64,000 bases of DNA from Heptranchias perlo (lineage: Eukaryota). Under the pieces are notes generated by a model. It saw only the letters and a program-made list of their open reading frames with translations. It was not told where the DNA came from and did no database searches. The stretch's first letter is position 1. Each line of letters starts with the position of its first letter. A program made the translations under genes and the position numbers. This document shows, piece by piece, positions 1-64,000 of the stretch. The stretch covers positions 1,860,001-1,924,000 of the forward strand of contig NC_090332.1 in assembly GCF_035084215.1 (NCBI RefSeq), written 5' to 3'.

Positions 1-182
1 CTCAACCAACTGGTCATTTGTCTGAATGCTGTTTGTGGGATCTTGCTGTGCACAAATTGGCTGCTGTGTTTCCGACTTAACAACAGTGACTACATTTCAA
101 AAGTATTTAATTGGCTGAGCAGTACTTTGGCCGTTCTGAGGTTGAGAAAGGAGCATTTTAAATGCAAGTTCATTCTTATTTA
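1..182 (+). mobile_element. 3' part of a Deu-domain-type (SacSINE1-like) SINE
   Basis: 'tgctgtttgtgggatcttgctgtgcacaaattggctgctgtgtttcc...acaacagtgactaca..tcaaaagta..attggctg...aaatgcaagt' resembles the Deu-SINE core and L2-like tail common in sharks; recognised from memory, not searched. Confidence 0.6.
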
Positions 183-1316
183 TTTACCATCACCAGTAAA
201 AAACTGAAACAAAAAGTGTCCTTTAAATTTGATGATTTCCTTATAATTTTAATCTCATCAATTTATTGCCCCGATTTTAACTTGGGGCAGGAGTGGACGG
301 GCGGGCCGAGCCACAAGCTTGGCGCAGGACTGGGTGCGGTGGGGTATGGTGGGACGGGGGTTGGGACCGGGGGCGTGGGGCAGGTGGCTGCAAGAGGCCG
401 CTGCCATTTTAACCCCTGGGCCTCGTCACCTGATGATTTTAATCGGACTCCCTGCACGATGCTGGTGGCAACGACACGACGGCTGGCGGACGAGCAGGAA
501 ACTGGCGCAGTATCAGGCTGCCGCCAGGGACCCGAGGATATGGTCCCCAGCAAGTTCAGTGATGAGGGGGAGGGCGATCAATTTACGGGAAGGGGAAGGG
601 AAGCCCAGGGCCGAGGAGGGCCAAGGATTCCTTGTGGGGCTGGGGAGCACTCCTGCCACGGAGGGATTTGAACACAAGGATGAGAATTTTATCTTCGAGG
701 TGTTGTGGGACCGGGAGCCGTTGTCGGTCAGGGAGCACAGGGGTGAACGAGACTTAGTGCGGGATTGGTGCCTGTTGTAAAAGGTGCCCGTTCATGGTGT
801 ATCTGGAGTTAGATTCTCAGTCAAAGGACCTGGACCCTGTAACGTTGTCTTCAACTCCTTCAACTCCTATTTTTGTATTTCAAATATCCTTAACCCTTCC
901 AAGATTAAATGTTTTTGGCTTGAAGGATAGAATCCCAGTGGACTGGAGAACTGTACAGGACTCGGAGAAGCCTGCTTCAATGGCCAGGAGGCACTTCTGT
1001 ACAAACACCATGGATTAGCAAAATGAATCCTCTAAAACCAGCAGAAATGTTTCAAGAGCACCGACAGAGTGAAAAGTCATGAGGGAAAACAACAAGGAAG
1101 TGAAAGTAAATCCATGGAAACCAACAAAGAAACAGAGAACAAGAGAGGGCTTCTTTTAGCGATTCTTACCCTCTCTCGGCAACTCTCAGGGCCCTGCCTC
1201 TATCAATATGCTCAGGGCCCTGTCTCTATCAATATGCTCAGGGCCCTGTCTCTATATGAATGTGCTCAGGGCCCAGTCTCTATCAATATGCTCAGGGCCC
1301 TGTCTCTATATCAATA

Positions 1317-1561
1317 GTAAACAATTTTACAACACCAAGTTATAGTCCAGCAATTTTATTTTAAATTCACAAGCTTTCGGAGGCTTCCTCCTTCGTCAGG
1401 TGCACGATGTGGAAAATCGTTCACCTGACGAAGGTTTTCCACATCGTTCACCTGATCCGAAAGCTTGTGAATTTAAAATAAAATTGCTGGACTATAACTT
1501 GGTGTTGTAAAATTGTTTACAATTGTCAACCCCAGTCCATCACCGGCATCTCCACATCACA
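1317..1561. mobile_element. Penelope-like element terminal (pLTR) insertion with an inverted 5' copy
   Basis: Perfect 65-bp inverted repeat (1317-1381 vs 1456-1520); tail 'aattgtcaaccccagtccatcaccggcatctccacatca'; 12-bp flanking direct repeat TCTATATCAATA (1305-1316, 1562-1573); hammerhead core motifs; absent from duplication copy B. Confidence 0.75.
1366..1404 (-). ncRNA. Minimal type I hammerhead ribozyme-like motif
   Basis: Minus strand reads UGCAC-CUGACGA-A-GGAGG-AAG-CCUCC-GAAA-GCUU-GUGAA: conserved CUGANGA and GAAA boxes, 5-bp stem II, palindromic AAGCUU stem III region, CAC/GUG stem I. Confidence 0.65.
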
Positions 1562-3756
1562 TCTATATCAATATGCTCAGGGCCCTGTCTCTATCAATGT
1601 GCTCAGGGCCCTGTCTCTATACCAATATGCTCAGGGCCCTGTCTCTATATCAATATGCTCAGGGCCCTGTCTCTCTATCAATATGCTCAGGGCCCTGTCT
1701 CTCTATCAATATGCTCAGGGCCCTGTCTCTATACCAATATGCTCAGGGCCCTGTCTCTATACCAATGTGCTCAGGGCCCTGTCTCTATCAATATGCTCAG
1801 GGCCCTGTCTCTATACCAATATGCTCAGGGCCCTGTCTCTATACCAATGTGCTCAGGGCCCTGTCTCTATCAATATGCTCAGGGCCCTGTCTCTATCAAT
1901 ATGCTCAGGGCCCTGTCTCTATCAATATGCTCAGGGCCCTGTCTCTATACCAATGTGCTCAGGGCCCTGTCTCTATCAATATGCTCAGGGCCCTGTCTCT
2001 ATACCAATGTGCTCAGGGCCCTGTCTCTATCAATATGCTCAGGGCCCTGTCTCTATCAATGTGCTCAGGGCCCTGTCTCTCTATCAATGTGCTCAGGGCC
2101 CTGTCTCTCTATCAATGTGCTCAGGGCCCTGTCTCTCTATCAATATGCTCAGGGCCCTGTCTCTATCAATATGCTCAGGGCCCTGTCTCTCTATCAATAT
2201 GCTCAGGGCCCTGTCTCTATCAATGTGCTCAGGGCCCTGTCTCTATCAATATGCTCAGGGCCCTGTCTCTATCAATATGCTCAGGGCCCTGTCTCTATCA
2301 ATATGCTCAGGGCCCTGTCTCTCTATCAATATGCTCAGGGCCCTGTCTCTATCAATGTGCTCAGGGCCCTGTCTCTATCAATATGCTCAGGGCCCTGTCT
2401 CTATCAATATGCTCAGGGCCCTGTCTCTATCAATGTGCTCAGGGCCCTGTCTCTATCAATATGCTCAGGGCCCTGTCTCTCTATCAATATGCTCAGGGCC
2501 CTGTCTCTATCAATATGCTCAGGGCCCTGTCTCTCTATCAATATGCTCAGGGCCCGACGCTCTCACTCCCTCGCTCCACACTCTTGAGGCTCTCACCTTC
2601 TCAGAAAGGAAGACTAAATTTTCTCAACAGGTCAGTTAATTTGTCCTCTGTTCAGAGTACTGTCTTAATACTAATGTCCCCCAAGTCACAGACCAGAAGC
2701 ACATGATTGCGACCTGTTGCTTGTTGTATAAAATGCAACTTTTCCAAACACACACTGTAATCACTCTAAATCAGTTTTATTATTGTGCTCTGGTAGGTTG
2801 GGTCCAGCTATCGCTGCACTGCTGTAATGGTGGAATCAAATGTATTTTTCTGATTTTGATGGCTCTGTATTAACTTTGAATATACAGTAGTTTAATAAAA
2901 TATTTGACATTGCAGTGGGGCCCATTGTGATTTAGTTATTTGCTGATAAATCTTCTTCACGTATCTGGGTATTCTAAACGATCTTCCCACTCGAACCATT
3001 GCTTGAAATTAATTTTTTTCGTAACAGCTGTTTTAAACCAGGCTGACACAGTAGTTTGAAGTTTGCAATACTGCACACGAAGATTGCAACATCAGACTAC
3101 AGAATCTGTTGAAAGGTCTGCACCAAACATTTCAGAGTCCATTTTTACTCACCAGCATTTGCAAGAAAGATTTTTTCGATCTTGTTTAAAGTCTGGAGAC
3201 TGAGAATGAAATGTTGACCAGGCAGAATCACTGGACTTTCAGGGGCAGAAACAGAACTTCAGGGAGAGAGAGCACGGACAGTTTCCCTGTTTGGAAGCCC
3301 AGAGCATCCTCCGCACTCCACAGTGGCTGACAGAGGTTGCACAACATGCCAATTCGCTCTTCACCATCCAAAGACACGCATCAAATCCCCAACAATGTTG
3401 TTTGGCCCTGCGGTGACCCACCAATAACTCTCACCAGATAGATGGGCAAAGTGTTTACTTGCACCCTGTTCCACATTGACTATTGTCCCATGCAAAGCAC
3501 TCACAGCTGACAGCTGCTTGAATGTTTAAGTGTGAGTGTGTAAGTGAGTGAGTGTGTGTGTGTGTGTGTGGACATTGGGTGAGAATAGGACGATGATCAG
3601 CTATAATGCCCCACCTCCAAAGTTGAATAGCCTGACACTGCCTGGCCTGGGCACACATGGAGAATGGTGATTTCAGAAGGTACCATGGAAGGTCTTCCAA
3701 AATCAAGACAACCAATCCCCAGTAACATTCAGCACCTTCAGGAACGATTAGGAAAA

Positions 3757-4232
3757 GATAAGAACATAAGAAATAGGAGCAGGAGTACGCCACACAGCCT
3801 CGAGCCTACTCTGCCATTCAATAAGATCATGGCTGATCTTTAACCTCAACTCTATTTTTCTGCCCGATCCGCATCTCCCTTGATTCCCCTTGAGTCCAAG
3901 AATCTATCCATCTCAGCCTTGAACATATTCAACGACTCAGCATCCACAGCCCATTGGAGTAGAGAATTCCAAAGATTCACAACCCTCTGTGTAAGGAAAT
4001 TCCTCTTTGTTTCAGTCTTAAATGGCTGACCCCTTATCCTGCGACTATGCCCCCTAGTTCTAGATTCTCTAGCCAGGGGAAACAACCTCTCAGCATCTAC
4101 CCTGTCAAGCCCCCTCAGAATCTGGTAGGTTTCAATGAGATCACCTCTCATTCTTCTAAACTCCAGAGAGTATAGGCCCATTCTACTCAACCTCTCCTCA
4201 TAGGACAGCCCTCTCTTCCCAGGAATTAATCT
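3757..4232 (-). mobile_element. CR1-type LINE 3' fragment
   Basis: ORF 3852-4259 (LSYEERLSRMGLYSLEFRRMRGDLIETY...RTRGHS...FLTQRVVNLWNSL) matches the CR1 ORF2 C-terminus; 'taagaacataagaa' terminal microsatellite. Confidence 0.9.
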
Positions 4233-4984
4233 ATGCATTCCAGCAATCAACATATGCAACAGTCAGTTGTAATCCCCAACTGTTGCTACAAAACAGCGGT
4301 CTGCCACTCAATTGTCACTGAGCCAACTGGACCATTGCTTAGTCTTGTTGACTAAACACTGATTGAGCAATTGTTGAGCACTCAACCACAGAGAGATTAG
4401 TCCATCCGCTGCAGAAATCTATGGCAATAACAGCATCAAGAAAATCAGGAAGAATGAGGAATTAGATTAGTGGTCTGTGTACTTCTCTTTTTTTTGTCAA
4501 ATTTACAACCTGATCTCTCATTTTAAATATTCCTTTCACCAAAACTCTTACAGATAAGAGGCATGTTCACTAATTAATTTTTATTTACTTAAATTACAGT
4601 GTAGACTTTATGAATTGGCAGTCCCAGACAGAGTAGTCCCTAGCTGGGAGTTAGAGGATGCTCACCTGTTTACAGTTCATTGGCTTCCTGTAATGAACAA
4701 GATTGAAGGTTATAAAGATCGGCACAGAAAACAATCCCTTTTAAATTCCAGCACTGTTGGGAAAGCAGATCAGGAATTCAGGCACTGAGGTCAGTGAGAA
4801 TTCCCTTAGTGGTTCATACTAAGAATATTGCACATTTGGAGGATATGATTGTTATGGGAAATATTGCCCATGTGGGAGATATGGTTCATATGGGAGAACA
4901 GAGCTCCTACAGAGGTTATGATTCCCATGTGGGATATGCTCCATATAGTGATATGGATCATGTGGGCTCTTATAGGGATACATG

Positions 4985-5140
4985 ATTGAACTTTCCGTGA
5001 GGGTTCTCTGGGGGGAGATTGATGGAGCCCTTGGATAAATGGTAAAACTGGCCAGAAATGGCATTTACTCCATTTCTCCGGGGAATTTGTTGATTTCCCG
5101 CTGAAGTTACGGCAGAAGATCCCTGTGGAAATTCAGAGCC
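4985..5140. mobile_element. Degenerate MITE-like element (paralogue at ~35345-35500; same family at 16320-16466)
   Basis: Imperfect terminal inverted repeats (tgaactttccgtgagggttctct / agaagatccctgtggaaattca); internal 'gcatttactccatttctc' resembles 16400-16420. Confidence 0.45.
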
Positions 5141-5171
5141 AGGGTTCTTTTGGGGAAGCATCGTCCTTACA

Positions 5172-8100
5172 TGAGATACAGTGTATGTATGGAATATGGT
5201 TCCGATAGGAGATACAGTGTATGTAGGGAATATGGTTCCTATAGGAGATACAGTGTATGTAGGGAATATGGTTCCTATAGGAGATACATTGTATGTAGGG
5301 AACATGGTTCCTATAGGAGATACAGTGTATGTAGGGAATATGGTCCCTATAGGAGATACAGTGTATGTAGGGAATATGGTTCCTATAGGAGATACAGTGT
5401 ATGTAGGGAATATGGTCCCTATAGGAGGTACAGTGTATGCAGGGAATATGGTTCCTATAGGAGATACATTGTATGTAGGGAACATGGTTCCTATAGGAGG
5501 TACAGTGTATGTAGGGAATATGGTTCCTATGGGAGATACAGTGTATGTAGGGAATATGGTCCCTATAGGAGATACAGTGTATGTAGGGAATATGGTTCCT
5601 ATAAGAGATACAGTGTATGTAGGGAATATGGTTCCTATAGGAGATACAGTGTATGGAGGGAATATGGTTCCTATAAGAGATACAGTGTATGTAGGGAATA
5701 TGGTTCCTATAGGAGATACAGTGTATGTAGGGAATATGGTTCCTATAGGAGATACAGTGTATGTAGGGAATATGGTTCCTATAGGAGATACAGTGTATGG
5801 AGGGAATATGGTCCCTATAGGAGATACAGTGTATGTAGGGAATATGGTTCCTATAGGAGATACAGTGTATGTAGGGAATATGGTCCCTATAGGAGATACA
5901 GTGTATGTAGGGAATATGGTTCCTATAGGAGATACAGTGTATGCAGGGAATATGGTTCCTATAGGAGATACAGTGTATGGAGGGAATATGGTCCCTATAG
6001 GAGATACATTGTATGTAGGGAATATGGTTCCTATAGGAGATACAGTGTATGTAGGGAATATGGTTCCTATAGGAGATACAGTGTATGGAGGGAATATGGT
6101 CCCTAAAGGAGATACAGTGTATGGAGGGAATATGGTTCCTATAGGAGATAGAGTGTATGTAGGGAATATGGTTCCTATAGGAGATACAGTGTATGTAGGG
6201 AATATGGTTCCTATAGGAGATACATTGTATGTAGGGAATATGGTTCCTATAGGAGATACAGTGTATGTAGTGAACATGGTTCCTATAGGAGATACAGTGT
6301 ATGTAGGGAATATGGTTCCTATAGGAGATACATTGTATGTAGGGAATATGGTTCCTATAGGAGATACAGTGCATGTAGGGAATATGGTTCCTATAGGAGA
6401 TACAGTGTATGTAGGGAATATGGTTCCTATAGGAGATACAGTGTATGCAGGGAATATGGTTCCTATAGGAGATACAGTGTATGGAGGGAATATGGTCCCT
6501 ATAGGAGATACATTGTATGTAGGGAATATGGTTCCTATAGGAGATACAGTGTATGTAGTGAACATGGTTCCTATAGGAGATACAGTGTATGTAGGGAATA
6601 TGGTTCCTATAGGAGATACATTGTATGTAGGGAATATGGTTCCTATAGGAGATACAGTGCATGTAGGGAATATGGTTCCTATAGGAGATACAGTGTATGT
6701 AGGGAATATGGTTCCTATAGGAGATACAGTGTATGTAGGGAATATGGTTCCTATAGGAGATACATTGTATGTAGGGAATATGGTTCCGATAGGAGATACA
6801 GTGTATGCAGGGAATATGGTTCCTATAAGAGATACAGTGTATGTAGGGAATATGGTTCCTATAGGAGATACATTGTATGTCGGGAATATGGTCCCTATAG
6901 GAGATACAGTGTATGTAGGGAATATGGTTCCTATAGGAGATACAGTGTATGTAGGGAATATGGTTCCTATAGGAGATACAGTGTATGTAGGGAATATGGT
7001 TCCTATAGGAGATACAGTGTATGTAGGGAATATGGTTCCTATAGGAGATACAGTGTATGTAGGGAATATGGTTCCTATAGGAGATACAGTGTATGGAGGG
7101 AATATTGTTCCTATAAGAGATACAGTGTATGTAGGGAATATGGTTCCGATAGGAGATACATTGTATGTCGGGAATATGGTCCCTATAGGAGATACAGTGT
7201 ATGTAGGGAATATGGTTCCTATAGGAGATACAGTGTATGTAGGGAATATGGTTCCTATAGGAGATACAGTGTATGTAGGGAATATGGTTCCTATAGGAGA
7301 TACAATGTATGGAGGGAATATGGTTCCTATAGGAGATACATTGTATGTAGGGAATATGGTTCCTATAGGAGATACAATGTATGTAGGGAATATGGTTCCT
7401 ATAGGAGATACAATGTATGTAGGGAATATGGTTCCTATAGGAGATACATTGTATGGAGGGAATATGGTTCCTATAGGAGATACAGTGTATGTAGGGAATA
7501 TGGTTCCTATAGGAGATACAGTGTATGTAGGGAATATGGTTCCTATAGGAGATACATTGTATGTAGGGAATATGGTTCCTATAGGAGATACAGTGTATGT
7601 CGGGAATATGGTTCCTATAGGAGATACATTGTATGTAGGGAATATGGTTCCTATAGGAGATACAATGTATGTAGGGAATATGGTTCCTATAGGAGATACA
7701 ATGTATGTAGGGAATATGGTCCCTATAGGAAATACAGTGTATGTAGGGAATATGGTCCCTATAGGAGATACAGTGTATGTAGGGAATACTGTTCCTATAG
7801 GAGATACAGTGTATGTAGGGAACACTGTTCCTATAGGAGGTACAGTGTATGTAGGGAATATGGTCCCTATAGGAGGTACAGTGTATGTAGGGAATATGGT
7901 CCCTGTAGGAGATACAGTGTATGTAGGGAACATGGTTCCTATAGGAGATACAGTGTATGTAGGGAATATGGTCCCTGTAGGAGATACAGTGTATGTGGGG
8001 AATATGGTTCCTATAGGAGATGCAGTGTATGTAGGGAATATGGTTCCTATAGGAGATACAGTGTATGTAGGGAATATGGTTCCTATAGGAGATACAGTGT

Positions 8101-10676
8101 ATGCAGGGAATATGGTTCCTATAGGAGATACAGTGTATGTAGGGAATATGGTCCCTATAGGAGATACAGTGTATGTAGGGAATATGGTTCCTATAGGAGA
8201 TACTGTGTATGTATGGAATATGGTTCCTATAGGAGATACAGTGTATGTCGGGAATACTGTTCCTATAAGAGATACAGTGTATGTAGGGAATATGGTTCCT
8301 ATAGGAGATACAGTGTATTTAGTGAACATGGTTCCGATAGGAGATACAGTGTATGCAGGGAATATGGTTCCTATAGGAGATACAGTGTATGTAGTGAACA
8401 TGGTTCCTATAGGAGATACAGTGTATGCAGGGAATATGGTTCCTATAGGAGATACAGTGTATGTAGGGAATATGGTTCCGATAGGAGATACAGTGTATGT
8501 AGGGAATATGGTTCCTATAGGAGATACAGTGTATGTAGGGAATACGGTTCCTATAGGAAATACAGTGTATGTAGGGAATATGGTCCCTATAGGAGATACA
8601 GTGTATGTAGGGAATATGGTTCCTATAGGAGATACAGTGTATGTAGGGAATATGGTCCCTATAGGAGATACAGTGTATGTAGGGAATATGGTTCCTATAG
8701 GAGATACAGTGTATGTAGGGAATATGGTCCCTATAGGAGATACAGTGTATGTAGGGAATATGGTTCCTATAGGAGATACAGTGTATGTAGTGAACATGGT
8801 TCCTATAGGAGATACAGTGTATGTAGGGAATATGGTTCCTATAGGAGATACAGTGTATGCAGGGAATATGGTCCCTATAGGAGATACAGTGTATGCAGGG
8901 AATATGGTCCCTATAGGAGATACAGTGTATGTAGGGAATATGGTTCCTATAGGAGATACAGTGTATGTAGGGAATATGGTCCCTATAGGAGATACAGTGT
9001 ATGTAGGGAATATGGTTCCTATAGGAGATACAGTGTATGTAGGGAATATGGATCCTATAGGAGATACAGTGTATGTAGTGAACATGGTTCCTATAGGAGA
9101 TACAGTGTATGTAGTGAACATGGTTCCTATAGGAGATACAGTGTATGTAGTGAACATGGTTACGATAGGAGATACAGTGTATGTAGGGAATATGATTCCT
9201 ATAGGAGGTACAGTGTATGGAGGGAATATAGTTCCTATAGGAGATACAGTGTATGTAGGGAATATTGTTCCTATAAGAGATACAGTGTATGTAGGGAATA
9301 TGGTTCCTATAGGAGATACAGTGTATGTAGGGAATATGGTTCCTATAGGAGATACAGTGTATGTAGGGAATATGGTTCCTATAGGAGATACAGTGTATGT
9401 AGGGAATATGGTTCCTATAGGAGATACAGTGTATGTAGGGAATATAGTTCCTATAGGAGATACAGTGTATGTATGGAATATGGTTCCTATAGGAGATACA
9501 GTGTATGGAGGGAATATGGTTCCTATAGGAGATACAGTGTATGTAGTGAACATGGTTCCTATAGGAGATACAGTGTATGTAGGGAATATGGTTCCTATAG
9601 GAGATACATTGTATGTAGGGAATATGGTTCCTATAGGAGATACAGTGTATGTAGGGAATATGGTTCCTATAGGAGATACAGTGTATGTAGGGAATATGGT
9701 TCCTATAGGAGGTACAGTGTATGTAGGGAACATGGTTCCTATAGGAGATACAGTGTATGTCGGGAATATTGTTCCTATAGGAGATACATTGTATGTAGGG
9801 AATATGGTTCCTATAGGAGATACATTGTATGTAGGGAATATGGTTCCTATAGGAGATACATTGTATGTAGGGAATATGGTTCCTATAGGAGATACAGTGT
9901 ATGTAGGGAATATGGTTCCTATAGGAGATACAGTGTATGTCGGGAATATGGTTCCTATAGGAGGTACAGTGTATGTAGGGAACATGGTTCCTATAGGAGA
10001 TACAGTGTATGTCGGGAATATTGTTCCTATAGGAGATACAGTGTATGCAGGGAATATGGTTCCTATAGGAGATACAGTGTATGTAGGGAATATGGTTCCT
10101 ATAGGAGATACATTGTATGTAGGGAATATGGTTCCTATACGAGATACAGTGTATGGAGGGAATATGGTTCCTATAGGAGATACAGTGTATGTAGGGAATA
10201 TGGTTCCTATAGGAGATACAGTGTATGGAGGGAATATGGTTCCTATCGGAGATACAGTGTATGTAGGGAATATGGTTCCTATAGGAGGTACAGTGTATGT
10301 AGGGAACATGGTTCCTATAGGAGATACAGTGTATGTCGGGAATATTGTTCCTATAGGAGATACAGTGTATGTAGGGAATATGGTTCCTATAGGAGGTACA
10401 GTGTATGTCGGGAATATGGTTCCTATAGGAGGTACAGTGTATGGAGGGAATATGGTCCCTATAGGAGATACAGTGTATGTCGGGAATATGGTTCCTATGG
10501 GAGATACAGTGTATGGAGGGAATATGGTTCCTATAGGAGATACAGTGTATGGAGGGAATATGGTTCCTATAGGAGGTACAGTTTATGTAGGGAATATGGT
10601 TCCTATAGGAGATACAGTGTATGTGGGGAATATGGTTCCTTTCGGAGATACAGTGTATGCAGGGAATATGGTTCAT
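5172..10676. repeat. 36-bp satellite array A (GGAGATACAGTGTATGTAGGGAATATGGTTCCTATA), ~150 units
   Basis: Direct tandem repeats with 12-aa periodic translations. Confidence 0.98.
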
Positions 10677-11580
10677 TCTGCTTCAAATACCCTATGTAGT
10701 GATTAACTGTAATTGCGACAGGGCAGGTGAAAGACTGACACTCTTATATTTTGCTTACCAGTAACTAACTAGTAATGAGCAGGTGAAGGAGTTTACAAAC
10801 TTAAGTACAGATGAAGGAGGCCATTTGGCCCACCTAGCTCATTATCCCATAGAACCCTGAAATCCCAATCACAGTATCTAACTGCTTCTTGAATGGCTCC
10901 AGAGATTTTTGCTCCACTTCCCTACCCAGGGACTGTTCCAGGTATTAACCACCGTGTGTGTGAAGTGCCTCCTGACATCAGTCCAGCCATGTGCCTTTTC
11001 ACCAGTTTATACAGATGTCTCCTTGTTCTGAAGTCATGGTTTGACTTGGATAGCAGTCAGAATCAACTTTTTCTATTCCACTCAATAACCTAAATGTTCA
11101 CTTCAGACATAAGCTTCACCAGTCGTCTGGCTGTTCATGAAGACTATCCCCTGACCACACCTGTAATTCTGAGATTGGACTCGTAACATAATGCAGATGA
11201 GCTCCCGCATTGCAAATGCCTTTGCTTAGGAGCTTGCCCATTGCCATGTGGGAAATCAGGTGATTCTGCAGCAGATTAAATGGGCCGTGCCCGTAGTTTT
11301 TTGGCTTTTCAAGGCAGTGAGCTTCTTTGGCGGTTCTCAATCTTGGAGAGGAGTCCAGCAGTGTAGAGAGCATCCTCTTTTTCAGATGCCATAGAGATTC
11401 TGCTACAGGAAGTGAGGCTAAAGGGGCTCTGTTCAGGATGGAGGACCCCAGGCAAGCAGTACAATGAGACTGGCACAAGGTGGCTACCAGCGTACATGCC
11501 ATGAGTATCATCACACAGCTGGAAGCAATGCTGGAAGAAGTTTCATGATCCTAACAGGTTATGCAAGGTAGGAGAACCCA

Positions 11581-11650
11581 CTGGTACCTCAGTGGTAGCA
11601 CTCTTGCCTTCTGAGACAGAAGGTTCTACGATCAAGCAACCTAAGTCCCA
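11581..11650 (+). mobile_element. tRNA-derived SINE head fragment
   Basis: 'tggtacctcagtggtagcactcttgccttctgagacagaaggttc...tcaagc' has A-box/B-box-like motifs. Confidence 0.45.
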
Positions 11651-11854
11651 TTCTCTGGAATTTCCTCCCTAAATGTTCCACCTCCCCACCTCCCTCTCCT
11701 TCCTCTAAGACTCTCCTTAAAACCTATCTCTTTGACCAAACTGATGGCCACCCCTCCTAATATCTCCTTCCACACCTTGACAGCCACTTTTCCCCTTACG
11801 CCTCCGTGATGTACCTTTGGGCATTTTTCCACGTTAAAGGTGTTTCAGTAAACG

Positions 11855-13908
11855 CGGATACAAGGTGTTCAGGAAAGATCGGGAAGGAAAGAAAGGACAG
11901 GGTTGGCAGTATTGATTAAGGAGAATATTGCAGTGCTGGAGAGAGAGGATGTCCTGGAGGGGTCAAGGACAGAATCTATTTGGTTAGAGTTAAGAAACAA
12001 TCGAGGTGCCATTACACTACTGGGTGTATTCTATAGGCCACCAACCAGTGGGAAGGATATAGAGGAGCTAATTTGCAGGGAAATTACAGAGAGGTGCAAA
12101 AGCCATCGAGTAGTGATAATGGGGACTTCAACTATCCAAATATCGACTGGGATAGTAATAATACAAGAGGCGAAGAGGGGGAAGAATTTTTGAAGTGTGT
12201 TCAGGAGAACTTTCCTGACCAATACATTTTGGGCCCAATGAGGAAGGAGGCATTGCTGGGGAATGAGGCGGGCCAAGTGGAGCAAGTGTCAATGGGGGAA
12301 CATTTAGGGAACAGTGATCATCGAGGCAGAGGGCATGGCCAAGGTACTAAATGAGTACTTTGTTTCTGTCTTTACCAAGGAAGAAGATGCTGGCAGAGTA
12401 TAATCTTCCAATCATCCTTCGATACAGGGGTAGTGCCAGAGGACTGGAGAAATGCAAATATTACACTCTTGTTCAAAAAAGGGTGTAAGGATAAACCCAG
12501 CAACTACAGGCCAGTCAGTTTAACCTCAGTGGTGGGAGATCTTTTAGAAACTATAATCCGGGACAGAATTAGCAGTCACTCGGATGAGTGTGGATTGATT
12601 TGGGAAAGCCAGCACGGATTTGTTAAAGGCAAGTCGTGTTTAACCAACTTGATAGAGTTTTTTGATGAGGTAACAGAGAGGGTAGATGAGGGCAATATGG
12701 TTGATGTGGCGTATATGGACTTTCAAAAGACGTTTGATAAAGTGCTGCATAATAGGCTTATCATCAAGATTCAAGCCCATGGAATAAAAGGGGCAGTGGC
12801 AATATGGATACAGAATTGGCTAAGTAACAGGAAACAGAGAGTAGTGGTGAACGGTTGTTTTTTGGACTGGAGGGAGGTGTACAGTGGTGTCCCCCAGGGG
12901 GTCAGTGCTGGAACCATGGCTTTTCTTGATATATATTAATGACTTGGACTTGGATGTACAGGGCACAATTTCCAAATTTGCAGATGACACAAAACTTAGA
13001 AGGGTAGTGAACAGTGAGAACGATAGTGATGGACTTCAAGAGGATATAGAGAGGCTGGTGGCATGGGCGGACATGTGGCAGATGAAATTTAATGCAGAAA
13101 AATGCGAGGTGATACATTTTGGTAGGAAGAATGAGGAAAGGCAATATAAACTAAAGGGCAGAATTCTAAAAGGGGTACAGGAACAGAGAGATCTGGGGGT
13201 ATTTGTGCACAAATCGTTGAAGGTGGCAGGACAGGTTGAGAAAGTGGTTAATAAAGCATACAGGATCCTGGGCTTTATAAATAGAGGGATAGAGTACAAA
13301 AGTACGGAAGTCATGCTGAACCTTTATAAAACACTGGTTTGGCCACAGCTGGAGTATTGTGTCCAGTTCTGGGCACCGCACTTTAGGAAGATGTGAAGGC
13401 CTTAGAGAGAGTGCAGAAGAAATTTACTAGAATGGTCCCAGGGATGAGGGATTTTAGTTACATAGATAGACTGGAGAAACTGGGATTGTTCTCCTTGGAA
13501 CAGAGGCAGTTGAAAGGAGATTTGATCGAGGTATTCAAAATCATGAAGGGTCGAGACAGGGTAGATAGAAATAAACTCTTCCCATTGGTGGAAGGGTCAA
13601 GAACCAGAGGACATAGATTTAAGGTGATTGGCAAAAGAACCAAAGGTGACTTGAGGAAAACTTTTTTACCCAGCGAGTGGTTATGATCTGGAATGCACTG
13701 CCCGAGGGGGTGGTGGAGGCAGATTCAATCATGGTCTTCAAAAGGGAACTGGATAAGTACTTGAAACAAAACAAAATTTGCAGGGCTACGGGGAAAGGGC
13801 GGGGGAGTGGGACTAGCTGGATTGCTCTTGCATAGAGCCGGCACGGACTTGATGGGCCAAATGGCCTCTTTTCATGCTGTAACCTTTCTATGATTGTATT
13901 ATTCTATA
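11855..13908 (+). mobile_element. CR1-type LINE, internally deleted and frameshifted (endonuclease fragment, RT, 3' tail)
   Basis: APE-like 'ESIWLEL..GVFYRPP..VVIMGDFNYPNIDW'; RT motifs 'NYRPVSLTSVVG', 'QHGFVKGKSCLTNL', 'SGVPQG', 'SKFADDTKL'; several frameshifts; 'ttctatgatt' tail. Confidence 0.95.
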
Positions 13909-14084
13909 AGTCGTTACAGATCTTTTCCTTCTCTGTGTTGAGAGGGAAAGGGTTCAGGCTCATTCTCCTCCGCTGATTCCAAGCTGTTTACATAAAGATT
14001 TTGTTTTGTACTTAAACATCATCAGTTCCAATTACGCTGCTTCTTGGGTTGATAAATAAATCTGCGGGTAGCGTGCTGGGTTCA

Positions 14085-14233
14085 ACCGGGGAAAGCCATT
14101 GCGTTGTTACTTCCTCATTCAGTACCAAATAAGGATTCTAAACAAAGGAACAGGGAAATTGAGAAAGGTTCAGTTAACTCTGCCACATTCTTTATCCAAT
14201 TACAAATCACTCACCAAAGCATTTGGAATCAAA
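14085..14233 (+). promoter_or_regulatory. Putative TATA-less hematopoietic-type proximal promoter
   Basis: ACTTCCTCATT (reverse AATGAGGAAGT, PU.1/Spi-B-like ETS site) at 14109-14119, RUNX-like TGCCACA at ~14181 and CCAAT at ~14196, just upstream of the leader ATG; motif matches only. Confidence 0.35.
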
Positions 14234-14285
14234 ATGATTCTCAGAGCACCCGTTTCAGTCACTCTGATCTTCTGCTTTGTTGCTG
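14234..14285 (+). CDS. Exon 1: signal peptide of the V-V-TM-ITAM immunoreceptor (MILRAPVSVTLIFCFVA-G)
   Basis: aaaATG context, hydrophobic leader, phase-1 donor G|gtgagt typical of IgSF leader exons. Confidence 0.8.
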
Positions 14286-14779
14286 GTGAGTACACTGGTA
14301 GGGAAATAGTGGGGAAATGCACTACTGTAACATGTGGCATGTTACTGAGATATGGACAGTTCGGAAAGGGCCCAGGGCCAAGCTTTGGTCTGTGGCTAGG
14401 CTTGACGGGGGTGGGTGGGGGCTCTAAGAGTTGGCTTTAGCAGTCCTGGGCTATGGTGGGAAAGAAAAATCAGCCGGAGGCCCTGTTCCCGATCGCTGTC
14501 CACTTACGTGGACACGGAGTGAGGGCAGATTTGGGGCTTGGCTGTGTTAAATCTCACAGTCAGATGGTGCAGCAATGCACACACACTGGCTCAGCTCACC
14601 CGTGAACAATGGCCACTTGGTCAAGGTACTGGAAGTAAGCCAGCACCCTGATATCGTTCCCCAGCCTGAGTTACCAGATCCCAGATACCCGTGGGACTGT
14701 ACCCCAGATTCAGGAATTACCAGATTCAGGGATGGACAGGAGGAAAAGGGGAAAAGGAGAAGTGAAATTGGAGTGCAGA

Positions 14780-15115
14780 CAGAGAAAGGGACTGTGGAAT
14801 GAAAGAGACTGGGCAGAGAGAGAGAGACTGTGGGCAGAGAGAGTGAGACTGTGGAAGGAAAGAGACTGGGCAGAGAGAGAGAGACTGGGATGAGAGAGAG
14901 AGACTGTGGGCAGAAAGAGAGAGACTGTGGAAGGAAAGAGACTGGGCAGAGAGAGAGGGTCTGTGGGCAGAGAGAGTGAGACTGTGGGCAGAGCGAGGGA
15001 ATGTGGGCGGAGAGAGAGACTGTGGACAGAGAGAGGGACTGTGGACAGAGAGAGAGACGATGGGCAGAGACAGCGTGTACAGAGAGCGTGTGTACAGAGA
15101 GAGCGTGTACAGTGA
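14780..15115. repeat. GA-rich degenerate minisatellite (gagagactgtgggcaga-like)
   Basis: Visible imperfect tandem units. Confidence 0.85.
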
Positions 15116-15194
15116 GAGTAGATGGTAATGTGGTGGTTACTTTGAGCTCAACCAAACTCTGCTGCCAGTATCGTAATCTGCACCAAGTCCCGTT

Positions 15195-15626
15195 CACCCA
15201 TCATCTTTGTGCTCGCTGACCTACATTGGCTCCTGATCCAGGAACGCCTCGATTTAAAAATTTTTATCCTTGTTTTCAAATCTCTCCGTGGCTTCGCCCC
15301 TCCCTATCTCTGTAATCTCCGACAACCTTCCGAGATCTCTGCGCTCCTCCAATTCTGGCCTCTTGCGCATCCACCATTTTCATCACTCCACCATTGGCGG
15401 CCGTGCCTTCAGCAGTCTGGGCCCCTAAGCCCTGGATTTCCCTCCCTCAACCTCTCCGCCTCTCTCTCCCCCTTTAAGATACTTCTTAAAACTTACTTCT
15501 TTGACCAAACCTGTCCTAATATCTCGTTTTGTGGCTCTTGACAAATTTTGTTTGATAACGCTGCTGGGAAGTGCCTGGGGCATTTTACTACGTTAAAGGC
15601 ACTGTATAAATGCAAGTAGTTATTGC
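15195..15626 (+). mobile_element. L2-clade LINE 3' fragment
   Basis: Translation 'LADLHWLLIQERLDLKIFILVFKSLRGFAPPYL' is typical of the L2 ORF2 C-terminus; tail 'gttaaaggcactgtataaatgcaagt'. Confidence 0.8.
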
Positions 15627-16319
15627 TTTGTTACTGGACTAATAATCCAGAGAACGTGAATTCAAATCCCACCATGGGCAGTTTGAGAATTTGAATTCAG
15701 TTTAAAAATCTGGTATCAGTAAAAGTGACCATGAGCTGTCGGATTGTCGTTTGGTCAGGCAGCCAATTTTCATTCCGACCTTTGCCCCCAAAGTCCTTGT
15801 TTGGTAATATCTTACGGACAGTGCGCACTTTGTGAAAAGCAGAGAGCGCTGAGATCATGTGACGCTAGACATGGAGACAGGCAGCTCCTGACACTTTCCA
15901 TGTGTAAAGACAGGATACTCCTGTCCGTCACTATTAATCGCCCAGTTAGACCACGCTTTCACATCGAGCAGGGGTCTCTGCAGAAGGAGGAGTGCAGCAA
16001 ATTGCACCCAATGCCATCAATGAACTGTTCACTGCCAGAACGGGCGGTCGGCCAAAGTCAAAATGGAGCCCATCCTATCGCTCTCAGCACTGGCACGCAA
16101 CATTCTACAGGTGAAGTGTTATCACTGGGACGGGCTGCCTTCAGCCACAGAAATCTGTAAACGTTATACCATCGGACAGTCGTGTCGGGGTGACATTCCA
16201 CTGTGTTAATTTGCGACTTTTTATTTTCCATCCCCCAGGGTAGCAGCAGCCGCTCCTGAATAAAGATTATGAATCATAGCTGCAACTAAAGAGATGTTCG
16301 TCCCTTTCTAATCTGTCGC

Positions 16320-16466
16320 CTGGAATTTCCGCGGGGATTCTCTGGTGGGACGTCGGCAGAATCCCGCGGGGGAGCGATGTTAGCGGCTAAAACAAACGGT
16401 CATTTCCCCCGATTTCTCGCCTGTGTTGTGGCAGCAGAATCGGGGAGAATCCCGTGAATATTCAAG
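16320..16466. mobile_element. Degenerate MITE-like element
   Basis: Imperfect TIRs ctggaatttccgcggggattctc / gagaatcccgtgaatattcaag. Confidence 0.45.
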
Positions 16467-16572
16467 GCTTCTAATCTGAAACGGAGAGAGATCGTAAAAG
16501 TTGTTAAGTTGCGGCCTTACCATTTGTTGTTTTTGTTCCGTGATTTCATGCTGTAAATGTTTACCTTTCTAG

Positions 16573-16914
16573 GGGCAATGAATAACCCGATCCTTATTCA
16601 ATCACCCCCAGTTATTACTGTGGTGAAGGGGCTGACTGTGCAGCTGTGGTGTGCCATGTATGATGCCTGTGTGAGTACAACCAATGTATACTGGTACCAG
16701 CAGAGGCCTGGGACAGAGTCCACATGGGTGATAAGTTTACAACCCACCCCTATTTGGAAAAGAGGTTTCCCTCATCGATTTTGGCCTTCCAGAGAAGTCG
16801 CCAGGAACATATACCTTCTGACCATCAGAGACGTGCAGCCCAGTGACACCGCTCTCTATACCTGCGGTGTGAGGGGAGCTTACCCTGAAGCAGGAACTCG
16901 GCTGAATGTAACCA
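16573..16914 (+). CDS. Exon 2: V-set Ig domain D1 with germline J-like strand
   Basis: Acceptor tttctag|, donor |gtaagt, phase 1-1. Has IQSP, B-strand Cys (LWC), WYQQRPG, RF, LTI, D-x-A-x-Y-x-C (DTALYTC) and G strand AGTRLNVT. Confidence 0.92.
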
Positions 16915-17705
16915 GTAAGTAAATGTTAGCTCACACTCACAGTAACAATAATGAACGGTGTTTCTGGATATTCAAATAAAAAGCACAGACTATTGGATTG
17001 GATCTTAACACAGGAACTGTGTATTGGGACGAGCTGGGTTTGGCTAAATGCCCTTTCTTGTTACTAATTCTTTTGTCATCTTTGCCAGGGAAGCTCCTAG
17101 TCTATATTAGAAACTTTTAATTTGAGATACGCAAGAAATAAGGTCCCTGATGGCTGACTGGGTAAATGCATTTCTTGCTGTGGTACTGAGCCCCACTAAG
17201 GGCTAAGTACAATTCTTGGTCTCTGAGTCAGCTGATCTCACCCAGTATGATTCTGAGTCTTACCACGAGGAAAGGCCAAGGTACAACCCCAGGTCTATGA
17301 TGAGGTAGAGGATCTCCCTCAGTGTATTAAAGCAGGAAAGGCCTAGGTACAGTCACTCGTTTGTTCTACGTTATTCAGTGCTCCTTTGTGTAAAGACCAT
17401 CTGTTTTCTTCCTGATCTTTTCTAGGAACAGAGGAACAGGAGTAGGCCATTCAGCCTCTCGTGCCTGCTCCACCATTTGATAAGATCATGACTGATCTGC
17501 AGTCCCACCTTTAAAGAGATCTATGGTCCAGGAATTCAGGCATGGGGAGGAGGGGGGGTGCAGTGCAGATATTGTTTTGTCTGAATCAGTAATAAACTAA
17601 CCCCAGTGCTTCAGTATGGTCATCTGTTCTCTCTTGTTAAACCCTATCCCGTGCTTCCTATGCTGATCCTTCAGATTGCTTATGTTTTTTCCTTAAAATG
17701 TGCAG

Positions 17706-18044
17706 GTGCTCCCGTTATTATCCAGTCTCCGAGCCTGGAACGTGTCACAGAGGGTCAGACAGCCCGGTTACAGTGCACCATACAGAAGGCCACAGTGAGA
17801 GACACCGATGTCCACTGGTACCGGCAACTACCAGGGCAAGATATGGAGTGGGTTTTAACACACGATGTAATGAACAACACACGAGGGGGCCCAGGGTTCA
17901 CTGACCGTTTCCAGCCTTCCAGAGACATCGCCAATAACAGCTTCATTCTGACAATCACAAACGTGCAGCCCAGTGACACTGCCGTCTATTACTGTAAAGT
18001 GTGGGGAGATATCAGTGGGAATGGAACCCAGCTCAATATAACCA
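17706..18044 (+). CDS. Exon 3: V-set Ig domain D2 with germline J-like strand
   Basis: Acceptor tgtgcag|, donor |gtaagt, phase 1-1. Has IQSP, ARLQC, WYRQLPG, DRF, LTITNVQPSDTAVYYC and J-like GNGTQLNIT. Confidence 0.94.
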
Positions 18045-18354
18045 GTAAGTACAATTTACAATATATTAGTTTAAATTACTATATATGCAGTTAGAATATG
18101 CCATGTTCTGTTCTAAAGTTATATAAAAGTGAAAAGGATATAAAATACCAAAAGAGCTCAGACTTTTCAAAAAATGGACCTTACAAAAAGCGGTGATATA
18201 AAATGAGAATCTGGACTTTGTTTCACCGTTACTGTTTGGAGGAAATGTGGGTACCCAGCATCCCGTGCCCTCTCTGTCCTGCTGTGATATATCTGAAAGT
18301 ATTGGTTCAGTTTACTTTCTCTGTCCCTTTAAATATCTTATATACCCTTGTGAG

Positions 18355-18478
18355 ATAAAGTTGAACACGGACCAAATGCTGGAATATGGGATTAGAGTAG
18401 ACAGGGCTTGATGGCCGGCGCGGACACGATGGGCCGAAGGGCCTCTATCCGTGCTGTATAACTCTATGACTCTATGAC
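18355..18478 (+). mobile_element. CR1 LINE/HE1-type 3' tail fragment
   Basis: 'gatgggccgaagggcct...gtgctgtataactctatgactctatga' terminal motif. Confidence 0.7.
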
Positions 18479-18867
18479 CTCAGATTTCTATAAAGTCGGA
18501 GGGTTGGGGGGCAGAGTTGGAGTTGGGTTTCGAGCAGGAAGTGACGGAATTTGGTGGGAGGACCAAAGATATGATAGAAGACATTTGTTTTAGGAGCCAA
18601 GGAGAGAGTGCGGACTATGATACGTGAGTGAAAAGGAATTCTAAACGTGGGTGGGCTGAGCCTGTGGAGGGATTTAATGAGGAGAAAGATGTTCAAATGG
18701 AAGGCAAGATGAGCCAGTAGTGAGACTGGGGGTTGACGAGTTTATGGGACTCTGTGTGGGAGAGGACTCGGGCTGCACAGTCTGAATTAGCAGAAGCTTG
18801 TGAATGGTAGAGGACAATGAGGAAAATATTTTGGTAATTGATCATTAAAAGGTGCTCTTGTGGATTC

Positions 18868-19030
18868 AGAGGGGCTGTTCTGGGTTAAGAGGGGCTGTTC
18901 TGGGTTAGGAGGGGCTGTTCTGGATGAAGAGGGGCTGTTCTGTATTAAGAGGGGCTGTTCTGTATTAAGAGGGGCTGTTCTGTATTAAGAGGGGCTGTTC
19001 TGTATTAAGAGGGTCTGATCTGGATTAGGT
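18868..19030. repeat. 20-bp minisatellite (GAGGGGCTGTTCTGTATTAA), ~8 units
   Basis: Direct tandem repeats. Confidence 0.9.
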
Positions 19031-19219
19031 GAGGCTGTCCTGATTAAGTGGTGCTGCTATGTTATCCTGTTAATGGAAGGTAATGCCATGAATGAAACCG
19101 GCAACCGACTTTACACAGAATACTCAGACAATGAAAATACACTCACAAGGTCCTTGAAAATGGCCCCTTTTCTCTGTTCAATGAGCTGGACTGCTCCCAT
19201 CCAGACTCCACCGACCTGT

Positions 19220-19512
19220 GACAATGCAGCACTCCCTGAGTACTGATCCTCCGACAGTGCAGGTTTCCCTCAATACTGACCCTCCGACAGTGCAGGTTTC
19301 CCTCAATACTGACCCTCCTACAGTGCAGCACTCCCTCAGTACTGACCCTCCGACATTGCAGTACCCACCCACTTAATCTCCTCCCGCAATCCATGTGCAC
19401 TCTCCCCTATCATGGACTCTACCCACCCATTTACTCTCCTCCCACAGCCCATGTGCACTCTCCCCTATCATGGACTCTACCCACCCATTTAATCTCCTCC
19501 CACAGCCCATGT
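19220..19512. repeat. 33-bp minisatellite (cagtgcagcactccctcagtactgaccctccga) followed by a ~2.5x 58-bp tandem repeat
   Basis: Direct repeats; 'ccatgt' recurs at 19391, 19449 and 19507. Confidence 0.85.
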
Positions 19513-19635
19513 AAATGGCACCATTACCAGATCCCAAGGTTTCCCTGACCGTTTTCAGCCATCCAGGAATGTCACCAGTAACAGTTACATTCTGACCATT
19601 GTGAATGTGCCACTGCTGCCTACAAACGTGAGGCC
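19508..19635 (+). pseudogene. Remnant of a third V-domain exon (pseudo-exon)
   Basis: Translates HVNGTITRSQGFPDRFQPSRNVTSNSYILTIVNV, homologous to D2 GFTDRFQPSRDIANNSFILTITNV; then a 10-bp deletion and TAAYKR in place of TAVYYC; N-terminal half missing. Confidence 0.85.
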
Positions 19636-19779
19636 ATGGTTCAGGGGCCCAACCATTTCAAATTTGGGCCTCATTTTCCCGACGATCTGTGGTTGGTATC
19701 AGGCTCTCCGCTGCAGCTTGCCCGTTTGATGCAGTGAAAATAGGCCGCGTTTTGCATCAATCTGGCAGTAAGGGCCTGT

Positions 19780-19980
19780 CGGGGTGGGGGGAGGGGGTGA
19801 AGGCGGGTTGTGGGGGAGGAGGGAGGGTAGGGGAGGAGGGGTGTAGGGGAGGGGGTTTGTGGTAGGGCGGGTTTGTGGGGGAGGCAGGGTTTGGGGGGGT
19901 GGAGATGGGGTGTTGGGGGGAGGAGGGGTGGAGGAGGGAGCGGGATGGGAGGGGCGGTAATGGAGGATGGGGGTGGGAGA
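19780..19980 (+). repeat. G-rich low-complexity tract with G-quadruplex potential
   Basis: Many runs of 3 or more G separated by short loops. Confidence 0.7.
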
Positions 19981-20207
19981 GCTCCTCCTGGCCCACAAAA
20001 TCTTTTTTTTTAAGTGACCAAATTGTCATGTTTCAGTATTTTTGGCCAACTGAACACAGGAGGAGTCAAATGTAATTTATATTAAAAGGAAGATATTAAG
20101 TCACATTTTGCTCGCAAGGGAGCAAACTCATCCCAGAACTCATTACGTCGAGATGGTCCCAGATTCAGGAAGTAGCCCACCGACCAAAAACAGACCCGAA
20201 ATGCGCA

Positions 20208-20760
20208 ACACAAATTTAATAGAGTTCTTTCAGGAAATTACAGAATCTAGTGATAAAGGAAAAGGTGTAGATATTGTGAAAATGGCTTTTCGAAAGGCAT
20301 TTGCTAAGGTGCCACAAAGGAGGCTTGTTGATAATTTTAAGGCACGCGGTATTAAAGGAGGTGTGGAAGCATGGACAGGAAGTTGGTTAAAGGATAGAAA
20401 ACAAGAGTAATGGTTAGTGGATGGTTTTCAGACTGTGGGGATGTAAACAGTGATGTCTCCCAGGGCTCAGTGTTGGGGCCATTGCAGCTCTCAATATATA
20501 CAAATGACCTGGACTCGGTGATAGGGGACACAATATGAAAATTTGCAGATGACACCAAAATAAGGATCATAATTAACTATGAAGAGGCCTTCAGGAGGAC
20601 ATAGATAGTAGATTGGCCAGATAAATTACAAAGGTTAAGAGGAGATTTGATAAAGGTTGTGAAAGGTTGTGATTAAATAAATCGAGACAAACTATTTTGA
20701 TTAGTTGGTTAGTCATAAGTAGAGGGCATAAATTTAAGATCATTGCCAAAACATGATTAA
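20208..20760 (+). mobile_element. Degenerate CR1 RT fragment
   Basis: 'TNLIEFFQEIT...VDIV..AFRKAFAKVP', 'cagggctcagtgttggggcc', 'aaatttgcagatgacaccaaa' (KFADDTK). Confidence 0.85.
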
Positions 20761-22378
20761 TTTTGGATTCTGGGAGAAGTTTCAATAAACATTCCCCTGA
20801 GACATGTTAAATGGTACCTCCCTTCTCCCTTGCCTTTCCAAGCACCAGGTGGGCACCCATCTGGAGGAGTGCAGAAGAAGCAGTGATAAGCCTTATGCCC
20901 AGTCCTGCTCAGGTGGGTGATCTGAGTGGGGCCTGGGTGCCAACTATCGCATCCATGCAGAAGTGAAGTGCCTTCTTTTGCAAGACCATTAGTGCCATTA
21001 ATATGGTGTGAAGCTGCAAATGTAGCTGAGTTCAGGACAGGTTAGGCAAAGCACATTGCATCTCCTTCACCCCCCAAAGGTTAGCAGGAAAAACTGAAAA
21101 CTATCTATCCATCCATCCTCACATCTCCACCATTCTACCCTGGTGGGCTGCCCTCCATGGACAACATCCCCCACCATCTCAGTCTATACCTATTCCTGTA
21201 AACTCCAGTCTCACGCTCAAGCAAATATTTATCCAGCTCCTTTTTTGAAGGAGTTAATCAGTTCAGCATCAAATTCTGCTGGGAGTTTGTTCCATAAATC
21301 TACTGCTGTCCGCTCTCTAGTCTTGCTTGTTAATTTTACAACTTCATTTTTCAATTCTGTGGCAAGAGTCTTGGACTAACAACCTGCTTATATCTACATC
21401 ATGTATCTTTTGCACGAGAAGACCTGGAGAATACTCCCCTGGAATCTTTTCCCCCTGGAATCTTTTCCCCCTGGAATCTTTCCCCCCTGTAATCTTCCGT
21501 TTGCCAATGAAAACAAGTTCAACTCTGCCGCTCTTTCCTCATAATATAGAGACTGAGGTCCCAAAATCAATGTGATTTTGAAGATGAGGGTGCCCAGCAC
21601 TGCATGTAATCAGGTAAACTGTGAGACTCTGCTCCTGGCATGGAGTTGAGTTCATTGGGAATCTCCGAGGATTTATCCAAATCTTACAGATAAAGGGTGA
21701 AATTTAACTTTGCCAAAATGGACGGTGACGGGTTAACCACCCGTTATGCAACGCGGCCTATTATCTTTCCATTGAAGACATCGTCTTCTCCAACTTGCTC
21801 ACGAATGTGTTTGACATTTTCTGTTCCAATATGTAGAACTTTACACTTATCTACTTCACCATTCCTCAACTCATCTGCTCACATCTTTTTAAAATTAGTT
21901 TATCTCCTTTATACAAGTCACATGGCCACATCGATTGGCGATATCAGCAAATGTTACACTACTGTATACAAAGTACTCTCCTCCAGGCCGTGTAAGGTTT
22001 GTGTGATCAGCAGAGGATACAGAAGAGACCCCACTGGGCCTCTGGTAATCACTGTCCCTCCATTCGAGGATCTCTGCTGCTTTTATCAACACTTCTACTT
22101 CCTTTTGCCAAACGGTTTTCAACACAGCTAGAAAACATAGTAAATGGTCAATGTGTGATCCTGGGACAGACTGACAGCCCACATTATAGACAAATCAAAG
22201 TGCTCTATGTTTAAACTAACATTATCCCTCCAAGTTCCCACCATGTCGGGTTCCTGATCAATCTGAATTCCACCCTGGTTTTATTTTCCCATTGGCGCCA
22301 TTTCAGACTGCACTGACTGAAGAGAATCTGATTTCTTCCCCTGATCTTCGGCCTGAAACATGTGTTTTCCTTTCACAG

Positions 22379-22513
22379 TTTCTGAAGCACAAGTGGATCG
22401 AGATGTGAAGACGACCCTTGTCTGGATCATTCTGGGGGCTGTGCTGGGAGTTACTGTCATTACTGGAGGCATTTTACTCATCAGATATAAACTTTTTGGG
22501 AAAAAACAATCCC
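22379..22513 (+). CDS. Exon 4: stalk and transmembrane (ISEAQVDRDVKTT LVWIILGAVLGVTVITGGILLI RYKLFGKKQS)
   Basis: Strong acceptor ttttcctttcacag|, donor |gtatgt, phase 1-1; 22-aa hydrophobic helix followed by basic stop-transfer residues; not in the ORF track. Confidence 0.88.
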
Positions 22514-22694
22514 GTATGTGTAACTAAATAATTCAGTTTGACTTGATTGTTTATATAGTTCCTAAAATATAAAAGGCCACAACTAATTGTTAAAGAACCT
22601 GTTTTGGTAATGTATAAAAAGTTATTATTGACAGCAAATTATGATTAATATGACTGTAATTGATGTTGGTGAGATTTTATCATTTACTTCACAG

Positions 22695-22768
22695 CATCAT
22701 CGGGTACAGCTGGTGATCAGGACACAACTGCAGATTATGAAAATATTTCTTGTGCAAGAGACACACGG
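22695..22768 (+). CDS. Exon 5: cytoplasmic (PSSGTAGDQDTTADYENISCARDTR)
   Basis: Acceptor ttacttcacag|, donor |gtgagt, phase 1-0 in frame with exon 4; DYENI tyrosine motif. Confidence 0.82.
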
Positions 22769-23359
22769 GTGAGTTCAGTTGGTTTTCGAGGATGTTGCTT
22801 TCTGTAATGAGAAAGGATCTGTGTGGTGGGACTGATCTGATGGTATGTTTGTGACTTCTTTTTACACCATTTTATCCAGTTATTTTCCAGCTCTTATTTT
22901 CCCCAGATGGCACTGTAGACCATCTGAATATTTGCAATTAAGATAAATGTCTTTGCATTGCACAAATGTACTTTGATGAATCTGTCCCTGGATGCAGAGA
23001 TACTCATCACACACCGGCAGAGGATGAAGAGATATGTAGGCATAGACTCCAAGTCTGAACGATTTGAGTGAGGGTTTAGTGGGCAGTAGTTTGTAATATC
23101 TTTGGTCAGCAAATCTGCTGATTTCCCATTCCCCACAACATTACATTTGAAATTATCCTCTCTTTAAATCCTTCTGGGCCGTCGTCCAATCCTACCTCTA
23201 CAATCTCCTCCAGCTCTATTATCCTGCACCTCATCACTTCATTCTTCTGACTCTGGCCTGTCGTGCACCTCCCAACCATTGCTCCTCCATTGGTAATAAA
23301 GCCTTCAGTCGCATGGGCCCTGCTCTTTGGAATTCCCTTCAAACTTCACTGCCTTCCGC

Positions 23360-24440
23360 CTTCCACTGCCATCCACTCCATCCACTCCATCCCTTCTTCC
23401 ACTCCATCCACTCCATCCCATCTTCCACTCCCATCCACTCCATCCGAACTTTCACTCCCATCCACTCCATCCCATCTTCCACTCCCATCCACTCCATCCG
23501 AACTTTCACTCCCATCCACTCCATCCCATCTTCCACTCCCATCCACTCCATCCGAACTTTCACTCCCATCCACTCCATCCCATCTTCCACTCCCATCCAC
23601 TCCATCCCATCTTTCACTCCCATCCACTCCATCCCATCTTTCACTCCCATCCACTCCATCCCATCTTCCACTCCCATCCACTCCATCCCATCTTCCACTC
23701 CCATCCACTCCATCCCATCTTCCACTCCCATCCACTCCATCCCATCATCCACTCCCATCCACTCCATCCGAACTTTCACTCCCATCCACTCCATCCCATC
23801 TTCCACTCCCATCCACTCCATCCGAACTTTCACTCCCATCCACTCCATCCCATCTTTCACTCCCATCCACTCCATCCCATCTTCCACTCCCATCCACTCC
23901 ATCCCATCGTCCACTCCCATCCACTCCATCCCTTCTTCCACTCCCATCCACTCCATCCCATCGTCCACTCCCATCCACTCCATCCCATCTTCCACTCCCA
24001 TCCACTCCATCCCATCTTTCACTCCCATCCACTCCATCCCATCTTTCACTCCCATCCACTCCATCCCATCTTTCACTCCCATCCACTCCATCCCATCTTT
24101 CACTCCCATCCACTCCATCCGAACTTTCACTCCCATCCACTCCATCCCATCTTCCGCTGCCATCCACTCCATCCCATCTTCCACTCCCTTCCACTCCATC
24201 CCATCGTCCACTCCCATCCACTCCATCCCATCTTCCACTCCCATCCACTCCATCCCATCTTTCACTCCCATCCACTCCATCCCATCTTCCACTGCCATCC
24301 ACTCCATCCCATCTTTCACTCCCATCCACTCCATCCCATCTTCCACTGCCATCCACTCCATCCCATCTTTCACTCCCATCCACTCCATCCCATCTTCCAC
24401 TGCCATCCACTCCATCCCATCTTTCAGTCCTATCCACTCT
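23360..24440. repeat. 27-bp pyrimidine-rich minisatellite (CACTCCCATCCACTCCATCCCATCTTC)
   Basis: Direct tandem repeats with 9-aa periodic translation. Confidence 0.95.
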
Positions 24441-24689
24441 CCCCTCCTTCACTGCCGTCCATTCTGCCATCCTTTTCCTCCCTCTGCCATCCATTCCTGC
24501 TACTGGTCCTTCCCACTGCCATCCACTACCCCCACCCAAACTGCTGTCCATTTCCCTCCTCAAATTCCTGCTGCCATCCATTGTCAGCCTCCCTCTAACT
24601 ATCACCCCTTCTCTTTCTCCCTCTTCCACTGTCATTCATTCTGTCTTCTCCTTGACATCTCATTGAAACATACAAAATTCTTTCAGTGA

Positions 24690-25040
24690 TCCACAGGGTT
24701 GATGCAGGGAGGATGTTTCCCCTGGGTGGGGAGTCTAGAATCTGAGGTCACAATCTCAGAATAAGGGATAGGCTATTTTGCACAGAGATGAGGAGAAATT
24801 TCTTCACTCAGAGGATGGTGAATCTTTGCAATTCTCGACCCCAGAGGGCTGTGGAGGCTCAGTCATTGAGTACATTCAAAACAGAGATTGATAGATTTCT
24901 AGATATTAAAGGCATCAAGGGATATGGGGATAGTGCAGGAAAATGGCATTGAGGTAGAAGATCAGCCATGATCTTGTTGAATGGCGGAGCAGGCTCGAGG
25001 GGCCGGATGGCCCACTCCTGCTCCTATTTTTTATGTTCCA
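24690..25040 (+). mobile_element. CR1 LINE 3' fragment
   Basis: 'gaggagaaatttcttcactcagagg..gtgaatct', tail 'gggccggatggcccactcctgctcctatt'. Confidence 0.85.
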
Positions 25041-25649
25041 TTTCCTCCCTCCCCTCCCCTCGCTATCTATTTTGTTCCCCATGCCATTTATTCCCCCCTC
25101 CCCTGCTTCCCCCCACTCCTACCTGTGTTTGGCAGTTAATGCACTGGACAGATCCTGCTCTCTTTTCAGTGGTCTCATGGCACTAACGACCTGCATCACC
25201 AGAATGGGAATTCCTGCCTGCACTGAGGCAGATATCCCGGCCATTAGCACTGGGACCGTGCTGAGAGGAGAGAGCGACCTGCACTCGGGAGGAACAGAAC
25301 TGTGGTGCATTAAGCACTAACACACTGACTGGGGCCGCAAAACACTGACTGCCTGTGTGAAACACTGATGGTTGGCAAATAGGATTATGTATATGTTATA
25401 ATAACTGAGTAATCAGACCCGATGGGTTTACATGGTGCCGGACTGTGTGCTTGTTTGATTCAGTGTCTTCGGATCTGCAATTTTTTGCAAAGCAGTTGCT
25501 TTTCCAGAACTGTTCTAGACGCACCCTTGGCAGGAGAAACAGTGGTTTGTGGTATTCACCCCTGTAATTATAGCATGTAGTTGTAGGCATGGGACCAGCA
25601 GTAAATCTGGCCTTGTTCTGGGGATAATTGAAGTTTCAATCAGGTAACA

Positions 25650-25885
25650 TTAGAACATAAGAAATAGGAGCAGGAGTAGGCCATACGGCCTCTCAAGCCT
25701 GCTCCGCCATTCAACAAGACCATGGCTGATCTTCAACCTCAACTCCAATTTCCTGCCTGATCCCCACATCCCTTGATTCCCCTAGAGACCAAAAATCTAT
25801 CTATTTCAGCCTTGAATATACTCAACGACTGAGCATCCACAGCCCTCTGGAGCAGAGAATTCCAAAGATTCACAACCCACTGAGT
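25650..25885 (-). mobile_element. CR1 LINE 3' fragment
   Basis: 'agaacataagaaataggagcaggagtaggcc' tail, same family as 3757-4232. Confidence 0.85.
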
Positions 25886-26284
25886 AACCTGCAGTCCCAT
25901 TTTCTATTTGCTGTGCCTGTGTTTCTGACTCCACATTTGCTTGATTGGTATGTGAGCATTTGTTTAAAATCATTTCAGAATCCTTTAAAACTTGTCTTCG
26001 CAACTTTGCTGATAAACACTCTTATGGTATCTGAATTCCATTGCCATTATTGACTCCTACATGACATGACATTGTATGGTGTCCGTTCATGCTGTTCCCA
26101 GGTTGTTGCCACGCTGGCCTCAACTTATAGATTACAAGGTCAAGACTTTTTGGTCTTGGGAAAAATAAACTATAAGGCTTCTTTTAGGCTGGTTATACTT
26201 GTTACAAACACTCTACCCAACCCCGTGTCTCGCAATGTATCGAAAATAGTCAGAGTTTCTTCACTTGAATAATGAAGTGACAAA

Positions 26285-27070
26285 GAATCATACGAAGGTT
26301 ACAGGACAGAAGGATGGCATTCGGCCCATCGAGTCCAGGCTGGCTCTATGCAAGAGCAATCCAACTGGTCCCACTCCCCCGCCCTTTCCCCATACCCCTG
26401 CAAATTTTTTCCTTTCAAGTTCTTATCCAGTTCCCTTTTGAAGGCCATGATTGAATCTGCCTCCACCACCCCCTCGGGCAGTGCATTCCAGATCCTAACC
26501 ACTCGCTGTGTAAAAAAAAGTTTTTCCTCAGGTGTCTTTTGGTCTTTTACCAATCACCTTAAAATTATGTCCTCTGGTTCTTGACCATTCCACCAATGGG
26601 AACAGTTTCTATCTATCTACTCTGTCTAGACCCTTCATGATTTTGAATACCTCTATCAAATCTCCTCTCAACCGTTTCTGTTCCAAGGAGAACAATCCCA
26701 GCTTCTCCAGTCTATCCATTTAACTAAAGTCCCTCATCCCTGGAATCATTCTCGTAAATCTCTACTGCACCCTCTCTAAGGCCTTCACACCTTTTTTAAA
26801 GTGCGGTACCCAGAACTGGACACAATACTCCAGTTGTGGCCGAGCCAGTGTTTTATAAAGGTTCATCATGACTTCCTCACTTTTATACTCTTTGCCTCTA
26901 TTTATAAAGCCCAGGATCCCGTATGCTTTTTTAACCGGTTTCCCAACCTGCCCTACTACCTTCAATGATTTGTGTACATATACCCCCAGGTCACTCTGTT
27001 CCTGTTCCCCTTTTAGAATTGTGCCCTCTAGTTTATATTGCCTCTCCTCGTTCTTCCTACCGAAATGTGC
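26285..27070 (-). mobile_element. CR1 LINE 3' ~0.8 kb, same subfamily as 11855-13908
   Basis: ORFs 'KAYGILGFINRG..LYKTLARPQLEYCVQFW' and 'FFTQRVVRIWNALPEGVVEADSI'. Confidence 0.92.
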
Positions 27071-27520
27071 CTAGTTTTGTGGTCTAATCTTTCACATCCA
27101 TGGCTCTGACATATTTCCAATCTCTTTATCCACTTGTCCTGTCGTGGTCTGAGTGTGTGTCCAAGTTGTGAACCTCAAAGACTGGGAAAAGGAAATCTGC
27201 TCTCAGACTACACTCTGCTCCCTCTGCTGACTGTTTTTATGCAGGCCCCAGAACTGTGGTATTTTCATCTGACGGTTTCTTTTTGACGTGTTCTCAGTGG
27301 CTGTGCTGCATCTTGTTCCAGTTGGGGATATCCTTTATTTCATGCTTCTCTGCACTCACTTTACAAGACTGATTTGATCTGACTTCTTTTGGTTATCGAT
27401 TTAAGCAAAATGTGTGGATGACTGAAGTAACGTCAGTCGACGCAGTTGTCCCAGAGGATTCTTAAACCAACACCAGCAATATATTGGACAGGGTAACTAT
27501 CCATTTGTAATTTGTTGCAG

Positions 27521-27562
27521 AACTCTGGAGATCGTCCGGCAGATTCAAATGCCACGTACATG
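27521..27562 (+). CDS. Exon 6: cytoplasmic (NSGDRPADSNATYM), first part of ITAM
   Basis: Acceptor tttgttgcag|, donor ATG|gtaaga, 42 nt, phase 0-0. Confidence 0.8.
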
Positions 27563-27664
27563 GTAAGAAACTCCAATTTAAGAACGTTCAAAGGTTCCAA
27601 CTGACCCTTCATTGTGCACGTGTTACACGATGGCTGTTCCTATCATTTCTCTGTTTTCTGTTAG

Positions 27665-27721
27665 GCATTACAGCGACCGGATCAGTCCATATACAGTGAT
27701 CTTAAAGGTATGTTTCTGTAA
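27665..27721 (+). CDS. Exon 7: ALQRPDQSIYSDLKG(MFL*), completes the ITAM
   Basis: Polypyrimidine acceptor tttctctgttttctgttag|, phase 0; joined with exon 6 gives YMAL-x7-YSDL. A donor AAG|gtatgt after 27707 may lead to a further terminal exon; otherwise stop TAA at 27719-27721. Confidence 0.8.
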   Translation, partial: ALQRPDQSIYSDLKGMFL

Positions 27722-28815
27722 CACTTAACAAGGGTACAGGCAAAGCGTGTGTTATCTGTCAATTTTTGTACAAATGGTGAAACTGTGGGAAAATCTTCAT
27801 GTAAAATGATCCATAGCAGCAACATTGCAATGAGTCCAGTGGGGTAAGGGGCCGTTGGTAGCCCAGTACAGTGATGGATAATCACATCAATTTATTGCCC
27901 CGATTTTAACTTGGGGCAGGAGTGTACGGGCGGGCCGAGCCACAAGCTTGGCGCAGGACTGGGTGCGGTGGGGTATGGTGGGACGGGGGTTGGGACCGGG
28001 GGCGTGGGGCGGGTGACTGCAAGAGGCCGCTGCCATTTTAACCCCTGGGCTTCATCACCTGATGATTTTAATCGGACTCCCTGCACGATGCTGGTGGCAA
28101 CGACACGACGGCTGGCAGACGGGAGCAGGAAACTGGCGCAGTATCAGGCTGCCGCCAGGGACCCGAGGATATGGTCCCCAGCAAGTTCAGTGACGAGGGG
28201 GAGGGCGATTGATTTACGGGTAGGGGAAGAGAAGCCCAGGGCAGAGGAGGGCCAAGGATTCCTTGTGGGGCTGGGGAGCACTCCTGCCACGGAGGGATTT
28301 GAACACAAGGATGAGAATTTTATCTTCGAGGTGTTGTGGGACCGGGAGCCGTTGTAGGTCAGGGAGCACAGGGGTGAACGAGACTTAGTGCGGGATTGGT
28401 GCCTGTTGTAAAAGGTGCCCGTTCATGGTGTATCTGGAGTTAGATTCTCAGTCAAAGGACCTGGACCCTGTAAAGTTGTCTTCAACTCCTTCAACTCCTA
28501 TTTTTGTATTTCAAATATCCTTAACCCTTCCAAGATGAAATGTTTTTGGCTTGAAGGATAGAATCCCAGTGGACTGGAGAACTGTACAGGACTCGGAGAA
28601 GCCTGCTTCAATGGCCAGGAGGCACTTCTGTACAAACACCATGGATTAGCAAAATGAATCCTCTAAAACCAGCAGAAATGTTTCAAGAGCACCGACAGAG
28701 CGAAAAGTCATGAGGGAAAACAACAAGGAAGTGAAAGTAAATCCATGGAAACCAACAAAGAAACAGAGAACAAGAGAGGGCTTCTTTTAGCGATTCTTAC
28801 CCTCTCTCGGCAACT

Positions 28816-31601
28816 CTCAGGGCCCTGCCTCTATCAATATGCTCAGGGCCCTGTCTCTATCAATATGCTCAGGGCCCTGTCTCTATCAATATGCTCAGGG
28901 CCCTGTCTCTATATCAGTATGCTCAGGGCCCTGTCTCTCTATCAATATGCTCAGGGCCCTGTCTCTCTATCAATATGCTCAGGGCCCTGTCTCTCTATCA
29001 ATATGCTCAGGGCCCTGTCTCTATATCAATATGCTCAGGGCCCTGTCTCTCTATCAATATGCTCAGGGCCCTGTCTCTATATCAATATGCTCAGGGCCCT
29101 GTCTCTCTATCAATATGCTCAGGGCCCTGTCTCTATATCAATATGCTCAGGGCCCTGTCTCTCTATCAATATGCTCAGGGCCCTGCCACTATCAATATGC
29201 TCAGGGCCCTGTCTCTATCAATGTGCTCAGGGCCCTGTCTCTATCAATATGCTCAGGGCCCTGCCTCCATATCAATATGCTCAGGGCCCTGCCTCTATCA
29301 ATGTGCTCAGGGCCCTGTCCCTATCAATGTGCTCAGGGCCCTGTCTCGATATCAATATGCTCAGGGCCCTGTCTCTATCAATATGCTCAGTGCCCTGTCT
29401 CTATCAATATGCTCAGTGCCCTGTCTCTATCAGTATGCTCAGTGCCCTGCCTCCATATCAATATGCTCAGGGCCCTGCCTCTATCAATATGCTCAGTGCC
29501 CTGTCTCTATCAATATGCTCAGGGCCCTGTCTCTATACCAATATGCTCAGGGCCCTGCCTCTATATCAGTATGCTCAGTGCCCTGTCTCTATCAATACGT
29601 TCAGGGCCCTGTCTCTATCAATACGTTCAGGGCCCTGTCTCTATCAATATGCTCAGGGCCCTGTCTCTGTCAGTATGCTCAGGGCCCTGTCTCTGTCAGT
29701 ATGCTCAGGGCCCTGTCTCTATCAATATGCTCAGGGCCCTGTCTCTATCAATATGCTCAGGGCCCTGTCTCTGTCAGTATGCTCAGGGCCCTGTCTCTAT
29801 CAATATGCTCAGGGCCCTGTCTCTATCAATATGCTCAGGGCCCTGTCTCTCTATCAATGTGCTCAGGGCCCTGTCTCTCTATCAATATGCTCAGGGCCCT
29901 GTCTCTCTATCAATATGCTCAGGGCCCTGTCTCTCTATCAATATGCTCAGGGCCCTGCCTCTATCAATATGCTCAGGGCCCTGCCTCTATCAATATGCTC
30001 AGGGCCCTGTCTCTATCAATATGCTCAGGGCCCTGTCTCTATCAATATGCTCAGGGCCCTGTCTCTGTCAGTATGCTCAGGGCCCTGTCTCTATCAATAT
30101 GCTCAGGGCCCTGTCTCTATCAATATGCTCAGGGCCCTGTCTCTCTATCAATGTGCTCAGGGCCCTGTCTCTATCAATATGCTCAGGGCCCTGTCTCTGT
30201 CAGTATGCTCAGGGCCCTGTCTCTATCAATATGCTCAGGGCCCTGTCTCTATCAATATGCTCAGGGCCCTGTCTCTATCAATATGCTCAGGGCCCTGTCT
30301 CTATCAATATGCTCAGGGCCCTGTCTCTATCAATATGCTCAGGGCCCTGTCTCTATCAATATGCTCAGGGCCCTGTCTCTATCAATATGCTCGGGGCCCT
30401 GTCTCTATCAATATGCTCAGGGCCCTGTCTCTCTATCAATGTGCTCAGGGCCCTGTCTCTATCAATATGCTCAGGGCCCTGTCTCTATCAATGTGCTCAG
30501 GGCCCTGTCTCTATCAATGTGCTCAGGGCCCTGTCTCTATCAATGTGCTCAGGGCCCTGTCTCTATCAATGTGCTCAGGGCCCTGTCTCTATCAATGTGC
30601 TCAGGGCCCTGTCTCTATCAATATGCTCAGGGCCCTGTCTCTCTATCAATGTGCTCAGGGCCCTGTCTCTATCAATGTGCTCAGGGCCCTGTCTCTCTAT
30701 CAATATGCTCAGGGCCCTGTCTCTATCAATGTGCTCAGGGCCCTGTCTCTATCAATGTGCTCAGGGCCCTGTCTCTATCAATATGCTCAGGGCCCTGTCT
30801 CTATCAATATGCTCAGGGCCCTGTCTCTATCAATATGCTCAGGGCCCTGTCTCTATCAATGTGCTCAGGGCCCTGTCTCTATCAATGTGCTCAGGGCCCT
30901 GTCTCTCTATCAATATGCTCAGGGCCCTGTCTCTATCAATATGCTCAGGGCCCTGTCTCTATCAATATGCTCAGGGCCCTGTCTCTATCAATATGCTCAG
31001 GGCCCTGTCTCTTTCAATGTGCTCAGGGCCCTGTCTCTATCAATATGCTCAGGGCCCTGTCTCTCTATCAATATGCTCAGGGCCCTGTCTCTCTATCAAT
31101 ATGCTCAGGGCCCTGTCTCTCTATCAATATGCTCAGGGCCCTGTCTCTATCAATGTGCTCAGGGCCCTGTCTCTCTATCAATATGCTCAGGGCCCTGTCT
31201 CTCTATCAATATGCTCAGGGCCCTGTCTCTATCAATGTGCTCAGGGCCCTGTCTCTCTATCAATATGCTCAGGGCCCTGTCTCTATCAATATGCTCAGGG
31301 CCCTGTCTCTGTCAGTATGCTCAGGGCCCTGTCTCTATCAATATGCTCAGGGCCCTGTCTCTATCAATGTGCTCAGGGCCCTGTCTCTCTATCAATATGC
31401 TCAGGGCCCTGTCTCTCTATCAATATGCTCAGGGCCCTGTCTCTCTATCAATATGCTCAGGGCCCTGTCTCTATCAATATGCTCAGGGCCCTGTCTCTCT
31501 ATCAATATGCTCAGGGCCCTGTCTCTATCAATGTGCTCAGGGCCCTGTCTCTCTATCAATATGCTCAGGGCCCTGTCTCTCTATCAATGTGCTCAGGGCC
31601 C
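28816..31601. repeat. 26-bp minisatellite, copy B (~2.8 kb)
   Basis: Same unit and identical flanks as 1186-2555. Confidence 0.97.
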
Positions 31602-32511
31602 GACGCTCTCACTCCCTCGCTCCACACTCTTGAGGCTCTCACCCTTTCAGAAAGGAAAACTAAATTTTCTCAACACGTCATTTAATTTGTCCTCTGTTCA
31701 GAGTACTGTCTTAATACTAATGTCCCCCAAGTCACAGACCAGAAGCACATGATTGCTACCTGTTGCTTGTTGTATAAAATGCAACTTTTCCAAACACACA
31801 CTGTAATCACTCTAAATCAGTTTTATTATTGTGCTCTGGTAGGTTGGGTCCAGCTATCGCTGCACTGCTGTAATGGTGGAATCAAATGTATTTTTCTGAT
31901 TTTGATGGCTCTGTATTAACTTTGAATATACAGTAGTTTAATAAAATATTTGACATTGCAGTGGGGCCCATTGTGATTTAGCTATTTGCTGATAAATCTT
32001 CTTCACGTATCTGGGTATTCTAAACGATCTTCCCACTCGAACCATTGCTTGAAATTAATTTTTTTCGTAACAGCTGTTTTAAACCAGGCTGACACAGTAG
32101 TTTGAAGTTTGCAATACTGCACACGAAGATTGCAACATCAGACTACAGAATCTGTTGAAAGGTCTGCACCAAACATTTCAGAGTCCATTTTTACTCACCA
32201 GCATTTGCAAGAAAGATTTTTTCGATCTTGTTTAAAGTCTGGAGACTGAGAATGAAATGTTGACAAGGCAGAATCACTGGACTTTCAGGGGCAGAAACAG
32301 AACTTCAGGTAGAGAGAGCACGGACAGTTTCCCTGTTTGGAAGCCCAGAGCATCCTCCGCACTCCACAGTGGCTGACAGAGTTTGCACAACATGCCAATT
32401 CGCTCTTCACCATCCAAAGACACGCATCAAATCCCCAACAATGTTGTTTGGCCCTGCGGTGACCCACCAATAACTCTCACCAGATAGATGGGCAAAGTGT
32501 TTACTTGCACC

Positions 32512-33852
32512 CTTTTTTTTATTTGTTCATGGGATGCGGGCGTCGCTGGCGAGGTCGGCATTTATTGCTCATCCCTAATTGCCCTTGATAAGGTGGTGGT
32601 GAGCCGCCTTCTTGAACCACTGCAGTCCGTGTGGTGACGGTTCTCCCACAGTGCTGTTAGGAAGGGAGTTCCAGGATTTTGACCCAGCGACGATGAAGGA
32701 ACGGCGATATATTTCCAAGTCGGGATGGTGTGTGACTTGGAGGGGAACGTGCAGGTGGTGTTGTTTCCATGTGCCTGCTGCTCTTGTCCTTCTAGGTGGT
32801 AGAGGTCGCGGGTTTGGGAGGTGCTGTCGAAGAAGCCTTGGCGATTTGCTGCAGTGCATCCTGTAGATGGTACACACTGCAGCTATGGTGCGCCGGTGGT
32901 GAAGGGAATGAATGTTTATGGTGGTGGATGGGGTGCCAATCAAGCGGGCTGCTTTGTCCTGGATAGTGTCGAGCTTCTTGAGTGTTGTTGGAGTTGCACT
33001 CATCCAGGCAAGTGGAGAGTATTCCATCACACTCTTGACTTGTGCCTTGTAGATGGTGGAAAGGCTCTGGGGAGTCAGGAGGTGAATCACTCGCCGCAGA
33101 ATACCCAGCCTCTGACCTGCTCTCGTAGCCACAGTATTTATGTGGCGGATCCAGTTAAGTTTCTGGTCAATGGTGATCCCCAGGATGTTGATTGTGGGGG
33201 ATTCGGCGATTGTAATGCCATTGAATGACAAGGGGAGGTGGTTAGACTCTCTCTTGTGAAGATGATCATTGCCTGGCACTTGTCTGGCGCGAATGTTACT
33301 TGCCACTTAGCCCAAACCTGGATGTTGTCCAGGTCTTGCTGCATGTGGGCACGGACTGCTTCATTATCTGAGGGGTTGCAAATGGATCTGAACAGTGTGC
33401 AATCATGAGTGAACATCCCCATTTCTGACTTTGTGATGGAGGGAAGGTCATTGATGAAGCAGCTGAAGATGGTTGGGCCTAGGACACTGCCCTGAGGAAC
33501 TCCTACAGCAATGCCCTGGGGCTGAGATGATTGGCCTCCAACACTCACTACCATCTTCCTTTGTGCCAGGTATGACTCCAGCCACTGGTGAGTTTTCCCC
33601 CTGATTCCCATTGACTTCAATTTTACTAGGGCTCCTTGGTGCCACACTCTGTCAAATGCTACCTTGATGTTAAGGCCAGTCACTCTCACCTCACCTCTGG
33701 AATTCAGCTCTTTTGTCCATGTTTGGACCAAGGCTGTAATGAGGTCTGGAGCCAAGTGGTCCTGGCGGAACCCAAACTGAGCGTCGGTGAGCAGGTTATT
33801 GGTGAGTAAGTGCTGCTTGATAGCACTGTCAAGGACACCTTCCATCACTGAT
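32512..33852 (-). mobile_element. 5'-truncated non-LTR retrotransposon (CR1/L2-group RT), specific to copy B
   Basis: 'AQFGFRQ', 'AFDRVWH', 'GVPQGSVLGPTIFSCFINDLP', 'IYKAQVKSVMEY'; poly-A tail seen as a T-run at ~32513; frameshifted. Confidence 0.92.
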
Positions 33853-34196
33853 TCATGGCTGATCTTTGACCTCATCTCTACTTTCCTGCCCAATCCCCAA
33901 CTCAGCATCCATAGCCCTCTGGAGTAAAGAATTCCAAAGATTCACAATCCTCCGAGTGAAGAAATTCCTCCTCATCTCATTCTTAAATGGCCGACCTCAT
34001 ATCATGCGACTATGCCCCCTAGTTCTAGATTCTCTAGCCATGGGAAACAACCTCTCAGCATCTACCCTGTCAAGCCCCCTCAGAGTCTTATAGGTTTCAA
34101 TAAGATCACGTCTCATTCTTCTAAACTCCAGAGAGTATAGGCCCATTCTCCTCAACCTCTCCTCATGGGACAACCCTCTCGTCCCAGGAATTAATC
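33853..34196 (-). mobile_element. CR1 3' fragment, paralogue of 3827-4232
   Basis: ORF 33997-34224 LSHEERLRRMGLYSLEFRRMRRDLIETY. Confidence 0.88.
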
Positions 34197-34964
34197 TATG
34201 CATTCCAGCAATCAACATATGCAACAGTCAGTTGTAATCCCCAACTGTTGCTACAAAACAGCGGTCTGCCACTCAATCGTCACTGAGCCAACTGGACCAT
34301 TGCTTCGTCTTGTTGACCAAACACTGTTTGAGCAATTGTTGAGCACTCAACCACAGAGAGATTAGTCCATCCACTGCAGAAATCTATGGCAATAACAAAA
34401 TCAAGAAAATCAGGAAGAATGAGGAATTAGATTAGTGGTCTGTGTACTTCTCTTTTTTTTTGTCAAATTTACAACCTGATCTCTCATTTTAAATATTCCT
34501 TTCACCAAAACTTTTACAGATAAGAGGCATGTTCACTAAATAACTTTCATTTACTTAAATTACAGTGTAGACTTTATAAATTGGCAGTCCCAGACAGAGT
34601 AGTCCCTAGCTGGGAGTTAGAGGATGCTCACCTGTTTACAGTTCATTGGCTTCCTGTAATGAACAAGATTGAAGGTTATAAAGATCGGCACAGAAAACTA
34701 TCCCTTTTAAATTCCAGCACTGTTGGGAAAGCAGATCAGGAATTCAGGCACTGAGGTCAGTGAGAATTCCCTCTGGAAGAACGCAGTCGGATAATTCACC
34801 TCAGCTTACAACAGAAGTAACTGTAGGATGGGGATGAGAGCCACCTGGAGAAGTCCTGAGGGAAGGAGAGAGGAAAAACTGGGAGCCTGACCCCTTTCCT
34901 TACTCTTCTCTGAAGTGCCTTGGGATATCTTTCTGTGTTAAAAGCGTGACATCAGTGTTATTGT

Positions 34965-35345
34965 TGGGATCTGGTTCATATTGAGAAATAAGTCCATATG
35001 GGGATAGTGTTCATATGGGGGCGTTATGGTTCATTGGAGGGATATGGTTCCTAAAGGGAATATTAGTCAAATGGAGTTATGGTTCATACCAGGGATATGG
35101 TTCCTATAGGGAATATGGTTCATACAGGGAATGTGGTTCAAATGGAGGATATGTTCGATATGGGAGATTTGGTTCAAACTGAGAATATTGCACATTTGGA
35201 GGATATGATTGTTATGGGAAATATTGCCCATGTGGGAGATATGGTTCATATGGGAGAACACAGCTCCGACAGAGGTTATGATTCCCATGTGGGAGATGCT
35301 CCATATAGTGATATGGATCATGTGGGCTCTTATAGGGATACATGA
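34965..35345. repeat. Degenerate ~18-bp tandem repeat (gggaatatggttcatata-like)
   Basis: 'atggttc' and variants recur at about 18-bp spacing; partial paralogue at 4810-4985. Confidence 0.75.
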
Positions 35346-35511
35346 TTGAACTTTCTGTGAGGGTTCTCTAGGGGGAGATTGATGGAGCCCCTGGATAAAT
35401 GGTAAAGCTGGCCAGAAATGGCATTTACTCCATTTCTGCGGAGAATTTGTTGATTTCCCGCTGAGGGACATCAGGAGATCCCTGTGGAAATTCAGAGCCA
35501 TGGTTCATTTG

Positions 35512-38500
35512 GGGAAACATGGTTCCTATAGGAGGTACAATGTATGTAGGGAATATGGTCCCGATAGGAGGTACAGTGTATGCAGGGAACATAGTTCCGA
35601 TAGGAGATACAGTGTATGTAGGGAATATGGTTCCTATAGGAGGTACAATGTATGCAGGGAACATGGTTCCTTTAGGAGATACAGTGTATGTAGGGAATAT
35701 GGTTCCTACAGGAGATACAGTGTATGTAGGGAATATGGTTCCTATAGGAGATACAGTGTATGCAGGGAACATGGTTCCTATAGGAGATACAGTGTATGCA
35801 GGGAATATGGTTCCTTTAGGAGATACAGTGTATGTAGGGAATACTGTTCCTATAGGAGATACAGTGTATGTAGGGAATATGGTTCCTTTAGGAGATACAG
35901 TGTATGTAGGGAATACTGTTCCTATAGGAGATACAGTGTATGTAGGGAATATGGTTCCTATAGGAGATACAGTGTATGCAGGGAACATAGTTCCTATAGG
36001 AGATACAGTGTATCCAGGGAACATAGTTCCTATAGGAGATACAGTGTATGTAGGGAATATGGTTCCTATAGGAGGTACAATGTATGCAGGGAATATGGTT
36101 CCTATAGGAGATACAGTGTATGTAGGGAATATGGTTCCTATAGGAGATACAGTGTATGCAGGGAACATAGTTCCTTTAGGAGATACAATGTATGCAGGGA
36201 ATATGGTTCCTATAGGAGATACAGTGTATGTAGGGAATATGGTTCCTATAGGAGATACAGTGTATGTAGGGAATATGGTTCCTATAGGAGATACAGTGTA
36301 TGTAGGGAATATGGTTCCTATAGGAGATACAGTGTATGCAGGGAACATGGTTCCTATAGGAGATACAGTGTATGCAGGGAATATGGTTCCTTTAGGAGAT
36401 ACAGTGTATGTAGGGAATACTGTTCCTATAGGAGATACAGTGTATGGAGGGAATATGGTTCCTATAGGAGATACAGTGTATGTAGGGAATATGGTTCCGA
36501 TAGGAGATACAGTGTATGCAGGGAACATAGTTCCTATAGGAGATACAGTGTATGTAGGGAACATGGTTCCTATAGGAGATACAGTGTATGCAGGGAACAT
36601 AGTTCCTATAGGAGATACAGTGTATGTAGGGAACATGGTTCCTATAGGAGATACAGTGTATGCAGGGAATATGGTTCCTTTAGGAGATACAGTGTATGTA
36701 GGGAATACTGTTCCTATAGGAGATACAGTGTATGTAGGGAATATGGTTCCTATAGGAGATACAGTGTATGTAGGGAATATGGTTCCTATAGGAGATACAG
36801 TGTATGTTTGGAATATGGTTCCTATAGGAGATACAGTTTATGTAGGGAACATGGTTCCTATAGGAGATACAGTGTATGTAGGGAATACTGTTCCTATAGG
36901 AGATACAGTGTATGTAGGGAACATGGTTCCTATAGGAGATACAGTGTATTTAGGGAATACTGTTCCTATAGGAGATACAGTGTATGCAGGGAACATGGTT
37001 CCTATAGGAGATACAGTGTATGCAGGGAATATGGTTCCTTTAGGAGATACAGTGTATGTAGGGAATACTGTTCCTATAGGAGATACCGTGTATGTAGGGA
37101 ATATGGTTCCTATAGGAGATACAGTGTATGTAGGGAATATGGTTCCTATAGGAGATACAGTGTATGTTTGGAATATGGTTCCTATAGGAGATACAGTGTA
37201 TGTAGGGAATATGGTCCCTATAGGAAATACAGTGTATGTAGGGAATATGGTCCCTATAGGAGATACAGTGTATGTAGGGAATATGGTCCCTATAGGAGAT
37301 ACAGTGTATGTAGGGAATATGGTTCCTATAGGAGATACAGTGTATGTAGGGAATATGGTTCCTATAGGAGATACAGTGTATGTAGGGAATATGGTTCCTA
37401 TAGGAGATACAGTGTATGTAGGGAACATGGTTCCTATAGGAGATACAGTGTATGTAGGGAATATGGTTCCTACAGGAGATACATTGTATGTAGGGAATAT
37501 GGTTCCTATAGGAAATACAGTGTATGTAGGGAATATGGTCCCTATAGGAAATACAGTGTATGTAGGGAATATGGTTCCTATAGGAGATACAGTGTATGTA
37601 GGGAATATGGTTCCTATAGGAGATACAGTGTATGTAGGGAATATGGTTCCTATAGGAGATACAATGTATGTAGGGAATATGGTTCCTATAGGAGATACAG
37701 TTTATGTAGGGAACATGGTTCCTATAGGAGATACAGTGTATGTAGGGAATATGGTTCCTATAGGAAATACAGTGTATGTAGGGAATATGGTTCCTATAGG
37801 AGATACAGTGTATGTAGGGAATATGGTTCCTATAGGAGATACAAGGTATGTAGGGAATATGGTTCCTATAGGAGATACAGTTTATGTAGGGAACATGGTT
37901 CCTATAGGAGATACAGTGTATGTAGGGAATATGGTTCCTATAGGAGATACATTGTATGTAGGGAATATGGTTCCTATAGGAGATACAATGTATGTAGGGA
38001 ATATAGTTCCTATAGGAGATACAGTGTATGTAGGGAATATGGTTCCTATAGGAGATACAATGTATGTAGGGAATATGGTTCCTATAGGAGATACAGTTTA
38101 TGTAGGGAACATGGTTCCTATAGGAGATACAGTGTATGTAGGGAATATGGTTCCTATAGGAAATACAGTGTATGTAGGGAATATGGTTCCTATAGGAGAT
38201 ACAGTGTATGTAGGGAATATGGTTCCTATAGGAGATACAATGTATGTAGGGAATATGGTTCCTATAGGAGATACAGTTTATGTAGGGAACATGGTTCCTA
38301 TAGGAGATACAGTGTATGTAGGGAATATGGTTCCTATAGGAGATACAGTGTATGTAGGGAATATGGTTCCTATAGGAGATACAGTGTATGCAGGGAATAT
38401 GGTTCCTATAGGAGATACATTGTATGTAGGGAATATGGTTCCGATAGGAAATACAGTGTATGTAGGGAATATGGTTCCTATAGGAGATACAGTGTATGTA

Positions 38501-41500
38501 GGGAATATGGTTCCTATAGGAGATACAGTGTATGTAGGGAATATGGTTCCTATAGGAGATACAGTGTATGTAGGGAATATGGTTCCTATAGGAGATACAG
38601 TGTATGTAGGGAATATGGTTCCTATAGGAGATACAGTGTATGTAGGGAATATGGTTCCTATAGGAGATACAGTGTATGTAGGGAATATGGTTCCTATAGG
38701 AGATACAGTGTATGTAGGGAATATGGTCCCTATAGGAGATACAGTGTATGCAGGGAATATGGTTCCTATAGGAGATACAGTGTATGTAGGGAACATGGTT
38801 CCTATAGGAGATACAGTGTATGTAGGGAATATGGTTCCTATAGGAAATACAGTGTATGTAGGGAATATGGTTCCTATAGGAGATACAGTGTATGTAGGGA
38901 ATATGGTTCCTATAGGAGATACAGTGTATGTAGGGAATATGGTTCCTATAGGAGATACAGTGTATGTAGGGAATATGGTTCCTATAGGAGATACAGTGTA
39001 TGTAGGGAATATGGTTCCTATAGGAGATACAGTGTATGTAGGGAATATGGTCCCTATAGGAGATACATTGTATGGACGGAATATGGTCCCTATAGGAGAT
39101 ACAGTGTATGTAGGGAACATGGTTCCTATAGGAGATACAGTGTATGTAGGGAATATAGTTCCTATAGGAGATACAGTGTATGTAGGGAATATGGTTCCTA
39201 TAGGAGATACAGTGTATGTAGGGAACATGGTTCCTATAGGAGATACAGTGTATGTAGGGAATATGGTTCCTATAGGAGATACAGTGTATGTAGGGAATAT
39301 GGTTCCTATAGGAGATACAGTGTATGGAGGGAATATGGTCCCTATAGGAGATACAGTGTATGCAGGGAATATGGTTCCTATAGGAGATACAATGTATGTA
39401 GGGAATATGGTTCCTATAGGAGATACAGTGTATGTAGGGAATACTGTTCCTATAGGAGATACAGTGTATGTAGGGAACATGGTTCCTATAGGAGGTGCAG
39501 TGTATGTAGGGAATATGGTCCCTATAGGAGATACTGTGTATGCAGGGAATATGGTTCCTATAGGAGATACAGTGTATGTAGGGAATATGGTCCCTATAGG
39601 AGATACAGTGTATGCAGGGAATATGGTTCCTATAGGAGATACAGTGTATGTAGGGAATACGGTTCCGATAGGAGATACAGTGTATGTAGGGAATATGGTT
39701 CCTATTGGAGATACAGTGTATGTAGGGAATATGGTTCCTATAGGAGATACAGTGTATGTAGGGAATATGGTTCCTATCGGAGATACAGTGTATGTAGGGA
39801 ATATGGTCCCTATAGGAGATACAGTGCATGTAGGGAATATTGTTCCTATAAGAGATACAGTGTATGTAGGGAATACGGTTCCTATAGGAGATACAGTGTA
39901 TGTAGGGAATATGGTCCCTATAGGAGGTACATTGTATGAAGGGAATATGGTCCCTATAGGAGATACAGTGTATGTAGGGAATATTGTTCCTATAAGAGAT
40001 ACAGTGTATGTCGGGAATATGGTTCCTATAGGAGATACAGTGTATGTCGGGAATATGGTTCCTATAGGAGATACAGTGTATGCAGGGAATATGGTTCCTA
40101 TAGGAGATACAGTGTATGCAGGGAATATGGTTCCTGTAGGAGATACAGTGTATGTAGGGAATATGGTTCCTATAGGAGATACAGTGCATGTAGGGAATAT
40201 GGTTCCTATAGGAGATACAGTGTATGTAGGGAATACTGTTCCTATAGGAGATACAGTGTATGTAGGGAATATGGTTCCTATAGGAGATACAGTGTATGTA
40301 GGGAATATGGTTCCTATAGGAGATACAGTGTATGTAGGGAATATGGTTCCTATAGGAGATACAGTGTATGCAGGGAATATGGTTCCTATAGGAGGTACAG
40401 TGTATGTAGGGAACATGGTTCCTATAGGAGATACAATGTATGTAGGGAATATGGTTCCTATAGGAGATACAGTGTATGTAGGGAATATGGTTCCTATAGG
40501 AGATACAGTGTATGTAGGGAATACTGTTCCTATAGGAGAAACAGTGTATGTAGGGAATATGGTTCCTATAGGAGGTACAGTATATGTAGGGAATATGGTT
40601 CCTATAGGCGATACAGTGTATGTAGGGAACATGGTTCCTATAGGAGATACAGTGTATGTAGGGAACATGGTTCCTATAGGAGATACAGTGTATGTAGGGA
40701 AAATGGTTCCTATAGGAGATACAGTGTATGTAGGGAACATGGTTCCTATAGGAGATACAGTGTATGTAGGGAATATGGTTCCTATAGGAGATACAGTGTA
40801 TGTAGGGAATATGGTTCCTATAGGAGATACATTGTATGTAGGGAATATGGTTCCTATAGGAGATACAGTGTATGTAGGGAATATGGTTCCTATAGGAGAT
40901 ACAGTGTATGTAGGGAATATGGTTCCTATAGGAGATACATTGTATGTCGGGAATATGGTTCCTATAGGAGATACATTGTATGTAGGGAACATGGTTCCTA
41001 TAGGAGATACATTGTATGTAGGGAATATGGTTCCTATAGGAGATACAGTGTATGTAGGGAATATGGTTCCTGGAGGAGATACAGTGTATGCAGGGAATAT
41101 GGTTCCTATAGGACATAGAGTGTATGTAGGGAATATGGTTCCTATAGGAGATACAGTGTATGTAGGGAATATGGTTCCTATAGGAGATACAGTGTATGCA
41201 GGGAATATGGTTCCTATAGGAGATACAGTGTATGTAGGGAATATGGTTCCTATAGGAGATACAGTGTATGTAGGGAATACTGTTCCGATAGGAGATACAG
41301 TGTATGTAGGGAATATGGTCCCTATAGGAGATACAGTGTATGCAGGGAATACGGTTCCTATAGGAGATACAGTCTATGTAGGGAATATGGTTCCTATAGG
41401 AGATACAGTGTATGTAGGGAATATGGTTCCTATAGGAGATACAGTGTATGCAGGGAATATGGTTCCTATAGGAGATACAGTGTATGTAGGGAATATGGTT

Positions 41501-44500
41501 CCTATAGGAGATACAGTGTATGTAGGGAATACTGTTCCTATAGGAGATACAGTGTATGGAGGGAATATGGTTCCTTTAGGAGATACATTGTATGTAGGGA
41601 ATATGGTTCCTATAGGAGATACAGTGTATGCAGGGAATATGGTTCCTATAGGAGATACAGTGTCTGTAGGGAATATCGTTCCTATAGGAGATACAGTGTA
41701 TGTAGGGAATACTGTTCCTATAGGAGATACAGTGTATGGAGGGAATATGGTCCCTATAGGAGATACAGTGTATGCAGGGAATATGGTTCCTATAGGAGAT
41801 ACAGTGTATGTAGGGAACATGGTTCCTATAGGAGATACAGTGTATGTAGGGAATACTGTTCCTATAGGAGATACAGTGTATGTAGGGAACATGGTTCCTA
41901 TAGGAGGTGCAGTGTATGTAGGGAATATGGTCCCTATAGGAGATACAGTGTATGCAGGGAATATGGTTCCTATAGGAGATACAGTGTATGTAGGGAATAT
42001 TGTTCCTATAAGAGATACAGTGTATGTAGGGAACATGGTTCCTATAGAGAAACAGTGTATGTAGGGAATATGGTCCCTATAGGAGATACAGTGTATGCAG
42101 GGAATATGGTTCCTATAGGAGATACAGTGTATGTAGGGAATATGGTCCCTATAGGAGATACAGTGTATGTAGGGAATATGGTTCCTATAGGAGATACAGT
42201 GTATGTAGGGAATATGGTCCCTATAGGAGGTACAGTGTATGTAGGGAATATGGTTCCTATAGGAGGTACAGTATATGGAGGGAATATGGTCCCTATAGGA
42301 GGTACAGTGTATGTAGGGAATATGGTTCCTATAGGAGATACAGTGTATGTAGGGAATATGGTCCCTATAGGAGGTACAGTATATGTAGGGAATATGGTCC
42401 CTATAGGACGTACAGTGTATGTAGGGAATATGGTTCCTATAGGAGGTACAGTATATGGAGGGAATATGGTTCCTATAGGAGATACAGTGTATGTAGGGAA
42501 TATGGTTCCTATAGGAGATACAGTGTATGTAGGGAATATGGTTCCTATAGGAGATACAGTGTATGCAGGGAATATGGTTCCTATAGGAGGTACAGTATAT
42601 GTAGGGAATATGGTTCCTATAGGAGATACAGTGTATGTAGGGAATATGGTTCCTATAGGAGGTACAGTGTATGTAGGGAATATGGTTCCTATAGGAGATA
42701 CAGTGTATGCAGGGAATATGGTTCCTATAGGAGGTACAGTATATGTAGGGAATATGGTTCCTATAGGAGATACAGTGGATGTAGGGAATATGGTTCCTAT
42801 AGGAGGTACAGTGTATGTAGGGAATATGGTTCCTATAGGAGATACAGTGTATGCAGGGAATATGGTTCCTATAGGAGATACAGTATATGTAGGGAATATG
42901 GTTCCTATAGGAGATACAGTGTATGCAGGGAATATGGTTCCTATAGGAGGTACAGTATATGTAGGGAATATGGTTCCTATAGGAGGTACAGTGTATGTAG
43001 GGAATATGGTTCCTATAGGAGGTACAGTGTATGTAGGGAATATGGTTCCTATAGGAGATACAGTGTATGCAGGGAATATGGTTCCTATAGGAGATACAGT
43101 ATATGTAGGGAATATGGTTCCTATAGGAGATACAGTGTATGCAGGGAATATGGTTCCGAGAGGAGGTACAGTGTATGTAGGGAATATGGTTCCTATAGGA
43201 GGTACAGTGTATGTAGGGAATATGGTTCCTATAGGAGATACAGTGTATGTAGGGAATATGGTTCCTATAGGAGATACAGTGTATGCAGGGAATATGGTTC
43301 CTATAGGAGATACAGTGTATGTAGGGAATATGGTTCCTATAGGAGATACAGTGTATGTAGGGAATATGGTTCCTATCGGAGATACAGTGTATGCAGGGAA
43401 TATGGTTCCTATAGGAGATACAGTGTATGCAGGGAATATGGTTCCTATAGGAGATACAGTGTATGTAGGGAATATGGTTCCTATAGGAGCTACAGTGTAT
43501 GTAGGGAATATGGTTCCTATCGGAGATACAGTGTATGCAGGGAATATGGTTCCTATAGGAGATACAGTGTATGGAGGGAATATGGTTCCTATAGGAGATA
43601 CAGTGTATGCAGGGAATATGGTCCCTATAGGAGGTACAGTGTATGTAGGGAATATGGTTCCTATAGGAGGTACAGTGTATGTAGGGAATATGGTCCCTAT
43701 AGGAGATACAGTGTATGTAGGGAATATGGTTCCTATAGGAGATACAGTGTATGGAGGGAATATGGTTCCTATAGGAGATACAGTGTATGTAGGGAATATG
43801 GTCCCTATAGGAGATACAGTGTATGTAGGGAATATGGTTCCTATAGGAGATACAGTGTATGTAGGGAATATGCTTCCTATAGGAGATACAGTGTATGGAG
43901 GGAATATGGTCCCTGTAGGAGATACAGTGTATGTAGGGAATATGGTTCCTATAGGAGATACAGTGTATGTAGGGAATATGGTTCCTATAGGAGATACAGT
44001 GTATGTAGGGAATATGGTCCCTATAGGAGATACAGTGTATGTAGGGAATATGGTTCCTATAGGAGATACAGTGTATGTAGGGAATATGCTTCCTATAGGA
44101 GATACAGTGTATGGAGGGAATATGGTCCCTGTAGGAGATACAGTGTATGTAGGGAATATGGTTCCTATAGGAGATACAGTGTATGTAGGGAATATGCTTC
44201 CTATAGGAGATACAGTGTATGTAGGGAATATGGTCCCTATAGGAGATACAGTGTATGTAGGGAATATGGTTCCTATAGGAGATACAGTGTATGTAGGGAA
44301 TATGCTTCCTATAGGAGATACAGTGTATGGAGGGAATATGGTCCCTGCAGGAGATACAGTGTATGTAGGGAATATGGTTCCGATAGGAGATACAGTGTAT
44401 GTAGGGAATATGGTTCCTATAGGAGATACATTGTATGTAGGGAATATGGTTCCTATAGGAGATACAGTGTATGTAGGGAATATGGTTCCTATAGGAGATA

Positions 44501-47500
44501 CATTGTATGTAGGGAACATGGTTCCTATAGGAGATACAGTGTATGTAGGGAATATGGTCCCTATAGGAGGTACAGTGTATGTAGGGAATATGGTTCCTAT
44601 AGGAGGTACAGTATATGGAGGGAATATGGTTCCTATAGGAGATACAGTGTATGTAGGGAATATGGTCCCTATAGGAGATACAGTGTATGTAGGGAATATG
44701 GTTCCTATAGGAGATACAGTGTATGTAGGGAATATGCTTCCTATAGGAGATACAGTGTATGGAGGGAATATGGTCCCTGTAGGAGATACAGTGTATGTAG
44801 GGAATATGGTTCCGATAGGAGATACAGTGTATGTAGGGAATATGGTTCCTATAGGAGATACATTGTATGTAGGGAATATGGTTCCTATAGGAGATACAGT
44901 GTATGTAGGGAATATGGTTCCTATAGGAGATACATTGTATGTAGGGAACATGGTTCCTATAGGAGATACAGTGTATGTAGGGAATATGGTCCCTATAGGA
45001 GGTACAGTGTATGTAGGGAATATGGTTCCTATAGGAGGTACAGTATATGGAGGGAATATGGTTCCTATAGGAGATACAGTGTATGTAGGGAATATGGTCC
45101 CTGCAGGAGATACAGTGTATGTAGGGAATATGGTCCCTATAGGAGATACAGTGTATGTAGGGAATATGGTCCCTATAGGAGATACAGTCTATGTAGGGAA
45201 TATGGTCCCTATAGGAGATACAGTGTATGTAGGGAATATGGTTCCTATAGGAGATACAGTGTATGTAGGGAATATGGTTCCTATAGGAGATACAGTGTAT
45301 GTAGGGAATATGGTCCCTATAGGAGATACAGTGTATGTAGGGAATATGGTTCCTATAGGAGATACATTGTATGTAGGGAATATGGTCCCTATAGGAGATA
45401 CAGTGTATGTAGGGAATATGGTTCCTATAGGAGATACAGTGTATGTAGGGTATATGGTTCCCATAGGAGATACAGTGTATGTAGGGAATACTGTTCCTAT
45501 AGGAGATACAGTGTATGTAGGGAACATGGTTCCTATAGGAGATACAGTGTATGTAGGGAATATGGTTCCTATAGGAGATACAGTGTATGTAGGGAATACT
45601 GTTCCTATAGGAGATACAGTGTATGTAGGGAACATGGTTCCTATAGGAGATACAGTGTATGTAGGGAATATGGTTCCTATAGGAGATACATTGTATGTCG
45701 GGAATATGGTCCCTATAGGAGATACAGTGTATGTAGGGAATATGGTTCCTATAGGAGATACAGTGTATGTAGGGAATATGGTTCCCATAGGAGATACAGT
45801 GTATGTAGGGAATATGGTTCCTATAGGAGATACAGTGTATGTAGGGAATATGGTTCCTATAGGAGATACATTGTATGTAGGGAATGTGGTCCCTATAGGA
45901 GATACATTGTATATAGGGAATATGGTCCCTATAGGAGGTACAGTGTATGTAGGGAATATGGTTCCTATAGGAGATACAGTGTATGTATGGAATATGGTTC
46001 CTATAGGAGATACAGTGTATGTAGGGAATATGGTTCCTATAGGAGATACAGTGTATGTATGGAATATGGTCCCTATCGGAGATACATTGTATGTAGGGAA
46101 TATGGTCCCGATAGGAGGTACAGTGTATGTCGGGAACATGGTTCCTATAGGAGATACATTGTATGTAGTGAATATGGTTCCTATAGGAGGTACAGTGTAT
46201 GTAGGGAATATGGTTCCTATAGGAGATACAGTGTATGTATGGAATATGGTCCCTATAGGAGGTACAGTGTATGTCGGGAACATGGTTCCTATAGGAGATA
46301 CATTGTATGTAGTGAATATGGTTCCTATAGGAGATACAGTGTATGTATGGAATATGGTCCCTATAGGAGGTACAGTGCATGTAGGGAATATGGTTCCTAT
46401 AGGAGATACAGTGTATGTATGGAATATGGTCCCTATAGGAGGTACAGTGTATGTAGGGAATATGGTTCCTATAGGAGATACAGTGTATGTATGGAATATG
46501 GTCCCTATAGGAGACACATTGTATGTAGGGAATATGGTCCCTATATGAGGTACAGTGTATGTCGGGAACATGGTTCCTATAGGAGATACATTGTATGTAG
46601 GGAATATGGTTCCTATAGGAGATACAGTGTATGTAGGGAATATGGTTCCTATAGGAGATACAGTGTATGTAGGGAATATGGTTCCTATAGGAGGTACAGT
46701 ATATGGAGGGAATATGGTTCCTATAGGAGATACAGTGTATGTAGGGAATATGGTGCCCATAGGAGATACAGTGTATGTAGGGAATATGGTTCCGATAGGA
46801 GATACAGTGTATGTAGGGAATATGGTTCCTATAGGAGATACATTGTATGTAGGGAATATGGTTCCTATAGGAGATACAGTGTATGTAGTGAATATGGTCC
46901 CTATAGGAGATACAGTGTATGTATGGAATATGGTTCCTATAGGAGTTACATTGTATGTAGGGAATATGGTTCCTATAGGAGATACAGTGTATGTAGGGAA
47001 TATGGTCCCTATAGGAGGTACAGTGTATGTAGGGAATATGGTCCCTATAGGAGGTACAGTGTATGTAGGGAATATGGTTCCTATAGGAGATACAGTGTAT
47101 GTAGGGAACATGGTTCCTATAGAGATACAGTGTATGTAGGGAATATGGTTCCTATAGGAGATACAGTGTATGTAGGGAACATGGTTCCTATAGGAGATAC
47201 AGTGTATGTAGGGAATATGGTTCCTATAGGAGATACATTGTATGTAGGGAATATGGTCCCTATAGGAGTTACAGTGTATGTAGGGAATATGGTTCCTATA
47301 GGAGATACAGTGTATGTAGGGAATATGGTTCCTATAGGAGATACAATGTATGTAGGGAATATGGTTCCTATAGGAGATACAGTGTATGTAGGGAATATGG
47401 TTCCTATAGGAGATACAGTGTATGTAGGGAATATGGTTCCTATAGGAGATACAGTGTATGTAGGGAACATGGTTCCTATAGGAGATACAGTGTATGTAGG

Positions 47501-50500
47501 GAACATGGTTCCTATCGGAGATACAGTATATGTAGGGAATATGGTTCCTATAGGAGATACATTGTATGTAGGGAATATGGTCCCTATAGGAGGTACAGTG
47601 TATGTAGGGAATATGGTTCCTATAGGAGATACAGTGTATGTAGGGAATATGGTTCCTATAGGAGATACAGTGTATGTAGGGAATATGGTTCCTATAGGAG
47701 ATACAGTTTATGTAGGGAATATGGTTCCTATAGGAGATACAGTGTATGTAGGGAATATGCTTCCTATAGGAGATACAATGTATGTAGGGAATATGGTTCC
47801 TATCGGAGATACAGTGTATGTAGGGAACATGGTTCCTATCGGAGATACAGTGTATGTAGGGAATATGGTTCCTATAGGAGATTCAGTGTATGTAGGGAAC
47901 ATGGTTCCTATAGGAGATACAGTGTATGTAGGGAATATGGTTCCTATAGGAGATACAGTGTATGCAGGGAATATGGTTCCTATAGGAGATACATTGTATG
48001 TAGGGAATATGGTTCCTATAGGAGATACAGTGTATGCAGGGAATATGGTTCCTATAGGAGGTACAGTGTATGTAGGGAATATGGTTCCTATAGGAGATAC
48101 AGTGTATGTAGGGAATATGGTTCCTATAGGAGATACAGTGTATGTAGGGAATATGGTCCCTATAGGAGATACAGTGTATGTAGGGAATATGGTCCCTATA
48201 GGAGATACATTGTATGTAGGGAACATGGTTCCTATAGGAGATACAGTGTATGTAGGGAATATGGTCCCTATAGGAGATACAGTGTATGTAGGGAATATGG
48301 TTCCTATAGGAGATACAGTGTATGTAGGGAATATGGTCCCTATAGGAGATACAGTGTATGTAGGGAACATGGTTCCTATAGAGATACAGTGTATGTAGGG
48401 AACATGGTTCCTATAGGAGATACAGTGTATGTAGGGAATATGGTTCCTATAGGAGATACATTGTATGTAGGGAATATGGTTCCTATAGGAGATACAGTGT
48501 ATGTAGGGAATATGGTCCCTATAGGAGATACAGTGTATGTAGGGAATATGGTCCCTATAGGAGATACAGTGTATGTAGGGAATATGGTCCCTATAGGAGA
48601 TACAGTGTATGTAGGGAATATGGTCCCTATAGGAGATACAGTGTATGTAGGGAATATGGTCCCTATAGGAGATACAGTGTATGTAGGGAATATGGTTCCT
48701 ATAGGAGATACAGTGTATGTAGGGAATATGGTCCCTATAGGAGATACAGTGTATGTAGGGAATATGGTTCCAAAAGGAGATACATTGTATGTAGGGAATA
48801 TGGTTCCGATAGGAGATACAGTGTATGTAGGGAATATGGTTCCTATAGGAGATACATTGTATGTCGGGAATATGGTTCCTATAGAGATACAGTGTATGTA
48901 GGGAATATGGTTCCTATAGGAGATACATTGTATGTAGGGAACATGGTTCCTATAGGAGATACAGTGTATGTAGGGAATATGGTTCGTATCGGAGATACAT
49001 TGTATGTAGGGAATATGGTTCCTATAGGAGATACAGTTTATGTAGGGAATATGGTCCCTATAGGAGATACAGTGTATGCAGGGAATATGGTTCCTATCGG
49101 AGATACAGTGTATGCAGGGAATATGGTTCCTATAGGAGATACAGTGTATGCAGGGAATATGGTTCCTATAGGAGATACAGTGTATGTAGGGAATACTGTT
49201 CCTATAGGAGATACAGTGTATGTAGGGAACATGGTTCCTATAGGAGGTGCAGTGTATGTAGGGAATATGGTTCCGATAGGAGATACAGTGTATGTAGGGA
49301 ATATGGTCCCTATAGGAGGTACAGTGTATGTAGGGAATATTGTTCCTATAAGTGATACAGTGTATGTAGGGAATATGGTCCCTATAGGAGATACAGTGTA
49401 TGTAGGGAATATTGTTCCTATAAGAGATACAGTGTATGTAGGGAATATGGTCCCTATAGGAGATACAGTGTATGTAGGGAATATGGTCCCTATAGGAGAT
49501 ACAGTGTATGTAGGGAATATGGTCCCTATAGGAGATACAGTGTATGTAGGGAATATGGTCCCTAGAGGAGATACAGTGTATGTAGGGAATATGGTTCCTA
49601 TAGGAGATACAGTGTATGTAGGGAATATGGTTCCAAAAGGAGATACATTGTATGTAGGGAATATGGTTCCGATAGGAGATACAGTGTATGTAGGGAATAT
49701 GGTTCCTATAGGAGATACATTGTATGTAGGGAATATGGTTCCTATAGAGATACAGTGTATGTAGGGAATATGGTTCCTATAGGAGATACATTGTGTGTAG
49801 GGAACATGGTTCCTATAGGAGATACAGTGTATGTAGGGAATATGGTTCGTATAGGAGATACATTGTATGTAGGGAATATGGTTCCTATAGGAGATACAGT
49901 TTATGTAGGGAATATGGTCCCTATAGGAGATACAGTGTATGCAGGGAATATGGTTCCTATAGGAGATACAGTGTATGCAGGGAATATGGTTCCTATAGGA
50001 GATACAGTGTATGCAGGGAATATGGTTCCTATAGGAGATACAGTGTATGTAGGGAATACTGTTCCTATAGGAGATACAGTGTATGTAGGGAACATGGTTC
50101 CTATAGGAGGTGCAGTGTATGTAGGGAATATGGTTCCGATAGGAGATACAGTGTATGTAGGGAATATGGTCCCTATAGGAGGTACAGTGTATGTAGGGAA
50201 TATTGTTCCTATAAGAGATACAGTGTATGTAGGGAATATGGTCCCTATAGGAGATACAGTGTATGTAGGGAATATTGTTCCTATAAGAGATACAGTGTAT
50301 GTTGGGAATATGGTTCCTATAGGAGATACATTGTATGTAGGGAATATGGTTCCGATAGGAGATACAGTGTATGTAGGGAATATGGTCCCTATAGGAGGTA
50401 CAGTGTATGTAGGGAATATTGTTCCTATAGGAGATACAGTGTATGTAGGGAATATTGTTCCTATAAGAGATACAGTGTATGTTGGGAATATGGTTCCTAT

Positions 50501-53500
50501 AGGAGATACAGTGTATATAGGGAATACTGTTCCTATAGGAGATACAGTGTATGTAGGGAATATGGTTCGTATCGGAGATACATTGTATGTAGGGAATATG
50601 GTTCCTATAGGAGATACAGTTTATGTAGGTAATATGGTCCCTATAGGAGATACAGTGTATGCAGGGAATATGGTTCCTATAGGAGATACAGTGTATGCAG
50701 GGAATATGGTTCCTATAGGAGATACAGTGTATGCAGGGAATATGGTTCCTATAGGAGATACAGTGTATGTAGGGAATACTGTTCCTATAGGAGATACAGT
50801 GTATGTAGGGAACATGGTTCCTATAGGAGGTGCAGTGTATGTAGGGAATATGGTTCCGATAGGAGATACAGTGTATGTAGGGAATATGGTCCCTATAGGA
50901 GGTACAGTGTATGTCGGGAATATTGTTCCTATAAGTGATACAGTGTATGTAGGGAATATGGTCCCTATAGGAGATACAGTGTATGTAGGGAATATTGTTC
51001 CTATAAGAGATACAGTGTATGTAGGGAATATGGTCCCTATAGGAGATACAGTGTATGTAGGGAATATGGTCCCTATAGGAGATACAGTGTATGTAGGGAA
51101 TATGGTCCCTATAGGAGATACAGTGTATGTAGGGAATATGGTCCCTAGAGGAGATACAGTGTATGTAGGGAATATGGTTCCTATAGGAGATACAGTGTAT
51201 GTAGGGAATATGGTCCCTATAGGAGATACAGTGTATGTAGGGAATATGGTTCCAAAAGGAGATACATTGTATATAGGGAATATGGTTCCGATAGGAGATA
51301 CAGTGTATGTAGGGAATATGGTTCCTATAGGAGATACATTGTATGTAGGGAATATGGTTCCTATAGAGATACAGTGTATGTAGGGAATATGGTTCCTATA
51401 GGAGATACATTGTGTGTAGGGAACATGGTTCCTATAGGAGATACAGTGTATGTAGGGAATATGGTTCGTATAGGAGATACATTGTATGTAGGGAATATGG
51501 TTCCTATAGGAGATACAGTTTATGTAGGGAATATGGTCCCTATAGGAGATACAGTGTATGCAGGGAATATGGTTCCTATAGGAGATACAGTGTATGCAGG
51601 GAATATGGTTCCTATAGGAGATACAGTGTATGCAGGGAATATGGTTCCTATAGGAGATACAGTGTATGTAGGGAATACTGTTCCTATAGGAGATACAGTG
51701 TATGTAGGGAACATGGTTCCTATAGGAGGTGCAGTGTATGTAGGGAATATGGTTCCGATAGGAGATACAGTGTATGTAGGGAATATGGTCCCTATAGGAG
51801 GTACAGTGTATGTAGGGAATATTGTTCCCATAAGAGATACAGTGTATGTAGGGAATATGGTCCCTATAGGAGATACAGTGTATGTAGGGAATATTGTTCC
51901 TATAAGAGATACAGTGTATGTTGGGAATATGGTTCCTATAGGAGATACATTGTATGTAGGGAATATGGTTCCGATAGGAGATACAGTGTATGTAGGGAAT
52001 ATGGTCCCTATAGGAGGTACAGTGTATGTAGGGAATATTGTTCCTATAGGAGATACAGTGTATGTAGGGAATATTGTTCCTATAAGAGATACAGTGTATG
52101 TTGGGAATATGGTTCCTATAGGAGATACAGTGTATATAGGGAATACTGTTCCTATAGGAGATACAGTGTATGCAGGGAATATGGTTCCTATAGGAGATAC
52201 AGTGTATGTAGGGAATATGGTTCCTATAGGAGATACAGTGTATGTAGGGAACATGGTTCCTATAGGAGATACAGTGTATGTAGGGAATATGGTTCCTATA
52301 GGAGATACAGTGTATGTAGGGAATATGGTTCCTACAGGAGATACAGTGTATGTAGGGAATATGGTTCCTATAGGAGATACAGTGTATGTAGGGAATATGG
52401 TTCCTACAGGAGATACAGTGTATGTAGGGAATATGGTTCCTATAGGAGATACAGTGTATGTAGGGAATATGGTTCCTATAGGAGATACAGTGTATGTAGG
52501 GAATATGGTTCCTATAGGAGATACAGTGTATGTAGGGAATATGGTTCCTACAGGAGATACAGTGTATGTAGGGAATATGGTTCCTATAGGAGATACAGTG
52601 TATGTAGGGAATATGGTTCCTTTTGGAGATACAATGTATGTAGGGAATATGGTTCCTATAGGAGATACAGTGTATGTAGGGAATATGGTCCCTATCGGAG
52701 ATACAGTGTATGTAGGGAATATGGTTCCTATAGGAGATACAGTGTATGTAGGGAATATGGTTCCTATAGGAGATACAGTGTATGTAGGGAATATGGTCCC
52801 TATAGGAGATACAGTGTATGTAGGGAATATGGTCCCTATAGGAGATACAGTGTATGTAGGGAATATTGTTCCTATATGAGATACAGTGTATGCAGGGAAT
52901 ATGGTTCCTATAGGAGATACAGTGTATGTAGGGAATATGGTTCCTATAGGAGATACAGTGTATGTAGGGAACATGGTTCCTATAGGAGGTACAGTGTATG
53001 TAGGGAATATGGTTCCTATAGGAGATACAGTGTATGCAGGGAATATGGTTCCTATAGGAGATACAGTGTATGTAGGGAATATGGTTCCTATAGGAGATAC
53101 AGTGTATGTAGGGAATATGGTTCCTATAGGAGATACAGTGTATGTAGGGAACATGGTTCCTATAGGAGGTACAGTGTATGTAGGGAATATGGTTCCCATA
53201 GGAGGTACAGTGTATGTAGGGAATATTGTTCCTATAAGTGATACAGTGTATGTAGGGAATATGGTCCCTATAGGAGATATAGTGTATGTAGGGAATATTG
53301 TTCCTATAAGAGATACAGTGTATGTAGGGAATATGGTCCCTATAGGAGATACAGTGTATGTAGGGAATATGGTCCCTATAGGAGATACAGTGTATGTAGG
53401 GAATATGGTCCCTATAGGAGATACAGTGTATGTAGGGAATATGGTCCCTAGAGGAGATACAGTGTATGTAGGGAATATGGTTCCTATAGGAGATACAGTG

Positions 53501-56500
53501 TATGTAGGGAATATGGTCCCTATAGGAGATACAGTGTATGTAGGGAATATGGTTCCAAAAGGAGATACATTGTATGTAGGGAATATGGTTCCGATAGGAG
53601 ATACAGTGTATGTAGGGAATATGGTTCCTATAGGAGATACATTGTATGTAGGGAATATGGTTCCTATAGAGATACAGTGTATGTAGGGAATATGGTTCCT
53701 ATAGGAGATACATTGTGTGTAGGGAACATGGTTCCTATAGGAGATACAGTGTATGTAGGGAATATGGTTCGTATAGGAGATACATTGTATGTAGGGAATA
53801 TGGTTCCTATAGGAGATACAGTTTATGTAGGGAATATGGTCCCTATAGGAGATACAGTGTATGCAGGGAATATGGTTCCTATAGGAGATACAGTGTATGC
53901 AGGGAATATGGTTCCTATAGGAGATACAGTGTATGCAGGGAATATGGTTCCTATAGGAGATACAGTGTATGTAGGGAATACTGTTCCTATAGGAGATACA
54001 GTGTATGTAGGGAACATGGTTCCTATAGGAGGTGCAGTGTATGTAGGGAATATGGTTCCGATAGGAGATACAGTGTATGTAGGGAATATGGTCCCTATAG
54101 GAGGTACAGTGTATGTAGGGAATATTGTTCCTATAAGAGATACAGTGTATGTAGGGAATATGGTCCCTATAGGAGATACAGTGTATGTAGGGAATATTGT
54201 TCCTATAAGAGATACAGTGTATGTTGGGAATATGGTTCCTATAGGAGATACATTGTATGTAGGGAATATGGTTCCGATAGGAGATACAGTGTATGTAGGG
54301 TATATGGTCCCTATAGGAGGTACAGTGTATGTAGGGAATATTGTTCCTATAGGAGATACAGTGTATGTAGGGAATATTGTTCCTATAAGAGATACAGTGT
54401 ATGTTGGGAATATGGTTCCTATAGGAGATACAGTGTATATAGGGAATACTGTTCCTATAGGAGATACAGTGTATGCAGGGAATATGGTTCCTATAGGAGA
54501 TACAGTGTATGTAGGGAATATGGTTCCTATAGGAGATACAGTGTATGTAGGGAACATGGTTCCTATAGGAGATACAGTGTATGTAGGGAATATGGTTCCT
54601 ATAGGAGATACAGTGTATGTAGGGAATATGGTTCCTACAGGAGATACAGTGTATGTAGGGAATATGGTTCCTATAGGAGATACAGTGTATGTAGGGAATA
54701 TGGTTCCTACAGGAGATACAGTGTATGTAGGGAATATGGTTCCTATAGGAGATACAGTGTATGTAGGGAATATGGTTCCTATAGGAGATACAGTGTATGT
54801 AGGGAATATGGTTCCTATAGGAGATACAGTGTATGTAGGGAATATGGTTCCTACAGGAGATACAGTGTATGTAGGGAATATGGTTCCTATAGGAGATACA
54901 GTGTATGTAGGGAATATGGTTCCTTTTGGAGATACAATGTATGTAGGGAATATGGTTCCTATAGGAGATACAGTGTATGTAGGGAATATGGTCCCTATCG
55001 GAGATACAGTGTATGTAGGGAATATGGTTCCTATAGGAGATACAGTGTATGTAGGGAATATGGTTCCTATAGGAGATACAGTGTATGTAGGGAATATGGT
55101 CCCTATAGGAGATACAGTGTATGTAGGGAATATGGTCCCTATAGGAGATACAGTGTATGTAGGGAATATTGTTCCTATATGAGATACAGTGTATGCAGGG
55201 AATATGGTTCCTATAGGAGATACAGTGTATGTAGGGAATATGGTTCCTATAGGAGATACAGTGTAAGTAGGGAACATGGTTCCTATAGGAGGTACAGTGT
55301 ATGTAGGGAATATGGTTCCTATAGGAGATACAGTGTATGCAGGGAATATGGTTCCTATAGGAGATACAGTGTATGTAGGGAATATGGTTCCTATAGGAGA
55401 TACAGTGTATGTAGGGAATATGGTTCCTATAGGAGATACAGTGTATGTAGGGAACATGGTTCCTATAGGAGGTACAGTGTATGTAGGGAATATGGTTCCC
55501 ATAGGAGATACAGTGTATGTAGGGAATACTGTTCCTATGGGAGATACAGTGTATGTAGGGAACATGGTTTCTTTTGGAGGTACAGTGTATGTAGGGAATA
55601 TGGTCCCTATAGGAGATACAGTGTATGCAGGGAACATGGTTCCTATGGGAGATACAGTGTATGTAGGGAATATGGTCCCTATAGGAGATACAGTGTATGC
55701 AGGGAACATGGTTCCTATGGGAGATACAGTGTATGTAGGGAATATGGTCCCTATAGGAGATACAGTGTATGCAGGGAACATGGTCCCAATAGGAGATACA
55801 GTGTATGCAGGGAATATGGTTCCTATAGGAAATACAGTGTATGTCGGGAAAATTGTTCCTGTAAGAGATACAGTGTATGTAGGGAATATGGTCCCTATAG
55901 GAGATACAGTGTATGTAGGGAATATGGTTCCTATAGGAGGTACATTGTATGTAGGGAATATGGTTCCTATAGGAGATACAGTGTATGTAGGGAATCTGGT
56001 TCCTATAGGAGATACAGTGTATGTAGGGAATATGGTTCCTATAGGAGATACAGTGTATGTAGGGAATATGGTTCCTATAGGAGATACAGTGTATGTAGGG
56101 AATATGGTTCCTATAGGAGATACATTGTATGTAGGGAATATGGTTCCTATAGGAGATACAGTGTATGTAGGGAATATGGTTCCTATAGGAGATACAGTGT
56201 ATGTAGGGAATATGGTTCCTATAGGAGATACAGTGTATGTAGGGAATATGGTTCCTATAGGAGATACAGTGTATGTAGGGAATATGGTTCCTATAGGAGA
56301 TACAGTGTATGTAGGGAATACTGTTCCTATAGGAGATACAGTGTATGTGGGGAATATGGTTCCTATAGGAGATACAGTGTATGTAGGGAATATGGTCCCT
56401 ATAGGAGATACAGTGTATGTAGTGAACATGGTTCCTATAGGAGATACAGTGTATGTAGGGAATATGGTTCCTATAGGAGATACAGTGTATGTAGGGAATA

Positions 56501-59500
56501 TGGTTCCTGTAAGAGATACAGTGTATGTAGGGAATATGGTTCCTATAGGAGATACAGTGTATGTAGGGAATATGGTCCCTATAGGAGATACAGTGTATGT
56601 AGGGAACATGGTTCCTATCGGAGATACAGTGTATGTAGGGAATATGGTTCCTGTAAGAGATACAGTGTATGTAGGGAATATGGTTCCTATAGGAGATACA
56701 GTGTATGTAGGGAATATGGTCCCTATAGGAGATACAGTGTATGTAGGGAATATGGTCCCTATAGGAGATACAGTGTATGTAGGGAACATGGTTCCTATAG
56801 GAGATACAGTGTATGTAGGGAATATGGTTCCTGTAAGAGATACAGTGTATGTAGTAAATATGGTTCCTATAGGAGATACAGTGTATGCAGGGAATATGGT
56901 TCCTATAGGAGATACAGTGTATGTAGGGAATATGGTCCCTATAGGAGATACAGTGTATGTAGGGAATATGGTTCCTATAGGAGATACAGTGTATGTAGGG
57001 AACATGGTTCCTATAGGAGGTACAGTGTATGTCGGGAATATGGTTCCTATAGGAGATACAGTGTATGTAGGGAATATGGTCCCTATAGGAGATACAGTGT
57101 ATGTCGGGAATATGGTTCCTATAGGAGATACAGTGTATGTAGGGAATATGGTTCCTATAGGAGATACAGTGTATGTAGGGAATATGGTTCCTATAGGAGA
57201 TACAGTGTATGTAGGGAATATGGTTCCTATAGGAGATACAGTGTATGTAGGGAATATGGTCCCTATAGGAGATACAGTGTATGTAGGGAACATGGTTCCT
57301 ATAGGAGATACAGTGTATGTAGGGAATATGGTTCCTGTAAGAGATACAGTGTATGTAGGGAATATGGTTCCTATAGGAGATACAGTGTATGCAGGGAATA
57401 TGGTTCCTATAGGAGATACAGTGTATGTAGGGAATATGGTCCCTACAGGAGATACAGTGTATGTAGGGAACATGGTTCCTATAGGAGATACAGTGTATGT
57501 AGGGAATATGGTTCCTGTAAGAGATACAGTGTATGTAGGGAATATGGTTCCTATAGGAGATACAGTGTATGTAGGGAATATGGTCCCTATAGGAGATACA
57601 GTGTATGTAGGGAATATGGTTCCTATAGGAGATACAGTGTATGTAGGGAATATGGTTCCTATAGGAGATACAGTGTATGTAGGGAATATGGTCCCGATAG
57701 GAGATACAGTGTATGTCGGGAACATGGTCCCTATAGGAGATACAGTGTATGTAGGGAACATGGTTCCTATAGGAGATACAGTTTATGTAGGGAACATGGT
57801 TCCTATAGGAGATACAGTGTATGTAGGGAACATGGTTCCTATAGGAGATACATTGTATGTAGGGAATATGGTTCCTATAGGAGATACAGTGTATGTAGGG
57901 AATATGGTTCCTATAGGAGATACAGTGTATGTAGGGAATATGGTCCCTATAGGAGGTACAGTGTATGTAGGGAATATGGTCCCTATAGGAGATACAGTGT
58001 ATGTAGGGAATATGGTCCCTATAGGAGATACAGTGTATGTAGGGAACATGGTTCCTATAGGAGATACAGTGCATGTAGGGAATATGGTTCCTATAGGAGA
58101 TACAGTGTATGTAGGGAATATGGTTCCTATAGGAGATACAGTGTATGTAGGGAATATGGTCCCAATAGGAGATACAGTGTATGTAGGGAATATGGTCCCT
58201 ATAGGAGATACAGTGTATGTAGGGAATATGGTTCCTATAGGAGGGACATTGTATGTAGGGAACATGGTTCCTATAGGAGATACAGTGTATGTAGGGAATC
58301 TGGTTCCTATAGGAGATACAGTGTATGTAGGGAATATGGTTCCTATAGGAGATACAGTGTATGTAGGGAATATGGTTCCTATAGGAGATACAGTGTATGT
58401 AGGGAATATGGTTCCTATAGGAGATACATTGTATGTAGGGAATATGGTTCCTATAGGAGATACAGTGTATGTAGGGAATATGGTTCCTATAGGAGATACA
58501 GTGTATGTAGGGAATATGGTTCCTATAGGAGATACAGTGTATGTAGGGAATATGGTTCCTATAGGAGATACAGTGTATGTAGGGAATATGGTTCCTATAG
58601 GAGATACAGTGTATGTAGGGAATACTGTTCCTATAGGAGATACAGTGTATGTGGGGAATGTGGTTCCTATAGGAGATACAGTGTATGTAGGGAATATGGT
58701 CCCTATAGGAGATACAGTATATGTAGTGAACATGGTTCCTATAGGAGATACAGTGTATGTAGGGAATATGGTTCCTATAGGAGATACAGTGTATGTAGGG
58801 AATATGGTTCCTGTAAGAGATACAGTGTATGTAGGGAATATGGTTCCTATAGGAGATACAGTGTATGTAGGGAATATGGTCCCTATAGGAGATACAGTGT
58901 ATGTAGGGAACATGGTTCCTATAGGAGATACAGTGTATGTAGGGAATATGGTTCCTGTAAGAGATACAGTGTATGTAGGGAATATGGTTCCTATAGGAGA
59001 TACAGTGTATGTAGGGAATATGGTCCCTATAGGAGATACAGTGTATGTAGGGAATATGGTCCCTATAGGAGATACAGTGTATGTAGGGAACATGGTTCCT
59101 ATAGGAGATACAGTGTATGTAGGGAATATGGTTCCTGTAAGAGATACAGTGTATGTAGGGAATATGGTTCCTATAGGAGATACAGTGTATGCAGGGAATA
59201 TGGTTCCTATAGGAGATACAGTGTATGTAGGGAATATGGTCCCTATAGGAGATACAGTGTATGTAGGGAATATGGTTCCTATAGGAGATACATTGTATGT
59301 AGGGAACATGGTTCCTTTAGGAGGTACAGTGTATGTAGGGAATATGGTTCCTATAGGAGATACAGTGTATGTAGGGAATATGGTCCCTATAGGAGATACA
59401 GTGTATGTAGGGAATATGGTTCCTATAGGAGATACAGTGTATGTAGGGAATATGGTTCCTATAGGAGATACAGTGTATGTAGGGAATATGGTTCCTATAG

Positions 59501-62500
59501 GAGATACAGTGTATGTAGGGAATATGGTTCCTATAGGAGATACAGTGTATGTAGGGAATATGGTCCCTATAGGAGATACAGTGTATGTAGGGAACATGGT
59601 TCCTATAGGAGATACAGTGTATGTAGGGAATATGGTTCCTGTAAGAGATACAGTGTATGTAGGGAATATGGTTCCTATAGGAGATACAGTGTATGCAGGG
59701 AATATGGTTCCTATAGGAGATACAGTGTATGTAGGGAATATGGTCCCTATAGGAGATACAGTGTATGTAGGGAACATGGTTCCTATAGGAGATACAGTGT
59801 ATGTAGGGAATATGGTTCCTGTAAGAGATACAGTGTATGTAGGGAATATGGTTCCTATAGGAGATACAGTGTATGTAGGGAATATGGTCCCTATAGGAGA
59901 TACAGTGTATGTAGGGAATATGGTTCCTATAGGAGATACAGTGTATGTAGGGAATATGGTTCCTATAGGAGATACAGTGTATGTAGGGAATATGGTCCCG
60001 ATAGGAGATACAGTGTATGTAGGGAACATGGTCCCTATAGGAGATACAGTGTATGTAGGGAACATGGTTCCTATAGGAGATACAGTGTATGTAGGGAACA
60101 TGGTTCCTATAGGAGATACAGTGTATGTAGGGAACATGGTTCCTATAGGAGATACATTGTATGTAGGGAATATGGTTCCTATAGGAGATACAGTGTATGT
60201 AGGGAATATGGTTCCTATAGGAGATACAGTGTATGTAGGGAGTATGGTCCCTATAGGAGGTACAGTGTATGTAGGGAATATGGTCCCTATAGGAGATACA
60301 GTGTATGTAGGGAATATGGTCCCTATAGGAGATACAGTGTATGTAGGGAACATGGTTCCTATAGGAGATACAGTGTATGTAGGGAATATGGTTCCTATAG
60401 GAGATACAGTGTATGTAGGGAATATGGTTCCTATAGGAGATACAGTGTATGTAGGGAATATGGTCCCAATAGGAGATACAGTGTATGTAGGGAATATGGT
60501 TCCTATAGGAGATACAGTGTATGTAGGGAATATGGTCCCTATAGGAGATACAGTGTATGTAGGGAACATGGTTCCTATAGGAGATACAGTGTATGCAGGG
60601 AATATGGTTCCTATAGGAGATACAGTGTATGTAGGGAATATGGTCCCTATAGGAGATACAGTGTATGTAGGGAATATGGTCCCTATAGGAGATACAGTGT
60701 ATGCAGGGAACATGGTTCCTATAGGAGATACAGTGTATGCAGGGAATATGGTTCCTATAGGAGATACAGTGTATGCAGGGAATTTGGTCCCTATAGGAGA
60801 TACAGTGTATGTAGTGAACATGGTTCCTATAGGAGATACAGTGTATGTAGGGAATATGGTTCCTATAGGAGATACAGTGTATGCAGGGAATATGGTTCCT
60901 ATAGGAGATACAGTGTATGTAGGGAATTTGGTCCCTATAGGAGATACAGTGTATGTAGTGAACATGGTTCCTATAGGAGATACAGTGTATGCAGGGAATA
61001 TGGTTCCTATAGGAGATACAGTGTATGTAGGGAATATGGTCCCTATAGGAGATACAGTGTATGCAGGGAATATGGTTCCGATAGGAGATACAGTGTATGT
61101 AGGGAATATGGTTCCTGTAGGAGATACAGTGTATGTAGGGAATATGGTCCCTATAGGAGATACAGTGTATGTAGGGAATATTTTTCCTATAGGAGATACA
61201 GTGTATGTAGGGAATATGGTCCCTATAGGAGATACAGTGTATGTAGGGAATATTGTTCCTATAGGAGATACAGTGTATGTAGGGAATATGGTTCCGAAAG
61301 GAGATACAGTGTATGTAGGGAATATTGTTCCTATAGGAGATACAGTGTATGTAGGGAATATGGTTCCTATAGGAGATACAATGTATGTAGGGAATATGGT
61401 TCCTATAGGAGATACAGTGTATGTAGGGAATATGGTTCCTATAGGAGATGCAATGTATGTAGGGAATATGGTTCCTATTGGAGATACATTGTATGTAGGG
61501 AATATGGTTCCTATAGGAGAGACAGTGTATGTAGGGAATATGGTTCCTATAGGAGATACATTGTATGTAGGGAATATGGTTCCTATAGGAGATACAGTGT
61601 ATGTAGGGAATATGGTTCCTATAGGAGATACAGTGTATGTAGGGAATATGGTTCCTATAGGAGATACAATGTATGTAGGGAATATGGTTCCTATAGGAGA
61701 TACATTGTATGTAGGGAATATGGTTCCTATAGGAGATACAGTGTATGTAGGGAATATGGTTCCTATAGGAGATACAGTGTATGTAGGGAATATGGTTCCT
61801 ATAGGAGATACAGTGTATGTAGGGAATATGGTTCCTATAGGAGATACAGTGTATGTAGGGAATATGGTCCCGATAGGAGATACAGTGTATGTAGGGAACA
61901 TGGTCCCTATAGGAGATACAGTGTATGTAGGGAACATGGTTCCTATAGGAGATACAGTGTATGTAGGGAACATGGTTCCTATAGGAGATACAGTGTATGT
62001 AGGGAACATGGTTCCTATAGGAGATACATTGTATGTAGGGAATATGGTTCCTATAGGAGATACAGTGTATGTAGGGAATATGGTTCCTATAGGAGATACA
62101 GTGTATGTAGGGAATATGGTCCCTATAGGAGGTACAGTGTATGTAGGGAATATGGTCCCTATAGGAGATACAGTGTATGTAGGGAATATGGTCCCTATAG
62201 GAGATACAGTGTATGTAGGGAACATGGTTACTATAGGAGATACAGTGTATGTAGGGAATATGGTTCCTATAGGAGATACAGTGTATGTAGGGAATATGGT
62301 CCCAATAGGAGATACAGTGTATGTAGGGAATATGGTTCCTATAGGAGATACAGTGTTTGTAGGGAATATGGTCCCTATAGGAGATACAGTGTATGTAGTG
62401 AACATGGTTCCTATAGGAGATACAGTGTATGCAGGGAATATGGTTCCTATAGGAGATACAGTGTATGTAGGGAATATGGTCCCTATAGGAGATACAGTGT

Positions 62501-64000
62501 ATGCAGGGAATATGGTTCCGATAGGAGATACAGTGTATGTAGGGAATATGGTTCCTGTAGGAGATACAGTGTATGTAGGGAATATGGTCCCTATAGGAGA
62601 TACAGTGTATGTAGTGAACATGGTTCCTATAGGAGATACAGTGTATGCAGGGAAAATGGTTCCTATAGGAGATACAGTGTATGTAGGGAATATGGTTCCT
62701 ATAGGAGATACAGTGTATGTAGGGAATATGGTCCCTATAGGAGATACAGTGTATGCAGGGAATTTGGTCCCTATAGGAGATACAGTGTATGTAGTGAACA
62801 TGGTTCCTATAGGAGATACAGTGTATGCAGGGAATATGGTCCCTATAGGAGATACAGTGTATGCAGGGAATATGGTCCCTATAGGAGATACAGTGTATGT
62901 AGGGAACATGGTTCCTATAGGAGATACAGTGTATGTAGGGAATATGGTTCCTATAGGAGATACAGTGTATGTAGGGAATATGGTCCCAATAGGAGATACA
63001 GTGTATGTAGGGAATATGGTTCCTATAGGAGATACAGTGTATGTAGGGAATATGGTCCCTATAGGAGATACAGTGTATGTAGGGAATATGGTTCCTATAG
63101 GAGATACAGTGTATGTAGGGAATATGGTCCCTATAGGAGGTACAGTGTATGTAGGGAATATGGTCCCTATAGGAGATACAGTGTATGTAGGGAATATGGT
63201 CCCTATAGGAGATACAGTGTATGTAGGGAACATGGTTCCTATAGGAGATACAGTGCATGTAGGGAATATGGTTCCTATAGGAGATACAGTGTATGTAGGG
63301 AATATGGTTCCTATAGGAGATACAGTGTATGTAGGGAATATGGTCCCAATAGGAGATACAGTGTATGTAGGGAATATGGTCCCTATAGGAGATACAGTGT
63401 ATGTAGGGAATATGGTTCCTATAGGAGGGACATTGTATGTAGGGAACATGGTTCCTATAGGAGATACAGTGTATGTAGGGAATCTGGTTCCTATAGGAGA
63501 TACAGTGTATGTAGGGAATATGGTTCCTATAGGAGATACAGTGTATGTAGGGAATATGGTTCCTATAGGAGATACAGTGTATGTAGGGAATATGGTTCCT
63601 ATAGGAGATACATTGTATGTAGGGAATATGGTTCCTATAGGAGATACAGTGTATGTAGGGAATATGGTTCCTATAGGAGATACAGTGTATGTAGGGAATA
63701 TGGTTCCTATAGGAGATACAGTGTATGTAGGGAATATGGTTCCTATAGGAGATACAGTGTATGTAGGGAATATGGTTCCTATAGGAGATACAGTGTATGT
63801 AGGGAATACTGTTCCTATAGGAGATACAGTGTATGTGGGGAATGTGGTTCCTATAGGAGATACAGTGTATGTAGGGAATATGGTCCCTATAGGAGATACA
63901 GTATATGTAGTGAACATGGTTCCTATAGGAGATACAGTGTATGTAGGGAATATGGTTCCTATAGGAGATACAGTGTATGTAGGGAATATGGTTCCTGTAA
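35512..64000. repeat. 36-bp satellite array B (>28 kb, ~790 units, continues past the window) with higher-order structure
   Basis: Direct tandem repeats with recurring variant blocks. Confidence 0.98.

Follow-up and report, generated by a model that had tools for sequence, protein, structure and literature searches.

A candidate activating paired receptor of sharks and rays, with a two-exon ITAM that resembles the tails of CEACAM-like receptors

Results

Gene structure in the Heptranchias perlo window

We analysed a window of 64,000 nucleotides from Heptranchias perlo (contig NC_090332.1 of assembly GCF_035084215.1, positions 1,860,001 to 1,924,000, forward strand). Its plus strand carries a gene whose first seven exons are all open, have GT-AG sites and compatible phases, and join into one open frame (Table 1); the product is identical to database model P0106 over the first 343 residues of that model. 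The G-x-G-T motif that gives V2 its J-like end is altered in V1, where Glu takes the place of the first Gly. We found no exact recombination-signal heptamer or nonamer at the ends of the V exons and no C1 exon among exons 1 to 7. The 21-residue core of the transmembrane (TM) segment is free of D, E, K and R in 12 of 12 ITAM-type members of the family described below. Two database models begin instead at an alternative first exon (15900-16112), which has no obvious leader.

Table 1. Features of the receptor gene and its 3' flank (window coordinates)
Feature	Position	Strand	Description
Exon 1	14234..14285	+	leader peptide; donor phase 1
Exon 2	16573..16914	+	single-exon V domain V1; Pfam V-set E 6.5e-14
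Exon 3	17706..18044	+	single-exon V domain V2; G-x-G-T J-like end; Pfam V-set E 3.3e-19
Exon 4	22379..22513	+	uncharged TM segment; 135 nt; phase 1-1; in frame if skipped
Exon 5	22695..22768	+	cytoplasmic; 74 nt; YENI (YxN, Grb2-type consensus); phase 1-0
Exon 6	27521..27562	+	42 nt; phase 0-0; acceptor AG, donor GTAAGA; ends on Y-x of first ITAM module
Intron 6	27563..27664	+	102 bp; GT-AG; phase 0; within first YxxL
Exon 7	27665..27707	+	remainder of ITAM; donor GTATGT; phase 1
Terminal exon 8b, start	28557..28587	+	X2 pattern match; completes Gly, then stop
3' duplicate	27879..35527	+	copy at 250-5167, four blocks, 94-99% identity (self-BLAST); likely the 3' end of an upstream paralogue

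Splicing creates the ITAM

Joined, exons 6 and 7 read YMAL-x7-YSDL, with N at -3 and D at -5 of the first tyrosine. The original prediction, that this ITAM arises only by splicing over a short phase-0 intron, is confirmed: exon borders and contig joints agree. Contigs of the public runs X1, X2 and X3, aligned to 27080-27875, show a 102-base skip with GT..AG ends, and their loose end before 27520 is the end of exon 5. The exons are used, as joints 5-6-7 are present in the run contigs, and both tyrosines are kept in shark and ray relatives (20 of 20 ITAM tails). The joint was seen in three of four runs, since the X4 contigs do not cover exons 6 and 7; all four runs come from one sample, and their RNA nature is a guess by the search tool, none being recorded as RNA. 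The tail of this gene is identical to that of a twin copy (100 of the last 100 residues of the protein), so the joints may belong to either. An exon filter, devised after the motif was seen, picked out the pair in the 27-mer-free stretch 24440-27870 but a comparable pair in none of 1,000 first-order Markov sequences simulated for it.

The tail fits the consensus D/E/N-xx-YxxL/I-x7-YxxL/I and has the phase-0 intron of the classical two-exon ITAM, the layout described for adaptor chains (PMC4536121). Classical ITAMs have been stated always to be split within the first module, and the phase-0 split is given as a characteristic of CEACAM ITAMs (PMC2832619, PMC2110893, PMC5112662). The split itself is thus an ordinary, textbook layout. 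Under a stricter consensus that places an acidic residue at -1 to -3 (PMC2832619), the N at -3 makes this tail 'ITAM-like', and the Pfam ITAM model matched none of 8 whole proteins and none of 11 tails of the family. Among 20 family ITAMs, Y, L, Q and Y are invariant; position -3 is D, E or N in all 20 and D or E in 8.

Continuations beyond exon 7

The original prediction extended the feature to 27721, assuming that exon 7 reads through to a stop in intron 7, whereas the contigs stop by 27708. We rejected this read-through: it has no contig cover, a weak argument alone, and three spliced continuations are found in its place. That of X3 is a terminal exon, 8a, also present in database models of the twin; neither translation nor a motif search with 3 mismatches found exon 8a in the window. 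X1 and X2 each show two continuations of exon 7 merged in one row, the second of which we read out by hand as letter patterns. The X2 pattern matches exon 8b at 28557 and its duplicate at about 924-956, with 0.01 matches expected by chance; splicing to exon 8b would yield a 343-residue protein, and an AATAAA lies at 31940. The X1 pattern matches only the start of a V1-type exon (16571-16603; 0 expected). By hand count, the X1 agreement value of 0.57 is nearer to the V1 variant of the neighbouring gene (4 shared letters) than to the gene's own V1 (6 shared letters, 0.60). The X1 joint thus likely runs from exon 7 to the V1 of the inhibitory-type neighbour, beyond position 64000, as cross-gene read-through; back-splicing to the gene's own V1 is less likely.

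Duplication and repeats at the 3' flank

The breakpoint of the 3' duplication, at 27879, lies about 170 bases past exon 7. Behind each duplicate stands a 36-bp satellite, at 5173-10674 and at 35519-63996, the latter with about 791 copies over more than 28 kb. A remnant of a third V exon remains at 19508-19630, where 35 of 40 residues are like V3 of P0035; short tandem repeats flank it and the rest of the exon is missing. Broken LINE-type reverse-transcriptase pieces occupy 11850-13900, 26290-27070 (minus) and 32560-33950 (minus), and several short SINE-like copies lie in introns and flanks.

A shark and ray family of V-V receptors

A search with V2 gave 171 candidates, among them 104 longer proteins whose named members all come from sharks and rays; the matches at 95-100% identity are labelled H. 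perlo. By regular expressions, we classed the 104 tails as 20 ITAM, 42 ITIM-type, 7 third or unclear, and 35 partial or unclassified. The inhibitory-type tails carry two or three ITIM-like tyrosines. V2 is identical in 106 of 106 residues to that of the adjacent ITIM-tailed gene (adjacency as given by database models) and V1 in 104 of 114; six of these ten V1 differences fall in the loop that follows the second Cys (16870-16914). A second pair of activating and inhibitory type, P0105 and P0035, has identical V1 domains over 90 of 90 residues.

On a V2 tree of 41 rows, shark order required 7 changes, against a mean of 23.8 and a minimum of 20 in 300 shuffles, whereas tail type required 18 changes against a shuffle mean of 15.9. 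The rows were hand-picked models with readable tails, none was dropped, 13 of 36 inner branches are open, and two rows are long. The V domains of this family thus group by lineage and not by tail type, which is the paired-receptor pattern described for CEACAMs (PMC5112662): near-identical ectodomains are joined to opposite-type tails, and ligand domains are homogenised within lineages, as judged from protein-level tree counts. Together, these data indicate that the gene probably encodes the activating partner in a paired-receptor family of sharks and rays, a type I protein of the order leader-V-V-TM-YENI-ITAM, and that its inhibitory partner is likely the near-identical adjacent ITIM-type gene.

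We found no published description of this V-V family, nor of a switch from ITAM to ITIM by skipping of the first ITAM exon; an account of the family may exist in work on VJ-type innate receptors or in subscription journals. Searches of the PDB with V1 and V2 returned only antibodies, nanobodies and VpreB and did not name the family. In the Atlas search, the whole protein fell among generic V-set clusters, with NCR3-like clusters second (a lead only), and the tail alone scored 0.78, under the useful range.

The tail resembles those of cartilaginous-fish CEACAM-like receptors

We searched 1.84 billion protein representatives with a profile built from 11 family tails and obtained 13 matches at E up to 0.001. 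Seven exceeded 56 bits, namely six family members with full or partial tails and one unnamed repeat. Five cartilaginous-fish proteins followed at 36-40 bits, four of them named CEACAM-, PSG- or HEPACAM-like and one uncharacterised with the same tail type, and a second unnamed repeat scored 36 bits, level with the weakest CEACAM-like match. The only named matches outside the family were therefore cartilaginous-fish CEACAM-like receptors. NFAM1 and hagfish NICIR are also ITAM receptors, and neither was named among the matches.

In direct comparison, the tail aligned with five of six CEACAM-like proteins across 38-53 residues, at 41-53% identity and with E values between 8e-10 and 2e-8; the sixth has no ITAM. 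V1, V2 and the TM segment gave nothing better than E 0.004 against the same six proteins, and the J-like motifs of the V-V family are found in none of them. Outside the Y/L/Y/L positions, 8-11 of 22-23 residues match the CEACAM-like tails, a level reached by at most 4 of 100,000 shuffles, which ignore shared SH2 constraints. A word-seeded search with a Callorhinchus tail found five proteins only, all from Callorhinchus, and in Heterodontus and Cetorhinus the V-V family set and the CEACAM-like set lie on contigs of different length.

Discussion

Origin of the tail

These comparisons suggest, with somewhat better than even probability, that the three-exon tail of YxN plus ITAM has a common origin with the tails found on CEACAM-like receptors of cartilaginous fish. 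Less firmly, the cassette may have moved onto an unrelated ectodomain by exon shuffling. We would guess that CEACAM genes are perhaps its older holder, because the cassette occurs on chimaera CEACAM-like proteins while no chimaera V-V member was named among the matches.

It is possible, if rather unlikely, that the likeness is instead convergence under kinase and SH2 constraints and that the tail arose within the V-V family. The match spans only about 40 residues and was picked post hoc, the unnamed repeat at 36 bits equals the weakest CEACAM-like match, constraints from SH2 binding raise the identity between any ITAMs, and frog CEACAMs have YxN motifs at sites that are presumably not homologous (PMC5112662). 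Convergence accounts less well for the identity of spacer residues, up to 15 of 23 outside Y/L/Y/L (P0121 against P0059 and P0112), or for the similar distance from YxN to ITAM, which is 19-24 residues for most of the family and 21-24 for the CEACAM-like proteins. Moreover, CD3, CD79 and other ITAM chains are not among the listed matches from either the PDB or the library of 1.84 billion, and Callorhinchus model P0142 runs off just past its YxN segment, which would fit a phase-0 donor of the kind that ends exon 5. The original prediction pointed elsewhere, to shared ancestry with, or shuffling from, adaptor ITAM modules of DAP12 or FcR-gamma type, a source to which we give very little credence. 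The likeness in intron position on which it drew does hold (PMC4536121); as a pointer to adaptors it fails, because the phase-0 split is common to adaptors and CEACAM receptors and so cannot single out the former. At E up to 10, the profile had 10 matches in the PDB, and FcR-gamma was the sole immune chain among them; its two entries (E 0.16 and 0.17), however, did no better than the other eight, all from NDUFV3, an unrelated protein (best E 0.15). Of 22 non-motif residues, 4 match FcR-gamma by eye, fewer than match the CEACAM-like tails, and the large library returned CEACAM-like receptors and zero adaptors. A weak search for proteins of 30-170 residues sharing three words with the tail found none. 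The resemblance to the second half of the DAP12 ITAM, which we take to be YSDL, dissolves within the family, as only 4 of 20 ITAMs have this D. The present data are compatible with the descent of all two-exon ITAMs from one very old ancestor.

Alternative splicing and integrity of the gene

The original prediction also proposed that skipping exon 6 switches the receptor from activating to inhibitory by leaving SIYSDL as an ITIM. The skip does preserve the frame, and SIYSDL fits the ITIM consensus (I/L/V/S)xYxx(L/V) (PMC2832619), with S at -2 in 19 of 20 family ITAMs; its tyrosine would not be the only one left, since YENI of exon 5 stays. Regulated skipping nevertheless appears highly improbable to us. 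The contigs of X1-X3, from which rare forms drop out, show no 5-7 joint and no loose end where exon 7 begins, and exon 6 is retained in all six database models that represent the gene or its twin. The exon 7 half is present in 41 of 125 family proteins; the ITAM is complete in 38 of these, exon 6 is absent from two, and one, P0053, uses an acceptor 9 nt downstream; the same in-frame AG exists here at 27672-27673, where its use would drop three residues, and the short form breaks the first YxxL. Even the two models without exon 6 count for little: P0024 seems to be a truncated version of a gene that is modelled whole in P0118, and P0028 alone represents its cluster, while its sister, P0031, carries exon 6 twice, suggesting loss at the DNA level. 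Four CEACAM-like ITAMs also have S-x-Y, which makes it a trait of the ITAM class and not an ITIM design, and dedicated inhibitory-type genes exist in numbers within the family. A rare skip of exon 6 may still occur. A switch might alternatively work across genes, with the TM exon skipped and exon 7 joined to the neighbour's V1, so that a four-V inhibitory receptor would result in which the former ITAM is an extracellular linker. We consider this distinctly improbable. The X1 continuation is a V1-type exon start and fits the neighbour's variant better; all three database models of the gene (P0007, P0106 and P0107) share the same join and are fused to the next gene and its inhibitory-type tail; P0007 lacks the TM exon, whose loss is a recurrent alternative form (9 of 41 family models); and the linker holds two N-x-S/T sequons. 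Yet the join appears in one run of three and may still be back-splicing, the database models may derive from the same reads, no single read carries both the TM skip and the cross-gene join, and P0007 begins at a different first exon. The topology would be unsound if the TM segment stayed in, and loss of a terminal exon often leads to read-through. The most far-reaching combination of these ideas, an undescribed family that took its tail from CEACAM genes and changes sign by two-gene splicing (TM in, a two-V activating form; TM out with read-through, a four-V inhibitory form), is to our minds similarly improbable. That the gene is a young, partly decayed duplicate whose twin is the working activating gene seems quite unlikely. 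The absence of terminal exon 8a from the window, the breakpoint just past exon 7, the V-exon remnant, the altered J-like motif of V1 and the long satellite behind the gene would all fit decay. Against it, all seven exons are open with GT-AG splice sites, X2 makes use of the alternative terminal exon at 28557, whether in this gene or in its twin, and up to 36% of sampled V1-V2 words occur in the runs, near the exonic share.

In the catshark locus of P0031 and P0028, the doubling of exon 6 in one model and its lack in the other may stem from unequal crossing-over.

Relation to known receptor systems

The closest parallel is found in the ITAM-bearing CEACAMs of human (CEACAM3), dog (CEACAM28), opossum, Xenopus and reptiles, which have the same intrinsic ITAM with a phase-0 intron in the first YxxL, and likewise an upstream YxN or single-Y motif and ITIM partner genes with homogenised ligand domains, as described in PMC2832619, PMC2110893, PMC5112662 and PMC13278318. 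The cartilaginous-fish CEACAM-like proteins P0121-P0125 have the same activating type of tail, YxN plus ITAM. CEACAMs differ in their ectodomain, which consists of an N domain plus C2 domains, whereas this gene has two disulphide-type V domains with J-like ends. The adaptors FcR-gamma, DAP12, CD3, CD247 and CD79 share the ITAM consensus and its two-exon split but are described as having an acidic TM residue (PMC4536121), which 0 of 12 ITAM-type V-V members possess; unlike them, the receptor has its own two-domain ectodomain, and we found no kinship of the tail beyond the motif.

Teleost NITRs and NILTs are likewise clustered multigene receptors of the immunoglobulin superfamily (IgSF), and each has one V-type domain or two, together with ITIMs or an ITAM (PMC3022915). 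The CX3C, CX6C or CX7C motifs and connecting-peptide exon described there for NILTs are missing here (V1 has CX5C, V2 none), and the V-V family has three or more tail exons, unlike NITRs and NILTs. Both ectodomains of this gene are V-set, compared with a V plus a V/C2 second domain in NITRs (a comparison by description only), and the 104 V2 matches from the word-seeded search include no protein named NITR or NILT and none from bony fish. The shark genes UrIg, UrIg2 and NCR3 also have single-exon VJ-type domains that do not rearrange (PMC12227049). In contrast to them, the V-V gene has no C1 domains and combines tandem V domains with a family of intrinsic ITAM or ITIM tails; the terms 'ITAM' and 'ITIM' do not occur in PMC12227049.

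Proposed mechanism

By analogy with established ITAM biology (see PMC4034164), clustering by ligand would lead a Src-family kinase to phosphorylate both ITAM tyrosines, and Syk or ZAP-70 would then dock on the doubly phosphorylated motif via tandem SH2 domains, while YEN could recruit a Grb2-type adaptor. The receptor is expected to signal without DAP12 or FcR-gamma, because the TM core is uncharged in all 12 ITAM-type members. The inhibitory counter-signal would come from neighbouring ITIM-type genes and not from exon 6 skipping, with duplication or gene conversion presumably keeping the V exons of the partners alike. As in CEACAM pairs, both partners likely share a pathogen or self ligand.

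Implications

The search for relatives of the gene that RAG split is directed at single-exon VJ-type genes (PMC12227049), and few paired receptors of NK or myeloid type have been described in sharks, where more are expected (PMC6795676). The V-V family supplies named candidates for that role, with V domains of this kind, activating and inhibitory-type members, and lineage-wise homogenisation. Its tail is also a case in which the possible transfer of a signalling cassette between unrelated IgSF receptors can be tested. Any interest of the locus lies in the surrounding gene, which belongs to a probably little-described family, and not in the split ITAM.

Two further tail arrangements occur in the family. 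In P0004, P0021, P0083, P0086 and P0068 (carpet shark and catshark), a TM and first tail segment of inhibitory type are followed by ITAM exons, as if tails had been swapped within the cluster. A third type of tail, with two YxN-like tyrosines and no ITAM, is found in several sharks (P0069, P0070, P0074, P0078, P0081 and P0091).
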